Source: an uncultured virus (IMG/VR IMGVR_UViG_3300033994_002454)
Taxonomy: Duplodnaviria; Heunggongvirae; Uroviricota; Caudoviricetes
Direction: 5' to 3' (one strand)
Length of the DNA stretch: 62,015 nucleotides
Virus record (IMG/VR): IMGVR_UViG_3300033994_002454
Span: 62,001-124,015 of that record
Part shown: positions 1 through 62,015 of the stretch, piece by piece
How the letters are laid out: each line of letters begins with the position of its first letter
Numbering within the stretch: position 1 is the stretch's first letter
The notes under the pieces: model-generated
What the model was told of the DNA's origin: nothing
Databases searched by the model: none
Seen by the model: only the letters and a program-made list of their open reading frames with translations
Made by a program: the position numbers and the translations under genes

Positions 1-379
1 TATTTTCTCTATCACCGTAAACTTCATCTGTTGAAATATGTAAAAACTTTTTTAAGTTAGGGTTTTTACGAGCTACTTCTATCATGTTGTAGGTACCTTC
101 AACGTTTGATCTAACAAACGGCAAACCATTTTTGATTGAATTGTCAACATGAGATTCAGCAGCAAAGTGGACTATATAGTCATATTCACCTAACTCTTCA
201 GCAGACACATCACAAATGTCTTTTTCAATGATTGGAGTTGGCTGTTTTATATTGTCTCTATTAGCTGCATATGTTGATTTATCTATTATCAATACTTCAT
301 GGTCAGTATTTTCATTTAAATAATTTACAAAATGCGAACCTATAAATCCTAATCCTCCTGTTACTACTATTTTACTCAT
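1..379 (-). CDS. rmlB: dTDP-glucose 4,6-dehydratase (5' part, runs off the window)
   Basis: Manual translation MSKIVVTGGLGFIGSHFVNY...DKSTYAANRDN...VHFAAESHVDNSI...ISTDEVYG; ATG overlaps the TGA of the upstream gene. Confidence 0.92.
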   Translation of the reverse strand, partial: MSKIVVTGGLGFIGSHFVNYLNENTDHEVLIIDKSTYAANRDNIKQPTPIIEKDICDVSAEELGEYDYIVHFAAESHVDNSIKNGLPFVRSNVEGTYNMIEVARKNPNLKKFLHISTDEVYGDREN

Positions 380-1131
380 ATGTATTTTAAATTATTTTCT
401 GGGTTATGTTTAATATGGGTACCCCATTTGTATTGGGCGTATTGATGTCCTAGTTGTTCTGCTTGTTGTCTTTTTTCTCCGTTTGTTGAAACGGAAGCAA
501 AATGGTAAAAGTGACAATTCCAAGTTCGGATCATTTTTAAATTTGATAGGGAACATTTTAAGAAAAAATCCCAATCTGCTACCATTCCAAGTTCATAGTT
601 TTCATCCCACCCACCTAAACGAATGTAATCATATTTGTTCATGAATATAGGTAAAGTTGAACCACTTTCTTCTTTTTTATCACCTGAAGCGTAGTGGTAA
701 TCATAGAGCCAAAATTTTTCTAGATCAAATGTTTTTGGGTCTGTACCTAAATTTTCAATATGAAATTGGGGAAATATTGAAGGGTATGGTTCAATTTGGT
801 TAGGTGAAATTACTGCCCCATCTTCCCAATCTTCCTCTAACGTAGTATCCCAAAAACGAGGAAACACATTGTCATCGTTTACAATTAATATTTTATCGTG
901 TTGAGCGTTGTATACTCCTAAATTTGTTCCCCTACACAACCCAACATTTTCTTCCATGTTAAGAACATCAATATGTTCAGACCATTTTTCAAGTACTTCT
1001 TTATTGATGTCGTAAAAACCATCTACAACAACTATAATTTGATTTTGATTTTGTTGTCCTTCAATCGCAGAACGTAAACATAAATCTAGAGCATCTGGAG
1101 ATTTATATGTTGGTATAATTACTGATATCAT
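376..1131 (-). CDS. family 2 glycosyltransferase
   Basis: ISVIIPTY, IIVVVDG, VNDD (DxD-like), GGWDENY..ADWDF motifs. Confidence 0.88.
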   Translation of the reverse strand: MISVIIPTYKSPDALDLCLRSAIEGQQNQNQIIVVVDGFYDINKEVLEKWSEHIDVLNMEENVGLCRGTNLGVYNAQHDKILIVNDDNVFPRFWDTTLEEDWEDGAVISPNQIEPYPSIFPQFHIENLGTDPKTFDLEKFWLYDYHYASGDKKEESGSTLPIFMNKYDYIRLGGWDENYELGMVADWDFFLKCSLSNLKMIRTWNCHFYHFASVSTNGEKRQQAEQLGHQYAQYKWGTHIKHNPENNLKYI

Positions 1132-1132
1132 T

Positions 1133-1816
1133 TTAATTGTTTATTTGCTTCCAATCAATTGTAGGTGACATTAATCCTTCCATACAATGTGTTGATAATC
1201 CTGGGATAGGGGTAAGTACAAATCTTGATTTGGTTTGGGCTAAATGTAGAAATTTATTGTGATCACCTTTTATAGAAGTATGGTCTTCAAAATCATCTTC
1301 AAATACCTGTTTTGAAATAACAAAACTTCCACAAGTACTAGGAGTTGTTCTCCAGTGGTGTTTTTTAGTTGTAAAAATTTTAGAAGCTAAATCTTCGTAC
1401 ATTGGTAAAAAATATTTGTCATTATGATCATATAAAGAAACATAATTTAATCCTTGGAAAGTTGAAAATAAATCTTCAATTTTTTCTACCCAATTTTCAA
1501 CATGTAAATAATCATTTTCTAAAAAATATACTAAATCTTTTTCTCCAATCAAAGTTTGTTTAGCTATTTTCCAAGTTTCCCAAAAAGATATTTGATCTGA
1601 TTTTGCATCTATAGTATGTAAAGTATATTTGTCTTGGTATTTTTTTACAAAGTTATTTTCAATACTTCCATCCATTATTAAGTGGAGGTCAACATTTTTA
1701 CCTTCTATAGTGTTTAAAAGGTTTACAAAACACTTTTCAAAATCAAACCATTGAGGGCGATTTTTGTAATCTGAACCTTCTATATTATAATGTCTGTAAA
1801 ATATGTGTATTTTCAT
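1133..1816 (-). CDS. putative GT-A fold glycosyltransferase
   Basis: VYFLENDYLH motif; inside sugar cluster. Confidence 0.6.
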   Translation of the reverse strand: MKIHIFYRHYNIEGSDYKNRPQWFDFEKCFVNLLNTIEGKNVDLHLIMDGSIENNFVKKYQDKYTLHTIDAKSDQISFWETWKIAKQTLIGEKDLVYFLENDYLHVENWVEKIEDLFSTFQGLNYVSLYDHNDKYFLPMYEDLASKIFTTKKHHWRTTPSTCGSFVISKQVFEDDFEDHTSIKGDHNKFLHLAQTKSRFVLTPIPGLSTHCMEGLMSPTIDWKQINN

Positions 1817-2648
1817 TAGAAGGTATATTTAAAATATTTGTAAAATAATTAGCAACATTGATAATTTGTTGTTTTTCTATTTGGATTAAATGTTCTCTTA
1901 ATAAATGTCTAGTTTGAGATGCCTTTTCAATTTCTTCAACTCCAAAAGCGATCCCATATTTAAATATTGGTTGTTTATCTATAATGTTTTCTCTAGTTTC
2001 ATTATCTGAGATTATGATAGAGTTACAGCCACAAAGACTTGCTAAGGTACTTAAATGGGATTCAACATCATAACAATAAAAATTTTTACATGAGTTAAAG
2101 ACATTAATTAAAAATTCATCCCCACAATTAAAAGAAATTTCTACTGCTGTTGGTGAATGATATTTTTTAATAGAATTAACATTTTCTAATTGCTTTCTAT
2201 ATGTAAAACAGTCTTCAATATTTCTTTCTAATTTATAATCCTTAAAATAATCTAACTTAGAATCTGAAATATTAAGAATATTTTTAGGTTTAATCCCATC
2301 ATAAAACCTTTCAGAATAATAAATCCAATGGTCATTTTCTCCCCAAGTATCTTTTCTATTCAAGGTAACATGTCCTATGTTCATAATATACCTTACAATA
2401 TTTTTTCCATTTAGTGGGTTCCCCCACACTATTTCAGGGTATATTATTAAATCGTTTTCTAAATCTATATCTGAAAGATAATAACCTTGAGATTTATATG
2501 CTGAACTAGTATAAAATGGTTGATTATCTTGGATAAAAAACCCAGCATCATATCCTAAATTTAAAAGAATATCACACAATTTATGCAACACTATTATTCC
2601 TCCAGAATTAGGGTTATATGATGGAGAATAAATAATTATTTTACTCAT
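1785..2648 (-). CDS. WavQ-like polysaccharide biosynthesis protein
   Basis: SGGIIVLHKLC, IIYPEIVWGNPLN..NIVRY, ASLCGCNSIII resemble WavQ-type proteins. Confidence 0.55.
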   Translation of the reverse strand: MSKIIIYSPSYNPNSGGIIVLHKLCDILLNLGYDAGFFIQDNQPFYTSSAYKSQGYYLSDIDLENDLIIYPEIVWGNPLNGKNIVRYIMNIGHVTLNRKDTWGENDHWIYYSERFYDGIKPKNILNISDSKLDYFKDYKLERNIEDCFTYRKQLENVNSIKKYHSPTAVEISFNCGDEFLINVFNSCKNFYCYDVESHLSTLASLCGCNSIIISDNETRENIIDKQPIFKYGIAFGVEEIEKASQTRHLLREHLIQIEKQQIINVANYFTNILNIPSNENTHILQTL

Positions 2649-3223
2649 TTTATTTTTTTAGCAGGAGTACCAACATACACCCCAGGTTCATTAATATTTT
2701 TAACAACACATGAGTTCATCCCAATAGTAGATAAACTGTGAATGTTTAATTTTTCTTTAATTGATGAATTTGTTCCCATATAGACACAATCATAGATTGT
2801 TACATTGCCTGATACTATTGCTCCTGGCATAGCGCTGAAATAATCTCCTATTATTGTGTCGTGTCCTATATGGTTTGCTCTGTTTAATAGGGAATGTTTG
2901 CCTAATTTAATATTTGTAGTTAAAATACTATAGGCACCAATAAAACTACCTTCCCCAATTTTAATATCATCATCTAGTATTAGAGCAGTTGGATGAATAT
3001 AGGTAAAATAAACCGTTTCTTTAGGTAACTTTTGAACCACATCAAACCTACTCTTACTATCTCCAATTGCTACCATCATATAATGAGTGGCAGGGTTAAA
3101 TTCAGATATTGGTTTGGCTATATCATTAGCATACTCATCGTCAACATAAAATTCAACTTTTTCTCCTATTTGGGCTGCCACCTCTCTAGCATGCCCACCG
3201 TAACCATATAAAGCTAATTTCAT
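2645..3223 (-). CDS. sugar N/O-acetyltransferase, NeuD/PglD family
   Basis: YGYGGHAREV N-terminus, AIGD..R, hexapeptide repeats, IGHD, VGTPAK. Confidence 0.9.
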   Translation of the reverse strand: MKLALYGYGGHAREVAAQIGEKVEFYVDDEYANDIAKPISEFNPATHYMMVAIGDSKSRFDVVQKLPKETVYFTYIHPTALILDDDIKIGEGSFIGAYSILTTNIKLGKHSLLNRANHIGHDTIIGDYFSAMPGAIVSGNVTIYDCVYMGTNSSIKEKLNIHSLSTIGMNSCVVKNINEPGVYVGTPAKKIK

Positions 3224-3873
3224 TATCTATTTGCTTTTGTATAAACTTCAAATTTAGATAAATCTGGGTATGGTAATTCTAGATCATTATTGTGTTTAGG
3301 AGTGCCATCCATGTTGTAAAATTGGTTCATTAGGAGTAATCCACGAGCAGCTAATTCAGGCATCATATAAAAATTCCAACCTAACATATCAAAATAATCA
3401 TCATGGTATGAACATTCACGTCTTCCACTATATCTAGCTCTTCTAAACCAAAGATAAGCATCATGGCTGTCTGTTAAAATAGCTCCACCTTTACTTAATT
3501 TAAAGTGTTTGTATGGGCCTGTAAATGAAATACACATATGTGTTTCAGGTTTGTACATGTTATGGGTAAAGCTTAAAGCAGCATCCCAAACATTACTTCC
3601 TTCTAATTGATATGCACCTTTAATAGTTTTACCTTTAACCGGTTTAAAATTTACTTTTAATCCAGCATGTATAATTTCACATGGAACAGATGGGTATGTT
3701 CTAGAAGGAATGGTGATTTCATCTGATGTAAGACTTTTATTTACGTAGTGTTCGTAATAAAGTGCTAAAAATAAACCATTTGATTGATTATCTACAGTTA
3801 TCACATAAGGTGCTCCTGTATAGTCAGCTAAACGTTTTTCAAATTCGTTTGTTATATCATAAACATTTTTCAT
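3223..3873 (-). CDS. short DegT/DnrJ/EryC1/StrS-family sugar aminotransferase
   Basis: FEKRLADY, IPSRTY, DAA, SF...K..GGAILTD, GWNFYM..LAA..L motifs; only 216 aa. Confidence 0.8.
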   Translation of the reverse strand: MKNVYDITNEFEKRLADYTGAPYVITVDNQSNGLFLALYYEHYVNKSLTSDEITIPSRTYPSVPCEIIHAGLKVNFKPVKGKTIKGAYQLEGSNVWDAALSFTHNMYKPETHMCISFTGPYKHFKLSKGGAILTDSHDAYLWFRRARYSGRRECSYHDDYFDMLGWNFYMMPELAARGLLLMNQFYNMDGTPKHNNDLELPYPDLSKFEVYTKANR

Positions 3874-4742
3874 AACCGGTTATATAAATTATTAATTTCT
3901 TTATTTAAATTTGTTTGAGCTTGTTCCCTAAACTCATCTTGTCTATTGATTAAATATAAATAATCTTTATAAGGATTCCAACGATACTTATAATTTTCAG
4001 CAACTAAAGTTTCATTTAAAACATACTGTTGGATTTGGTATCCTTTTTGTTTCATTATATTACAACCTATCATTACATAGGTATCATCTACTCCATATGG
4101 ACCAAATGAATCTGGGATATCTGTGGTTTTTAATAGTGGAGTAGAAATAAGGTTAAACCAACCTCCTCCAAATTTAAATTGATCTATGGGTTTTAAAGAA
4201 ATATTTTCTCCTTTTTGGTATACTAGAAAATATGGGTCTAAAATTTCTAAGGTTTTTTGTGCTGTGTGGTTAGCATATTGGGGGTTTACTAAACAATCCC
4301 AACTATCATCCCACAATTTTGTAAGTTGAGGAGAAATGATATAATATGGAATAGAAACCACTTTAGCAGCATTTACTATATATGCAAATAGTTCAGAAGA
4401 AAATATTAAATCAGTATCTAGATAAAGAATATTATCTGCTTTAGTAGAACGGATAGCCTCTCTACGTTTATCATTACATCCTAAACATTTATTTTCTTGG
4501 TCAATTGTAAATTGGGTTTCACTCCAATCACATAATTTTTCAATTTGATTAAACTTATCAATAAAAAATTGTTTAGGTAGTTGAGATTTACTCCAATCAA
4601 TTAAGTTTAAGTTTAATGTAACATCTAAAATTACTTTATCTTCTTTTTCTAAATAATAGCTACCTTGTTTTAGTTGTTTAATTTGCCATTCAAACCAATC
4701 AATTTCCTGAGGTAATAAGTGAATAACTATTTGTGTTGTCAT
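3870..4742 (-). CDS. putative glycosyltransferase (GT-A like)
   Basis: LYLDTD DxD motif, GPYGVDDT; sugar cluster context. Confidence 0.55.
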   Translation of the reverse strand: MTTQIVIHLLPQEIDWFEWQIKQLKQGSYYLEKEDKVILDVTLNLNLIDWSKSQLPKQFFIDKFNQIEKLCDWSETQFTIDQENKCLGCNDKRREAIRSTKADNILYLDTDLIFSSELFAYIVNAAKVVSIPYYIISPQLTKLWDDSWDCLVNPQYANHTAQKTLEILDPYFLVYQKGENISLKPIDQFKFGGGWFNLISTPLLKTTDIPDSFGPYGVDDTYVMIGCNIMKQKGYQIQQYVLNETLVAENYKYRWNPYKDYLYLINRQDEFREQAQTNLNKEINNLYNRL

Positions 4743-4743
4743 A

Positions 4744-5328
4744 TTAAAACCAAGTATTAACTTTAACTCCCATATTTTGAATGGTTTTTACTAAGTCATC
4801 TACTGTATGTTTAGATTCGGAAGGCATAAATCTTTCATGAAATTCAATGTATATCTCTTTTATTCTCAGGATAGTTTTTTCTTTTATAAGATGCCTTAAA
4901 ACTTGAAACTCACTACCTTCAATATCCATTTTGCAAATTATATTAGAATCTTCAGGAAATTGTAAAATAAAATTGGAAAAATTTACACTGGGGACTTTTA
5001 CTTGTGTATCATATCCTGGGTGGTTAAATCCTATTCCGTTAATAGAGGAACCCCATCCATCAATATCTGAATATCCGTCTGAAGGGGAGCCTGTTTTGCT
5101 TTTTTGGTGGTTTTCTTGGTTAAAAATTACAAATCCATCTTCTACCCAAACTGCTTTATTATAAGGTGTTATATTAAGTGGTAATTGCTTAATTCTTTCA
5201 TGTATATTACAAGCAGGATTAGCTTCAAATGTGTGTATTTCAAAACTATCATCAATGATTCCTCTGTTATAAAAATCGATTAACCCTTCACATAAATGAG
5301 TTCCACAATCTAAAAAGATATTTTTCAT
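4744..5328 (-). CDS. FkbM-family methyltransferase
   Basis: FLDCG, FEANP, NKAVW, KMDIEGSEF, IEFH motifs. Confidence 0.88.
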   Translation of the reverse strand: MKNIFLDCGTHLCEGLIDFYNRGIIDDSFEIHTFEANPACNIHERIKQLPLNITPYNKAVWVEDGFVIFNQENHQKSKTGSPSDGYSDIDGWGSSINGIGFNHPGYDTQVKVPSVNFSNFILQFPEDSNIICKMDIEGSEFQVLRHLIKEKTILRIKEIYIEFHERFMPSESKHTVDDLVKTIQNMGVKVNTWF

Positions 5329-5948
5329 AACGTATCGTATAAATTATTTTGTTTTTCTTGTTTCTGAATAGTTTTTGGATGATATAAAGCCCATTCTTCT
5401 TCTGTTGGGAGGTAAGCAAATTGTTTATAACCACTAAGCCTTTCATGTACTTTATTTACCCATTTTATTTCAGGACGGTTTTTGTAAATTCGGGTTTGAA
5501 AATCAGGCCAATTTACCCAACCATCTTGATTTACTCCCCATCTCCATTTTTGAATATGTTCTAGGGTTAAACCTTCTACTGTATTTACTCTAGGTATAGT
5601 AAACGTTTCTACAAGTGGATTGTTTTCTAAGACATAAGGTAAATTGTTAATTAAATTTTCATGAGGTATCTCATCAGCATCAATCTGGAAAATGTAATCA
5701 CCATTACACAAACTGGTCAATTTATTTTTCCAGTCTGCGAAATGGCGATCAAATTTTCCTTTGTGCCATGAAAATTCTCCATTTATGGAGTGGGTGCGGA
5801 GAAAACTTTCCACTTCGGGGTCACCATTTGCTTCATCAAATAAAATCACTATGTTGTCTTGTATGCGTTTGTGACGAAGCAAAAAGTTCACTAAACGTTG
5901 AATTTCAATAAATTCGTTACAGACTGTGATTGCGTATGTAATTTTCAT
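5325..5948 (-). CDS. family 2 glycosyltransferase
   Basis: FQIDADE, WPDFQTRIY, VHERL motifs. Confidence 0.85.
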   Translation of the reverse strand: MKITYAITVCNEFIEIQRLVNFLLRHKRIQDNIVILFDEANGDPEVESFLRTHSINGEFSWHKGKFDRHFADWKNKLTSLCNGDYIFQIDADEIPHENLINNLPYVLENNPLVETFTIPRVNTVEGLTLEHIQKWRWGVNQDGWVNWPDFQTRIYKNRPEIKWVNKVHERLSGYKQFAYLPTEEEWALYHPKTIQKQEKQNNLYDTL

Positions 5949-5982
5949 GTGCTCTTATTATACAAAACATTTTTTAAATATC

Positions 5983-6450
5983 CTAACTATTTTGAAAGAT
6001 TCCAATATGATCTAAAGCTTCAATATAGTCACGTTCTGCAAACATTTTCATGTTTTTCATATCCATTCTATATTTCATAAACTCTCCTGGTTTGCCAGGG
6101 ATTGGATATTTTTCTTTATCTTCTTCTGAAACCTTAATGGCTTTAACAGCTGCCCATCCCCAATTAGAGATGCTTGAACCATTAGCAAATATCATACCTA
6201 ATTCAGGCTGGTTAATTGTGTTTGGAAGCCAAATTAAACCAGTTTCAGGGTCAGTCCAAGCTAAATCTTTGTATAGCTCAGGTAACGTTTCTATTTGTTG
6301 TTTGTAAAACTCATGGTCTTCGGTCATAAATGAATTTGTCCAAAATCCACAAGATAAACTTAAATAGTTATATATTTCAGGAGCAACTTGTGTTTTATAG
6401 CACAAGTCGCCTCCTGATTTAGGACAGTTAATTATTTCTTCGTGTTGCAT
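5983..6450 (-). CDS. hypothetical protein
   Basis: ORF abutting the upstream gene; no motif recognised. Confidence 0.6.
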   Translation of the reverse strand: MQHEEIINCPKSGGDLCYKTQVAPEIYNYLSLSCGFWTNSFMTEDHEFYKQQIETLPELYKDLAWTDPETGLIWLPNTINQPELGMIFANGSSISNWGWAAVKAIKVSEEDKEKYPIPGKPGEFMKYRMDMKNMKMFAERDYIEALDHIGIFQNS

Positions 6451-7742
6451 TATGCTTCTACTTTTTTAAGTTTTGGTAATTCAATTTTATTTAACTTAGG
6501 TAATTGTAGTTGAACATGTTTTGGAAATTCAGGGATTTTACTTTCAAACAAGTTACCTAGTTTTTCTTTCATAGCACTAAATGAAAACTTGTTACGTGAT
6601 TGAAACCCTTGTCGTTTTGCATTTTCAGCATACCCTTTATAGTTTTCAAATACATCTTTTAAATAGTGTCCTACATGACCTGTGTCTACACTAAACCATT
6701 CTGCATCTGCTAATAGCATACTATTTGCTGCTGAAGGGTGTACTTTTGTTAATGTACCTGGTAGAAGTGTAGTAAATTCAGGGTTTAAATAATCAGTATG
6801 GCCACTCCAATTTGTTGTAATAATTGGTTTGTTTGTAAGTGAGAACTCAAGTAATGGGCGACCAAATCCTTCTCCTTTAGTTAAGTTAATCATTGCTTTA
6901 ACTTTAGAATGGTTATAGATTTCGTTCATTTCAACATCAGTAAATTCACCATGCAACAAATAAATGTTTGGTAGGTTAGTTGATTTTACTGTTGCTTTAA
7001 TTGCTTGAATACGTTTAATCAATTCATCTCTATCCATGTAAGAAGATCCTACAGTAGATGTTTTTAAGATAAGTGCAGGTTTTTTAGCTTTGTTTTTAAA
7101 CGTTTCATAAAACGCTTTTACTAATAACCCTACATTTTTTCTATCTTCACCTAAAGCACCTTGCATCCAATGTCCTACAAACAAATAAGCAAATTCTTCT
7201 TTTATATTAGATAAATCAAATGTTGATTTTACTGGTTTGTATGTTTCAGTATTAGCGCCTTCAAAAATTACTTCACTATCACCTTTCCATTCAATAATCC
7301 CTACTGTTTGGTTTGTTTGTTGATCGCGCTTTTCAAATTTACTTTCTTTAAGTACTTTAATTGTATGTTCAGAAGAACCTAAAATCAAATTCATACGACC
7401 ACAACCTTCAACCCATTCAGCTGGTGCTATTGTGGTTTCAATTCCAGCTGTACATCCAATATTATATTTTCCTACTGGTTGGAATTCATTTGGAACTGTA
7501 ATTTGCATCCAAATTTCAGGTTGTGCTGGTAATTGAGGGGTTTGAAGTAAATGTTTTGCTAAAAATTCCCACTCTGGATTGTTTTTAATAAATCCAAATG
7601 GGGTGTTTCCCCATCGTTGGGGTAGGACTTTTACATCATACTTATCTAATTCAATAATCGCTTTAACGATATCGCGAGAACGTGCTCCATAGCCACTGTA
7701 TGTATCAATTGCACAACTAATTACAAAAACTGGTTTACTCAT
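6450..7742 (-). CDS. family 4 (GT-B) glycosyltransferase
   Basis: SGYG, RKN, GEGFGRPLLE, TTNWSGHTD motifs. Confidence 0.88.
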   Translation of the reverse strand: MSKPVFVISCAIDTYSGYGARSRDIVKAIIELDKYDVKVLPQRWGNTPFGFIKNNPEWEFLAKHLLQTPQLPAQPEIWMQITVPNEFQPVGKYNIGCTAGIETTIAPAEWVEGCGRMNLILGSSEHTIKVLKESKFEKRDQQTNQTVGIIEWKGDSEVIFEGANTETYKPVKSTFDLSNIKEEFAYLFVGHWMQGALGEDRKNVGLLVKAFYETFKNKAKKPALILKTSTVGSSYMDRDELIKRIQAIKATVKSTNLPNIYLLHGEFTDVEMNEIYNHSKVKAMINLTKGEGFGRPLLEFSLTNKPIITTNWSGHTDYLNPEFTTLLPGTLTKVHPSAANSMLLADAEWFSVDTGHVGHYLKDVFENYKGYAENAKRQGFQSRNKFSFSAMKEKLGNLFESKIPEFPKHVQLQLPKLNKIELPKLKKVEA

Positions 7743-7769
7743 ATTTTTTATTTTAATTTAATATATAAT

Positions 7770-8447
7770 TTAATTTTTAGGTTTCCAAATAAATCCTGCA
7801 GCTGTTTTCTGTCTTCCTGCAATTGCACTTTTAATGTCTCCTCCTAGTTGCCTTTCAGCTTCTGAAATGCTTGGCCATTCTTTAAGGAAATTATTTTGAG
7901 TATCAAATTGGAGAATAGGTTTACTTCTAGATTGGTTTGCTTGGGTAGTATCTCTTCCTTTCAAAGATTGGGATATTTTGTTTCCCCAAGTTATTTTATC
8001 AGTTCCATTTTCCTTCCTTGTATTCCATCTTTTTTGTCCAATTTCAGACATTTCTTCTTTTGTTTTTCCATCCCAAATACCCAACATACTTTTACTCTTC
8101 TTGTTTTTGGTATCTTGAGATTGTTTTTTCCCAGTTAACATAGCAGAATATTCTTCTTTTAACCGCTCATACACCCTTGAACCTATAACATATGTTTTTT
8201 CTTTTACTTTCTGTTTTCCTATAGCCATCAAAAACAAAGCATGTTTGAGTTTATTTTCTTTTGAGTATATTTCACAAAGTAACATATGGCATAAAAAATG
8301 TTCACGAGCAGTCAATTCAACAATATTTTCTTTTTCATCTAAACCTCCAATACATTTTGGGATTATATGATGTTTTTCAACATATCCCTCTAGTTTACGG
8401 GTTTGGGCACGTTTAATAATTTGGTTGTATATTCTTGTATAATCCAT
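7770..8447 (-). mobile_element. free-standing HNH homing endonuclease with NUMOD3/NUMOD1-type C-terminal DNA-binding motifs
   Basis: EKHHIIPKCIGG..N..LTAREHFLCH; KISQSLKG; KPILQFD...WPSISEA...TAAGFIW; start taken at MDYTRIY. Confidence 0.88.
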
Positions 8448-8495
8448 TAGGCACACGTTTTATTATACATATGTGTGCCCATTGGAAAGTACAAT

Positions 8496-8732
8496 TTATT
8501 TAAAAATTTTATCACCAAATGGCCATCCTAAAAAATCTTCTAAGTCCATTATTGATTCTAATAAAGAAATACAATAATCTTCGTCTTTTGATTCAAACTT
8601 TTGAGCCTTTAATTCTACACTATCATTAAGTTTTCGTGTGTAAAATAATTTGAAACTATCCTCTGTTGTAGGATGATTGATATAGTTATCGTATATCTGT
8701 TTTGCTGTTAATTGTTGTGTTAAATTTTCCAT
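8496..8732 (-). CDS. hypothetical protein
   Basis: 78-aa ORF with AAAGTT-ATG start context. Confidence 0.55.
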   Translation of the reverse strand: MENLTQQLTAKQIYDNYINHPTTEDSFKLFYTRKLNDSVELKAQKFESKDEDYCISLLESIMDLEDFLGWPFGDKIFK

Positions 8733-8738
8733 AACTTT

Positions 8739-10178
8739 TTAATATACAAATTCGTGATCAATTGTGTCTTCTTTAACTTCATTAACGTTGATTAGCTCAT
8801 ATCTTTCTCGCGGAGTCCACGTGTTAAATAATTTATCTATCGCGTGAATTGCTCTAACTCCCATATGCTCTCCTGTAAGACCAGCTTCGTTTACAGCCCA
8901 ATGTCTTCCTACTTTACCAAGGTCTTTTCTTGTTGCTCTATCCAACGCATATACTTCGGATATACGAGCTGCTGCATCTTCAGCAGTACATCTATCATCC
9001 CAAATATAAGGTGTTTTAGGTGAACCTTGAATTGAGCGGCTTGTTGGATAAACCGGAAACGCCCATGAACCATGGTTTTTATAACGGCCTGTGTGGTTTG
9101 AAGGAATTTTCGGAGACGGTGTAAACCAATTACCATATTCATCTTCAAAACGCATTTGGTCTTGCATACCACCTGTTACGTTTGCTATAATTACAGTTCC
9201 TGCTAAAATCGCTTCTGTCAATGACAATCCCCAACCTTCATTTGATGTCAATAAAATTTGAGCATCTGCTAAATTATAAAATTGGTTTAACTGTTTACTG
9301 TCTAACTTGTTTGTTGAAAAATAAATTGCTTTAGGGTATTTTGGAAACAATACTTTTCTAACTGCTTCTAAATCTGTTCCGTGATCGCTTACAATTTCGG
9401 TGTGCATTACCATAGCACATTTATCTGCTTTTTCTTTCGGTAATGTGTCTAAAAACAACCTAAAAGCTAACATTGTATCCGGAATTTGTTTACGTCGAAT
9501 GTTTCTTGAATTAAAAAACACTACAAAATCCTTTTCATCACCTCCAAAAATTTGCTTTTTAAACGCTTCAAGTTCTTTTAATTCATTTTCCTTTTCAATC
9601 GGATAATATATTTCATGATTCAATCCATGAGGAACATAGTGAATCACTTTGTTTTTAGCTTTTTCACCTAAAACAAGCTCGTTAATCAATTTTGTTTGTT
9701 TTGAAATTGCTAACAATGCATCACATGACTCGTAAAATGCTTTGTTGTACAACGGTGCCGGATAATCATCCCAGATGTTCAAATAAATGATTGGCATTTC
9801 TTTTCTAATCTCGTTTTCGATTTGAAATAACCATTCAAAATATCTTGGATCGGTAATTAACATGATTGCATCTGGTTGTTCAATTGCAATCAATTGACGG
9901 ATCAAATCTGGATTTCCATAGCCATCAACCGGATACAAGAAAACAGAAGAATCTGTTAAACCTGTGTTTGTGTTAGTGTCTTTGGAAATGTCAAATCGTT
10001 TTCCTTTTTCGGGATGATTTATTGCTCCCGCAATGTTAACCCAATTGAAATGTTGGGCTGTGTTTAAAACTAATTCGCGTGCCACTGTTGCTACACCGGA
10101 GTGTACTCGAATGTCATCACAAATTAGCATGATTTTTTTCCGCTCATTCTGCGGTAGATACTTAAAACTTGAATTCAT
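8739..10178 (-). CDS. family 4 (GT-B) glycosyltransferase
   Basis: SGVA, VPHG, NSRNIRRK, NEGWGLSLTEA motifs. Confidence 0.88.
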   Translation of the reverse strand: MNSSFKYLPQNERKKIMLICDDIRVHSGVATVARELVLNTAQHFNWVNIAGAINHPEKGKRFDISKDTNTNTGLTDSSVFLYPVDGYGNPDLIRQLIAIEQPDAIMLITDPRYFEWLFQIENEIRKEMPIIYLNIWDDYPAPLYNKAFYESCDALLAISKQTKLINELVLGEKAKNKVIHYVPHGLNHEIYYPIEKENELKELEAFKKQIFGGDEKDFVVFFNSRNIRRKQIPDTMLAFRLFLDTLPKEKADKCAMVMHTEIVSDHGTDLEAVRKVLFPKYPKAIYFSTNKLDSKQLNQFYNLADAQILLTSNEGWGLSLTEAILAGTVIIANVTGGMQDQMRFEDEYGNWFTPSPKIPSNHTGRYKNHGSWAFPVYPTSRSIQGSPKTPYIWDDRCTAEDAAARISEVYALDRATRKDLGKVGRHWAVNEAGLTGEHMGVRAIHAIDKLFNTWTPRERYELINVNEVKEDTIDHEFVY

Positions 10179-10211
10179 ATAACTATATTTGTTTTGGTTT
10201 AATGTACAAAT

Positions 10212-10409
10212 TTACTCTTCGCTTTCCAAGCTTAGGTTGTTGTGGTTGTGGATTTGTTTTCTAAAGTCTTCGTCTGTTAAATAAAGGTGAACTGCTCGTT
10301 CACTTAATTTTTGAAACGAAAATTTACGTTTAATACACTCTACTTTAAATTGTTCAAACAGGTCTTTGTCTAGTTTGACGCTTGTTAACTGTTGGTTTTT
10401 TTCACTCAT
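10212..10409 (-). CDS. small ribbon-helix-helix-like DNA-binding protein
   Basis: LTSVKLDKDLFEQFK..C......FQKL..RAV pattern (strand plus two helices). Confidence 0.55.
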   Translation of the reverse strand: MSEKNQQLTSVKLDKDLFEQFKVECIKRKFSFQKLSERAVHLYLTDEDFRKQIHNHNNLSLESEE

Positions 10410-10452
10410 ATGTTTTTAAATTAATATTATCGTATATACATATGGTAGTATA

Positions 10453-11388
10453 TTAGTAGGTCGCAGAGCATAAATGAGTTTTGTAAAAAGGACACCACTT
10501 GCAATTATCATTTACTTTTGGTTGGTGTTCAACTTGTTTAAAGCCGTTTCGATCAAACGCCTGTTCTATAAATTCTTCAATTGATTTCGTTACTTTATTT
10601 AATTTTACTTTACCCGAAGCCGGTTTGTACCATTGTACACGTTTGATTGTAAATTGTTCGCTTTCAAATATTTTACGTTTTACAATCATAAATTCTACCT
10701 CTACATTTTCTATTGGTACGTTGTATAGTTCCGAATAGTATTTTTTGTATAGGATAAGTTGAAATTGCTTTTGTTCGTTTGATTTTTCTTTTTTACTCCA
10801 ACCTTGTCTGCTTGTTTTAATGTCTATGATTTTGAATGTGTTGGTTGGTTCGTGGTATAAAACAACATCTAAAAACCCTTGAAACATTATGTTTTGTAGT
10901 TTTGGATTTGGAGTCAATATAAGAGGTACTTCACATCCAACTAAATGCCATCCTCGTTTGCTAAAGTGTTTACCTCTTTCTTTTGCTATTTCTCTTATGA
11001 TTTCTACTCCATCGTCATAGAATTCTCTGAGTTCGTCTGGGGTAACAAAGTGTTGGTTGTTGTTTGCTTGGTATTGTTTTTTGTATTCTTCACGGAGTTT
11101 TTCTTCGAGCATTTCAGCTGTGTTAATGCGGTCTGCTTCTGCTCCGCTTTGTTCATACATTACTGTAAGATAATGTTGGAGTACTTCGTGTAGTGCAGTC
11201 CCAAAAACAGTATGAATTGAAGAAGTAAATTGTTTGTGACCTTCTCTATATTGTAGTGACCATTTTTTAGGGCACTCATTAAACATGGACATTTGAGAAT
11301 ATGAAATAGACTTTTGAGTTGCGTAGTCTATTTGTGGTAAAACCTTAGTTTTTATTTCCTTTAATATGGAAGGTAACTTTTTTTTCAT
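10453..11388 (-). CDS. PD-(D/E)XK nuclease, Cas4/RecB-like
   Basis: SYSQ...CP, FGTALH, GFLD, IIDIKT, QLILY, CKWCPF....C (four Cys, possible Fe-S staple). Confidence 0.88.
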   Translation of the reverse strand: MKKKLPSILKEIKTKVLPQIDYATQKSISYSQMSMFNECPKKWSLQYREGHKQFTSSIHTVFGTALHEVLQHYLTVMYEQSGAEADRINTAEMLEEKLREEYKKQYQANNNQHFVTPDELREFYDDGVEIIREIAKERGKHFSKRGWHLVGCEVPLILTPNPKLQNIMFQGFLDVVLYHEPTNTFKIIDIKTSRQGWSKKEKSNEQKQFQLILYKKYYSELYNVPIENVEVEFMIVKRKIFESEQFTIKRVQWYKPASGKVKLNKVTKSIEEFIEQAFDRNGFKQVEHQPKVNDNCKWCPFYKTHLCSATY

Positions 11389-11390
11389 TA

Positions 11391-11426
11391 CCTAAAGATA
11401 AAAAAAAGCTTGCGGTTAGGCAAGCT
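11391..11426 (-). terminator. intrinsic terminator overlapping a promoter-like TTG...TATCTTTA
   Basis: Sense AGCTTGC-CTAACC-GCAAGCT plus T run, then TATCTTTAG just before the nuclease ATG. Confidence 0.7.
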
Positions 11427-11443
11427 CTTCTGTAAAAGTATTT

Positions 11444-11677
11444 TTATTTAATAATCCCAGCTCGTATTTGGAGCATTTTAATTTCTTCAATGTCTTCAGG
11501 GGAACCAACAATCATGTTGTAGTCTTTCATTGTTAACGTTTTTCCTGAAAGTGCTAAACCGATTGCATTTTCTGATACGTTGTGTAAGTCCATGTCGGTT
11601 TGAGCATCTTCTCTAGCGTATTCGAGTAAACGAATAAATAGAGGAACGTCTAATGTGATTGTGTCTCTTTGGTTCAT
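11444..11677 (-). CDS. hypothetical protein with C-terminal MLQIRAGIIK motif (putative internal virion protein)
   Basis: Motif shared with other ORFs in the window; downstream of late-type motif. Confidence 0.6.
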   Translation of the reverse strand: MNQRDTITLDVPLFIRLLEYAREDAQTDMDLHNVSENAIGLALSGKTLTMKDYNMIVGSPEDIEEIKMLQIRAGIIK

Positions 11678-11685
11678 GAAATATA

Positions 11686-12144
11686 TTAATTAAATTCGCT
11701 TAATTCTTCTTCATCAAACCAATAAGTTTCTCCATCATCACCTTTAATTTTATACCAGGTTAATTCTTCTTTTGGAGTCATAGATTCCCAATCCATTCCA
11801 AGATTAGCATCAATCTCATCAGCATATGAAGCATAGTCAGTAACTAATTCAATTGTACCAGTACCTTCAGGATGTTCAACTTCATTACCTACGGCCATTA
11901 CGTTTTCATTAACGCTTTCTTCCTCGTTTAAAGGGTATTTTTGACTTAAAAAGTATTCAAAAGCATCTTCGTAATCTGTTTTAGCGCGAGGTGGGATTTG
12001 GTTGATAGCTCCAATTCCTACAATTCCTCCTGCAACGTAGTGTTCGTTTAATGAGTCTTTTTTAGATTCTTCTAATTTTGCTTTATATTCGCTTTCTGTA
12101 ATTACCCCAGCTAGCATTTGCATACGTAATGTTTCTTTATCCAT
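11686..12144 (-). CDS. hypothetical protein with N-terminal LRMQMLAGVITE motif (putative internal virion protein)
   Basis: N-terminus nearly identical to that of 19608..20102; several (L/I/V)xE sites. Confidence 0.65.
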   Translation of the reverse strand: MDKETLRMQMLAGVITESEYKAKLEESKKDSLNEHYVAGGIVGIGAINQIPPRAKTDYEDAFEYFLSQKYPLNEEESVNENVMAVGNEVEHPEGTGTIELVTDYASYADEIDANLGMDWESMTPKEELTWYKIKGDDGETYWFDEEELSEFN

Positions 12145-12156
12145 TTTGGTATTTTA

Positions 12157-12166
12157 TTATAAATAT
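12157..12166 (-). promoter_or_regulatory. putative late promoter ATATTTATAA
   Basis: Same 10-mer precedes the tape measure and fibre genes. Confidence 0.65.
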
Positions 12167-12381
12167 TATAGTCCTTTGGTCTCTACGATTTTTTTCAATT
12201 TTTCCAAATATAAAATCGCATCCATGTGTTCTTGTTTAGCGTGTTCAATCCACTCTAAAACGCTTAAATCTTCACGGTCTAAATCAACTCCATATTTTGT
12301 TTTACCAAATGTGGCTCTTGAAACAAACTGGTCAATAACTGAATCAACAATTGAATCTGTAACCTTAATTTCTCTATTCAT
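12166..12381 (-). CDS. small helical protein, possibly all-alpha NTP-pyrophosphatase-like
   Basis: GKTKYG..L.R.DL...EW..HA.QE.MD..LY pattern. Confidence 0.45.
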   Translation of the reverse strand: MNREIKVTDSIVDSVIDQFVSRATFGKTKYGVDLDREDLSVLEWIEHAKQEHMDAILYLEKLKKIVETKGL

Positions 12382-12815
12382 TTTTTTAATAGTTTTTCTA
12401 CTTCTTTATCTTCAACACCCATTTTGTATAGAACATTTCTTACTCCATGTTCACGTAAAATGTCAATATATTCTTCAGCTTCGCCTAAACTGCATTCAAA
12501 ATGTTTTGCTACGTACTCTACCAAAGTAACAGGCTGTCTCTTTGTTCTTGACTTAACGTACTTCAAGAACGTTTTAGTTTTTGGGATCATCTCTCTATAA
12601 ATTAAATATGTTTGTTGTTTGTTCTCGTATGGTAGAGTTTGAACAAAATTAGCTAGTTCAACATAATTTATATTCATTGATAAATACCGGTGAACCATAT
12701 AAGAATTCCATTTTTCCCATGATTCTTCCGAAATACCTTTAATTGGGGTTTTGTAGAGGGTTATTTCATTAAGCCATTCAAAAATATTCTTTATTTCCTT
12801 TTTGCCGGTTTTCAT
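12378..12815 (-). CDS. clamp loader small subunit (T4 gp62-like)
   Basis: IFEWLNEI, YMVHRYLSM, FLKYVK, EAEEY pattern; near the large subunit. Confidence 0.7.
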   Translation of the reverse strand: MKTGKKEIKNIFEWLNEITLYKTPIKGISEESWEKWNSYMVHRYLSMNINYVELANFVQTLPYENKQQTYLIYREMIPKTKTFLKYVKSRTKRQPVTLVEYVAKHFECSLGEAEEYIDILREHGVRNVLYKMGVEDKEVEKLLKK

Positions 12816-13374
12816 TTATAGAGAGTGGTTTTGTATTTTTATAGTTGAAGCATTTTTTAATTTCTTGTTCTTTTGTCAAATCAAACAATGAAATTGGTTT
12901 AATATGATCTATTTCCCAATATGTTCCATAGTTTTCCCAATTCATGTTTTGGTCAAATTGTTGCTCTAAATATATAATATATTTTTTAATAGGGCAACCT
13001 AAAAGTTCTTTACTTGAATTACTTTTATTTTTTAAAGCTAAGTATATTCTACTTCGGATATTTTCTTTTAATCTGTGTTGGATGTTACTTTGTCTTTGTT
13101 TTTGGGACCACTGACGTTTATATTCTTTGTTTTTTGTATTGGATTCTTTTATTTTGTCTCTGTTATTTTCCCTCCATTTAGCCCAATATCCAGTTTCTTT
13201 AACATATTGTTTTGTTCTATTTAACTGTTCTTGTTTATGGGTGGGATCGTCATGGTACCTTTTTTTGTTGCGTTCACGATTCTTTTCTCGATTACAAACT
13301 TTACAGGTACCATGATTCGATCTAAAATATTCGTCTAATGGTTTTTCTGTTTTACACACATTACATATTTTCAT
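12778..13374 (-). mobile_element. free-standing HNH endonuclease
   Basis: N-terminal CxxC...CxxC, LLGC, MNWENYG..WEIDHIKP, CFNYKN..PL...EN..K; start taken at MKICNVC. Confidence 0.85.
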
Positions 13375-13425
13375 ATCACTTCGTTTATTATACATATTAG
13401 AAGGATACAAATCTATGTATGTTTT

Positions 13426-13671
13426 TTAGGCATCTAAAGTAATATCTTTGTATTCGTCACGAAGTTCTGGTGGGAGTGAATCAGGTAAGATTTTTTTACT
13501 TTCCATATCATAAAATACTGGGATTGGGATGAGTGAATCTTCTTCAGCTCCGATTAAAAATTTAGAAATTTTACGGACAATGATTGCTTGTCCAAATAGA
13601 TGACCTCCATCAAAGCCAGTTACAGCTGTTGTGTTTTTAAAGTCGATGTTCAACCTTGGTTGTTCTTGCAT
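13426..13671 (-). CDS. hypothetical protein
   Basis: 81-aa ORF in operon, RKISKF..G...D..IPIPVF. Confidence 0.65.
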   Translation of the reverse strand: MQEQPRLNIDFKNTTAVTGFDGGHLFGQAIIVRKISKFLIGAEEDSLIPIPVFYDMESKKILPDSLPPELRDEYKDITLDA

Positions 13672-13672
13672 T

Positions 13673-13885
13673 TTATTTGTTTTTATTGGTTACTTTTTCT
13701 TTTCTATATTCTATAAAGTCATGGATAAACCCTGCTGCTACAATTATATTCATTCCAAATGACATTAGTATTTCATGTAAATCAGCATAAATAGATGTCA
13801 TCAGGTGGATATGTCCAACTGTCCAAAAAGGTACGGACAAATTACTTGATACCCACGAAAGAGTGTATTTTAGGAAATGTTTCAT
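13673..13885 (-). CDS. hypothetical membrane protein
   Basis: Two hydrophobic segments; ATGA overlap with upstream gene. Confidence 0.55.
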   Translation of the reverse strand: MKHFLKYTLSWVSSNLSVPFWTVGHIHLMTSIYADLHEILMSFGMNIIVAAGFIHDFIEYRKEKVTNKNK

Positions 13886-14790
13886 ATAACTTCTATAATC
13901 TTTGCAATTGCAGACATTACGTTAATTTCTTTGTCAATTCGAAAATTTGCTTGATAGAGGTGCTCGTTCAATATAATTGCAACAGAACCTTCTTTACCTG
14001 GGGCATATTTTGAACTATATTCGAATAGTGAGCGGTATAGTTCTTCAAAGTCTTTAACGTTTGAATCTGCTATGGTTTGTCTAATGGTTGTCCAATTTTT
14101 CTTACCTGCTAATTCTTTCAATACCTCTTTGATATAGTTGTTTGAGGTCAAAACTGTTTCATCAAGTACAACACTATCGTCTTTTACAGACATCTGTAAA
14201 ACGTTTAACATTTTACGCATGTCAGGATAGTATTTTACTATCAGTGATTTTAAATCTTCAGGTGTATAGGATATGTTTAATTGATCAGCTAAAATCCAAG
14301 TTAAATGGTTGTACACATCCATTTTTGTTGGGGGTACAATTTTAAGTACCTGGCAACGTGATTGGAGAGGATCAATAATTCGCTCTATAAAGTTACAGGT
14401 TAAGATAAAACGTGTTGAACGTGAAAATGTTTCAATTACGTTTCGTAAAGCGGCTTGTCCTTGAATAGTGATGAAGTCTGCTTCATCTAGGATTACTACT
14501 TTAATTCCTTTCCAAGATGCAGCACTAGCAAATCCCTTTACTTTTTCTCGAATTGTGTCAATTCCATTTTCATCACTTGCGTTGATGTAAAGATAATCAC
14601 AGTCTAGGTTTTTGACTATAATTTTAGCTAGGGTAGTTTTACCTGTACCTGCAGGCCCATAGAAGATGAAGTTTTGAATATCACCTTGGTCTAGGTACTT
14701 TTGGATTGTGTCTTTTACATTTTCGTTTCCTACATAGTATTGTAGTTCAGTAGGACGAAAACGCTCTACGTACAATGTGTTTTCTTTCAT
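13882..14790 (-). CDS. clamp loader large subunit (RFC/T4 gp44-like AAA+ ATPase)
   Basis: ERFRP, GPAGTGKTT, INASDENG, ILDEAD, QSRC motifs. Confidence 0.95.
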   Translation of the reverse strand: MKENTLYVERFRPTELQYYVGNENVKDTIQKYLDQGDIQNFIFYGPAGTGKTTLAKIIVKNLDCDYLYINASDENGIDTIREKVKGFASAASWKGIKVVILDEADFITIQGQAALRNVIETFSRSTRFILTCNFIERIIDPLQSRCQVLKIVPPTKMDVYNHLTWILADQLNISYTPEDLKSLIVKYYPDMRKMLNVLQMSVKDDSVVLDETVLTSNNYIKEVLKELAGKKNWTTIRQTIADSNVKDFEELYRSLFEYSSKYAPGKEGSVAIILNEHLYQANFRIDKEINVMSAIAKIIEVI

Positions 14791-14799
14791 AACCGTATT

Positions 14800-14828
14800 A
14801 TACAAAAAAAGCTTGCACTAGGCAAGCT
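14800..14828 (-). terminator. intrinsic terminator overlapping promoter-like TTG...TATAAT
   Basis: Sense AGCTTGC-CTAGT-GCAAGCT plus T run; the upstream TAG stop lies in the loop. Confidence 0.7.
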
Positions 14829-15195
14829 CTGTTTTTGATCTATAATAAGCTTTTTGTAAAGTTTCTCCTGGTCCTCTATCTCTATATTTTCCACCTACAT
14901 CACCAACTGCAACTCTATACATTGGATCGTTTACTAACTCGTCCATTGTTGCTTTTACTTTAGCTAAATAGTTTTTATATTCTTCTGAAATTTTGATTAG
15001 TTCTGTTTTTTCTTCTGGGGTGTCAAAGAAACGATATAGGTTTCCTCTATCTTCTGCTTCTAGTCTATCTGCATTTTCTTGGGTGAATAAACCAACTTGG
15101 GAAATCATTTCACCTGCTGTATAGTACAAGTCGTTTCCTTCAGCTTCGTTTAGCTTATTTTCAGCTAAATACTTTTTTAAATCAAAATTGTCCAT
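14818..15195 (-). CDS. hypothetical protein with MDNFDLKKYLAENKLNE leader (putative internal virion protein)
   Basis: Leader with LxE sites; in late-type cassette. Confidence 0.6.
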   Translation of the reverse strand: MDNFDLKKYLAENKLNEAEGNDLYYTAGEMISQVGLFTQENADRLEAEDRGNLYRFFDTPEEKTELIKISEEYKNYLAKVKATMDELVNDPMYRVAVGDVGGKYRDRGPGETLQKAYYRSKTELA

Positions 15196-15196
15196 C

Positions 15197-16162
15197 TTAT
15201 TTAATTATTCCTGCTCGTCTAAGCATTTGGTATTTTTCAAAATCAAATTCTTGTTCTTCTTTCAACGTAGTTTTTCTAACTAAAAGTTTTGCACGTTGAT
15301 CTTTGTTTTGGAATCCTGTTACTACAAGTTTATACTTTCTTCCCTCAGGCGATTCAAAAGATTCTATTTCGTATTTTACAGTTGGAACTTCTCCAATTTC
15401 TTTTTGGAATATGCTTCTTGCTTTTTCAACTTTGTCTCTTGAATCAGCTGTATAGGATAAAGGTGGAATAACTTCTTTTTCAGGTTTTTGAACGGCTACT
15501 GGTTCTTCAACATCCTGTTCAACATCGATTAATTCAAAGCTAACTCCTGCATTGTCCATAATTGTTTTCAATACTTTAGACAAGTATGGTTTTGTTTTAT
15601 ATGGGTTTTCTAGAGTTGAAGGAAAAACAATTTTATCACCTTTTACTACATAATGAACACCTTGTTCCAATTTACCACCATATTTTTTTAAGTTGTCTGG
15701 TGTTTTCATTGGAAAATAGTTCTTGCCATATGTTCCAACTAAACTTTTTGGAAGTTCTTTACCTGATAGAGTAAATAGATAGTCGTTTAAGCTCCCATCA
15801 TTTCCTTCTGCTTGCCATCTTTCATAGCCTGATTCTGCTTCTTTTTCAGTAGCAGTCCATGCTTCAGGTACTCTGTTTTTAATATCGATTAGCTTAAATG
15901 CTTTTTCATCATCTGAACGAGAATCCCAATCTTTCCAAGCAGCTCCAGCTTTTTGCGCAGGAATTGAAGGTCCGAATGCTTTTATGATAGCTTGCGGATC
16001 TCGCATGTTTTGTGCGTAAATACCATAATTTTTGGTATCGTTTAAAGCAGCTAGTGCTTTATCAAGATCAGCGGGTTCTACAGCAAGGTCGTAACGAACC
16101 TTTACTTGTTGCATACCATCTTCTTCTCCTTCTACTTCGCGTAAAATGTCTGTTAGTTTCAT
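15197..16162 (-). CDS. hypothetical protein, MKLTDILRE leader and C-terminal QMLRRAGIIK (putative internal virion protein)
   Basis: Shared motifs; ATATTTATAA immediately upstream. Confidence 0.65.
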   Translation of the reverse strand: MKLTDILREVEGEEDGMQQVKVRYDLAVEPADLDKALAALNDTKNYGIYAQNMRDPQAIIKAFGPSIPAQKAGAAWKDWDSRSDDEKAFKLIDIKNRVPEAWTATEKEAESGYERWQAEGNDGSLNDYLFTLSGKELPKSLVGTYGKNYFPMKTPDNLKKYGGKLEQGVHYVVKGDKIVFPSTLENPYKTKPYLSKVLKTIMDNAGVSFELIDVEQDVEEPVAVQKPEKEVIPPLSYTADSRDKVEKARSIFQKEIGEVPTVKYEIESFESPEGRKYKLVVTGFQNKDQRAKLLVRKTTLKEEQEFDFEKYQMLRRAGIIK

Positions 16163-16164
16163 AA

Positions 16165-16174
16165 TTATAAATAT
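16165..16174 (-). promoter_or_regulatory. putative late promoter ATATTTATAA
   Basis: Recurrent 10-mer. Confidence 0.65.
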
Positions 16175-16176
16175 CT

Positions 16177-16205
16177 AAAAAAGAGGACCCATTACATTGG
16201 GTCCC
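16177..16205 (-). terminator. intrinsic terminator ending the groESL run
   Basis: Sense GGACCCA-ATGTAA-TGGGTCC followed by TCTTTTTT. Confidence 0.7.
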
Positions 16206-16455
16206 CATATAAATTGTATCGTTTTGTAGGTTCGGGTTGAATTTCTTTTTCTTCGCTCCGAATAGCATACAATTTACTGTCTAAAGGAGCTAAACGAAAC
16301 TCTACTTTTTCTTGGTTTGCTTCAAACCATGCTTCTAAAGCATCAGTAAGTGACTTGTGAATCACCTTGTTTCTATCGTTCACGAGCACCCAGGAATCTC
16401 CTGGGGGTACTCGTGTTGCGATAAGCTCGTTGTATTCTACTTTTTCTACTTTCAT
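16192..16455 (-). CDS. hypothetical protein
   Basis: 87-aa ORF directly after groEL. Confidence 0.6.
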   Translation of the reverse strand: MKVEKVEYNELIATRVPPGDSWVLVNDRNKVIHKSLTDALEAWFEANQEKVEFRLAPLDSKLYAIRSEEKEIQPEPTKRYNLYGDPM

Positions 16456-16456
16456 A

Positions 16457-18382
<1,926 letters not shown>

Positions 18383-18386
<4 letters not shown>

Positions 18387-18739
18387 ATTTCTAATTTGTT
18401 TAACATTGATTCCATTCCTTCTTTTACTTTACTCCAGGTGGTGATATACCCTTGAATGGTTTCATATTCACCTTCATTTTGATAAAACTTTTCTTTTGCA
18501 ATGCGGTTTACAGCATTTCCAAAGCTACTGTAGTATCCTACAACTTTTTCAACTTCTTTACCGGATGCTTTTTTACCACCAAATCCTCTTGTAGCAATAG
18601 ATCTTTCTATAACTGTAAAGTTTGTAGCATCTTTTACAATGTAGAAAGGTTCCATTGCTGGATCTTTAATTGTGCATAAGTTTGATTGTGTGTCATTTTC
18701 GTCCCTAGCAGGACGGCCTCGTCGTTTGGTTTCTTTCAT
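18383..18739 (-). CDS. hypothetical protein with N-terminal AT-hook-like KRRGRP
   Basis: ORF with ATGA overlap; RGRP motif. Confidence 0.6.
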
Positions 18740-18807
18740 AACTAAATTTAAATTTATAACTGTAATATACTAAAACTATTTTGAATTACCTAATTCTATT
18801 ATACATA

Positions 18808-19542
18808 CTAAAAGGCACTTTCTTCTTTACGTACCATATAATACTCGCATGTTGTATCTTCTGACTTGAACTCCAGTTTCATTAAACCCTGATAGCTCAA
18901 ATAGATGTTTCCACTTTCTAGGTCTTTGTTTTCTTTTAAAATGTTTCTAAACATGTCTGAGTTGAATGGTATTTCAACTTTTTCTTGTTTGATTGTACCG
19001 TACATTTGATAGGTAATTTTGTTGTTGTGGCCTTGCTCGTCTCCAAATGTAAATAAACACATATCGTCTCCATTCATGTCAACATCAATTGAAAGTGTCA
19101 TTGAGCCGATACCTGTTAAAGCGTTTTTTGCTTTAACTAAATTGTCAACAAATTCTTTTTCTAGAGGCAAAACTGCATCCCATTCTGGTTCTGTTACAGA
19201 ACCTACTTTTCCAATTAAAAGTGGATCAGCAAGTGCATATGTTAAGTTAAAAGCATTGTCTGCAAAATGCATTTTAGTGTAAACGTTTTTACCCTTTTCT
19301 AAACTAAACATTAGATCACCTTGGGTGATGCTTAGTAAGTTTAGTAATTTTTTAGTGTCAAAGATAGCTAATTCACTGTCTTCAACATCAAAATTTGTGT
19401 GGATAATTTTACCTATGACTTCTTTGTTTACAGACATAAAGTCAATGGTAAGTGTTTTGTCTTTGATTTTCCACTTAACGGATTCGTTTTCGCCTAAGTA
19501 GTATTTGTTTATAACCGATTGTAGAACTAATTTATTTACCAT
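18808..19542 (-). CDS. sliding clamp (T4 gp45-like)
   Basis: 244 aa; AIFDTKKLLNLL, YALADP, GLMKLEF...YYMV; between PolB and clamp loader. Confidence 0.72.
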   Translation of the reverse strand: MVNKLVLQSVINKYYLGENESVKWKIKDKTLTIDFMSVNKEVIGKIIHTNFDVEDSELAIFDTKKLLNLLSITQGDLMFSLEKGKNVYTKMHFADNAFNLTYALADPLLIGKVGSVTEPEWDAVLPLEKEFVDNLVKAKNALTGIGSMTLSIDVDMNGDDMCLFTFGDEQGHNNKITYQMYGTIKQEKVEIPFNSDMFRNILKENKDLESGNIYLSYQGLMKLEFKSEDTTCEYYMVRKEESAF

Positions 19543-19544
19543 GC

Positions 19545-19582
19545 GCTAAAGATAAGAAAAAGCCTGCCAATAGGCAAGCTTT
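19545..19582 (-). terminator. intrinsic terminator overlapping promoter-like TTG...TATCTTTA
   Basis: Sense AGCTTGCC-TATT-GGCAGGCT-TTTT then CTTATCTTTAG before the clamp ATG. Confidence 0.7.
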
Positions 19583-19607
19583 TCTATAAAGATATTTTAA
19601 TTTTATT

Positions 19608-20102
19608 TTAGTAAGCTGAAGATGCTTTTTTAGCCATTTTTATAAATTCTGCATCTTTTCTTAAATCAGCAACTGTAAGTTTTACTAATTCTTTCATTTC
19701 AGCTTTATCAACTTCTTTAGGGTCTAATCCTGCTTCTTTCATTTTCTTAATAACTATTTGTTCAGCTTCATTTTCAACGTAACTTCTTAAATTGGCATTT
19801 GCTTCCCATTTAAAGTACCCAACTAAAGCTCCAACAATACCTCCAACAAGTGCAACAGCCCCAGCTATTACTTCTGGTCCTTCTGCTACTCCTGTAAGAT
19901 AATCTTCATTGATTTTAGCTTCATCTACTAAATCCATAGATTTTTTAACTTCATCAGGTTTTACTTTAAAGTCTGAGGATAATTCAGATGCAATTTGATC
20001 AAAATCTACCTTTTCACCTTCTGCTTCTTCCATTTTTTCTTTATATTGACCTTCCGTAATAACTCCAGCCAATAATTGCATGCGTAATAATTCTTTTGCC
20101 AT
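19608..20102 (-). CDS. hypothetical protein with LRMQLLAGVITE leader and a hydrophobic helix (putative ejected virion protein)
   Basis: Shared leader; VIAGAVALVGGIVGALVGYF; ATATGTATAA upstream at 20124-20133. Confidence 0.65.
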   Translation of the reverse strand: MAKELLRMQLLAGVITEGQYKEKMEEAEGEKVDFDQIASELSSDFKVKPDEVKKSMDLVDEAKINEDYLTGVAEGPEVIAGAVALVGGIVGALVGYFKWEANANLRSYVENEAEQIVIKKMKEAGLDPKEVDKAEMKELVKLTVADLRKDAEFIKMAKKASSAY

Positions 20103-20171
20103 TGTTTGTTAATTTTTTTCTAGTTATACATATTATACAAATAAGGAAAAATGATAGGGATATCAAATCTT

Positions 20172-22901
20172 TTATGAAAAACTAAAAAATTTCGCTTTAA
20201 ACGGATTTAAGTTTAAAGACCATCCAATATCATTGTAAACACCTTCCAATTTGTTTCTGATTACACTATCAAATAAGCCATCGCGATCAATGTACTTGTT
20301 GATCAATTCTGTAATTTCACTTGGGTCGTTGTAACCGTTGTAACCTATTACCTCAATTTGGTATGGGTTTGGTTTTAAATAAGCTATATACATTTTATCC
20401 CCAATTGTAAATTCAGGATGCTTTACATTAAGTTTCTTGTAACGTAAAAAGTCATTGTATATTATAGCTGCTTTAGTGTTGATTGGACATTTCAATTTCA
20501 ATTTAGAGAATAATTCACCAGCCATAGGTCTACGTTCAATATATTCACCCATTTTCTTCAATCCAGTTGGTTTAAGCAACTTTATCCACTCTACCGTTTG
20601 CATTGAATTTTTAAAGTCCATTACAAACTTATCTATGTCTTCTTTTGGTTTGCTGAATAGAATGGATTTGATAAGTTCTTCTCCAAAATTTCTAAAGTAT
20701 GGAGGGAAGTTCGATTTCATAATGTCTAATCCCTTCATCTCTAGTTCCTCAATTGGTACACCTTCTTTGTTTACAATGTAAATAGCGTAACGGCGTTTAC
20801 CAGCCCAATATGCTTTTTCAGCGATTACCTCCTGCTTTAACACGAAGTGGTGTTTACCAGTCATATTGAATAGATCTTGCGTAATATTGTTTAGATTTGC
20901 GTTTGCTACATCTTGAAGTTCCTCTGTTAAAACTAGTAATCGTTTAATTTTTTCTTCACGATCTTCGTAGTTTAAATCAGGGTTACGCTTTTTAAGCAAA
21001 TCCGTTAATTCCATGTAAAGTGAATCGGTATCCGAAGCAATCACAAATGGTTTTAAATCAATTTCAAGTTGATCAGAAATATATTGGTTTACAAAGTTAA
21101 TCGATTCTTTTGTAAGGCGTTGACCACTGTTTGTAATACCTGCAGAGCACATTTTAAATCCATCAGTAAAACGCCATGAATTAATTGCATATGTACCATA
21201 TAAAGCGTTTTGTAAGATTTTAAACGCCATTTGATACAAATCATATAGTTTATAATTTGCCCAATCTTCCGCTTTACCTGCTTTTTTCTTAAGTGCTCGA
21301 TAATGCTCTCGCTGATCGAACCAATCTTCAAGTACCTCACAAGCAATACTTTTTTTATCGGTTGTAAAAAACGCTCCACTAGCTGAAATAGTCCATTGAT
21401 TATCTTCAATAAGATTAATTAAGTATCCTATTGCTATATTGGCATCTTTAAGTTGATAGGAGTATCGGTTTAGTTTTTGAATGCGTATTTTTTCTTCAGG
21501 ATCACGTTTTTTAAGTTGCTCAAGTGAATTGTACTGTTCGTAATTATCTTTTGTAACAATTCTACCTACTAATGTTTCAACACCTAAATTAAGGGATTTT
21601 ATAATCGAAGGATACAGTGAAGTAAAGTCTAAGTCGGATACATCCGAATACAACCCTGGGATAGGGTCAAGTAAATATCCACCTGCGTAACTGTCTTTTT
21701 TCTTAACCGTTTTAGGGTTACGGGAAATATATTTTCCAGACATTGTTTTAATGATAATCTGTTTATCTTCAAAGCTATACACCGTACCTTCAATTGTAGG
21801 AGTACCTCTTTGATGTACTACATGATCGCCTAACTCTAAATCTCTAATCGTGGGATTTGTAGTTGTTGGTTTATTTGGTGCGATAATACCTTTACGTTTT
21901 AAATACGTTAAAATAGCACCTTCATTCAATATAGTATTGTAGTAGATTGATTCATATGGTGTATGACATAGGTGAGAAATCAAAACTGTCAATTCAATAA
22001 ACTTTAATTTTTCCTCTAACGCTTCTATAATTTCAACGTCTCGAATGTTATAGTCTATAAATTTGTTTGGATCTTCTCTAAACAATGTGTCAAGATTACC
22101 ATTGTATTCTATCTTACCTAGTTTAGCATACTTTGTTCCAATATCACCTAACTTGTAAGATGGTTCTTCCTTCATAATGTACTTGCGAAGCAAGTGCATA
22201 AAATCAAGACAGTTAACTAAGCCAATTCGAATTGGGGAATTTGGTTGGGATGGTACTTCTTCAACTTTACCTATAGGGGATAAACGGTTTACTTCATCTC
22301 CTAAACGTTTTTTAATTCTATAGTATAAGTACGGGATATCAAAGAAATCACTGTTGTAACCTACTACAATTGTAGGGTCCATCTGTTCCCATTTCAATAA
22401 AAACTTGCGTAACAATGTATTTTCATCAGGACAAGGTATAATTACTTTACCATCTGAATTTAGCTCTTCTATTTTATTGTCTTTATCTAGGATAAAACAT
22501 ATTTTTTCCTTGGTAGAAGTGTCAATTAAGGCAATTGCTGTAACTTCAGCATTTGCTTCTTTAATTGTTTGTGGAGTAAGTGCACCTAAAATTTCAATCT
22601 CAATATCTAAATAAACGGTATTGTGATAAGAGGGCATTTCATCTGTTTCGAAATACAAATCCCTCAACAGTACAAGTTCACGATCAATATCTTTTTCTAA
22701 AATAGTAGGATCTTTTCTATCGTACTTGCCTTGAAGAGGAGAACATCTATCACCAAATAGTGTTTCGAATTCCCCCTCTTCATCAAGTTTATAGACAGTG
22801 GGCCAATACTGGAATTTGTGTATTCCTTTTTTGTCATCCCTGAGATAGTAACTCCATTGATCTTCCCCAGGTAATCTGTTATAGAAAACCGCTTGATACA
22901 T
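20172..22901 (-). CDS. family B DNA polymerase
   Basis: DIE, GYNSDFFD, YNIRD exonuclease motifs; DFTSLYPS, KILQNALYG, SDTDS polymerase motifs. Confidence 0.97.
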   Translation of the reverse strand: MYQAVFYNRLPGEDQWSYYLRDDKKGIHKFQYWPTVYKLDEEGEFETLFGDRCSPLQGKYDRKDPTILEKDIDRELVLLRDLYFETDEMPSYHNTVYLDIEIEILGALTPQTIKEANAEVTAIALIDTSTKEKICFILDKDNKIEELNSDGKVIIPCPDENTLLRKFLLKWEQMDPTIVVGYNSDFFDIPYLYYRIKKRLGDEVNRLSPIGKVEEVPSQPNSPIRIGLVNCLDFMHLLRKYIMKEEPSYKLGDIGTKYAKLGKIEYNGNLDTLFREDPNKFIDYNIRDVEIIEALEEKLKFIELTVLISHLCHTPYESIYYNTILNEGAILTYLKRKGIIAPNKPTTTNPTIRDLELGDHVVHQRGTPTIEGTVYSFEDKQIIIKTMSGKYISRNPKTVKKKDSYAGGYLLDPIPGLYSDVSDLDFTSLYPSIIKSLNLGVETLVGRIVTKDNYEQYNSLEQLKKRDPEEKIRIQKLNRYSYQLKDANIAIGYLINLIEDNQWTISASGAFFTTDKKSIACEVLEDWFDQREHYRALKKKAGKAEDWANYKLYDLYQMAFKILQNALYGTYAINSWRFTDGFKMCSAGITNSGQRLTKESINFVNQYISDQLEIDLKPFVIASDTDSLYMELTDLLKKRNPDLNYEDREEKIKRLLVLTEELQDVANANLNNITQDLFNMTGKHHFVLKQEVIAEKAYWAGKRRYAIYIVNKEGVPIEELEMKGLDIMKSNFPPYFRNFGEELIKSILFSKPKEDIDKFVMDFKNSMQTVEWIKLLKPTGLKKMGEYIERRPMAGELFSKLKLKCPINTKAAIIYNDFLRYKKLNVKHPEFTIGDKMYIAYLKPNPYQIEVIGYNGYNDPSEITELINKYIDRDGLFDSVIRNKLEGVYNDIGWSLNLNPFKAKFFSFS

Positions 22902-22925
22902 AACTTTTATTAAAAAACTAAATTA

Positions 22926-23225
22926 TTATTTTTTAGACTTTGTCTTTTTAGTTGTAATTTCTCCTGTTACATCTTCAACAGTAACTTCTTCTGCTATGTC
23001 TTCAATTGTAAACTCTTCAATTACATCTTCAATAGTAACTTCCTCCGCTACTACTTCTTCAACTACAGGAGCAGGCATTGATAAAATTTCTTCTTGAGAT
23101 GATTTAGTATTTAAAGAATGTTCTAATTCATTTACTAGTTGAATTAAATCATAAAACCTAACATTGGGTTGAGAACAATGTATAGTGTGTTTTAAATCAA
23201 AAATAATTTGTTGTGGGTTTCTCAT
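22926..23225 (-). CDS. acidic hypothetical protein with 9-aa tandem repeat
   Basis: AEEVTIEDV/IEEFTIEDI/AEEVTVEDV then basic tail. Confidence 0.55.
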   Translation of the reverse strand: MRNPQQIIFDLKHTIHCSQPNVRFYDLIQLVNELEHSLNTKSSQEEILSMPAPVVEEVVAEEVTIEDVIEEFTIEDIAEEVTVEDVTGEITTKKTKSKK

Positions 23226-23231
23226 GTTTTA

Positions 23232-23897
23232 TTATTTAAAAAATTGTGTTAAATCAGGTCTAAAATAGTTAATGTTTTTCATTACTTTGCGATCACGTGT
23301 TCTATAGACGATAAAATATTTACCAACCTTTTCATAGTGACACGGTTCCTTTTGCTCTTCGGAGCGAACTCTAACGGTTTCTTGTGCCTCTTCTTCACTA
23401 AAGCAAGCTTTGCTAAGATTTGACGCTTGTACTTCTTGATATGCGGGCCATAATTTATCCTTAAGACCATGCAACATAGTTCCGTTTCCAAGGGAAACGT
23501 AGGCAATGTCACATAGAGCATCAAGAACTTCAACAATGTCTCCTTGTTCACATGCATGTTTATATTCTTCTAGTTCTTCCAAAATAAAGTTATAGACAAA
23601 CATCCATTCCTTCTCAGCGGGAATGACCGGGGTATAATTATTGGGCTTTCCCATAATTGCATTAAACTCTTCAACTTCATCGACAAAAGGTAAAAAATCT
23701 TTCCCTATTTCGGGGTAACTTAGGTTTTGAGCAATTACACTCATTCCCTCTACTACTTCAGGATCATTTTTAACTACTTCTCCTTTAATAACAATATCTC
23801 CATTTTCACGGAACTCTACTAAAGGTTTTTCATTATCAAAAAAACAAATAGTATTGTCTGGGATATTGAATTTTTCTTGAATTTCTTTTCTATCCAT
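23232..23897 (-). CDS. NTP pyrophosphohydrolase (PRA-PH/MazG-like)
   Basis: ILEELEEY, EVLDALCDIAYV, EVQASNLSK, KVMK..Y..PDL. Confidence 0.85.
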   Translation of the reverse strand: MDRKEIQEKFNIPDNTICFFDNEKPLVEFRENGDIVIKGEVVKNDPEVVEGMSVIAQNLSYPEIGKDFLPFVDEVEEFNAIMGKPNNYTPVIPAEKEWMFVYNFILEELEEYKHACEQGDIVEVLDALCDIAYVSLGNGTMLHGLKDKLWPAYQEVQASNLSKACFSEEEAQETVRVRSEEQKEPCHYEKVGKYFIVYRTRDRKVMKNINYFRPDLTQFFK

Positions 23898-24051
23898 GAT
23901 TTTCTTTTATGTTTTGAATTTCTTTATTTAACTTATTCCATTCTTGAATTACATCATCTCCAAGTTCAATTTTAGACATTATTGAAAGATCGATTACTTG
24001 GCCTTTAAGAAGATCAATTAATTCTTCTTGTTTTTGTTCTAACTCTGTCAT
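23890..24051 (-). CDS. hypothetical protein
   Basis: 53-aa ORF tightly packed in operon (MTELEQK...). Confidence 0.5.
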   Translation of the reverse strand: MTELEQKQEELIDLLKGQVIDLSIMSKIELGDDVIQEWNKLNKEIQNIKENHG

Positions 24052-24052
24052 A

Positions 24053-24280
24053 TTAAAATGGAGTTGAAGGGTCAATTAATTTCAATGCTTGAAGGGTTTC
24101 AAGTTTATCTTCAGCTTCAGCTAATTGGGCTACAAATTTGTCCATTTCTTCAAGGTGTTGTGGGTGTTCTCCAATACCAACTGAACTTGTAAAATAGATT
24201 GCTAGTGTTGCTTTTGCTTCAGCAATTTGGGCTAGATATTTTGACTCTAAAGCCTCATAGAGTAATTGTGTTTTGTCCAT
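24053..24280 (-). CDS. conserved-type small phage protein
   Basis: Y...VGIGEHPQ..EE.DK motif typical of T4-like phage small proteins. Confidence 0.6.
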   Translation of the reverse strand: MDKTQLLYEALESKYLAQIAEAKATLAIYFTSSVGIGEHPQHLEEMDKFVAQLAEAEDKLETLQALKLIDPSTPF

Positions 24281-24285
24281 AACTT

Positions 24286-24984
24286 TTAAATTTGGTGTCC
24301 ACCATTATTAATTTTAATACTATCGAAAAATTCCTTACGTGCTTGGTTATCGTTTTCAATAAACACACCTGATGCTTTGGTAGTAACCATAGAAGCACCT
24401 TGATGTTTTACTCCTCTACAAGATACGCAATTGTGAGTTGCTACTACTGTAACGATAATACCTCTATTTCCTTCACATACTTTGTTTACTGCATTGTGGA
24501 CTGCTGAGGTTAACTGTTCTTGAATTGCTCCTCTACGGCCAAATAATTCTACAATGCGGTTTAGTTTAGATAAACCAATTACTCGTCCACCTTCTCCAAC
24601 TACATAGCCAATATGAACTACTCCTCCAATTGTTTGGTGGTGGTGTGAACACATTGAAGTAACTGGGATATTTCGCTCAATTACAATGCCATCGTATCCG
24701 TCTGATGGAAATGAAGTAATATCTGACATTGCAGTATATCTACCTGCCCATAAGTCAAATACATAAGCTTTAGCTACTCGACGAGGTGTTTCTGATGAAT
24801 TTGGGTCGTTTCGCCAATCACATCCTAAAGCATCTAGGAATTGGCCGTAAGCAGCTTCTGCTTTATCAACCATATCCCATTTTTCTTTCTCAGTAAGGGG
24901 AAAACCAGGTGCAACTCCATTTGCAAAACCTACTTGTACACATTCTAGTTCTGTGTGTTTTTTTCTACGTGTGTTTTCTGACAT
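24286..24984 (-). CDS. folE: GTP cyclohydrolase I
   Basis: ETPRRVAK, SMCSHH, GLSKLNRIV, IQEQLT, HNCVSCRGV. Confidence 0.96.
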   Translation of the reverse strand: MSENTRRKKHTELECVQVGFANGVAPGFPLTEKEKWDMVDKAEAAYGQFLDALGCDWRNDPNSSETPRRVAKAYVFDLWAGRYTAMSDITSFPSDGYDGIVIERNIPVTSMCSHHHQTIGGVVHIGYVVGEGGRVIGLSKLNRIVELFGRRGAIQEQLTSAVHNAVNKVCEGNRGIIVTVVATHNCVSCRGVKHQGASMVTTKASGVFIENDNQARKEFFDSIKINNGGHQI

Positions 24985-25009
24985 ATAACTTAATTATTTT
25001 ATATAAATG

Positions 25010-25035
25010 TAATAAGGCCCCTTTAAGGGGCCAAA
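25010..25035 (-). terminator. hairpin terminator between fibre gene and folE
   Basis: Sense GGCCCCT-TAA-AGGGGCC then TTATTACATTT. Confidence 0.6.
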
Positions 25036-25061
25036 TTATTTTTTAAAAATGTTGGATTTTT

Positions 25062-26666
25062 TTATGCTAATGATCCTGATTTCCAAGCACCATCTAAATA
25101 AACATAAAAGAAATAGTTACTACCATCAACTCCAAATACCATTTCACCTTTTTTACCAGTATATGCTGGTGGGCCATCTAATACTTTAGGTAAAGCAAGC
25201 CCTCCAGATACTTCAAGAGATCCTGAAATTTTTCCATCACCTTTAATATCTACTGAACCTGTAATTTCTGTAGGTCCTGTTACTGTAACTGAACCTGTTG
25301 TAGAGGTTGAACCTGTAATTGAAACTGATCCTGTAAATGTTGTGTCTCCGTATAATACGTTTCCATCACAACAGAAAGTTGCAGTTTGAGTTGGAGTAGC
25401 TGAACCAGATCCCATTAAAATATCTGCACCATCAGGTTGCAAATCTGGGGTTTGGTTTCCAATATGAATTACAGGCATTGGGCTATATGCTGTAAGTGTT
25501 GGGGTTGAATACTCAATAATAGTAAGTGTTTGAGTCCATGTTGAACTTATATAGTTTACTGTTTGAGTAGTTCCTGTTATTGTATTGTATAATTGAAGTG
25601 TTCCTCCATTTGCAGCAGCAGATGCTGAAATGGCTGTTCTAACATCTCCATAAGAAGGATCTAACCAAGTGTAGTTAAGGAATACACTAGCAGATGGTTT
25701 TGAAAATCTAACTGACCCTTCATATCCATACCATGATGTTGCTTCATCTCCAGGACAATACATTTCAATACATCCTGTTACAATCAGCCCATCATGTAAA
25801 TTTGTAGGACCATATACATCTAATCCACCTGAAATTGTTACATCACTGTATAATGTAATTCCATCACAACAGAAAGAAGCAACTGGTGTTAAAGATCCGG
25901 TTCCAATTGGGTAGATTGGGGTAGCACCTGGGATAGGTGTTGGGAATCCTATTTGAACTAATGTTCCTGTAGCAATTTCAGGACCAGAAGCTGAAATGTA
26001 TGTAACTACACCATCAAAATCTGTTCCTGAGTATCCATAAGGGGCATATACTCCAGTAGCAGGATCATAAATGTAGCATACGTTGTTTGAAGAGGCAGCT
26101 GCAGCAGCAATTCCTGCTGTTAAATCTCCATATGTACTAAAGTTAATAGAAACATATTCAAATCCAGCTGGGGATGGAGTTGTACGACCATCAATTGCCC
26201 AGAAAATAGGGTTACCTTCGTCGTTATAGCAATTAATATCTAAACATCCACTAATAGTTACATCACCTGTAAAATCAGTATCACCTAATACTCCAAATGA
26301 ACCTGTAACTGTTGTATCTCCTTCAACTTCTACAGTCCAATCAGATCCTTCTGAACCTGTAACTGTTATTGAACTGGTGATACTCCAATATGAAGCGGAA
26401 GTTGATCCTGTGGTTGATTGTTGGTTTAAGCTTCCTGAACCAATAAGTAAAGATCCAGATTTTAAAATTAAATTTCCTTCGTTGATTAAAACATCTCCTT
26501 TATCAGTATCTAAAGATCCTGTAAGAGTAATAGAACCACTAAATGTGGTGTTAGAATCATTAAATTCTATTTCTTTTCCGGCAGGTGTAATGATAGTTAC
26601 ATTTCCTGTTAATCTAATATTATCACCTAAAGTAGGTTCAATATTATTAACTTTTAAAGTGCTCAT
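25062..26666 (-). CDS. fibre/spike-like virion protein
   Basis: MSTLKVNNI start, many TGS/ITGS repeats, GEM.F....FYVY..GAW C-terminus; late-type motif at 26677-26686. Confidence 0.7.
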   Translation of the reverse strand: MSTLKVNNIEPTLGDNIRLTGNVTIITPAGKEIEFNDSNTTFSGSITLTGSLDTDKGDVLINEGNLILKSGSLLIGSGSLNQQSTTGSTSASYWSITSSITVTGSEGSDWTVEVEGDTTVTGSFGVLGDTDFTGDVTISGCLDINCYNDEGNPIFWAIDGRTTPSPAGFEYVSINFSTYGDLTAGIAAAAASSNNVCYIYDPATGVYAPYGYSGTDFDGVVTYISASGPEIATGTLVQIGFPTPIPGATPIYPIGTGSLTPVASFCCDGITLYSDVTISGGLDVYGPTNLHDGLIVTGCIEMYCPGDEATSWYGYEGSVRFSKPSASVFLNYTWLDPSYGDVRTAISASAAANGGTLQLYNTITGTTQTVNYISSTWTQTLTIIEYSTPTLTAYSPMPVIHIGNQTPDLQPDGADILMGSGSATPTQTATFCCDGNVLYGDTTFTGSVSITGSTSTTGSVTVTGPTEITGSVDIKGDGKISGSLEVSGGLALPKVLDGPPAYTGKKGEMVFGVDGSNYFFYVYLDGAWKSGSLA

Positions 26667-26710
26667 TTTATTTTTCTTATAAATATAAAAAAAGGGTAGA
26701 AAATAATATT

Positions 26711-27493
26711 CTATACCCCTCTTTTAGTGTCAAATGCAATAATGTGGTCTCGTCCTGTCATATTGTACCCTTTTTCAGCACACATATCAAATACAAGTGG
26801 ATACATTTTAATTAACTCTTCTCTTGTATCACCAGCAGGCATAATAAAGGTTTTATGTTTTGGAATATCTAATGCAACTCTAAACGCTTCAATTTCAGCT
26901 AAATTTTCTTCAGTACCATCCCAAACTGGTTTGTAGTGGTAATCGGAATGATGAGTAATCATTTGTTTGATTGTATCTAATTTTAAGCGAAATTTATTGT
27001 GTTGATCAATCATTTTTTGATCCACAATCGCTCCTTGAGGCGTAACAGCACCAAGTACGGGTATAGAATTACCAAATTTAGGACTGAGCGATATAAGAGA
27101 TATAGGATAGTCAGTAGGAAGGAAATGAGAACCTTCGGTTTCAATAGTAATAATAATACCTCTTTCATATGCAAAATATGTTAATTCATTAACTAATTTA
27201 GGGTGCATTGTAGGTGAACCACCTGTTAACATCATTTCTTTAATATGAGGGTTTTCGTCATATATTTTGATAATGTCGTTAAATGTAAATGTTCCTTTTT
27301 CTGGGTGGATTGAGGTGTACCAACTGTCACACCAACCACCTTCACCAAAGAAACATCTATGAGTACAACCTGTTGTTCTAATTGCTATTGTAGGGCGTCC
27401 AAAACGAGATCCCTCGCTTTGAACACATCTATATAGTTCTACTATTGGTAAAACTTTGTTATAATCTTCTATTCTTCCTAATTTTGATTCCAT
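26711..27493 (-). CDS. queE: 7-carboxy-7-deazaguanine synthase (radical SAM)
   Basis: VQSEG...GRP..IRT.GC, LTGGSP, TIETEG, SLSPK; clustered with queD/queC. Confidence 0.93.
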   Translation of the reverse strand: MESKLGRIEDYNKVLPIVELYRCVQSEGSRFGRPTIAIRTTGCTHRCFFGEGGWCDSWYTSIHPEKGTFTFNDIIKIYDENPHIKEMMLTGGSPTMHPKLVNELTYFAYERGIIITIETEGSHFLPTDYPISLISLSPKFGNSIPVLGAVTPQGAIVDQKMIDQHNKFRLKLDTIKQMITHHSDYHYKPVWDGTEENLAEIEAFRVALDIPKHKTFIMPAGDTREELIKMYPLVFDMCAEKGYNMTGRDHIIAFDTKRGV

Positions 27494-27726
27494 AAATCTT
27501 TTACTTGCGATTCAGATAAAACTCCAGATTGTTTTTGAGCAACTTGCCCGTCTTTTAAAAATACAAGCGTAGGTACACTTTTTATACCATAAGCTGAGGT
27601 CATGCCAGGATCTGCATCCACATCAATAAATGCAACTGGGATTGTTTGCCCTACACGTTCCATAATCGGTTTAAAATTTTTACATGGTTGGCACCATGTT
27701 GCGCTGAAATAAAGTATTTCTTTCAT
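27478..27726 (-). CDS. thioredoxin
   Basis: FSATWCQPC, IKSVPTL. Confidence 0.92.
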   Translation of the reverse strand: MKEILYFSATWCQPCKNFKPIMERVGQTIPVAFIDVDADPGMTSAYGIKSVPTLVFLKDGQVAQKQSGVLSESQVKDLWNQN

Positions 27727-27794
27727 TTTGTTATTGTGTATATAAATTTAATATTACCAAAAGTGGTGGTTGTTGTATAATAACTATTCTCCAT
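27723..27794 (-). CDS. candidate 23-aa microprotein MENSYYTTTTTFGNIKFIYTITK
   Basis: Fills the queD-thioredoxin gap, has AAGTT-ATG context and ATGA coupling. Confidence 0.45.
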   Translation of the reverse strand: MENSYYTTTTTFGNIKFIYTITK

Positions 27795-28248
27795 AACTTG
27801 CTGAGTTTCTTTCATGTTCATAAACTTCAATTTTAGTGGCTTTAACTCTGCCGTTTGTTTCTACTGCTAGAAAATCATTTATTGTATGATATAAATATTC
27901 TGCAAATCGTTCACATCCTGTAGCAGGTAAAATTCGTAATTGTATAATACCTTCCGCATTCATTTGTTTAAATAAAGTTAAATGAGGATCATCTTCAGCT
28001 ATGATTGTAGTGTGGTCTAAAAGGTATGCAAAATAGTCTTTTGGAGACATACCTTCGATTTGTGTTTTTGCACGTTTCATACCACCAAAATCCCAAACCC
28101 AATTTCTTTCATCTAGTTCGCCTTCGAACCATACTCTAAATGAAACTGCATAACCATGTAAAAATTTACAATGTGTTCCATCTGCTTTCCATTGACGGAA
28201 ACATGTTGAGTAACCGTCAAATAATTTTGTTGAATTAAATTTTGCCAT
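27784..28248 (-). CDS. queD: 6-carboxy-tetrahydropterin synthase (QueD/PTPS family)
   Basis: HCKFLHGY, LDERNWVWDFG, LDHT, CE.FA, VYEHERNSA. Confidence 0.9.
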   Translation of the reverse strand: MAKFNSTKLFDGYSTCFRQWKADGTHCKFLHGYAVSFRVWFEGELDERNWVWDFGGMKRAKTQIEGMSPKDYFAYLLDHTTIIAEDDPHLTLFKQMNAEGIIQLRILPATGCERFAEYLYHTINDFLAVETNGRVKATKIEVYEHERNSASYGE

Positions 28249-28384
28249 TTTCATTTGTTTTTGGTTTACGTCCTCGTTTTTTAATTTCTGTATCAATATC
28301 AGAAAGATAAATTGTAATGTATTCAGGAGTGATTTGGTCTAATCCTACTCCAGTACAAACTTTAATTGTTTTTTTCTTTTCCAT
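28235..28384 (-). CDS. small hypothetical protein with KKRGRKPK
   Basis: 49-aa ORF with AAAGTT-ATG context. Confidence 0.5.
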   Translation of the reverse strand: MEKKKTIKVCTGVGLDQITPEYITIYLSDIDTEIKKRGRKPKTNENGKI

Positions 28385-28418
28385 AACTTTTTGGTATAAT
28401 TCCCAGTCTAATATACAA

Positions 28419-29366
28419 CTATCCTTCATGTGTTTCAAGTACTTTTGTTACTTCTTTTACTACATGGTTCCATGTTACAGGACCTTCTTCGTCTGCATAT
28501 AATACAGGATCTTTTCTTCCTAGTTTAATAAATGCTTCTACACGTTCTACGGAACTTGCTGATTTGTAATCGGAAAACCATTCTTTGACTTCAACAATGT
28601 CATCTCCCTCTTCGTAAGCGAATTCATGGTAAATTGGTTTATATGAAGTGTTTGTACGTGAGTATACTTCGTTAAAATCAAGTCCTAATTCACTACATAA
28701 TTTTTCTCCATCTTGCAAAATAATAAATTTGTCTCCATCAAGATAAGGTGTAAAGTAACCTACTTTTTCAGAACCCCAGTTACCTACTCTAAAGGCATGG
28801 TCATCTGCATCTCTAAATTCTTGTCTACAATCAGGATAAATTGCATGGTCACCTGCATGTATTCCAAGTGCAATATCACATTGTTCACCTGTTTTATCTG
28901 CAATTGAAAGTGCAACTGCTTGAACAATAGAAGCAAATATTTTGTTTCGGTTAGGAACAACTGTTGCTTTCATATTTTCTTCAGCATAGTGTCCTTCAGG
29001 TACTTCATCTCCACCTGTTACTAAAGCTGAGTTGAGTAAGTCTGTTAATCCGTCTAATTTGATGACACGATAAGTGATAGGGGATGCTTCGCCTTTTACT
29101 TCTTTAATCATATCACTAAAACCTTCCGGAGTTATACCATGAAATTTCAATAAATCATTTTGAATTTGATCTAAATTTCCTGTTACTTTAATTTTGGTTT
29201 CATTAATGTAATCTACCAACGATTTAGCTCGTTCAAGCTCAACTCGATGTTTTTGTCCATAATCAAATGAAATTGCTGTTACTGTGTCGTATTCTTTTAG
29301 ACAGCGTAACAAAAGTGTGCTGGAATCCATTCCTCCAGACAGGGAAATTACTACATGTTTTTCCAT
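28419..29366 (-). CDS. queC: 7-cyano-7-deazaguanine synthase
   Basis: SLSGGMDS, FDYGQKH..E, TVVPNRN, YPDCRQEF. Confidence 0.95.
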   Translation of the reverse strand: MEKHVVISLSGGMDSSTLLLRCLKEYDTVTAISFDYGQKHRVELERAKSLVDYINETKIKVTGNLDQIQNDLLKFHGITPEGFSDMIKEVKGEASPITYRVIKLDGLTDLLNSALVTGGDEVPEGHYAEENMKATVVPNRNKIFASIVQAVALSIADKTGEQCDIALGIHAGDHAIYPDCRQEFRDADDHAFRVGNWGSEKVGYFTPYLDGDKFIILQDGEKLCSELGLDFNEVYSRTNTSYKPIYHEFAYEEGDDIVEVKEWFSDYKSASSVERVEAFIKLGRKDPVLYADEEGPVTWNHVVKEVTKVLETHEG

Positions 29367-29524
29367 AATTCGTCGTTATTTAATTTTTTAAATTGTTTTT
29401 CGGTTAATCCTCTCATTAACATATAAACTTTAAAGTCAATATCCAAGAGCCTCCAATGGTCGTACCATTCAGATTTCCAGACTTCACGAAATTTTTCAAA
29501 TTCTTGTTTTGTTAATTTATCCAT
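29351..29524 (-). CDS. 57-aa hypothetical protein (not in ORF track)
   Basis: Manual translation MDKLTKQEFEKFREVWKSEWYDHWRLLDIDFKVYMLMRGLTEKQFKKLNNDELWKNM; fills gap exactly. Confidence 0.55.
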   Translation of the reverse strand: MDKLTKQEFEKFREVWKSEWYDHWRLLDIDFKVYMLMRGLTEKQFKKLNNDELWKNM

Positions 29525-29526
29525 AG

Positions 29527-29784
29527 TTAAAAAGGTAAGTCGTCGTCATCAATGTTATAGTTAATAGATCCTGGAAGGTCTTCCATATGGATAGAATCTG
29601 GTTCTCTAAAATATGCTTCAAGAAAGTCTTTGGGGTACAAATATACTATTCCTGTATATTTTGGGTTTGAAACTTCCCGAGTTTCTAATTTAATTCCTGC
29701 TTTACTAGCAGCTATTGCTACTTCTTTACCTAATTCATTGCCTGCGGCATGTCCTAGATAGTCATATAAACTTAAATATTCCAT
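29527..29784 (-). CDS. hypothetical protein
   Basis: SLYDYLG..AG..LG..V; acidic DDDDLPF tail. Confidence 0.6.
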   Translation of the reverse strand: MEYLSLYDYLGHAAGNELGKEVAIAASKAGIKLETREVSNPKYTGIVYLYPKDFLEAYFREPDSIHMEDLPGSINYNIDDDDLPF

Positions 29785-29785
29785 T

Positions 29786-30580
29786 TTATAATTCATTTAT
29801 TTTTCTAAACATTTCAACATTGAATTCTACTAGATCTTCGTTTAAGAAGTCAATGCTCATATCTTGGTATTTGTTCATGTTAGCAAGTGGTTTTTGATGC
29901 AATCCCATTTTTGTATAGGGCATTTCTCCAATTGCAGCCATGATTGGATTTGAAGTATCTATAGATTCAATACATTCAATATCTTTATACATTCCAAATT
30001 CAATAGGTGAAGCGGTTCCAAGCAAATGTACACGATCAAACATGGTTAATGTTTTATTGTTGTATAACTTATGAACAGCCATGTATCGTCCAATTGCTTT
30101 ACCTAAATCTTTATTTGGATGTGGGCATAATTCATTATAATATGAAGCACCATATGAAAATGCTATTTTTTGGTATCCTAAATTTTTATATGCTTGAACA
30201 CAGTCTTTAGCTTCCCATATGTGTTTCGCTTGAACTACAGCAACTTTTAATACCCCTTCAGGAAGTTTAATTTGAACCCATTCTTCTGCGTTTTTAATTG
30301 ATGCTCTTGCATTTTCCCAAACATCAGGTACAATAAATTCATCTGGTTTAATTTCATTTATCCAATATATTAATCGCTTTGTATTGTATGCTTCACCTAG
30401 CTCATGGAGTGAATTATCCATTACAATATAGCGACCCATTTCTTTTGATTTGTAGAAGAAATCACGATACTCTTCATTTTCATCCATTAAATGGGGTAAA
30501 CAATAGTCGTAGTCGTTGAATTCTCTACTTTTTTCTAAGAGGCAAAATGGTACCTCGTGTGATATTTTTATTTTTTTCAT
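29786..30580 (-). CDS. TGT/DpdA-like guanine transglycosylase
   Basis: MDNS, VPD, AVVQ, VHLLG, SIDTS in the order of TGT TIM-barrel motifs; just upstream of queC. Confidence 0.72.
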   Translation of the reverse strand: MKKIKISHEVPFCLLEKSREFNDYDYCLPHLMDENEEYRDFFYKSKEMGRYIVMDNSLHELGEAYNTKRLIYWINEIKPDEFIVPDVWENARASIKNAEEWVQIKLPEGVLKVAVVQAKHIWEAKDCVQAYKNLGYQKIAFSYGASYYNELCPHPNKDLGKAIGRYMAVHKLYNNKTLTMFDRVHLLGTASPIEFGMYKDIECIESIDTSNPIMAAIGEMPYTKMGLHQKPLANMNKYQDMSIDFLNEDLVEFNVEMFRKINEL

Positions 30581-30581
30581 A

Positions 30582-30830
30582 TTAATTATAGGCATAAGCG
30601 TGTTCATATGTTTCTGTTGCTAAAGCATCTAAATCTGCAAATCGTTTTGCATCATAACCATACCAGCGCATTCCAAGTTTGGTCATTCCGTAATTGTTAA
30701 TACCTGCTATGACAAATGTTTTTTGTTCATAGTTGTTGATGAACTCTTCCTCAACTTCATATTCTTTCCCTTCAACAAGTTCTCCTCCTTCAGGTTGTTT
30801 TCTATCGTTTATACAAACTACTTTTTTCAT
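30582..30830 (-). CDS. hypothetical protein (SH3-like)
   Basis: KVVCIND...LVEGKEYEV...Y...RF pattern. Confidence 0.6.
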   Translation of the reverse strand: MKKVVCINDRKQPEGGELVEGKEYEVEEEFINNYEQKTFVIAGINNYGMTKLGMRWYGYDAKRFADLDALATETYEHAYAYN

Positions 30831-31345
30831 CTCCAATTTATTTTGTGATTATATACATTTTCTGCGTATCCGTTTACACAAGGTCTTCCTGTGTTGTAGC
30901 ATCCAAATACAAGTTTCCAGTTTCCATATATGTTATGTAGTTTACGAAGCAGTTTCATTGAAGTTCTAACATTGTATTCAATATCTGTTCGTAAGCGTTC
31001 ACGTGAAACATTGTCTTTATTGTTTCCATGAGCTGTAGATAACATAATTTGCATCGGTCCTTCTGCGCCTACACAAGACGTTTGTGCTGGGTTGTAGTTC
31101 CAATGGAATGGTCCTTTATATCTTGTTTCTGCAAATGCAATTCCGTAAGCATATCGTTTTGGTATGTTAAAACTGTCAGCATATTTTTCAATGTAGTAGT
31201 ACATTTGCAAACAAGGTGGATCGGTTGATTTAACCGGAGACATGTCTCTCAGTGGTTGTTTTACTTCCTCAGGTGGATCAAACCTAAGGGAAGATACAGC
31301 TGCTAGGGAAATAGCAGCTATACCTAAAAACTTTAATTTACTCAT
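30827..31345 (-). CDS. lytic transglycosylase (SLT domain) with N-terminal signal/anchor
   Basis: AETRY catalytic Glu, GAEGPMQI, DIEYNV, CYNTG. Confidence 0.85.
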   Translation of the reverse strand: MSKLKFLGIAAISLAAVSSLRFDPPEEVKQPLRDMSPVKSTDPPCLQMYYYIEKYADSFNIPKRYAYGIAFAETRYKGPFHWNYNPAQTSCVGAEGPMQIMLSTAHGNNKDNVSRERLRTDIEYNVRTSMKLLRKLHNIYGNWKLVFGCYNTGRPCVNGYAENVYNHKINWR

Positions 31346-31655
31346 TCGAACCAGCGTTTTGGTAAATTCGGTTTGAATACATTTTAAAAACTGCCATACC
31401 AATAGAATCTGAATACATTTGGTATTCTCCAGTGGTTCGATCTATTAACATCAATTCATTGCTTTCGTTTACTGCAATTGAAACATTTTTAATTGAATGA
31501 ATGCTTTGATACGGGTTAACTTCTTCTGCAGGTGGATATGTTTGGGTAAATCTTCCTATTACAAATCCTGCTCCTAGGGCTCCTACTATGATTGCATAGC
31601 TAAATACTTTTTTAGTAACTGCGATTACTTGTTCTTTGTTCACAACTGTTTTCAT
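31338..31655 (-). CDS. hypothetical membrane protein
   Basis: Single TM helix; overlaps SLT start. Confidence 0.6.
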   Translation of the reverse strand: MKTVVNKEQVIAVTKKVFSYAIIVGALGAGFVIGRFTQTYPPAEEVNPYQSIHSIKNVSIAVNESNELMLIDRTTGEYQMYSDSIGMAVFKMYSNRIYQNAGSNE

Positions 31656-31674
31656 ATAACTTATTTTTTTGGGG

Positions 31675-31992
31675 TTACTTATTTATGCACTTATTTGTTA
31701 AAAATTCTTCTATTGTTTTTCCACAAACACATGTTTTTGCATTTGTATCAAATTTACAACCTGGGTTAACTGATTTCTTTTCTTCTAAAAACACATGGAT
31801 TTCAGATTCAATTCCATAAGCATTTTCTGGGAGGGAAAATATAGGTTGGTTATAAACTGTTACTGTTCCATCCGGATTAAGGGTGTGGGAAATTTTAAGG
31901 CAACGAGTTCTTTTAGTTGGTTTTTTACAAAGAAAACCTAAACGCCTTAAAAGTAATTTAAATTGATTTTTTGTTTTTGTCTTAAACGTCAT
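31675..31992 (-). CDS. hypothetical protein
   Basis: ORF with GTT-ATG context, Cys-rich C-terminus. Confidence 0.5.
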   Translation of the reverse strand: MTFKTKTKNQFKLLLRRLGFLCKKPTKRTRCLKISHTLNPDGTVTVYNQPIFSLPENAYGIESEIHVFLEEKKSVNPGCKFDTNAKTCVCGKTIEEFLTNKCINK

Positions 31993-32125
31993 AACTCTTA
32001 TTTTTATAAGTTTAATATACAAAAAAAGATTTAATGAACCAAATATTTTTAAAAAAGTTGAGCTAAAAAATAACTTAATTTATAACCTGTAAATGCGCCT
32101 AAAGTTGTTGGAATCGGAAAAACTA

Positions 32126-32590
32126 TTACCATATTTTAATTTTCCCATCAGGGTTAAGTTTTAAAATCCTATCAGCTATCGCTTTTAATTCACCTTTAGT
32201 TGCTCCTCCTTTTGGAGTAGAAACAGTAAAATATGCTGGTCTATCTACATGGTCTCTTAAGTATCTAGAAGATTCTGGGTTTACGATTGCTATATAATAT
32301 ATTTTATCTTGGGTTTCACCAAATCCATTTTCATATGCTTTAGAAGCAATCTGTCTTAAATCTCCTAAAGGATTATTACCTTTCCAAACATGGTAACCTT
32401 TTCCAGTAGCACTTATCCCTTCTATTGTTATTGGGTTTCCATTAAGCTCAAAAGAAGATAAAGGTGATGGGGTAGGTTTTTTTGGAGTACTTGGGGGTGG
32501 TGGGGGAGGAGGTGTTTTTTTGTTAAAAAGACCAAATATTTCTTTTTGAATTTCTTCTCGGATAATTTTTTTTAAATCAGATTTTTTCAT
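32126..32590 (-). CDS. hypothetical protein with MKKSDLKKIIREEI leader and poly-Pro tract (putative internal virion protein)
   Basis: Leader with IxE site; ATATTTATAA at 32605-32614. Confidence 0.62.
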   Translation of the reverse strand: MKKSDLKKIIREEIQKEIFGLFNKKTPPPPPPPSTPKKPTPSPLSSFELNGNPITIEGISATGKGYHVWKGNNPLGDLRQIASKAYENGFGETQDKIYYIAIVNPESSRYLRDHVDRPAYFTVSTPKGGATKGELKAIADRILKLNPDGKIKIW

Positions 32591-32617
32591 AGTTTATACC
32601 TTTATTATAAATATGAA

Positions 32618-33244
32618 TCAATTGGATAACTTAAATGCTTCTATTGTGTGTTTAAAAGGATTACCTTCAATATTTTTAACTAGCTCTAACATTTGTTGTG
32701 CTAACTCTCTTACTTCAACTTGTGCATGTTCGCTGTTTCGAAGTTGTTGAAAATGAGCAAAACTCCTCCAGTTAAACATAATATCCATTGTAATCTGGGA
32801 GTTGAATGTTTTAAAGAAACGAGCAGATTCTTTAGCACGTTTACGGCCTAAAACAGAAGTTAATTCTTCTAAACACATATGATAAAGTGTATTAGATTCA
32901 TTTGTAAAATTACGTAATGCTGTATCCCATCGTTCAGGCCAATCTGCAGGTAAATATGTTTTATCTTCTTTTAATTCTTTGTAACGTGCGCTTTCTCCAT
33001 TAATTGAAACTCCAATTCTATGTTTTAGCAAATGGATGTGAGTTGCTTGATCTACTGTGACTAAAAAGTGCAAACTTGATTTTTCAAATGGGGTGTGGTG
33101 TCCTTCACTTGCTAACATGTTTAGCAATTTTGGTACACGTTCTATTTTTTCGTCAGTTAATTCACGTGATGTGCTTGTCCAAGCTGAGCAAGCATGAATT
33201 AAATCATCTCCATAATGTCCTAGTAATTCAACTTTATTTTTCAT
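32618..33244 (-). CDS. thyX: FAD-dependent thymidylate synthase
   Basis: GHHTPFE, KHR...S...ESARY, E.AR, NWRS..HF..LR...HAQ.E. Confidence 0.95.
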   Translation of the reverse strand: MKNKVELLGHYGDDLIHACSAWTSTSRELTDEKIERVPKLLNMLASEGHHTPFEKSSLHFLVTVDQATHIHLLKHRIGVSINGESARYKELKEDKTYLPADWPERWDTALRNFTNESNTLYHMCLEELTSVLGRKRAKESARFFKTFNSQITMDIMFNWRSFAHFQQLRNSEHAQVEVRELAQQMLELVKNIEGNPFKHTIEAFKLSN

Positions 33245-33947
33245 ATGGAATATATTTAAAATTACGTGCTATAAATTCAGTTTGTAAATTGCTATTAGTA
33301 GGATATGAATTTTGAACACCATTGTTGATAATCACATTCATTGTTTTCCCTTCAAATTGTTTTAACACATTCGGATCTGTTACTTGTCTAACTAATTTGT
33401 TATTGTAGTATATTTTAATGTAAGTTGGAGTCCAATCAACTGTATATGTGTTGAATTTTTCTGTTGGTGGTGTAAAACCTACATACCCTGGTTGGGCTCC
33501 TAAACTATAGTTGTTTGGGGATTCACCTAAGTGTATATTAGTTTCTACTCTCCAAAACTTTCCAAATAAACTTTTCCAATCCCAGTTAAAATAACTTGAT
33601 CTACTGTTTGAGTATGCTTCAAATATATCTATTTCAGGTGGCCAAGATTCCCAAGCATACATCCAAAATGCAGGCCATAAATATGGTCCTTTAGGTAGTT
33701 TAGCTTCTATGCTAAACATTCCATAACTAAATTTTTCAGTACATGAAATTAACCCAACTCCAATTGGGGAAACTACATCATCAAATTGTTTTGGATTGTA
33801 TTGTGTTTTTAATACAATTTCACTTTCACTATTTATTTGTATAGCTGTTGGATCATACCAACAAATTGGTTTGTCTGGATGGATTTGACCCCATCTTTCT
33901 TGGGTCAGCCATTCATATCCTGACCATTGGATTGTTTGATTGCTCAT
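33234..33947 (-). CDS. glycoside hydrolase family 16
   Basis: YG.F..EAKLP, LWPAFWM, WPPEIDIFE catalytic ExDxxE. Confidence 0.88.
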   Translation of the reverse strand: MSNQTIQWSGYEWLTQERWGQIHPDKPICWYDPTAIQINSESEIVLKTQYNPKQFDDVVSPIGVGLISCTEKFSYGMFSIEAKLPKGPYLWPAFWMYAWESWPPEIDIFEAYSNSRSSYFNWDWKSLFGKFWRVETNIHLGESPNNYSLGAQPGYVGFTPPTEKFNTYTVDWTPTYIKIYYNNKLVRQVTDPNVLKQFEGKTMNVIINNGVQNSYPTNSNLQTEFIARNFKYIPYEK

Positions 33948-34168
33948 TTTAATTCTAAAACTATTTTACCAGCATTGCCCCATTCTTCTTTTCCTTGAAT
34001 GTCATAGTCCTGGATTATGTAAGTAACTATTTCTTTCATTTTTTTACTATGTCCTGTAATAATATAAATCTCTTTTGTACCTTGTATTATATGGCTGCCT
34101 ACAAACTTGTCTACTATAGTATAGACATGTTCATGTTTTAAACCATGTAAATCCAAAATTTTACTCAT
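33944..34168 (-). CDS. stand-alone Smr-domain protein
   Basis: LDLHG, IITG, N.G motifs. Confidence 0.8.
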   Translation of the reverse strand: MSKILDLHGLKHEHVYTIVDKFVGSHIIQGTKEIYIITGHSKKMKEIVTYIIQDYDIQGKEEWGNAGKIVLELK

Positions 34169-34673
34169 ATACAACTACCTTTTTAGGACGACCACGTCTT
34201 TCAATCGGTCTACCAGAACGTTCAAAATTTTTCAAACAATATACATAAAATTCTTCAGTAGTCCCATCAAAATTTGTAAGACTATTTTCATAGTCGTCAG
34301 ACGTCATCTCAAATTCACGTAAAAATCCTTTTTTAAGTGCTTCTAAACGGTCAGCTTCGTCCTTGTTAAAATCTTCTATTAAACGTTTTCTACGAGCAAA
34401 GTCAACTCCATTTTTTTCAAGCATCGTTTGAATATTTCCGTTGTATTTTTCATATACATCGTTTAATTCAATTTCAGTTAATTTCCATTGCCAAAAATAA
34501 TGTGAAAATTCATATTCACCGTTTTGAATACGTTGAAGAAATGTAGCACCTTTAGGAAGTGGTTTTGTTTTAGTATCAAAACGTCTCCACCATCTAAATT
34601 GATTGTAGTTTAGTGGTTGAAGTTTTTTAATTTCTTTGTAAACTAAATTTTTATCAGACGTTTTATATAACAT
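34161..34673 (-). CDS. hypothetical protein with C-terminal RRGRPKK
   Basis: 170-aa ORF, first gene after a promoter-like box. Confidence 0.65.
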   Translation of the reverse strand: MLYKTSDKNLVYKEIKKLQPLNYNQFRWWRRFDTKTKPLPKGATFLQRIQNGEYEFSHYFWQWKLTEIELNDVYEKYNGNIQTMLEKNGVDFARRKRLIEDFNKDEADRLEALKKGFLREFEMTSDDYENSLTNFDGTTEEFYVYCLKNFERSGRPIERRGRPKKVVVYE

Positions 34674-34687
34674 AACCTATTTTTTAG

Positions 34688-34722
34688 CTAAATATAAAAA
34701 GACTTCTTTAAGAAGCCAAGTT
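34688..34722 (-). terminator. terminator ending fibre block, overlapping TTGG...TATATTTA
   Basis: Sense GGCTTCT-TAA-AGAAGTC then TTTTT. Confidence 0.6.
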
Positions 34723-34725
34723 TTT

Positions 34726-34956
34726 TTAACTAAATAAATAATTTATATATTCTAATGAAGTTTGAAAACTTAAATTATCAATTGTAATAGAAACATCAAA
34801 AAATATTATACCGTTGTCTGTTCCAACTTGGTATTGGGTTTCACTTAAAATTTCATATTGAACTTCAGTTTCTTGCCCTTCAATAATGTATGATTGGAAT
34901 TTATATTCTATATTATTGTATATAAATCCATCTTTTATTTTTGTTATATTATTCAT
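34726..34956 (-). CDS. hypothetical protein (possible fibre chaperone)
   Basis: Small ORF at end of fibre block. Confidence 0.5.
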   Translation of the reverse strand: MNNITKIKDGFIYNNIEYKFQSYIIEGQETEVQYEILSETQYQVGTDNGIIFFDVSITIDNLSFQTSLEYINYLFS

Positions 34957-35518
34957 ATAAAAATACTTTATATAAGTTTATGTTTCCTATATCTGCAGCA
35001 TTTTGTGCTTGCATAGTAAATAGCACATAATTGTCTACAGCTCTATTTAAATTAACTGTTTGAACATTTCCAGTAGTATATTCTGAATATGCTGAATTTG
35101 AATAGCTTGTTAAAGTTGTTCCATTATAGCTAAAGTTTCTTTCAACATATCCAAGGAATTGGGTAGATGCTCCATTCATTGTAAAGATAGTATTGAATAA
35201 ACTAGCACCTATTAAGCTATTACTAGTGTTAAAATATATTCTCCCATATAATTGTCCAACATTTCCAGATTGTCTAAACATTCTAAATACAAGTTGGAGA
35301 ATATTATTTGTTCCAAGAGAATTTGCAGGGATTAAAAGTGAATGACATGTAGTAACATTCGTGCTTGTGGTTTGAGTTCCTGTAATCCCAGAAAAACCTA
35401 ATAATCTAGGGTTTGAAGCTTGAGCATATGCTGCTGTTGTAGCATATGATGCAGATGTTGCTATTGAAGCTGTTGCTGCGTTAATATTTAAACCATTTAT
35501 TTGACTAATATTTCCCAT
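34949..35518 (-). CDS. fibre-associated structural protein
   Basis: ATSASYA repeats, LIPANSL, beta-rich. Confidence 0.6.
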   Translation of the reverse strand: MGNISQINGLNINAATASIATSASYATTAAYAQASNPRLLGFSGITGTQTTSTNVTTCHSLLIPANSLGTNNILQLVFRMFRQSGNVGQLYGRIYFNTSNSLIGASLFNTIFTMNGASTQFLGYVERNFSYNGTTLTSYSNSAYSEYTTGNVQTVNLNRAVDNYVLFTMQAQNAADIGNINLYKVFLYE

Positions 35519-35528
35519 ATTATTTCTT

Positions 35529-38500
35529 TTATATTACGTACCAATCGTTAGATGGTCTAAATTTCATAGTCCAATATTCAGGAGATCCTGTATTTTGGTA
35601 GTATGCATGTCCTAAAATTCTAACATATTGCCCTGCAGTTGTAGGTACAACAGTTGACATTGTATTTCCTGCACTTTCTCTAACATATATTGGTAACCCA
35701 AAATTAATTCCTTGAACAATAGGAGTATCAATATAGGTACCATCATTTACTGTAATTGACCCTTCTAAAATAACTTTAGGTCTAGCACCTGTTTCAGCAC
35801 ATATTCCTAAAAGTTTAGTACAATCTGCAGTTCCTTGAGCAACAGGATACCATTTACCATCTGTTTCTAGATATACTAGATCAAATTGGTTTACAGTTCC
35901 ATCTAATGTTGCTTCTATAACTTCTCCTTCATAGTTAAACCCTACTACTCCTACATCTGAAAATAGGTCTTGGGTGCCTACTTCAATGAATCTTTTTAAG
36001 TATGTGTTTGTTTCTATTTTATAGTTAAGAGCAAATGCATCCCAATTAAAAACTACAGTGTTTGATGAATCTAGTAATGATCTAGTACCCCAATTAAGAG
36101 ATGTATTACCTAATGAATCGTATAAAAAGCTATTTTGCCAATCAATTGACGGACTAAGATTTTGATAATTTGCAGTTCTAAAAAGAGCATCTATACTTAA
36201 TAAACCCGATGTATCATATATTCTTCGAGTGGTATCGTTTAATTCAATAGCAGTTGCAGTTGCAGCTAAAAATGAATTATATGTTTGAACACTAAATGAA
36301 CCTGTTGATTCAAGACTTCCAGAAACAATTGCCGATCCTGTTATTGTTACACCTGATTGCCAGTTAAGTACTTCATTTCCATTTGAATTTTTTAATTGGC
36401 GGTTCTGGTAGTCTATTGACTCTTTATTAGAGGAATCTTTAGTCAATCTGTTACCCCAATCTACAGAAACATTTCCACTAGCATCGTTTAAATATCTACT
36501 AGCCCATTCTAAAGTTGGAAAACCACCGGTTCCCCATAAAGCTTTGGCTGCCCAATCGATTGAATAAGATTCGTTTGCATCATATAAAATACGACCACCC
36601 CAATCTATTGATTGAGAAGTAGATGAATCGTATCCGGTTCTAATACCCCAATTCACTGTAGTTATCCCTAATGGATCAACTAACCATCTAGTATCCCAAT
36701 AAACACTAGCACCTCCTAAACCGTCAGATAATCTACGAGATTCCCAACTAATACTATTAACAGTAGTACTATCATATAAATCTCTAGCATCAGCATCAAA
36801 GCTGCTAGTGCCCATTACATCATATATGGTTCTAGAAAAATCACTAATTGATATAGCAGGAACATATGTTAATCCGTCAAATGTTTGTGTACTAAATGAG
36901 CCTGTTACTCCTAATGAACCTGTAATTTCTGCAGAACCTGTATAAGGAAATGCGGGTGTGCTTGGTGCATATGAAGCGGACAATGCATATGATGCACTTG
37001 TTGAAGTATCGGAATATGATGCTGTTAAAGCATATGAACTTGATAATGCTTGAGTAGCATATGATGAACTTACAGCATTTAAAACGTATGAAGCGGTTTG
37101 AGCCGTTTGAACGTAACTAGCAGTAGTTGCTATACCTTGTAAAGATCCCGTAAATGAATTTGCAGTTATATTACCATTAATATTATATGAACCTGTAGTA
37201 TTTTTTGTATTTACCCAGGAAACTCCATTATATGCTAATAAGTCTCCATTAAGTGGAGAAGAAATACTAACATCGGATAAATCATCTAAACTAGCTACAG
37301 TAGAACCTCCTCCTCCAGTTGTAGTATTTCTAAAAGTACCAGCTTGGATAAATTTAGCATCTGTTGTATTAGATAAATCAGAAGTACCACTTTTTACTAT
37401 TAAATAAGCACAAAATATTGCTTGGGTTAATGTGTTATTATTTTCTTGAAAATCTTCGTATGGTAAATTAGCTAATGCATTTGAAATAGAATTATACGTA
37501 GATCTTCCATAATAAACTCCTAATATATTAGGTTGGTTAGGAAAATAAAATATTCGTTGTATTGAATAAAGTCCTCCTGGAACAGGAGATAAGCCTGTTG
37601 GGGTAGTAGGTGTATTATATTGGGTTGGGTCTATTACACTTCCTGTTGTAGTAACGAATGTAGATCCTGAAAGATAATATTTAAATATTAATGGTGAATT
37701 ATATGCTGCATCAGGTACATAGGATGGTTTATTAGCATTATTTACATAATTTCTACCTAAAGAAAATGCTACACCTGATGATCTATTAACATATAAACTA
37801 GAGCCACTAGGAGATATAGTATGGCCTGAAATTTTTATTCCACCAAATGATCTAATGAATTCATATGTTTGTTGTGCAATGCCATAAGAAGTTACTGTAA
37901 AAGTTTTATACAGACTTATAGTAGATAAATTAGGGTGAACTAGAGATCCAATTTGAATAAAATTATCAAATTGCCCATTAGTTGGAGCATCAGTTTGTTG
38001 AATTAAACTACCTGAATTGTTTATAAGAAGCCACGTTGTGTCATGGGTATTCAAATATGTTGGAGTAACATTAGTATATGAGGGCCATTGAACATAGTTA
38101 ACTGTAGGATAAGGTTCAATACTAGCCGTAGTAGCATTTAAAGTAACTATTATGCCACTACCACTACTTACATTAAATGTAGTGCCCCCTACACTTCCAC
38201 TAACAACACCTCCAGTTAAAATTCCTGTATAGATATTACCTTCTAACCAACGCAAACGTATTACATTACTATATCCGTTACTGTTTTGAGAAAAATATAA
38301 ATCTTGGGTTGAACCCGAAGTAAAAATATAAGAAGCTGATACTGTAGTGTCTGGGACTACATTTACTGGGTTGAGTTTTAAAAATCCATCAAATGTTGGA
38401 TTTGCATGAAAAAATACAGAAGATGAGGCTAAACCTAAAGGAAGATAAGCTCCAGATATTATTAATCCTCCGTTAATAGTAGTATTTCCATAAAAATTAT

Positions 38501-39113
38501 TAGACCCTGTTGAATTTAAAGATCCAGTTATTTGAACAATTTGGTGTAATGGGTTAACATAAGATGCTGTTAAGGCATATGAAGCACTTGTAGCATGATC
38601 AGCATGTGAAGCACTTAAGGCATATGAACTTGATAAAGCTTGAGCAGCATATGAAGCAGTTCCAAGTAAACTTCCTGTTATTCCTCCAGATACATCTAAA
38701 GATCCTGTTACTAAAACAGGTCCTGTTTTTATATCTACGGTTCCGTAAAGCGTTTGAACGTCATTTGAAGCGTCTCCAAACTGATTTGAGCCACTTGAAT
38801 ATATTACAGAAGCAGATTCATAGGATACGTTTAAAAACGCAATTGATGCAGTACCATTTACTATTACATCTCCATTTATTGTACCTCCTGTTAAAGGTAA
38901 ATATGCTGGGGCATATGAAGCTGTTTCAGCATATGAGGAACTTAAAGCTTGTAAAGCATATGAAGACGTTACTCCAAATTCTTTTACAACGTTTCCAGAA
39001 CCTGAACCATAAAATAAACGTCCATCAGTTACATTAATTGCTAGTTCACCTTGTACAAGTACAGAAGGTGTACTTCCTGAATTTGTGCTATTTCTAGTTA
39101 TTATTGTGCTCAT
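35529..39113 (-). CDS. long tail fibre/spike protein
   Basis: N-terminal P..LVQGELAINVTDGRLF, SASYA and TGS repeats, LDDLSDV, 16-aa Trp repeats; late motif at 39117-39126. Confidence 0.8.
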   Translation of the reverse strand: MSTIITRNSTNSGSTPSVLVQGELAINVTDGRLFYGSGSGNVVKEFGVTSSYALQALSSSYAETASYAPAYLPLTGGTINGDVIVNGTASIAFLNVSYESASVIYSSGSNQFGDASNDVQTLYGTVDIKTGPVLVTGSLDVSGGITGSLLGTASYAAQALSSSYALSASHADHATSASYALTASYVNPLHQIVQITGSLNSTGSNNFYGNTTINGGLIISGAYLPLGLASSSVFFHANPTFDGFLKLNPVNVVPDTTVSASYIFTSGSTQDLYFSQNSNGYSNVIRLRWLEGNIYTGILTGGVVSGSVGGTTFNVSSGSGIIVTLNATTASIEPYPTVNYVQWPSYTNVTPTYLNTHDTTWLLINNSGSLIQQTDAPTNGQFDNFIQIGSLVHPNLSTISLYKTFTVTSYGIAQQTYEFIRSFGGIKISGHTISPSGSSLYVNRSSGVAFSLGRNYVNNANKPSYVPDAAYNSPLIFKYYLSGSTFVTTTGSVIDPTQYNTPTTPTGLSPVPGGLYSIQRIFYFPNQPNILGVYYGRSTYNSISNALANLPYEDFQENNNTLTQAIFCAYLIVKSGTSDLSNTTDAKFIQAGTFRNTTTGGGGSTVASLDDLSDVSISSPLNGDLLAYNGVSWVNTKNTTGSYNINGNITANSFTGSLQGIATTASYVQTAQTASYVLNAVSSSYATQALSSSYALTASYSDTSTSASYALSASYAPSTPAFPYTGSAEITGSLGVTGSFSTQTFDGLTYVPAISISDFSRTIYDVMGTSSFDADARDLYDSTTVNSISWESRRLSDGLGGASVYWDTRWLVDPLGITTVNWGIRTGYDSSTSQSIDWGGRILYDANESYSIDWAAKALWGTGGFPTLEWASRYLNDASGNVSVDWGNRLTKDSSNKESIDYQNRQLKNSNGNEVLNWQSGVTITGSAIVSGSLESTGSFSVQTYNSFLAATATAIELNDTTRRIYDTSGLLSIDALFRTANYQNLSPSIDWQNSFLYDSLGNTSLNWGTRSLLDSSNTVVFNWDAFALNYKIETNTYLKRFIEVGTQDLFSDVGVVGFNYEGEVIEATLDGTVNQFDLVYLETDGKWYPVAQGTADCTKLLGICAETGARPKVILEGSITVNDGTYIDTPIVQGINFGLPIYVRESAGNTMSTVVPTTAGQYVRILGHAYYQNTGSPEYWTMKFRPSNDWYVI

Positions 39114-39125
39114 TATTTATAAATA

Positions 39126-39374
39126 TTAAAAAGTGCCTCCGTCTATAATACCAACAAAGTAGGAGGCAGTCACGGAGTTTGTAACTGAAATACTTCCTGT
39201 TACTATTTGGTCTCCAATAAAAATATTTGAACCTGTAGTTGCAAATGAAGCTGAATCTAAATTAATAGGAACTGTGGAGCCTGTTCCGTCATACACAAAT
39301 TGTCCATCGGTTTGAAGAACCCTTTGATATGTTGTTTCTATATTCTGACCTGTAAAATCAAAAGGTCCTGCCAT
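39126..39374 (-). CDS. small structural protein ending IDGGTF
   Basis: FATTGSN.F.G.Q motif; C-terminal IDGGTF. Confidence 0.6.
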   Translation of the reverse strand: MAGPFDFTGQNIETTYQRVLQTDGQFVYDGTGSTVPINLDSASFATTGSNIFIGDQIVTGSISVTNSVTASYFVGIIDGGTF

Positions 39375-39382
39375 AACTTATT

Positions 39383-39928
39383 TTAAATTAATATTTGGAT
39401 AATACCTTCTATTATTCTGCCTTTTTCACCATCACTGATTTTGTTTGTTTTCAAATAGGAAGCTATAATGTTGTTTAATTTGTCTTTATTTTTTGACATA
39501 TTACTTACATTAATGTTTTCTTTTACAAGCATTCTTGATATGTTTTGAACATGATCACCTACTTTAATATTTTTAACGGTAACTCCCGTTTTATTTTCAG
39601 TAAGTGTGTTTTTGTTTGCTTGTGATTTTACTTCCACGGTTACTTTTTTGGCAGTTTCTACTTCAAAATCAGATTCCCATGGTGTAAAATACGTATCGTC
39701 TGCTATAACCTCAAGTCTTATTTTACCTTTTGTTGATTCTTCTAAAAGATTTTTTAGTTTGCGGATAGGAACGGTACATTTTCCACTAGAGTCAATGGTT
39801 CCTTTAAATAAAAGATTTAAATTATCTGCTTCTACTACTAAGCGAACTTTACTGTTTTTAACCGAAGCACCCTCTAATGATATAGAGCACTCAAAAAGTT
39901 CTTGTTTATCTGTGTATAAAGTATACAT
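39383..39928 (-). CDS. hypothetical (likely virion) protein
   Basis: LEVIADDTYFTPW; in late block. Confidence 0.6.
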   Translation of the reverse strand: MYTLYTDKQELFECSISLEGASVKNSKVRLVVEADNLNLLFKGTIDSSGKCTVPIRKLKNLLEESTKGKIRLEVIADDTYFTPWESDFEVETAKKVTVEVKSQANKNTLTENKTGVTVKNIKVGDHVQNISRMLVKENINVSNMSKNKDKLNNIIASYLKTNKISDGEKGRIIEGIIQILI

Positions 39929-40266
39929 TATTTGTTAATTTTTACATCTACTCCTAGTACTTCTTTAGCAACTAGTTTTATATCTCGTATAAATATTTTG
40001 GTTTTATGTACCTCTTTAGTTTCTTTATATTCTTTTCCCTGAACTTTGCAAAGGAGTTTTATAAATTGTTTTTTCTTTTCAGGGTTTTGGTTTAGAAATT
40101 CATCAGGGTGAGTTTTTCCTATGATTTCAATTATTAAAGCACAATCATTCCAAAGATTTGTTCCTGTTACTCTTTCATAAGTAGGATACACTTTTCCATC
40201 TGTTGGATTTGTTGCATCCCAATTAAAATTAGCTGTGTTCCACTGAAAAGGTATTCTTGTTATCAT
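39928..40266 (-). CDS. hypothetical protein
   Basis: Coupled ORF in late block. Confidence 0.6.
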   Translation of the reverse strand: MITRIPFQWNTANFNWDATNPTDGKVYPTYERVTGTNLWNDCALIIEIIGKTHPDEFLNQNPEKKKQFIKLLCKVQGKEYKETKEVHKTKIFIRDIKLVAKEVLGVDVKINK

Positions 40267-40604
40267 TAAAATGTTCCCCCATCAATATAAGATGCTGTTA
40301 CAGCATAATCAGCATATGAAGCACTTAGAGCAAAAGAACTACTTGTTGATGAAATACTTAATGATTGGGTAAATGTGGTTCCATCTCCTTTGTAAAATTC
40401 AATATATGGAGAGTCACTAAAACTTCCTGTGTAAACAACAGCATTAATTATTGTATTAGAAATAAATACCCCTTCAATTTCCGAATATGTTCCTCCGTTT
40501 TTTGGATTGTATAAATATGAAGTAGGAACATAGTAAACATAATTTGTACTAGGGTCAATAACTTGAACCCAGTTTATGTCGGTATTGTTGTATAAATTTT
40601 CCAT
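40266..40604 (-). CDS. small structural protein ending IDGGTF
   Basis: F.KGDG.TF, SASYA, IDGGTF; late motif at 40611-40620. Confidence 0.6.
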   Translation of the reverse strand: MENLYNNTDINWVQVIDPSTNYVYYVPTSYLYNPKNGGTYSEIEGVFISNTIINAVVYTGSFSDSPYIEFYKGDGTTFTQSLSISSTSSSFALSASYADYAVTASYIDGGTF

Positions 40605-40619
40605 TACATATTATAAATA

Positions 40620-41636
40620 TTAATATGTTTTGGTATTATCGTCATTTAAAGATGATAGTTTACTACGTAAATCTTGTAAAACTGCTCCTTTTCTTTTTCC
40701 GGAAACATTTGAACTTTCTACCATCTGAATTTCGTTTAAAATACGATCCCTTTCTGAGTATGGGTTAGGGGTAAAAACAGGTTCAGGTTCTACTATAGGT
40801 TCAGTTGATTTTATTTCACCATAAATATTAATTTTAGGTTTAATGCGATCAAACGCTTGATTGGTAGCTATAACAAGGGTTATGGCTAGTGGATCAAACA
40901 CAAAGATCAACATAAATATGAACCAATTTGCCACTGTTTTTACGTCAGCTCCAGTAATTTCACTTACATACTGTACTGCACCTAATTCATTGCCTTCACT
41001 TGCTTTAGATTCCATATCTAAAACCTTAATATCCAGGTTTGTAATTGAATCGTTTAACGCGTCTATTTTAGTAGATAATTTGTCTTTACTAACTTGTGCC
41101 GCTGCAAGTTGTGCTTCAAATGATTTGCGGTTAGCATTATTTGCTCTAGTAACAACTTGTCCTGTTCTAGCATCTACTGATTGAGTAGTTGTATTTGTAG
41201 ATAAAGCATTACGTAACTGGGATATGTCTTTGTCTAGTGTTGATTTTTCTTTTTCTAATTCGGATTTAATTTCTTCAAATCTCTGTTTTTTAACTTCTAT
41301 ATTTTGGATTTGTTTGCCTCCAATTTCAAGTTTTGCAATGTTTTCTTGAAATCCAGTACTTAATAAACCATAAATTCCAATAGAGGTAATTACAGATAAA
41401 ATTACAAGCGCTATAGTTAAATAAATTTTTAAAAGTGTATAGGTATTTTTCCAAGCATTGTGGAGATAAGTTGCAATAGCGATTTTAGATACTTCTAAAA
41501 ACGATCCCATTACAATTACAGGAATAGCTACACCGGCAAATACAATAGATAATCCGATTACACTGTAATAAGCTGCTGTTGCTGATAATCCAATGGCACA
41601 AAACAGCAAGAACCAAGGTAAAAATTTTTGTTTCAT
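40620..41636 (-). CDS. membrane protein with coiled coil
   Basis: Three N-terminal TM helices (AAYYSVIGL, LEVSK, TSIGIYGLLS), coiled coil, IFVFDPLAI. Confidence 0.7.
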   Translation of the reverse strand: MKQKFLPWFLLFCAIGLSATAAYYSVIGLSIVFAGVAIPVIVMGSFLEVSKIAIATYLHNAWKNTYTLLKIYLTIALVILSVITSIGIYGLLSTGFQENIAKLEIGGKQIQNIEVKKQRFEEIKSELEKEKSTLDKDISQLRNALSTNTTTQSVDARTGQVVTRANNANRKSFEAQLAAAQVSKDKLSTKIDALNDSITNLDIKVLDMESKASEGNELGAVQYVSEITGADVKTVANWFIFMLIFVFDPLAITLVIATNQAFDRIKPKINIYGEIKSTEPIVEPEPVFTPNPYSERDRILNEIQMVESSNVSGKRKGAVLQDLRSKLSSLNDDNTKTY

Positions 41637-41644
41637 ATTTAAAA

Positions 41645-41670
41645 ATATAAAAAGCCCCATTCGGGGCTTC
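41645..41670 (-). terminator. intrinsic terminator after lysis cassette
   Basis: Sense AAGCCCC-GAAT-GGGGCTT-TTT. Confidence 0.7.
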
Positions 41671-41692
41671 AAAGGTTTTTAAAAAAAATTAA

Positions 41693-41860
41693 TTATTTTT
41701 TATTTTTATCAACTATTGACCAAACAGTTCCAACTAGTGTCATTGCACTACCTGAAAGTTCAGTCCAAGTTGCTTCATCCATGATCCCTTTCATTAAAAG
41801 GATACCTCCAACAAATGTTAAAGTATGACGGATAATTCCTAGTACTTGTTCTTTTGTCAT
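41693..41860 (-). CDS. 55-aa putative holin (not in ORF track)
   Basis: Manual translation MTKEQVLGIIRHTLTFVGGILLMKGIMDEATWTELSGSAMTLVGTVWSIVDKNKK; two TM segments, follows endolysin. Confidence 0.65.
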   Translation of the reverse strand: MTKEQVLGIIRHTLTFVGGILLMKGIMDEATWTELSGSAMTLVGTVWSIVDKNKK

Positions 41861-41888
41861 TTTATTTGTTTTTATTGGTTACTTTTTG

Positions 41889-42407
41889 TTAGCTTTCATT
41901 TGTAGTAATAGCTCCTTTTGCTTCTAAGAATACTTTTCTTACGTTAGCAGGTTGAGCTACTTTCCATGCTGTTCTTCTTGCTTGGTGTAATCTTGATTTA
42001 GCAATTCTGCTAACGCTTACTGAGTTGTTTTGGTTTCCACCTAAAACATGGAAATATTTTTCATCTTCACCAACATATATTCCAACATGTCCACCTCCAT
42101 TTCTTTTAAATGTTAAAATGTCACCAAGCATAGGTTCATCAACTTTATTTCCATATTTTGCCCAGTTTAAAGCCCATAATGGTCTTTCTACTACTTGTAA
42201 TCCTGCAGCATGAGCACAATACCCTATGTATAAACCACACCAAGGAATTTCATCATTAGTATAAATACTTTTAAGTCCTAAAGCTCCGGCCCATCCAAGG
42301 ATAACTGGGTTGTGTTTTGAACCTACAATTTCTTTAACTCCAATATGTTTAACAGCTTCTACTAAAAGTTTTGGAGATTTTTCTTCTTTTAACCATTCGT
42401 AACTCAT
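41889..42407 (-). CDS. NlpC/P60 (TIGR02594-type) endolysin
   Basis: DEIPWCG, GGHVG, VLGGNQ. Confidence 0.88.
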   Translation of the reverse strand: MSYEWLKEEKSPKLLVEAVKHIGVKEIVGSKHNPVILGWAGALGLKSIYTNDEIPWCGLYIGYCAHAAGLQVVERPLWALNWAKYGNKVDEPMLGDILTFKRNGGGHVGIYVGEDEKYFHVLGGNQNNSVSVSRIAKSRLHQARRTAWKVAQPANVRKVFLEAKGAITTNES

Positions 42408-42408
42408 A

Positions 42409-42654
42409 CTATTCTTCTTCTTTAAAAAAGTTTGTTAAAAATTTTCCTAAGGCACCCATAGCAATAGAAGCAACTATCATTGCTTTGATTTCAAATGCTG
42501 TAAAGATGTCTTTAAGATTGTCAAATTGCCATAGCCCACCAATAGCTAGTACTGAAGATACTGCTAAAAGAGTATCTCCAATTTTTCTCCATTTTTTTGG
42601 AGTTGGTTTCCAATAATTTGTTTTCATTTTCAGTAATGTTTTTCTGGTTTCCAT
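42409..42654 (-). CDS. putative holin/membrane protein
   Basis: PTPKKWRKIGD, two TM helices, directly upstream of endolysin; late motif 42668-42677. Confidence 0.55.
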   Translation of the reverse strand: METRKTLLKMKTNYWKPTPKKWRKIGDTLLAVSSVLAIGGLWQFDNLKDIFTAFEIKAMIVASIAMGALGKFLTNFFKEEE

Positions 42655-42679
42655 AACTGATAATTTATTATACATATTG

Positions 42680-44404
42680 TTATCCTTCACAAGCAATACA
42701 ATTGTCATCTCTTTGAATTGCATCTCCTCTTAAAATGCTTTCAGATCGCATATAGTACAACGTTTTAATACCTTCTTTCCAAGCTAATTTGTGTACATCA
42801 CTAATATATTTTGGTGAATCTGAAGGATCAAAAGTTAAGTTAAGTGAAATTGCTTGATCAACATATTTTTGTCTAATACCGTTTTGGCGAACAATTTCGT
42901 ATGGATTAATTTCTTTAAACGTTAAGAAAATTTCTTTTTCTTCAGGTGTTAAAATGTAATCAGGTAATCCCATTACTGAGCCCTTATCTTTTGCAATTTG
43001 ATCCCAAACACTGTCAATATTGTATCCTTTAGATTCAAGTAATTTTACTAATGTTTTATTTTTCTTAATAAAAGTACCTTTTGCTGTTTTTAAATTGAAT
43101 ACGTTTGCTGGGATTGGTTCAATTGAAGGTGAAACACCACCTGAAATATGGGCATTAGAAACTGTTGGGGCAATCGCTAAATGATGGGTGTGGCGCAGTC
43201 CGGTACCTTTACACCATTCAGGTTCTCCATATAATTCAGCTTGGGCGCGGGAAGCTTTTAGTGTTTCTTTTTCAATGAAATCAAACATAACTCTTGTATA
43301 AGAGTTTGCTTGCAATCCCGCAAACGGTATTCCTTTTTCTTGCAAAAATGTATGCCATCCTAAAACACCAATACCAATTGCTCTACCTTTAGATGCTGAG
43401 CGGTATGTGTTTTCCATAAAACGGATATTTTTTGCTCGATCAATAAATTCTTGTAATACACCTTCTAAAAACCAACAAGTTAGTTCTGGTAATGTCATTC
43501 CATTTTCAAATGTATATTCTTTCCATTCATCCCATCTTGCTAAATTAAGAGAAGATAAACAACAAATAAATGAATGTAATTCATCTGTGTATAATGAAAT
43601 TTCAGAACAGATGTTTGTCATAGAAACATGTAAATTGTTCTTTTTATATGCTTCAGGATTATTGTTGTTTACATTATCCTCAAACATGATATAAGGTTCA
43701 CCTGTTTCTAAACGTGTTTTTAAAATTTCACCCCATAATTTTAATGCTTTAGGATCACGTTCTTCAACTTTGTTCATAAATTCATCATCAATTACAACAC
43801 ATTGGTGCATGTTTAAACATTGGCGATTAACATCTCCTTTTGGACGACGAATCATTAAAAACTCTTCAACATCAGGGTGGTTGATGTTTAAGTTAACTGA
43901 AGCTGCTCCACGTCTAACTGAACCCTGATTGGTGGCTAAAATAGTTGAATCATATATTTTAATCCACGGAACTACACCTTCACTTACTCCATTATCTTTA
44001 ATTGATTTACCACGTCCTCTAATTCGAGATACCCCAATACCAACACCTCCACCTTGAGAAGATAAACGCATCAATTCAGAGTTTGCTAATGCAATCCCTT
44101 CAATTGAATCGTCTGTGTCTATTCCAAAGCATGAAATAGGCATTCCACGTTCGGTTCCCATATTTGATAAAACAGGGGAAGCTAAACATAACCAATTTTT
44201 TGTCATCGCTTCGTAAAAGTATGGTTGTAAATCTTTACGTTTTAAGCGACGTGATGCTGCTTTAGATACACGTTTAAATGCTCCAAATACATCTTCATCT
44301 GGGAGTAAGTATCCTTTAGAGATAATACTTAATCCAATTTCATCCATCCATGTAGGGAAATTTTTCCCTTTTGTCCAATTTGTTGTATCTACTTGTATGC
44401 TCAT
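42680..44404 (-). CDS. nrdA: class Ia ribonucleotide reductase alpha subunit (no ATP cone)
   Basis: ISCF, GGGVG, TNICSEI, CCLSSLN, APT, TLYY, CIACEG. Confidence 0.96.
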   Translation of the reverse strand: MSIQVDTTNWTKGKNFPTWMDEIGLSIISKGYLLPDEDVFGAFKRVSKAASRRLKRKDLQPYFYEAMTKNWLCLASPVLSNMGTERGMPISCFGIDTDDSIEGIALANSELMRLSSQGGGVGIGVSRIRGRGKSIKDNGVSEGVVPWIKIYDSTILATNQGSVRRGAASVNLNINHPDVEEFLMIRRPKGDVNRQCLNMHQCVVIDDEFMNKVEERDPKALKLWGEILKTRLETGEPYIMFEDNVNNNNPEAYKKNNLHVSMTNICSEISLYTDELHSFICCLSSLNLARWDEWKEYTFENGMTLPELTCWFLEGVLQEFIDRAKNIRFMENTYRSASKGRAIGIGVLGWHTFLQEKGIPFAGLQANSYTRVMFDFIEKETLKASRAQAELYGEPEWCKGTGLRHTHHLAIAPTVSNAHISGGVSPSIEPIPANVFNLKTAKGTFIKKNKTLVKLLESKGYNIDSVWDQIAKDKGSVMGLPDYILTPEEKEIFLTFKEINPYEIVRQNGIRQKYVDQAISLNLTFDPSDSPKYISDVHKLAWKEGIKTLYYMRSESILRGDAIQRDDNCIACEG

Positions 44405-44408
44405 AATT

Positions 44409-45359
44409 TTATAAATCGCTCCAATCAGCTGTTGATTTTGAATAATCTGTTACTCGGTTTGCAAAGAAATCTTGATGTGTTTTTCCGCTTGTTAAATGGT
44501 TAAACCATTCCATTTCTCTCATTAAATTAGGATCTACATCATTGTAAAGTGGACTATAACCTAATTCGTTTAATTTTTCGTTTGCACGTGCTTTAATAAA
44601 GTTTTTTAATTGGTCTTTTGATAAACCTTCAATATCCCCCATTTCAAATGCTTTGTCTATAAAGTCAAATTCTAGATTAACTGAAACTTCACATGCTTTG
44701 TAAATTTCCCCCATCAATTTATGGTCATCTAAATCTGGGTTTTCACTAACTAATGTTCTGAATAGCCAGCATCCTGCTTTTGAATGTAATGACTCGTCAC
44801 GTACGCTCCATTCTACAATTTGACCTGTACCTTTCATTAGGTTACGCAATTGAAATGACATCAAAACAGCAAATGAAGAAAACAAATTTACACCTTCTGT
44901 AAATGCAGAAAATATAGCTAATGAAAGTGCCTTTTCATGTAATGTTTCTCCAGGTGTTTCAACTAAACGATCAATTTTTGCTTTAGCTTCTTCGTCTTCT
45001 AAAAACGCTTTAAAATCATCTAAACCAAGTTCTTCATTTAAACGAGCATATGCTTCAGCATGGATGCTTTCAAAATCAGCAAATACACGAGCCATTGCTT
45101 GTACTTCAGGTTTTGGAAACCATAAAGATACTTTTGTTGACCAATAGTCGTTTACATGTATTTCTGTTTGAGCAAATGACTTTAAAATGTTTCCGATTAA
45201 ATTTCGTTCAGAATCGTTTAATTTAAGTTTCCAGTCATTTAAGTCTGAAGCTAAGGGTACTTCATCAGCTAACCAATGTGCTCTGTGTTGATCTTTGTAG
45301 AAATCAAACGCCATTTGGTATTCAAATGGTTTATAAAAATTACGCGGTTCTGTTATCAT
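44409..45359 (-). CDS. nrdB: ribonucleotide reductase beta subunit
   Basis: ESIHAEAY, EGVNLFSSF, RDESLH, DFF. Confidence 0.96.
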   Translation of the reverse strand: MITEPRNFYKPFEYQMAFDFYKDQHRAHWLADEVPLASDLNDWKLKLNDSERNLIGNILKSFAQTEIHVNDYWSTKVSLWFPKPEVQAMARVFADFESIHAEAYARLNEELGLDDFKAFLEDEEAKAKIDRLVETPGETLHEKALSLAIFSAFTEGVNLFSSFAVLMSFQLRNLMKGTGQIVEWSVRDESLHSKAGCWLFRTLVSENPDLDDHKLMGEIYKACEVSVNLEFDFIDKAFEMGDIEGLSKDQLKNFIKARANEKLNELGYSPLYNDVDPNLMREMEWFNHLTSGKTHQDFFANRVTDYSKSTADWSDL

Positions 45360-46708
45360 GTATTTAGTTCAAAAAATTTACTTGCTAGCATTTTTCTGTC
45401 AATGTTTTCGTATTCCTCATTCGACATTTTCTTTGGAGCATCAGTTTCTTCGTCATAATGGTTTCCTACTTTAATTCTACCGGTTGAAGTATCAACTTCA
45501 ACTTGGAAGGTAAGTCCATCCATTCCATATCGGTTTTTCATAATGTGAAGTCTTCCTGTTCCGTTAACTTTATCTTCTTTCTTTCTTGATAATGAAATTG
45601 AAAGGTCGGTTATCATCATTTTATCATAACTTCCTGCGGCTTTATCGCCTTCAATAACATCATCTTTAGCTCCTGCGCGATTTACTTGTGAAACTGACCA
45701 AATTGGTATGTTTAATTCACGAGCTAATCCCTTGGTGCTTGTATAAATATCATCAATTTCTTCTTTGCGATCGCCTCTTTTTCGTCTTGAAGAAAGAAGA
45801 TCAATATAATCTATAATGATAAGATCTGGTGTGATTCCTAAATCTTTTACTTTATTTATGTGTGCTTCTATTGTAGAAATTGTGGTTTTTCCCATCGGAA
45901 ATTCACGAATAATCAATTCACCTGGTAAGTCAGAAGTTGATGCTTCTACGTTATTTTTATGTTTTTCTAATTGGTCAACAGGTACACCTGTAAAGAAAGC
46001 GTCATATCGTCTTCCAGTATATGCTTCACTTAATTCTAAAGTGTAGTGGATAACATTGTATCCCATTTTTACTGCATAACCACCTAAAGCAACTAATGTC
46101 CAAGATTTACCTCCTCCAGGATTACCAAAAATTAAACCTAAATCTCCATTACCTAAACCACCTTGAATTAATTCATTGATTTCAGGCCAAGGAGTAGGTA
46201 CTATTGTTCTATGATCTTCACGGTAACGTGATTCAGTATCTTTTTTATATTCGTGTCCAATGTTTTTGTCAGCACCTGCTTTCATTGCTGATTCAATCAT
46301 ATATTTGATTGAGTCGTAGTCACCTGCTTTTAGTAAGTCAACACTATTTAATAGTGCTTTTTTTAACTGTTGATTTTTACAGAATGTAGAAAATTCTTCT
46401 TGCACATAAGCTAAATCTTCAATGTCTGCTCTATATGCTTCTCGTAACTGTTCTTTAACAGATACTTTAAGCACTTCATTGCCCAACTTTTTCATTTCAA
46501 CTTTTAAAATATCCATTGAAATGGTTGTATGGTACTTTTCGTAGTACTTAAGAATCTCGTTTATAACCCATTTATGAGCCGGATTACTAAAGTATTCATC
46601 ACTTAGTACGTCGTTTATGTTTTGTAAAAATTCTTTATGTGTTAATAAAGAAGAAATTACTTTCATCTGGAACGATGGTCCGTATTCATCAATTGATTGT
46701 AATGTCAT
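45356..46708 (-). CDS. replicative DnaB-like helicase (T4 gp41-like)
   Basis: GNPGGGKS, TLEL, IIDYID, SQVNR, KNRYG. Confidence 0.93.
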   Translation of the reverse strand: MTLQSIDEYGPSFQMKVISSLLTHKEFLQNINDVLSDEYFSNPAHKWVINEILKYYEKYHTTISMDILKVEMKKLGNEVLKVSVKEQLREAYRADIEDLAYVQEEFSTFCKNQQLKKALLNSVDLLKAGDYDSIKYMIESAMKAGADKNIGHEYKKDTESRYREDHRTIVPTPWPEINELIQGGLGNGDLGLIFGNPGGGKSWTLVALGGYAVKMGYNVIHYTLELSEAYTGRRYDAFFTGVPVDQLEKHKNNVEASTSDLPGELIIREFPMGKTTISTIEAHINKVKDLGITPDLIIIDYIDLLSSRRKRGDRKEEIDDIYTSTKGLARELNIPIWSVSQVNRAGAKDDVIEGDKAAGSYDKMMITDLSISLSRKKEDKVNGTGRLHIMKNRYGMDGLTFQVEVDTSTGRIKVGNHYDEETDAPKKMSNEEYENIDRKMLASKFFELNT

Positions 46709-46736
46709 TTTATAACTTTTATTTAAATTTAATAAC

Positions 46737-47768
46737 TTATTGTCGGGTAACCAACAAATCTTTAAAAACATCTTGAACCCAAAATTCAGTATTTCGAATT
46801 AAGTTTCCAATTTGATCTTCGTTGCACATTTCAACAAACATGTTAGGTACAAAATTTAATGGAGTGTTTACAACGAAGTTATCTATAAATATTTTATCTG
46901 CATCACTTATCATAGGATTAGATAAGTCCATAACTTTATATTTATCTTCTAATAGGGGAACATCATGTAATACTCTTGCATATACAACATGTTCTTTTAA
47001 TTTAGCTTCCGCTATATCTAGCAAATCATCAAACGACAAATCACGTTCAGCTAATTCAGGAAATTTTTTAAATAAACCTTTAGGTCCTAATCCCTTAATA
47101 CCTGTGATTCCATCAGAATTATCACCCATTAATAACTTGTATAACAAGAAATTGTGTGGGGGCACATTAAATTTTTCTTTTACAGTATCTGTAGTATAGT
47201 ATTCTTTTTCAATTGGGCGATAAACAATTACTTTTTCGGTTACTAACTGTAAATAATCTTTATCACTGGATACTATGAATACTCTATCTTCAGGTTTTGT
47301 AGGTAATGTAGCACTTAAGTATGCGATAATATCATCTGCTTCTACTCGAGGTAAGGATATTGTTTTAACAGGTAATGTCTTTAAGTATTGGATAATTCGA
47401 ACAATTTGATCTACTTTAGAGTCATCTTCTTCTTCTAAACTATCAAATAATTCATGTTTAGTTACTCGAGTTACATTTCTGTTTGATTTGTATTCAGGAA
47501 TAATGTTTTTTCTATTATTGGAGGAACCCACACCATCAAACACAACATAAACTTGTGTTGGTTGGATGGTGCGAATTAAAGCCCCCAAAGAACGAAAAAA
47601 TCCTCCTAAACCTCCAATGTGGACTCCATTTGAATTGACGGCATTAATTGCACTAAAATTTCGAAAGAAGAGATTGAGTCCATCTATAAGCAGGTAGCGC
47701 TCCGATTGTGGGGTTTCTTCCCCGTGTTCTTGTATGTTATCTAAGAGGTTTAAGAGGTCTTTTTTCAT
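46737..47768 (-). CDS. 5'-3' exonuclease (Pol I N-terminal/T4 RNase H-like)
   Basis: LIDG, VFDG, YKSNR, EADD, SSDKD, GDNSDGI.G.KG.G. Confidence 0.93.
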   Translation of the reverse strand: MKKDLLNLLDNIQEHGEETPQSERYLLIDGLNLFFRNFSAINAVNSNGVHIGGLGGFFRSLGALIRTIQPTQVYVVFDGVGSSNNRKNIIPEYKSNRNVTRVTKHELFDSLEEEDDSKVDQIVRIIQYLKTLPVKTISLPRVEADDIIAYLSATLPTKPEDRVFIVSSDKDYLQLVTEKVIVYRPIEKEYYTTDTVKEKFNVPPHNFLLYKLLMGDNSDGITGIKGLGPKGLFKKFPELAERDLSFDDLLDIAEAKLKEHVVYARVLHDVPLLEDKYKVMDLSNPMISDADKIFIDNFVVNTPLNFVPNMFVEMCNEDQIGNLIRNTEFWVQDVFKDLLVTRQ

Positions 47769-47769
47769 A

Positions 47770-48855
47770 TTAATCTTCGTTTTCAAATAAATCAGGTGTT
47801 GGTGCTTTTTCGTCCCACTCACTATTATCTTCCTGTAATGTATAATTACCTTGTCCTAAAATATCTGCCCATTCATGTGAATGTGCATCTTTGTATTTTT
47901 TAATTGCGTTTGGATCATCTTTAATAAATCCATGTACTGTTGAAACAATAGTACCCATTGTTGTAATACCGTTGATGTGGTTTTTATCACAAGCAATTTT
48001 TGTACGCAATGCAAATTCAACTTTTTTCTTGTCCTTAACAGCGTTAAGTTTAGAAGTACCAGCATTTGTAACATTTCCAAAAGTTAAACATAGTGAAACG
48101 TCATAGTAAAATGTATCTCCACCTTTATTTGTCATCCTAGGTTGTGACATAGGAGTTAAAGCCGGAGCAACACCTACTTTGTTTACAATAAACAAGGTAT
48201 TCGTGTATTTTGAACTTTCTTTACGAGACATTACAATCTGTTGATTGATAAAATTACCGAATTGAGTTGCAATTGCTCCTGCATTCCACATTGGATTATT
48301 TTTACCTTGTTCAATTGACATTTGACATGGAATTGAACCAACTGAATCCCAAATGAATAGTAGATCATATGGTAAATTACCTTTTTTCTGTTCAGTTAAT
48401 AAGTCAATGATGAACTCAGCAATGTCCTCAATTGAATTCAATGAACTTCTATCTCGATAAATAAAGAAACCTGTTTGGTCTATAACTTCACCAGTTTCCA
48501 TATCAACTACATCCTCAATTTCAAAACCCATTGTTTTCCAGTGATTCCAATCGTGTTTCATTTCGGTAATGATTAACACAGGTAATATTCCCATCTTTTG
48601 AGCATTAACTGCAATTTCGATAGTCATAGTTGATTTACCTGTGTTACTTTTACCTCGAACCATTGAATTATGACCCATAGGAATACCAGGGATGGACAAT
48701 GCTTCTTGAAGAGCAGGTGAAAATGGAATCCACCTTTGCTCTTTGAATTTAACATTTGATGCTAAACCCTTATTTGCTTTAAATTTATCTAAATTGAACG
48801 CGGATTTTAGTTCATTACCCGCCGCTTCAGTAAGCGATTTTCTTCCTCTAGCCAT
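47770..48855 (-). CDS. RecA/UvsX-like recombinase
   Basis: GIPMG, GKSNTGKS, WDSVG, KGG, KNH. Confidence 0.85.
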   Translation of the reverse strand: MARGRKSLTEAAGNELKSAFNLDKFKANKGLASNVKFKEQRWIPFSPALQEALSIPGIPMGHNSMVRGKSNTGKSTMTIEIAVNAQKMGILPVLIITEMKHDWNHWKTMGFEIEDVVDMETGEVIDQTGFFIYRDRSSLNSIEDIAEFIIDLLTEQKKGNLPYDLLFIWDSVGSIPCQMSIEQGKNNPMWNAGAIATQFGNFINQQIVMSRKESSKYTNTLFIVNKVGVAPALTPMSQPRMTNKGGDTFYYDVSLCLTFGNVTNAGTSKLNAVKDKKKVEFALRTKIACDKNHINGITTMGTIVSTVHGFIKDDPNAIKKYKDAHSHEWADILGQGNYTLQEDNSEWDEKAPTPDLFENED

Positions 48856-48870
48856 AACTTATTTACTTAA

Positions 48871-49695
48871 TTAAAATGGAGCATCATCATCATCTTCACC
48901 AAACAAATCATCAAATGCTTCTGCTTTTGATTTTTTAGCTGCTGGTTTGGTGGATAAGCTGTAATTTGATTTTGGTTCTTCTTTTACTTCATCTTCAACC
49001 TCTGCCAAAACTTCTTCTTCATCTGCCTCAGGGTTTAACCACTCTTGAAGCGCTTGTTTGATTGTATCAAATGGAAGTGGCTTGTACATATCTTTTGGAT
49101 TTTCTTGTTCCTCTAACCATTTTTCAATTTGTTTAGAATCTTCAGACAATGCAGACATTTTCATTGACGGAGCAATAGTTGTTTTATTGTAAGCGGTTCC
49201 TGTTGATTCAGGTCCTACAGTAACTAACTTAATGTCTCTACCAGACATAACATCTGTAAAATCACCTACTTCTTCATCAGCAGCCATTTGTAAGAACGCT
49301 TCGTAAATTTCTTTACCAAATTCCCACATTTGAACACCTTCAGCTTCTTCACCACGTACAATTACAGGAGCATAGATACGAGTTTTCGGATCTAATTTTT
49401 TAGCTAAACGCCAATTTTCTTTGTCGTTTGTTCCACGAAGTTGTTTTGCAAATTCTGCAATTGGATCTTTTTCACCCCAGTTTAAAGGAGAAGCAATTAC
49501 TTTACGGCTTCCAATTCCGTAATAAAATTTCATTTCCGTAAATGGAAATTCCTTATTGTATTTAAAAGGTACAATACGGATTGTTTGTTTGCCAATTGTT
49601 GGTTTAAAACGCTTGACGTTACTTGAATTGTTAGATCCTCCATTAGAGGTCTTTTGCATTGATTCAAGTTTTTTCTTGATTGCATCGAGATTCAT
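48871..49695 (-). CDS. single-stranded DNA-binding protein (T4 gp32-like)
   Basis: IRIVP, DPIAEF, VIVRG, W.FGK, GRD, acidic DDDDAPF tail. Confidence 0.85.
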   Translation of the reverse strand: MNLDAIKKKLESMQKTSNGGSNNSSNVKRFKPTIGKQTIRIVPFKYNKEFPFTEMKFYYGIGSRKVIASPLNWGEKDPIAEFAKQLRGTNDKENWRLAKKLDPKTRIYAPVIVRGEEAEGVQMWEFGKEIYEAFLQMAADEEVGDFTDVMSGRDIKLVTVGPESTGTAYNKTTIAPSMKMSALSEDSKQIEKWLEEQENPKDMYKPLPFDTIKQALQEWLNPEADEEEVLAEVEDEVKEEPKSNYSLSTKPAAKKSKAEAFDDLFGEDDDDAPF

Positions 49696-49756
49696 AATAT
49701 AACTATTTTTATTGTTTACAACGTTTAATATAATAACCTTTTTTTAAATAACCAAA

Positions 49757-50218
49757 TTATAGTTCAATAATCTTGAAAATTCTTGTATTTAATTGTTTAA
49801 TCTCATTGTGTTGAGTTAATAAAATACAATTTCTATAATGTTGCCAGTTTACTGGGTATTTGGTATCAACTACACCTCCATTTAACTTTTTAATTAACTC
49901 ATTTAATGCGTTTATTGTATAAAGTGTGTTTGATTCTTTTTTTCTATGTACTAAAATGGTATTATCGGGAATATCATTTACATTTCCTTGATCTACATTA
50001 TATGTAATAACATATTCATTATTGCTTTTAATGTGCAATACAAACATTTTATCGTACATAATACTATAGCGTTTAGATAACGCATCAATCAACGCCTCTA
50101 ACTCACTCAATGGGGTAAAAGTACAAAACAGTCTGTTATTCATTAATAGCGTATCAAATGTAAAATCATAGTCGTATTGATCATACATATATTGAGGTTG
50201 TTCTAAAGTACTATACAT
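49757..50218 (-). CDS. hypothetical protein between PolA-like gene and SSB
   Basis: LFCTF, VHRKKESNTLYTINALN. Confidence 0.65.
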   Translation of the reverse strand: MYSTLEQPQYMYDQYDYDFTFDTLLMNNRLFCTFTPLSELEALIDALSKRYSIMYDKMFVLHIKSNNEYVITYNVDQGNVNDIPDNTILVHRKKESNTLYTINALNELIKKLNGGVVDTKYPVNWQHYRNCILLTQHNEIKQLNTRIFKIIEL

Positions 50219-50223
50219 AACTT

Positions 50224-51471
50224 TTATTTAATATCGTTGTAGTTTTTACCTTGTTTTACTTTAATTTGTAATTTTTTGTCTTTAAATACCTGTTTTATCT
50301 GTTCTATCATATCTATTTCACTTTCATCTACATCAAATAAAAACGAATCGTACACATATAGTACGAGTTTAGTATTTTTTCCTCGCAAAATCTTAAATAT
50401 CTCATATAATATAAGAACATTATTTGCGGTCTCCAAATTTTGTAGTACGTAATTTAAAAGCTTTTGTGGATTCATATTTTCCAGATCCTTTTTCATAAAT
50501 TTATGATTTGAAATGGGGCATTTAATGTATCCGTTTGTGTTAAATGTTTTCCACAAATCATCTGTATATGTTTTTACTTGTCGAAAAAAGTCCAAGGTTT
50601 CGTATTCCTTCCATATTCCTCCATAAAGCTGTTTAAACGTGATCTCTTTCGCTTTGGTGTAATCCACACCATACATTTTAGAAAAAGATAAGTGGATATC
50701 GTCACTACCAAAGTCGTAACCGCAAAGACTAGCCAAAAGGGTAGGGTGATAAGCAGATATGTCAAACTCAATAAAACTCTCATTACGGGGTATAAAGCAT
50801 TTTCTTTCTTCATTGTCTTTGTTTAGGGCTGAAAAGTTAATAGTATTAAATGTATTTGATGGTCTTGTTGTTAATGTGTTTAAATTGTATTGCGTGTATA
50901 CAAATTCATCTACTTGTTGATCGAAGTACTCCTCGAACAATAATGGATCTACTTTAATACCCGCTCGTTCTAGTTGATTAAACACAAGTGCTGCTTTATT
51001 GTAAAATGGGTTTATTTCACCTTTAAAGTTAGCATAGTTTTGTTCACATACCTCATAGTGTTTTACGATCGGTACTATTGTGTTTAAATATTGTATATTT
51101 GGATACTTGTTGTAAATGTGTGTGTGAGCCGTTGTTTGTTGAGGTATATACGTATGGGGGGAGGGTGAGTATTGGTAACAATGCTTAAGGCAAAAATAAT
51201 GTAAAAATTCCTTTCTATCCCTTACGTAAATGTTTTTTATACTGTTTAATACTTTTAAACAATCATCTATTGTAGAATTTATTGTTTCGCTATGGTTGAT
51301 TGGGATAATATATCCTTTTAAATCATCCCTTGGACGAATGTAAAGAGCACATACTTCATTTTCAACAGGGTGTAAGTTGTGTGAAGTTGGAATTACTTCA
51401 ACATAAGCAACTTCGTGTCTTGCTCTTGCTAAAATGTCTATATGTTTAGGATCTTCTATAAGCCAATACAT
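50224..51471 (-). CDS. short divergent family A DNA polymerase-like protein
   Basis: T.T.R.SN, R.CF.P, motif A DISAYHP, motif B KEITFKQLYG, NY.LQ, motif C YVYDSFLFD. Confidence 0.8.
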   Translation of the reverse strand: MYWLIEDPKHIDILARARHEVAYVEVIPTSHNLHPVENEVCALYIRPRDDLKGYIIPINHSETINSTIDDCLKVLNSIKNIYVRDRKEFLHYFCLKHCYQYSPSPHTYIPQQTTAHTHIYNKYPNIQYLNTIVPIVKHYEVCEQNYANFKGEINPFYNKAALVFNQLERAGIKVDPLLFEEYFDQQVDEFVYTQYNLNTLTTRPSNTFNTINFSALNKDNEERKCFIPRNESFIEFDISAYHPTLLASLCGYDFGSDDIHLSFSKMYGVDYTKAKEITFKQLYGGIWKEYETLDFFRQVKTYTDDLWKTFNTNGYIKCPISNHKFMKKDLENMNPQKLLNYVLQNLETANNVLILYEIFKILRGKNTKLVLYVYDSFLFDVDESEIDMIEQIKQVFKDKKLQIKVKQGKNYNDIK

Positions 51472-51494
51472 GCTTTGAAGATACTAAAGATTTT

Positions 51495-52103
51495 TTAGGA
51501 TTCCACGTAATATTTTAAAAACTTGTCTTGAAAATATTGAGAGAACCCATACCATTTTAAGTTTTGCTCTATAGCAACAGCAGATGCTTTATTTGATTTA
51601 TAAACTTGTTCTTTATTGCCTACAATTTGCCAATTTAATATAGCAGGAGTATACAGATCCCATGCTATTTGAGGGTCTTGATTTGCAAGTTTTTTGTATG
51701 TATTTAAATCAATTTCTAGATATTGTATTTCATTATTTTTTTTACAAAAATACCTTGTAAATTGTTTATTTTGTTGGTCCTGAGGAGTGGGTATAGTTGG
51801 GTTAAATAAGGGGATAAATCTTTCTTGAAGGAGAGACAAATTATATTCTAAATCTATAGTTTCAAGGGTTATTATTGGAGGTATGACATTGTTAGTAACT
51901 CCTGTATTAAAAATGTTAGAAAATTGGTTATTAATAGGGATTAAAAGAATATTAGGTGGGTTTTGAGGATTTTTTCCAGTAAATTTACTTCCATTTGAAA
52001 CTTCATAGTAATATCCAGTATATATCTCGTTAGTAGAAGAAAGTTTATAAGCATCACCATTAGTGAAAAGATTAGTTTTTATTTGAGATTTTGGGTAATA
52101 CAT
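51495..52103 (-). CDS. hypothetical (probably virion) protein
   Basis: YYPKSQI, Y.GYY, FTRYFCKK.N; end of baseplate block. Confidence 0.6.
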   Translation of the reverse strand: MYYPKSQIKTNLFTNGDAYKLSSTNEIYTGYYYEVSNGSKFTGKNPQNPPNILLIPINNQFSNIFNTGVTNNVIPPIITLETIDLEYNLSLLQERFIPLFNPTIPTPQDQQNKQFTRYFCKKNNEIQYLEIDLNTYKKLANQDPQIAWDLYTPAILNWQIVGNKEQVYKSNKASAVAIEQNLKWYGFSQYFQDKFLKYYVES

Positions 52104-52112
52104 AAAAATTTA

Positions 52113-55100
52113 TTATCTATTGGGAATTACATAATCGGCCATTCGTTTTACATCAGGTTCATATGTTTTTCCTTTATTATAATTATACCTAAAAGTAAAA
52201 TCAATACATATTAATTTATCTATATTTCTTTCTCCACCATCCCAAACATTTTTTAAATTTTTAGCATAAGCTTGAAAATATCCTGGTCCATTATATCTAG
52301 CTCTATACCACATATATCTTGTTCTTACATCACTTAAAATAAGATTTTTAAGTTCAGGATGAGTTTTAAAATTACCATTTAACATTGTGTAAAATGATTC
52401 TTCAACTATTTTATATTTAAGTTCTTTAAGTCTTTCAAGATCTTTTTTCCATTGGGTTTGATTAATGTTTCTTCCACCCCAATAAGGATCTTTATCAGGA
52501 TAATGAAGATTATCATATTTCCATCCTTTATCTTGATAATTTTTATAAATTAACCCTCCTGGACTTTTCCACTTTTGCCAGCCGCTCCATTTTTTGCCAT
52601 ATTTTAAACTAAGGGATGAAAAGGCTCCAAACCCAGAATATTTATCTACTATACTCCAAAATTCTCGTTTATTAGCAGTGCCGTCTCCATCACCAGCAAA
52701 TCTATCTTCTCCCCAAAGAGTTTCTCCTGAAGCTCCCATTCCTACTCCTCCTGGTTTAGGGGATACATTATTTTCAGATGTATATACAACATATTGGATA
52801 GGATGAAAGTATCCTCCTTCATTTTTTCCTCTAATAAAGTCAATAACAGATTTATCAGTATTTTGAATACCTTTGTAATTAAGATAATTAATGTTTCTTG
52901 ATTTTAAAATAGATCTTTCTGAAGATAATATTCCATTGCCTTGAGGAATACTACTGCATGATTTTACATTTCCTGAGGTTGATGCTGCTTGAACTGCTTG
53001 AGAATATGTTTGGTAAATAGGGTTTGAAACTGTTTGATCAATTTCAGTAATATCTCCTGTTTTAGGAATAACAGTTGCTTCTATTTCAGTTTCCCAATCA
53101 TTATTTGCTAACTTATGGTTTACCCCAGTAACAATTAAATTTAAATTGTCACCATACGCTTTGGGTAAAAATCGAGTATCAACTTGTAATTTACTATATA
53201 TTTTTATACCCGATATTCCATCCATAACAAATGAAATTTTAAATGGTATAAATCCAATTGTTCCTCCTGATTTTATACCATTAGAAGCCATTGTATATTT
53301 GTTATATTCTGTTACTATAGAAATATTTTTATCTATAATATCAGAAGAAATAGAAACTTTATTATTGTCATCATTTCCAAATCCATAAAGTCTTGCAACC
53401 TTTCCTCCATAGTAATTTTTATTATAGTTTACAACAGCTTCATCTTCTGAGCCCGAAACTGAAGAAGAAGGAGGGGCTGAGTTTGGATTTCCAGGTATAA
53501 GGGATTCTTTAAATCTATCAGTTAATCCAACATTCCATTTTGAAAATGCAGTTGCTTCAACTCCTTTAACATATCCTCCAGCAGTTGCTCCTACAGTAAT
53601 CATAGTAGCATACTCTGGGGTTATGGCTGTTTTTAAGTCGACTTTTCTAACAAAATTAGATTCATATAAGTTTCCATTTTTTTTATATCCATATAATTGG
53701 AGGATATAATTTGAGACATCATTTTGGTTTAACCCAGGGATAGGGGTTGTATCTACAATACTAAGAACATTACTATTTTCATCAACTACTGGTTCTAGGT
53801 TGTTTACTCCACCTAAAGCTTTATTTAAACCATCACATATTGATTTTAAAAAGTTATATACATTAACATCTCCCCTTTCATCGGCATTTGAACTTATGCA
53901 TTCCGTAATAAAGTCAAAATTCAAATAAATATTCATAGGGGTTGCTACATTTTTATTTTCTGTAACTTGAAAAGGAAAAATTTCTGGGAGGACTTTATAT
54001 TTGCCTCCTAAAGAATCATTTCTTACTAAACAAACTCTTGGGTCTAAAGAAACTTGACTTTTTAAAGTAAACATAACATTGTTTTCTTCACTGTAATCAA
54101 TATTTACAATTGGAGGTCTACTTGCATAGTCAGAATTACCATCATCTATTTTTGGAAATATATCTTCAACAAGATATTTTAATAAAGCTCCAAATCTAAG
54201 ATAATATGGATAAGTAGGTATACTTAGAAAAAAACAATCTTCACATCCAAAATTTCTAATAGGGTTTTCAGCAGAAACTGTAGTAGAATTTAATTTTTTG
54301 TAAGCTACATAGATATAATAATAATCCCATCCAGGATCTGCTATTTCTCTTACAGTGCCTGCTCTATCATTAGCTACTTCATATCTTACTTTAGCACTAT
54401 TCCAAATTTTTACAACAGGATATTCACCTTCTTTAGGGTTTTTAGTTTTTGTTGCTAAAGCATCTTCTAATGATTTTTGTTTTTGAGTAATTGCAGCTTC
54501 AAGCACACTAGGAGAATTTGATGAAAGCTCTTCTTTTACTGGTTGGAACCATTCACTTTTAGCTTCTGGGTGAACTTTAGAAAGTTCTAAAGCATTTTTT
54601 CCTGATAATCCTGCTGAAAGTTTTTTTGAAGATATCTTATAATAAAATTCTACTGTAGTAGTTTGGGCTTCAACAGTTTTTCCTCCAGGAGGAATAAAAG
54701 TTCCCATATTTTTTAAATCAGTAAATGTAACTTGAAGTTCTTTAGGGATTTGTTTAACGTATTCTGGGTTTTCAAAATTTCTATTGGTCCATTTCCATGT
54801 CCACAACATAGCATATAGAGCATTAGAACTTTTATTATCTTCTATTATGTTGGGGTTATTTGAAGATTCGTTTGTAGAGGTACTACCTTGAAAAGAAGTT
54901 TGGTTGTTAATTTTACTAGCTTCTTCTTCGGATAAAGAAATTGAACCTATTTCTGTAAACTTTTTAAAACTTTGAGGGATCGAAATATTAGTTTTTAATG
55001 ATTCAATAACATCACCTAAACTTATTATAGTAATTTCTATACTATATGATCCATCAGGTTGAAATGCCCAACTAAAATTAGATACTTTACCTAAAAGTCC

Positions 55101-55781
55101 ATCGTAGTTTCCTGCATATTTTTGTCTGTAGGTTTCAATAGGGGTTAACATATCTAGATATGACTTTTTTTCACCTAAATCAAAAAACGTTTTTTCAAGT
55201 AATGTCTCACGTAATATGTCTCTATCTACCCCATTAGCAGTAAAAAGACTATTTCCCCATTCAAGTAAAACAGTATATCCTAGTCTTAAATATAAAAGAT
55301 CTATAATATCAAATTGTTGTTTATTATGAGCAATTAGTCTAACTGTTGCTTTTTTAATTGAACCCCTATTTAATGATTTTATATCAGCACTTAAAATACC
55401 AGGCATAGGAGAATATCCATATGTTCCATAAGTATATGAACTATTTGGATCTTGGGGGAGAAAGCCTTGTCGTTGAATTAATCTATCAGTTCCATCTTGT
55501 TCTAATCTAGAAAATCCAGCATGTAAAATATATTTTTTTGCTAAACCCATTCCATTAAGGGAAGTAGATACCCCTATATCCGTTAACCTTTCAGCACTTA
55601 CTGAAATTCCAGAGGCTAATTTTACCCAAGCTGTATTAGAATTTAAAAGATTAATTTGTTGGTCGGTTCTAGAAAATGATGATTTATCATTAGCAGTTCC
55701 AGCACCACTTCCATGAAGTAGTTGTCTAACAACTATTTGATTTGCAACATATCCTGGGATTGGTTCTCCGATAATAGCCAT
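52113..55781 (-). CDS. baseplate hub-like protein with C-terminal muramidase-like domain
   Basis: PMPGI.S, LRLGYTVLLEWG, NYDGLLG.V.NFSW, DGISGI, VNH.L...WET; EGGY/GET motifs in C-terminal domain. Confidence 0.65.
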   Translation of the reverse strand: MAIIGEPIPGYVANQIVVRQLLHGSGAGTANDKSSFSRTDQQINLLNSNTAWVKLASGISVSAERLTDIGVSTSLNGMGLAKKYILHAGFSRLEQDGTDRLIQRQGFLPQDPNSSYTYGTYGYSPMPGILSADIKSLNRGSIKKATVRLIAHNKQQFDIIDLLYLRLGYTVLLEWGNSLFTANGVDRDILRETLLEKTFFDLGEKKSYLDMLTPIETYRQKYAGNYDGLLGKVSNFSWAFQPDGSYSIEITIISLGDVIESLKTNISIPQSFKKFTEIGSISLSEEEASKINNQTSFQGSTSTNESSNNPNIIEDNKSSNALYAMLWTWKWTNRNFENPEYVKQIPKELQVTFTDLKNMGTFIPPGGKTVEAQTTTVEFYYKISSKKLSAGLSGKNALELSKVHPEAKSEWFQPVKEELSSNSPSVLEAAITQKQKSLEDALATKTKNPKEGEYPVVKIWNSAKVRYEVANDRAGTVREIADPGWDYYYIYVAYKKLNSTTVSAENPIRNFGCEDCFFLSIPTYPYYLRFGALLKYLVEDIFPKIDDGNSDYASRPPIVNIDYSEENNVMFTLKSQVSLDPRVCLVRNDSLGGKYKVLPEIFPFQVTENKNVATPMNIYLNFDFITECISSNADERGDVNVYNFLKSICDGLNKALGGVNNLEPVVDENSNVLSIVDTTPIPGLNQNDVSNYILQLYGYKKNGNLYESNFVRKVDLKTAITPEYATMITVGATAGGYVKGVEATAFSKWNVGLTDRFKESLIPGNPNSAPPSSSVSGSEDEAVVNYNKNYYGGKVARLYGFGNDDNNKVSISSDIIDKNISIVTEYNKYTMASNGIKSGGTIGFIPFKISFVMDGISGIKIYSKLQVDTRFLPKAYGDNLNLIVTGVNHKLANNDWETEIEATVIPKTGDITEIDQTVSNPIYQTYSQAVQAASTSGNVKSCSSIPQGNGILSSERSILKSRNINYLNYKGIQNTDKSVIDFIRGKNEGGYFHPIQYVVYTSENNVSPKPGGVGMGASGETLWGEDRFAGDGDGTANKREFWSIVDKYSGFGAFSSLSLKYGKKWSGWQKWKSPGGLIYKNYQDKGWKYDNLHYPDKDPYWGGRNINQTQWKKDLERLKELKYKIVEESFYTMLNGNFKTHPELKNLILSDVRTRYMWYRARYNGPGYFQAYAKNLKNVWDGGERNIDKLICIDFTFRYNYNKGKTYEPDVKRMADYVIPNR

Positions 55782-55788
55782 AACTTTT

Positions 55789-56103
55789 TTAAATTGATAA
55801 ATTTAATGCTTCATATTGTAATAAAATTTCTCCTATTCTGTCAAAAGCAGGAATCCTGATTTGGGCCCCTACAGTAGGAAATATTGAATTTGCATCTTGA
55901 TTTGGGTTTGCACGATTAATTATCCACCACAAAGTTGAATCATTATAGTAGTTTTGTGCTATAACATCATACCTATCACCTTGTGTAGTATATACATAAA
56001 TATCTAAAGAACTCAAAGGAATTATTGGATATTTAGTTAAAGCATATCCTATTTGAGATCCATTAGGAGTATCATATGTAAAAGAACCTCTGTAACGAAT
56101 CAT
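55789..56103 (-). CDS. LysM-like baseplate protein (gp53/gpX-like)
   Basis: GDRYDVIA..YY.D..LWWII..AN, G.QIRIP. Confidence 0.8.
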   Translation of the reverse strand: MIRYRGSFTYDTPNGSQIGYALTKYPIIPLSSLDIYVYTTQGDRYDVIAQNYYNDSTLWWIINRANPNQDANSIFPTVGAQIRIPAFDRIGEILLQYEALNLSI

Positions 56104-58172
56104 AATTGAGTAAGTGTATTAGAATTAATTAAACCTTGGTTATTTGTAACATTTTCTATCCCTGATGGGGCTTGTTGGGATACTAATAAGTTTGTAGTGG
56201 TTTGGTTTTGTAAAGCAATCTTTTCTGACTCTATTTGATTTAATCGTGAATTTTCTCTATCATAATTTGATGTTTCAGGACGAAGTTGGTCTATGTATCT
56301 TTGTTTACCTGTGTTTAGTAATCTAGTACTATCAGTTCCAAGTTTATCATTTCTAAATGATTGTTTTTCAGGTCTAAATTTGTGAATTGGAATAAATTTA
56401 ATACCCGTTACTTTAATCATATGAGGTACTTGTCTGATATCATTTATAGGTAAATCATTTCCCGCATCATCTATACCTATTTCCCAAGGTGATTCTTCAG
56501 GGACATCAAATGTTAATGATGTTATAACTCCTGGTTGGTCATCTAAATAACCTCCTAAAGTAACGTATGCAATGTTTCCTGCCATATATCCTGATGTGTA
56601 ACTATCAAGGTACTCAGGAGCAAGTGAAGAGGCAAGGAAGTTTAACTTATCATACATAATTGTTATTTCTTCTCTTGATTGAGCTACAATAGTAAATGCC
56701 ATTGATATTTCTCGAGTAAATCCTCCATATTTGTAGAATTTTTCTGCTCTACCCATATATTCTATAGATTTCCATTCAGCACCATATGAATCAGAAAATG
56801 AATCTATAAAAGCTCTAAAGTGCATATATTTTTTATATGTACCTCCTACTTGATTATCATTGTTTAATATAGCGATAAAAAACGGAATAATGTCTTTTAA
56901 ATTTGGGTCGGTAGAGTATTTAGATCCGTCTTTAGTGTTTGTTTTATATATTGGAGAAGCATTTACTCTATCTACAGGTCCTAAATTGGTAATAGGTCCG
57001 TTTATAGATTTTTTACCTGCTGTGTAACTTGAAATGTTTCCTTTTCTTCCAGGATTACCCAATTTAAGATTATCTTCAATATTGTTAGTTGCATATGGAG
57101 GAGCTAAACTTAAAAAGGTATATTGAGGGCTTTCTGTTGGTTTTAGTATTTGTCTAAAATCATTTAATGTAGTTGCATCCGAATTAATAGGTTGGTTTGT
57201 AAAGTCTTGTTGTGTCCATGAACCTTTTCCTATATTACTATTACTTTTAAGTGATCCTGATTCGTAAACATCTATTGGAAAATTTTGTGTAAACGAATTT
57301 TTTCCGTTTTTGGTTAAATCATTTTCAACAAAATTACTTGAAAAACTTTTTATATATTCGTTATAATCTGAAGATGCGTTAATAGGTAATTGGAATTTAT
57401 CCTCATTGGTTGGATCATATGGTTTACCTACTAAATAATCTTTTGGCTTTGGTACTAGTGTTTTTAAAGGAACACCATCGTTTCCGGTTGCAAATTTAAT
57501 TTTAGTTTTTCCTATTCCTAAAACTGAGTCGGATCCGCCTCCATAAGAAATTAAAACATCATTTTCTAGTGTAGGATTTAAACTATATCCTTTAACAAAA
57601 GCAAAATTATTTTCACCACTATTTACTGGAATTAAAGTAGAAAGTCTAACTAGTCTATTGTTTTCTAAATCAATTCTTCCAGTAAGTTGATTTTGGGCAA
57701 TAACATCTTGATATTTGTTAATAGAAGCAAATGAAAATAAACCAGTAGGATCTAAACCTTGTTTGTTTACATGACCTCCAGCCCATACTATTCCAGCTTC
57801 AGCTAATGTAGATAATGGTGTATATGCTCCTTCATTTAAAGCACCCCCAGCATAACCTAACCCTTTAGATGCTTCAGTTTTTGTACCTACTCGAGAAAGT
57901 AGGTTTTGTTTTGCTGTAAATAAAAGCCCGCTAGGGTTTTTTATGTTTATAAAATATTTGGTTAAACGAGTAACGTCTTCAGCGGCACTTAAAGGGGCTT
58001 CAATTCCTCCACGCAATACAAAATCGTTATAAAACGAAGGATTCTGAAGACCTGTTTGTATGTTTTGAGGAATAAAAGGTTGTCCACTATCTCCCCCTCC
58101 TGGTCTATCTTTACCAAATTTAAGTGATTTTAATTGGGTATCCCCATTATTTAATTTCAGTAAAAGACCCAT
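56100..58172 (-). CDS. baseplate/tail-tube initiator-like protein
   Basis: FRAFID.FSD.Y..EW....Y.GRAE.FY.Y.GF.R.I, KLNFLAS...P.Y. Confidence 0.65.
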   Translation of the reverse strand: MGLLLKLNNGDTQLKSLKFGKDRPGGGDSGQPFIPQNIQTGLQNPSFYNDFVLRGGIEAPLSAAEDVTRLTKYFINIKNPSGLLFTAKQNLLSRVGTKTEASKGLGYAGGALNEGAYTPLSTLAEAGIVWAGGHVNKQGLDPTGLFSFASINKYQDVIAQNQLTGRIDLENNRLVRLSTLIPVNSGENNFAFVKGYSLNPTLENDVLISYGGGSDSVLGIGKTKIKFATGNDGVPLKTLVPKPKDYLVGKPYDPTNEDKFQLPINASSDYNEYIKSFSSNFVENDLTKNGKNSFTQNFPIDVYESGSLKSNSNIGKGSWTQQDFTNQPINSDATTLNDFRQILKPTESPQYTFLSLAPPYATNNIEDNLKLGNPGRKGNISSYTAGKKSINGPITNLGPVDRVNASPIYKTNTKDGSKYSTDPNLKDIIPFFIAILNNDNQVGGTYKKYMHFRAFIDSFSDSYGAEWKSIEYMGRAEKFYKYGGFTREISMAFTIVAQSREEITIMYDKLNFLASSLAPEYLDSYTSGYMAGNIAYVTLGGYLDDQPGVITSLTFDVPEESPWEIGIDDAGNDLPINDIRQVPHMIKVTGIKFIPIHKFRPEKQSFRNDKLGTDSTRLLNTGKQRYIDQLRPETSNYDRENSRLNQIESEKIALQNQTTTNLLVSQQAPSGIENVTNNQGLINSNTLTQL

Positions 58173-58182
58173 TTAATTAGTT

Positions 58183-58479
58183 TTAACCAGGTAAATTATT
58201 CAAATACGGTAAACCTTGTCCACCTGGTGATACTGGTGGGATAACTCCATTTATGTCTAATAATGAAGGCAATGGAATTTGGTTTGGTGTTCCATCTTGA
58301 TATGCATTATAATCTGCTGTTACTTGACCAGCATTAGCACCATTTAATGAATATCCTGGTTGGTTTCCATTAGCATGTAATTTAGATTGCTGGGTTGCAA
58401 GTGGATTTACAGTTGGAGTAGTACCATCATATGCTGTAAAAGCAGATCCTTGAGTTGTTAATTTAGTTAAGATTCCCAT
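58183..58479 (-). CDS. hypothetical virion protein
   Basis: PS.LD..G, Y..NLP; late motif at 58494-58503. Confidence 0.55.
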   Translation of the reverse strand: MGILTKLTTQGSAFTAYDGTTPTVNPLATQQSKLHANGNQPGYSLNGANAGQVTADYNAYQDGTPNQIPLPSLLDINGVIPPVSPGGQGLPYLNNLPG

Positions 58480-58509
58480 GGTTATTTATTTTATTATAAA
58501 TATTATGTA

Positions 58510-60915
58510 TTAAGACATTTTGTAACTATTTTTTCTATTTTCGTCTCCTTGAGTATTTGGGTTATCACCAGTTGTTGCTTCAATTACTTTTTTACCATCA
58601 ATAGCTACATTTATTGGACGATTAGCTAAAGCGTTTACATCTTTTCTTAGTTCCATTATGGCATTTACTACAGATGAAGAATCACCACCTAATTTAATTT
58701 CTCCTTTCCCACCCATTTTGGTAGCTTTACCTGGTTCAGATTTAACGTCGTTTCCAAATAAATTTGTACCTGCAATAACTGTATCTTTATCGTTTAATTG
58801 GATTGCTCCTTCTGGGCCTACTAAGGTGCGTTTACCGTATCCTGGAGGGGCGGACATTAAGTCATCAGCTTTATATGCAGCGATTGCTCCTATAACGGCT
58901 CCTACTCCTGCTAATATAACAGGGACTATAGCTCCAAATGACATAGCTGTAGATGCAGCAGTAGCTGCAGCAGCGTTTGCGGTATTAGCAGCTATTAAAG
59001 CTATAGTTCGTCCAATAGCCATAATAATACCCCCAACTAATTTTCCAGCATATAATCCTGCTAAAAGTCCAGTAATTGAGTATATTAATGTAGTATTTTT
59101 TAACATTTCACCTAAGAAGTTTAGTATTAAACCCATAGGACCATCAACAATGCTAACAAAAATTTCTTTAACATGCTCCATAGTTTGAGCAAATTTTTCA
59201 GCATTAGATTGTTGTTCAAATTGCAAAGCTAATTGTTCATCACCTAATTCTTTAGCTGCTTCTTCAGCAGTACGGGTTTTTCTTAATTCTTCATATCTTG
59301 CTTTAGCAGCTTCAGCATCTTTAAAACCAATTTTAGCTAACGCTTCTCTTTCTATTAATGATTTAGCTAATTCTTCTCGATTTAACCCAATAGCTTTAGC
59401 AATAGCTTCTTGTTGGATTACGTTTAATTTACCAAAATCAGCAGCTGAGCCTACTTGGGCTGCTATCTCAGCGGCAGCATCAGCAGTTTTTCCGTTTAAT
59501 GCTAATCCTCTTGCTCGTTCAAAATTTAAATCTTTACCTAAAAGTAATTCTGCACTTAATTCACTTTCAATAGATTGTTCAAAGTTTAATAAGCTTTCAG
59601 ACATTTTTTCGGTTTGTTCAAGAGTCAAACCAAATTGTTTAGCTTTTACTACAGCTTCGGATACAGCTTTTAAACTTCCTCCTAAACTTAAAGTTAAAGC
59701 AGATGATGCTTTAGAAACGTCTTTTAATACTTGTTTTTCGTTTATAACAAGTTTATTACGCATAGCATATGCTTTAGCACCTCCTAATATTTCTGAGGAA
59801 TTTTGGGCTAAGGTTTTTCCGTTTACTAAGGATACTTTTTGAATTGAAACTAACTCTTCATTAGTAAGTCCTGCTTTTTCACGTAGTTTAGTAAAGGTTT
59901 CTAAATCAGCTTTATTAAGTTTAGCATTTGTTCCTAATGAGGTGCCAATAGCACTTTGGGTTTCCATAAATGCCCTAGCATTTAATGACATATCTCCAGA
60001 AGAAACTGCCATAGCAGCATATTCTTCTCTCATTTTTAATGCATCTTTATAACTTATGTTTTGTGATTTAGCAAAAGCTCCAGCTTGCTTATCTACATCT
60101 ATAAACATTTTAACTAGCTGAGTGACTAAAAATAAAGGGTCTGTAAGTCCTTTTGCTATATCACCGCCAATAGATTTAAATCCTGCTCCTAAAGTTGCTA
60201 ATTTTCCACCACCATCTTTAGCAGTATCTCGCATTTTGCCTAATGCTTTATCAGCATCAATAAATTTACCAACTAATGGTACTTGGCTAATTCCTTTTAT
60301 TAACTTGCCTGTAAGACCAAGTTTAGAATTGATTTGTTCTTCTAACTTAATTTGTTCGTCTAACTGAGCATTAAATCTATTTATATGGACACTTTGTTCA
60401 CTTAATTCACTATTAATTTCATTTTGAGCCGCCCTTAATTTAGTTAAACGAGCTACCTCATTAGCTTCAAGTGTACTTTTATTTTCTAATCCTGAAATTT
60501 CGTCAGCTATAAGTTTTTGGGAAAGTTTTAAATCGTTTAATTTTTCAGCAACTTTTTTCTTTAAATTTTGTAATTCTTTTACTGATAAAGTAGATATTCC
60601 TTGTTGGTGACTTTGTAATTTTGCTGCTAAACTGGATAAATCTGAAAATGCTGCTTTAGATTTTCCAAGTCCACTATTCATGTTTTTCATCTCATCAACA
60701 ATTCTAGTAAAACCTTCTCTAGCTCCTCCAATATCAGAAACATAATCAGCCCAATCTTGTCTTAATGATTTAACTATTCGTTCAGCATCAGAAAGACTCC
60801 CAGTAAAATTTTGAAAACTTGTTGCTTGTTGGGTATCATTTAACTGCTGAGCTAGTTTAATACCTTCTTGGATAAGTTTATTTAACTTTTCTTGTTCTTT
60901 AGGAGTTAAAGCCAT
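58510..60915 (-). CDS. tape measure protein
   Basis: Long Ala/Leu/Lys-rich helical protein, LLNFEQSIE.EL.AELL.GK.LN.E.AR; between chaperone and baseplate genes. Confidence 0.8.
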   Translation of the reverse strand: MALTPKEQEKLNKLIQEGIKLAQQLNDTQQATSFQNFTGSLSDAERIVKSLRQDWADYVSDIGGAREGFTRIVDEMKNMNSGLGKSKAAFSDLSSLAAKLQSHQQGISTLSVKELQNLKKKVAEKLNDLKLSQKLIADEISGLENKSTLEANEVARLTKLRAAQNEINSELSEQSVHINRFNAQLDEQIKLEEQINSKLGLTGKLIKGISQVPLVGKFIDADKALGKMRDTAKDGGGKLATLGAGFKSIGGDIAKGLTDPLFLVTQLVKMFIDVDKQAGAFAKSQNISYKDALKMREEYAAMAVSSGDMSLNARAFMETQSAIGTSLGTNAKLNKADLETFTKLREKAGLTNEELVSIQKVSLVNGKTLAQNSSEILGGAKAYAMRNKLVINEKQVLKDVSKASSALTLSLGGSLKAVSEAVVKAKQFGLTLEQTEKMSESLLNFEQSIESELSAELLLGKDLNFERARGLALNGKTADAAAEIAAQVGSAADFGKLNVIQQEAIAKAIGLNREELAKSLIEREALAKIGFKDAEAAKARYEELRKTRTAEEAAKELGDEQLALQFEQQSNAEKFAQTMEHVKEIFVSIVDGPMGLILNFLGEMLKNTTLIYSITGLLAGLYAGKLVGGIIMAIGRTIALIAANTANAAAATAASTAMSFGAIVPVILAGVGAVIGAIAAYKADDLMSAPPGYGKRTLVGPEGAIQLNDKDTVIAGTNLFGNDVKSEPGKATKMGGKGEIKLGGDSSSVVNAIMELRKDVNALANRPINVAIDGKKVIEATTGDNPNTQGDENRKNSYKMS

Positions 60916-60928
60916 TTAAATGATTTTA

Positions 60929-60938
60929 TTATAAATAT
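60929..60938 (-). promoter_or_regulatory. putative late promoter ATATTTATAA
   Basis: 13 nt upstream of tape measure ATG; recurrent. Confidence 0.65.
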
Positions 60939-60953
60939 TGAAAATCAACATTT

Positions 60954-61254
60954 TTAGCTATATTTAGGAACATTTTTGCTTTGTAGTGCTTTTTGAAGCA
61001 ATTCAGGAGCTTTTATTGTACCATCTGGGTTGATGACTGTTTTCTTTCCATCACCTACTTTGTTTTCAAGAGCATTTTTTTCTTCGGTATAAAAATCTTG
61101 AATTTTTGAGAATGTAAAACGGCGGAGCCATATAGGCATGTTATAGATTGTATCCCAATCGTATCCACCTTTACCGTGAAAAACTATCTCATGAATTTGT
61201 GTAAATACAGCAGCCCTAGCTTGGGGAGCTATTTCATAGGTCAGGCCAAAAAAA
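60954..61254 (-). CDS. gp51-like/tail chaperone extension, probably reached by frameshift
   Basis: IHEIVFHG.GG.DW..IYNMPIWLRRF; no good in-frame ATG ahead of the conserved-looking part. Confidence 0.6.
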
Positions 61255-61962
61255 GCTAATCCCAATTGGGATACTGATTCTATCGTCACTCCCGTCGGGA
61301 AAAAAAGTTAGATCAACATCTGGTTGAATCTCTCTAATATATTCTCTTAATGCCCTGGAGTCTTGGGCGAGAAGATAATTGTCGACAAATTCTCGAATGT
61401 CTTTTTTATCTCGTTTTCCTTCTACTGAGGTGATTAGGTATTTTAAACGGGTTGAAAGTTCGGGAGAGGCATCTTTATTGATTTTTTTCAAACCTTCTAG
61501 TTCACGAGCAATATCTTGTTCGTCTTTATGACTTAAAAGTTTAAATGTAACTACATTACCTGATTTAGGAAGGGTAAAGGTAAATTCGTTTACACGATTT
61601 GCAAATAATTCTTCTTTAAGTGGTTTATTTTCAACTTGAGATAAATCTACTGTATGAGAATCACCTAAATAATTAAAAGTATATTCAGCACCATATCCTA
61701 AAATACGAGCAGCAACCATAATTGCATTTTTATCACCAATTAAAATATCATCATAATTAATTTTTGACACAATTAATGATTTCATTAATTTATCCAATAC
61801 AGTACCGTTTTTAATATATGATTGGTTGGTAAGAATATCTTCTTCTTTAGCAGTCATGTATTTAATTTCAACAGTACCTTTTGCTAATTCAGAATCTTCA
61901 GGATATAGTAAGCCTTTAGAAGGTAATTCAACTGTTTCAGTTGGTAATTTAAATTCACTCAT
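61234..61962 (-). CDS. tail/baseplate assembly chaperone (T4 gp26-like)
   Basis: LPSKGL.Y, MTAKEEDIL, GD.NAI..AAR..GYG, DSRALR, FFWP. Confidence 0.8.
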   Translation of the reverse strand: MSEFKLPTETVELPSKGLLYPEDSELAKGTVEIKYMTAKEEDILTNQSYIKNGTVLDKLMKSLIVSKINYDDILIGDKNAIMVAARILGYGAEYTFNYLGDSHTVDLSQVENKPLKEELFANRVNEFTFTLPKSGNVVTFKLLSHKDEQDIARELEGLKKINKDASPELSTRLKYLITSVEGKRDKKDIREFVDNYLLAQDSRALREYIREIQPDVDLTFFPDGSDDRISIPIGISFFWPDL

Positions 61963-62015
61963 AATTTTTATTTAATATAACTTTATTGTCCTATATACAT
62001 ATATTAAAGAGAAGA

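Follow-up and report, generated by a model that had tools for sequence, protein, structure and literature searches.

The window analyzed here (the whole 62,015-nucleotide stretch, covering positions 62,001 to 124,015 of the IMG/VR record IMGVR_UViG_3300033994_002454) encodes, besides a regular family B DNA polymerase (PolB), a 415-amino acid protein that almost certainly belongs to the divPolA1 family, first described from computational analysis (Yutin et al, 2024, Virol J 21:200). The window's polymerase confirms and extends that description and is not a discovery; the novelty implied by the initial annotation of the gene was overtaken by the publication of the family in 2024. The protein is very probably an active DNA polymerase, and the reading favored here is that it probably acts as a distributive, proofreading-free helper polymerase for gap filling or recombination-linked synthesis beside PolB. 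Its role would bear on why the main polymerase in these phages is swapped so freely.

The protein has a Klenow-type fold, composed of an exonuclease-like domain, palm, and fingers, which is characteristic of family A. Structure prediction and superposition, proposed as a check in the initial annotation, yielded a confident AF2 model (pLDDT 95.9, pTM 0.93), the best match of which in VIA-align was the POL domain of Mycobacterium smegmatis Pol1 (6vdd_A; Z 26.8, rmsd 3.1 Å, 381 of 415 residues aligned). The best 50 matches listed by VIA-align were all Pol I large fragments (343–397 residues aligned) and the best 50 listed by Foldseek were all family A DNA polymerases (top match 1kfd, E 9.9e-18, TMq 0.68), with no T7-type RNA polymerase among either. 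When the single protein was compared with PDB sequences by phmmer, no match was obtained at E ≤ 1, which made a family profile necessary. With the profile built from 86 sequences, 59 of 60 matches to PDB sequences were family A polymerases (Klenow, E 1.6e-09), and hhalign aligned it to residues 647–908 of Escherichia coli PolA with a probability of 95.7% (E 9.2e-09). The Pfam family DNA_pol_A (PF00476) scored 25.7 bits on the 415-aa protein, under the curated cutoff of 34.3, and covered aa 294–411 only. Given the profile and fold matches, the resemblance to family A exceeds chance; thus, the protein is a divergent member of the superfamily and not a member by the Pfam rule. Among named phages, it matched gene 1 of Flavobacterium phage immuto (MW353176; 36% identity, 99% coverage, E 6e-79, tblastn). 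All four features that define divPolA1 were present, that is, the immuto relative, the state of thumb, exonuclease, and palm, an additional regular polymerase, and the genomic context (Table 1).

Table 1. Features of the divPolA1-type polymerase, its gene neighborhood, and the remaining replication genes. Positions refer to the window unless stated otherwise.
Feature	Position	Strand	Basis and remarks
divPolA1-type family A DNA polymerase (P0001), 415 aa	50224..51471	-	ATG start; ORF and translation
N-terminal domain, aa 1-130, vestigial 3′-5′ exonuclease-like fold	51082..51471	-	Model alignment; boundary approximate
Thumb remnant, aa 131-200, ERAGIKVD motif at aa 168-175, long thumb helices missing	50872..51081	-	Profile alignment and model
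Palm and fingers, aa 201-415, with R203 (=R668) and invariant E347	50227..50871	-	hhalign to E. coli PolA 647-908
Motif A, DISAYH, aa 237-242; catalytic D237, H242 at steric gate	50746..50763	-	
Motif B (O-helix), YTKAKEITFKQLYG, aa 271-284; Y271 replaces R754; K275, F279, Y283 kept	50620..50661	-	
Motif C, YDS, aa 374-376; catalytic D375, S376 replaces E883	50344..50352	-	
p153 (P0272), 153-aa conserved companion gene, no known family	49757..50218	-	Starts 5 nt past the polymerase stop codon
gp32-type ssDNA-binding protein (SSB)	48871..49695	-	Pfam gp32 6.4e-14; phrog_1192
UvsX/RecA-type recombinase	47770..48855	-	phrog_97 4.1e-19; Pfam RecA 26.9 bits, cutoff 27
5′-3′ exonuclease/flap endonuclease (FEN; Pol I N-terminal-domain type)	46737..47822	-	Pfam 5_3_exonuc_N 2.6e-35; phrog_107 2.1e-40
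DnaB-type replicative helicase	45356..46771	-	Pfam DnaB_C 7.2e-19; phrog_19 8.5e-81
Regular family B DNA polymerase with exonuclease domain, 909 aa	20172..22901	-	Pfam DNA_pol_B 4.1e-28, DNA_pol_B_exo1 1.7e-15; phrog_262 8.8e-142
Candidate sliding clamp	18808..19542	-	phrog_223 "DNA polymerase processivity factor" 2.9e-06, weak match
Clamp loader, large subunit	13882..14805	-	phrog_168 4.8e-73; Pfam AAA and DNA_pol3_delta2
Clamp loader, small subunit	12378..12815	-	phrog_225 1.2e-16
DnaG-type primase, 309 aa	G000:C1:10210-11139 (other half of the 124-kb record)		Zinc ribbon, DnaG_N, and Toprim; phrog_47 E 2.4e-48

The model aligned from residue 1 onward to the large fragments of Bst, Taq, and Msm Pol I (VIA-align). 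In the family alignment, no column within residues 7–61 contained Asp or Glu in at least 70% of the sequences, and this range takes in the first β-strand (21–28), where the Exo I site is located in this fold. Judged by the lack of acidic conservation along the first strand, and not by a residue-level structural alignment, the 3′-5′ exonuclease is probably not functional. In the thumb, positions 170–198 of the family profile correspond to residues 205–233 of the Klenow chain, and positions 203–313 to residues 323–445. From this gap in the profile alignment it follows that ∼90 Klenow residues (chain 233–323) are without counterpart and that the thumb is not a full one; between aa 175 and 203, the model contains a single short helix (176–183).

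In Klenow polymerase, E710 is the steric gate, and E883 and R754 are important for activity. The hhalign alignment to E. coli PolA paired R203 with R668, D237 with D705, H242 with E710, H260 with H734, Y271 with R754, K275 with K758, F279 with F762, Y283 with Y766, Q344 with Q849, Y374 with H881, D375 with D882, and S376 with E883. Hence, the catalytic Asp residues of motifs A and C and the Lys and Tyr of motif B, all typical of family A, are present, and the Glu of the steric gate and the third carboxylate are not. Among the 86 sequences, R203, D237, K275, E347, and D375 were invariant, and Q344 (85/86), Y283 (83/86), and F279 (79/86) were conserved. In this survey of diverse relatives, also suggested in the initial annotation, the gate position was occupied by His in 83 and by Gln in 3 of 86 sequences. 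At position 271, the commonest residues were Tyr (56), Arg (11), Ile (6), and Val (4), and position 376 was Ser (60), Ala (25), or Gly (1) throughout, never Asp or Glu. Taken from the alignment, the exchanges of Glu710 for His, Arg754 for Tyr, and Glu883 for Ser are conserved family traits and not decay. The dN/dS ratio was 0.18–0.22 in all three close pairs of divPolA1 genes, that is, the gene is under purifying selection. With both E883 and R754 replaced, the activity of the protein could be low or altered. No substitution to His at the gate of a family A polymerase (E615H, E710H, E658H, or E480H) was found in the literature. The divPolA1 family offers a natural experiment in which three textbook residues of Pol I (gate Glu, R754, and E883) are exchanged and the thumb is lost. 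The motifs quoted in the initial annotation are all present at their verified positions, its alignment to Pol I, made by eye, was reproduced by hhalign at the three exchanged residues, and its statements that the catalytic Asp residues survive in motifs A and C and that no clear 3′-5′ exonuclease triad is discernible were borne out.

The gene heads a run of replication and recombination genes, and PolB, the candidate clamp, and the clamp loaders are encoded elsewhere in the window (Table 1), with the genes for GroEL/GroES (16457..18386) and preQ0 synthesis (24286..29366) flanking PolB. The initial annotation was accordingly correct in describing a family A polymerase that is shortened and comes in addition to a PolB replisome, followed by genes for SSB, RecA, 5′-3′ exonuclease, and helicase. 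Its statement that no primase is visible holds for the window, but not for the genome, since the half of the record outside the window carries a gene for a DnaG-type primase. Wherever the DNA reaches, the order polymerase, p153, SSB, UvsX, FEN, DnaB was found in those IMG/VR loci that carry p153 (77 of 80), and the same order was found in Flavobacterium phage immuto, in Microcystis phage Mel-JY01, and in an uncultured phage of 484 kb. The conserved gene order reaches the upstream tail-like genes, distant relatives included, so that the synteny may stem from one phage lineage being collinear across its whole genome and not from functional coupling. Insertions among the genes for polymerase, p153, and SSB were present in seven loci; one of the ten ORFs concerned codes for a carbamoyltransferase, and Pfam revealed no homing nuclease there, the other nine ORFs being without Pfam family. 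The regular polymerase is PolB here and in four of five records checked; in phage immuto it is a full family A enzyme (778-aa frame, E 7.8e-58). Retention of divPolA1 in immuto despite this enzyme fits poorly with the protein merely supplying Pol I-type chemistry.

The companion gene, p153, lies directly downstream of the polymerase gene in 77 of 80 related loci, and in many of them the reading frames overlap. Its median identity is 65.9%, compared with 52.9% for the polymerase, p153 being the more conserved of the two in 71 of 71 loci, on par with DnaB. Neither the single protein nor the entirety of the 36 alignment members gave anything below E 0.001 in Pfam or PHROGs; against PDB sequences, the best E value of the profile was 1.2, and the ESM Atlas contained no usable match. 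The AF2 model of p153 alone was poor (pLDDT 57.6), with the best-conserved stretch (aa 91–131) below 50, and a wide search with this model in VIA yielded generic ferredoxin-like matches only (Z ≤ 7.0, aa 20–117), which corresponds to the noise level of the tool. Prediction of a complex between divPolA1 and p153 gave scores of 0.00 and 0.00 (mark 0.32), which says nothing either way on binding. Seven longer proteins contain p153, every one of them a singleton, and one has a gp32 domain. In P0276, polymerase residues 188–409 are joined to p153, and in P0278, residues 120–375 are joined into the middle of p153; because both are N-terminally truncated, they are likely frameshift or assembly products and were set aside as evidence for an interaction. 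Conserved like a helicase and devoid of a known fold, p153 is an obvious target for further work.

According to the mechanism proposed here, the divPolA1 protein would be a catalytically active, template-dependent DNA polymerase with the fold of a Pol I large fragment, which has shed the 3′-5′ proofreading site and ∼90 thumb residues and in which E710, R754, and E883 have given way to His, Tyr, and Ser. The processive replicase would be PolB, together with clamp and clamp loaders, and the divPolA1 protein would synthesize short patches of DNA inside the replication–recombination module it heads. It could fill gaps once the separate 5′-3′ exonuclease has removed the primers, with the two genes together amounting to a divided Pol I, and/or extend intermediates that UvsX and SSB generate in recombination. 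Catalysis, synthesis of DNA over RNA, low processivity, and such a specific role are inferred and, taken together, probable, and a helper role, for example, gap filling with the separate 5′-3′ exonuclease as already considered in the initial annotation, appears the most reasonable assignment.

The constancy of divPolA1 and its context, while the regular polymerase varies (PolB versus the PolA of immuto; family A, B, or C in the available text of Yutin et al, 2024), could also mean that divPolA1 and p153 form the conserved core replicase or a primer-extending polymerase, in which p153 provides the thumb, or processivity, in trans, and that the regular polymerase is a swappable add-on. The position of p153 behind the polymerase (77/80 loci; 5 nt apart here, overlapping in many), its consistently higher conservation, and the fact that its most conserved stretch does not fold confidently alone are in line with this notion. 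Still, it is rather unlikely: a polymerase devoid of proofreading and thumb would be an implausible main replicase for genomes of 124–484 kb, genes for clamp loaders, a candidate clamp, and a PolB equipped with an exonuclease domain are present, p153 could not be tied to a known processivity factor by family or by fold, and the sole fused forms are the two truncated, artifact-like singleton read-throughs. Also unlikely, and drawn by analogy with eukaryotic Pol α, is a two-part polymerase in which p153 would stand in for the thumb and sugar selection would be loosened or retuned by the His gate, making divPolA1 and p153 the fixed primer-extending, hand-off enzyme of a helicase–primase–SSB core. 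If true, it would explain how the processive polymerase (A, B, or C) can be exchanged without disturbing the replisome. That the protein is a polymerase fold without catalysis, retained to serve the replisome structurally or as a regulator, might be suspected from the replacement of E883 and R754 and from the missing thumb, but is extremely doubtful: none of the 86 sequences deviates at the two metal-binding Asp residues or at K275, R203, or E347, with a mean column identity of ∼35%, as would be expected if selection maintained an active site.

T7-type RNA polymerases descend from family A, have lost the gate Glu, and carry Asp-Ser in motif C, and in T7 RNA polymerase, a small gate residue leaves room for the 2′-OH. 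The loss of the gate Glu (H242) and of R754 (Y271), together with a motif C that reads Asp-Ser and never Asp-Glu, could accordingly point to an RNA-synthesizing or ribonucleotide-tolerant enzyme, whether it serves as a primase, makes primers, or transcribes as T7-type enzymes do. An RNA polymerase role was raised by Yutin et al (2024), in the text available, for the sister group divPolA2, not for divPolA1. The primer or RNA synthesis put forward in the initial annotation is nevertheless highly improbable, since the genome encodes its own DnaG-type primase, the gate is bulky in all 86 sequences (His or Gln), and the best 50 fold matches listed are DNA polymerases only. Moreover, F279 and Y283 are of the DNA polymerase type, R203 and Q344 (R668 and Q849 in PolA), which read the minor groove, are retained, DNA_pol_A is the sole Pfam family at E ≤ 0.01, and Pfam revealed neither a Toprim nor an AEP primase domain in the 415-aa protein. 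Specialization for modified DNA, that is, insertion or copying of 7-deazaguanine derivatives with which the main polymerase copes badly, would be consistent with the genes for FolE, QueD, a QueE-like protein, QueC, and a MazG-like nucleotide pyrophosphohydrolase adjoining PolB in the window, and with the presence of QueC in four of five divPolA1-bearing records checked. Many polymerases, however, tolerate 7-substituents, which are located in the major groove. The modification genes adjoin PolB and not divPolA1, and in the complete 190-kb genome of Mel-JY01, which has divPolA1 and p153, QueC found no match. In the portions available of one study (10.1101/2023.04.13.536721), 7-(formylamino)methyl-7-deazaguanine takes the place of all dG in immuto, which speaks for such a specialization. 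The other fully modified phages named there, Cellulophaga phage phiST and Campylobacter phage CP220, are absent from the eight phage records matched by tblastn, which speaks against it. A 534-aa ORF in the preQ0 cluster (25062..26666) had no match in PHROGs, Pfam, or phages (tblastn), and no DpdA candidate was detected by Pfam TGT in the record, which is 77% complete. The modified-base role named in the initial annotation is judged improbable.

Cellular Pol I couples its polymerase to a 5′-3′ nuclease for primer removal; in the phage, by comparison, this nuclease is a separate gene, located three genes downstream. The best structural matches of the model (residues 1–415), Bst LF, KlenTaq, and M. 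smegmatis Pol1 (Z 26.8–25.1, rmsd 3.0–4.0 Å), share with it an inactive exonuclease-like domain and the motifs of palm and fingers. The phage protein differs from these large fragments in being ∼165–180 residues shorter, in the absence of the long thumb helices, in the residues at the gate Glu (His), R754 (Tyr), and E883 (Ser), and in its origin from a phage that encodes another polymerase as well. From T7-type RNA polymerases, it is set apart by the lack of any Pfam match to them at E ≤ 0.01 and of any such enzyme among the best 50 matches listed by Foldseek or VIA-align, by its bulky gate residue, and by the absence of a promoter-binding N-terminal domain. The divPolA2 proteins of barbaviruses are likewise second, divergent family A polymerases beside PolB and without working exonuclease; their unrelated N-terminal globular domain, variable neighborhoods, and RNA polymerase fold matches, as given in the available text (Yutin et al, 2024), were not seen here.

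The available text of Czernecki et al (2023; PMC10201439) does not mention the divPolA1 group, no biochemistry of any divPolA1 member was found, and the literature under this name consists of Yutin et al (2024). In the accessible parts of that paper, divPolA1 is characterized by a truncated thumb, an inactivated 3′-5′ exonuclease, and conserved palm residues, and accompanies a regular polymerase of family A, B, or C, with replication genes downstream; its activity is read there in the same way as here. Thumb, exonuclease, palm residues, and downstream replication genes are common to that group and the protein of the window, and in both, the separate regular polymerase is located with GroEL/GroES and nucleotide modification genes. 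The running text of that paper, as far as available, contains neither the His gate, nor the loss of R754 and E883, nor the invariant E347, nor p153, although its Figs 4B and 5 may show some of them. Compared with the 14 divPolA1 phages of 155–190 kb listed there in the parts available, 429 representatives at 50% identity (E ≤ 1e-30; 4121 matches at E ≤ 0.001) were collected here, and the family extends to the 484-kb phage and to the Microcystis phage. Thus, divPolA1 is a large family, and the aquatic phages that carry it include those of Flavobacterium and Microcystis.

P0001, a divPolA1-type polymerase, is best read as a predicted active, distributive, proofreading-free DNA polymerase that aids the PolB replisome in short-patch synthesis. 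Its open reading frame and the motifs reported in the initial annotation were verified (DISAYH at aa 237-242, YTKAKEITFKQLYG at aa 271-284, YDS at aa 374-376). The only Pfam match was DNA_pol_A, below threshold (25.7 bits versus a cut-off of 34.3; aa 294-411); phrog_17 ("DNA polymerase") of PHROGs matched at 3.4e-09, and PDB sequences gave no match to P0001 as a single-sequence query. An alignment of relatives (A1) was built from 86 full-length rows chosen from 150 representatives listed, fragments left out; its mean column identity is 35%. Because dN/dS versus three close relatives was 0.18, 0.18, and 0.22, unconstrained decay of the polymerase is excluded.

The AlphaFold2 model computed with A1 as input was of high confidence (pLDDT 95.9, pTM 0.93). 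All 50 Foldseek matches listed were family A DNA polymerases, among them Klenow, apicoplast Pol, mycobacterial Pol1, Bst, Taq, Pol nu, and Pol theta (best 1kfd, E 9.9e-18). In the structural comparison VIA, 6vdd_A scored best (Z 26.8, rmsd 3.1 Å, 381 residues aligned), Z was at least 25.1 in all 50 entries listed, and each began at model residue 1 or 2 and ended at 414 or 415. Since these alignments span the whole model, the N-terminal domain, as modeled, corresponds to the exonuclease-like domain of the Pol I large fragment. The absence of a clear 3'-5' exonuclease triad was borne out: across residues 7-61, including the first strand (21-28), the place of Exo I in this fold, no A1 column reaches 70% Asp/Glu. 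The remaining conserved acids of the domain (E6, E/D62, D/N85, D100) correspond, by eye, to non-catalytic Pol I positions; residue 100 of P0001 itself (nt 51172..51174) is Gln, with Asp in 73 of the 86 relatives. Approximately 90 thumb residues are absent, because Klenow chain residues 233 to 323 are skipped while the family profile advances only from 198 to 203, and between the ERAGIKVD motif and R203 the model shows only one short helix (176-183).

Residue equivalences were taken from an hhalign comparison of A1 with E. coli PolA (NC_000913.3; probability 95.7%, over PolA 647-908), which agreed with the earlier alignment by eye. E347, three residues past Q344 at an insertion relative to Klenow, is also invariant across A1 and is a candidate to stand in spatially for E883. 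The "rewired" motif residues are a fixed trait of the family.

Residues of P0001 and their Klenow equivalents, with counts among 86 relatives
P0001	Klenow	Relatives
R203	R668	invariant
D237	D705	invariant
H242	E710, steric gate	H 83, Q 3
H260	H734	H 56, Y 29
Y271	R754	Y 56, R 11, I 6, V 4, further types besides
K275	K758	invariant
F279	F762	F 79, L 6, M 1
Y283	Y766	83/86
N340	N845	N 65, P 11, S 10
Q344	Q849	85/86
Y374	H881	Y 83, F 3
D375	D882	invariant
S376	E883	S 60, A 25, G 1, acidic in none
D380	E887	85/86

The 124-kb virus record of which the window forms the second half has a GC content of 32% and an estimated completeness of 77%. The polymerase is followed, on its own strand, by a 153-aa ORF (p153), a gp32-type SSB, UvsX, a 5'-3' exonuclease (FEN), DnaB, and two ribonucleotide reductase subunits. 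PolB with its exonuclease domain, a clamp candidate (weak match), and two clamp-loader subunits are indeed encoded elsewhere in the window. That no primase is visible holds for the window, but not for the genome, whose other half encodes one of the DnaG type. With this set, the phage has a complete T4-style replisome and therefore needs P0001 neither as replicase nor as primase. A putative homing endonuclease gene directly adjoins that of the primase, and a sugar-modification run, unusual phage cargo, opens the window.

Features of the virus record (window coordinates, or whole-record coordinates where prefixed G000:C1)
Feature	Coordinates	Strand	Remarks
Sugar-modification run	2..10178	-	NAD-dependent epimerase/dehydratase, two GT2 and two GT1 glycosyltransferases, DegT-type aminotransferase, hexapeptide acetyltransferase, FkbM methyltransferase
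GroEL/GroES	16457..18386	-	adjoins clamp candidate and PolB
MazG-like pyrophosphohydrolase, FolE, 534-aa ORF (25062..26666), QueE-like, QueD, QueC	23232..29366	-	directly adjoin PolB
p153	49757..50218	-	
P0001, divPolA1-type polymerase	50224..51471	-	ATG start, 415 aa
202-aa and 1222-aa genes	51495..55781	-	upstream of polymerase; without family
DnaG-type primase	G000:C1:10210-11139		outside window
SegE-type GIY-YIG, putative homing endonuclease	G000:C1:11163-11612		outside window; adjoins primase
T5orf172, putative homing endonuclease	G000:C1:29915-30367		outside window

Gene order was compared in 80 IMG/VR loci retrieved with A1. The order 1222-aa tail-like gene, 202-aa gene, polymerase, p153, SSB, UvsX, FEN, DnaB, RNR-beta is conserved as far as the DNA of each locus extends; in two of the 80 loci the polymerase frame is broken in two (L043 10001..11210; L057 189..1467). 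Because baseplate genes lie beyond them, the 202-aa and 1222-aa genes are suggested to be tail parts. The p153 gene, whose ATG in the window is separated from the polymerase stop codon by 5 nt, lies directly 3' of the polymerase in 77 of the 80 loci. Of the other three, L023 ends inside the polymerase gene, L030 had its polymerase and downstream frames discarded because they contain N, and L010 (polymerase 92% identical) carries unrelated genes instead, a membrane-like 142-aa ORF and a 95-aa ORF (11257..11969), after which the contig ends; possible explanations are the end of the genome, a rearrangement, or chimeric assembly. In seven loci (L024, L041, L089, L091, L021, L077, L071), the gaps between polymerase, p153, and SSB are occupied by ten inserted ORFs that vary among loci (102-611 aa); Pfam identified a carbamoyltransferase (L041 2818..4653), assigned no family to the remaining nine, and recognized no homing nuclease.

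Median identity to the window proteins in the 38 loci with all six genes was 52.9% for the polymerase, 65.9% for p153, 54.1% for SSB, 57.7% for UvsX, 58.5% for FEN, and 68.8% for DnaB. Conservation of p153 (dN/dS 0.10-0.11) exceeds that of the polymerase in each of 71 loci and is as strong as that of DnaB across 76, with a near-invariant stretch, NTILVHRKKESNTLYTINALNELIKKLNGG, for exactly which AF2 confidence is low. No family (Pfam, PHROGs, PDB sequences, ESM Atlas) and no confident fold (AF2, VIA) was found for p153.

Which task falls to P0001 was weighed against several alternatives. RNA or primer synthesis, proposed initially, is unlikely because the gate residue is bulky, motif B is DNA polymerase-like, the minor-groove readers are retained, the record encodes a primase, and no similarity to RNA polymerases was seen in Pfam or among the 50 matches listed each for Foldseek and VIA. 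A link to modified bases may exist without being obligatory. This phage probably has 7-deazaguanine in its DNA, although TGT/DpdA gave no match in the 77%-complete record; the 534-aa ORF inside the cluster could be assigned to no family. QueC accompanies divPolA1 in four of five records, and the DNA of Flavobacterium phage immuto, a divPolA1 phage, is reported as fully modified (preprint 10.1101/2023.04.13.536721); against this, the complete genome of Microcystis phage Mel-JY01 has divPolA1 without QueC, and the modification genes adjoin PolB rather than the divPolA1 gene.

The regular polymerase varies among these records (PolB in four of five, a regular PolA in immuto; PolC in none of three). 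That immuto keeps divPolA1 beside a full PolA weighs most heavily against a simple "split Pol I", in which P0001 would work with the separate 5'-3' exonuclease; divPolA1 is therefore argued to do something that the canonical family A enzyme does not. The same persistence is the main reason to keep alive a bolder reading, in which divPolA1 and p153 form a fixed core polymerase. It is also conceivable that p153 mediates recombination instead of partnering the polymerase, since no UvsY family match was found among the ORFs scanned. Short-patch synthesis in aid of PolB remains the best reading; the initial observation (ORF, motifs, alignment, context) stands, its interpretation only partly.

A literature search for divPolA1 by name returned only the describing study and no published biochemistry. 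That study defines divPolA1 in 14 phages related to immuto and lists a palm whose catalytic residues are conserved, a truncated thumb, an inactivated 3'-5' exonuclease, conserved downstream replication genes, and a regular polymerase (family A, B, or C) encoded separately and accompanied by GroEL/GroES and nucleotide-modification genes, the GroEL/GroES genes lying beside the regular polymerase (Yutin et al, 2024, Virol J 21:200). In both size and distribution the family reaches far beyond those 14 genomes: 4121 related proteins were found at E ≤ 0.001 (word-indexed search), and exhaustive search gave 1132 50%-identity representatives at E ≤ 0.001, of which 429 had E ≤ 1e-30, full-length relatives being almost all 399-471 aa. 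The module also occurs in Mel-JY01, with only the 202-aa gene upstream, and in a 484-kb uncultured phage, with both the 202-aa and 1222-aa genes; immuto (55% identity) and Mel-JY01 (39%) each have a p153 homolog after the polymerase. P0001 shows every trait listed for divPolA1 and is of a kind described computationally in 2024; immuto gene 1 is 36% identical to it over 99% of its length, in an identical gene order.
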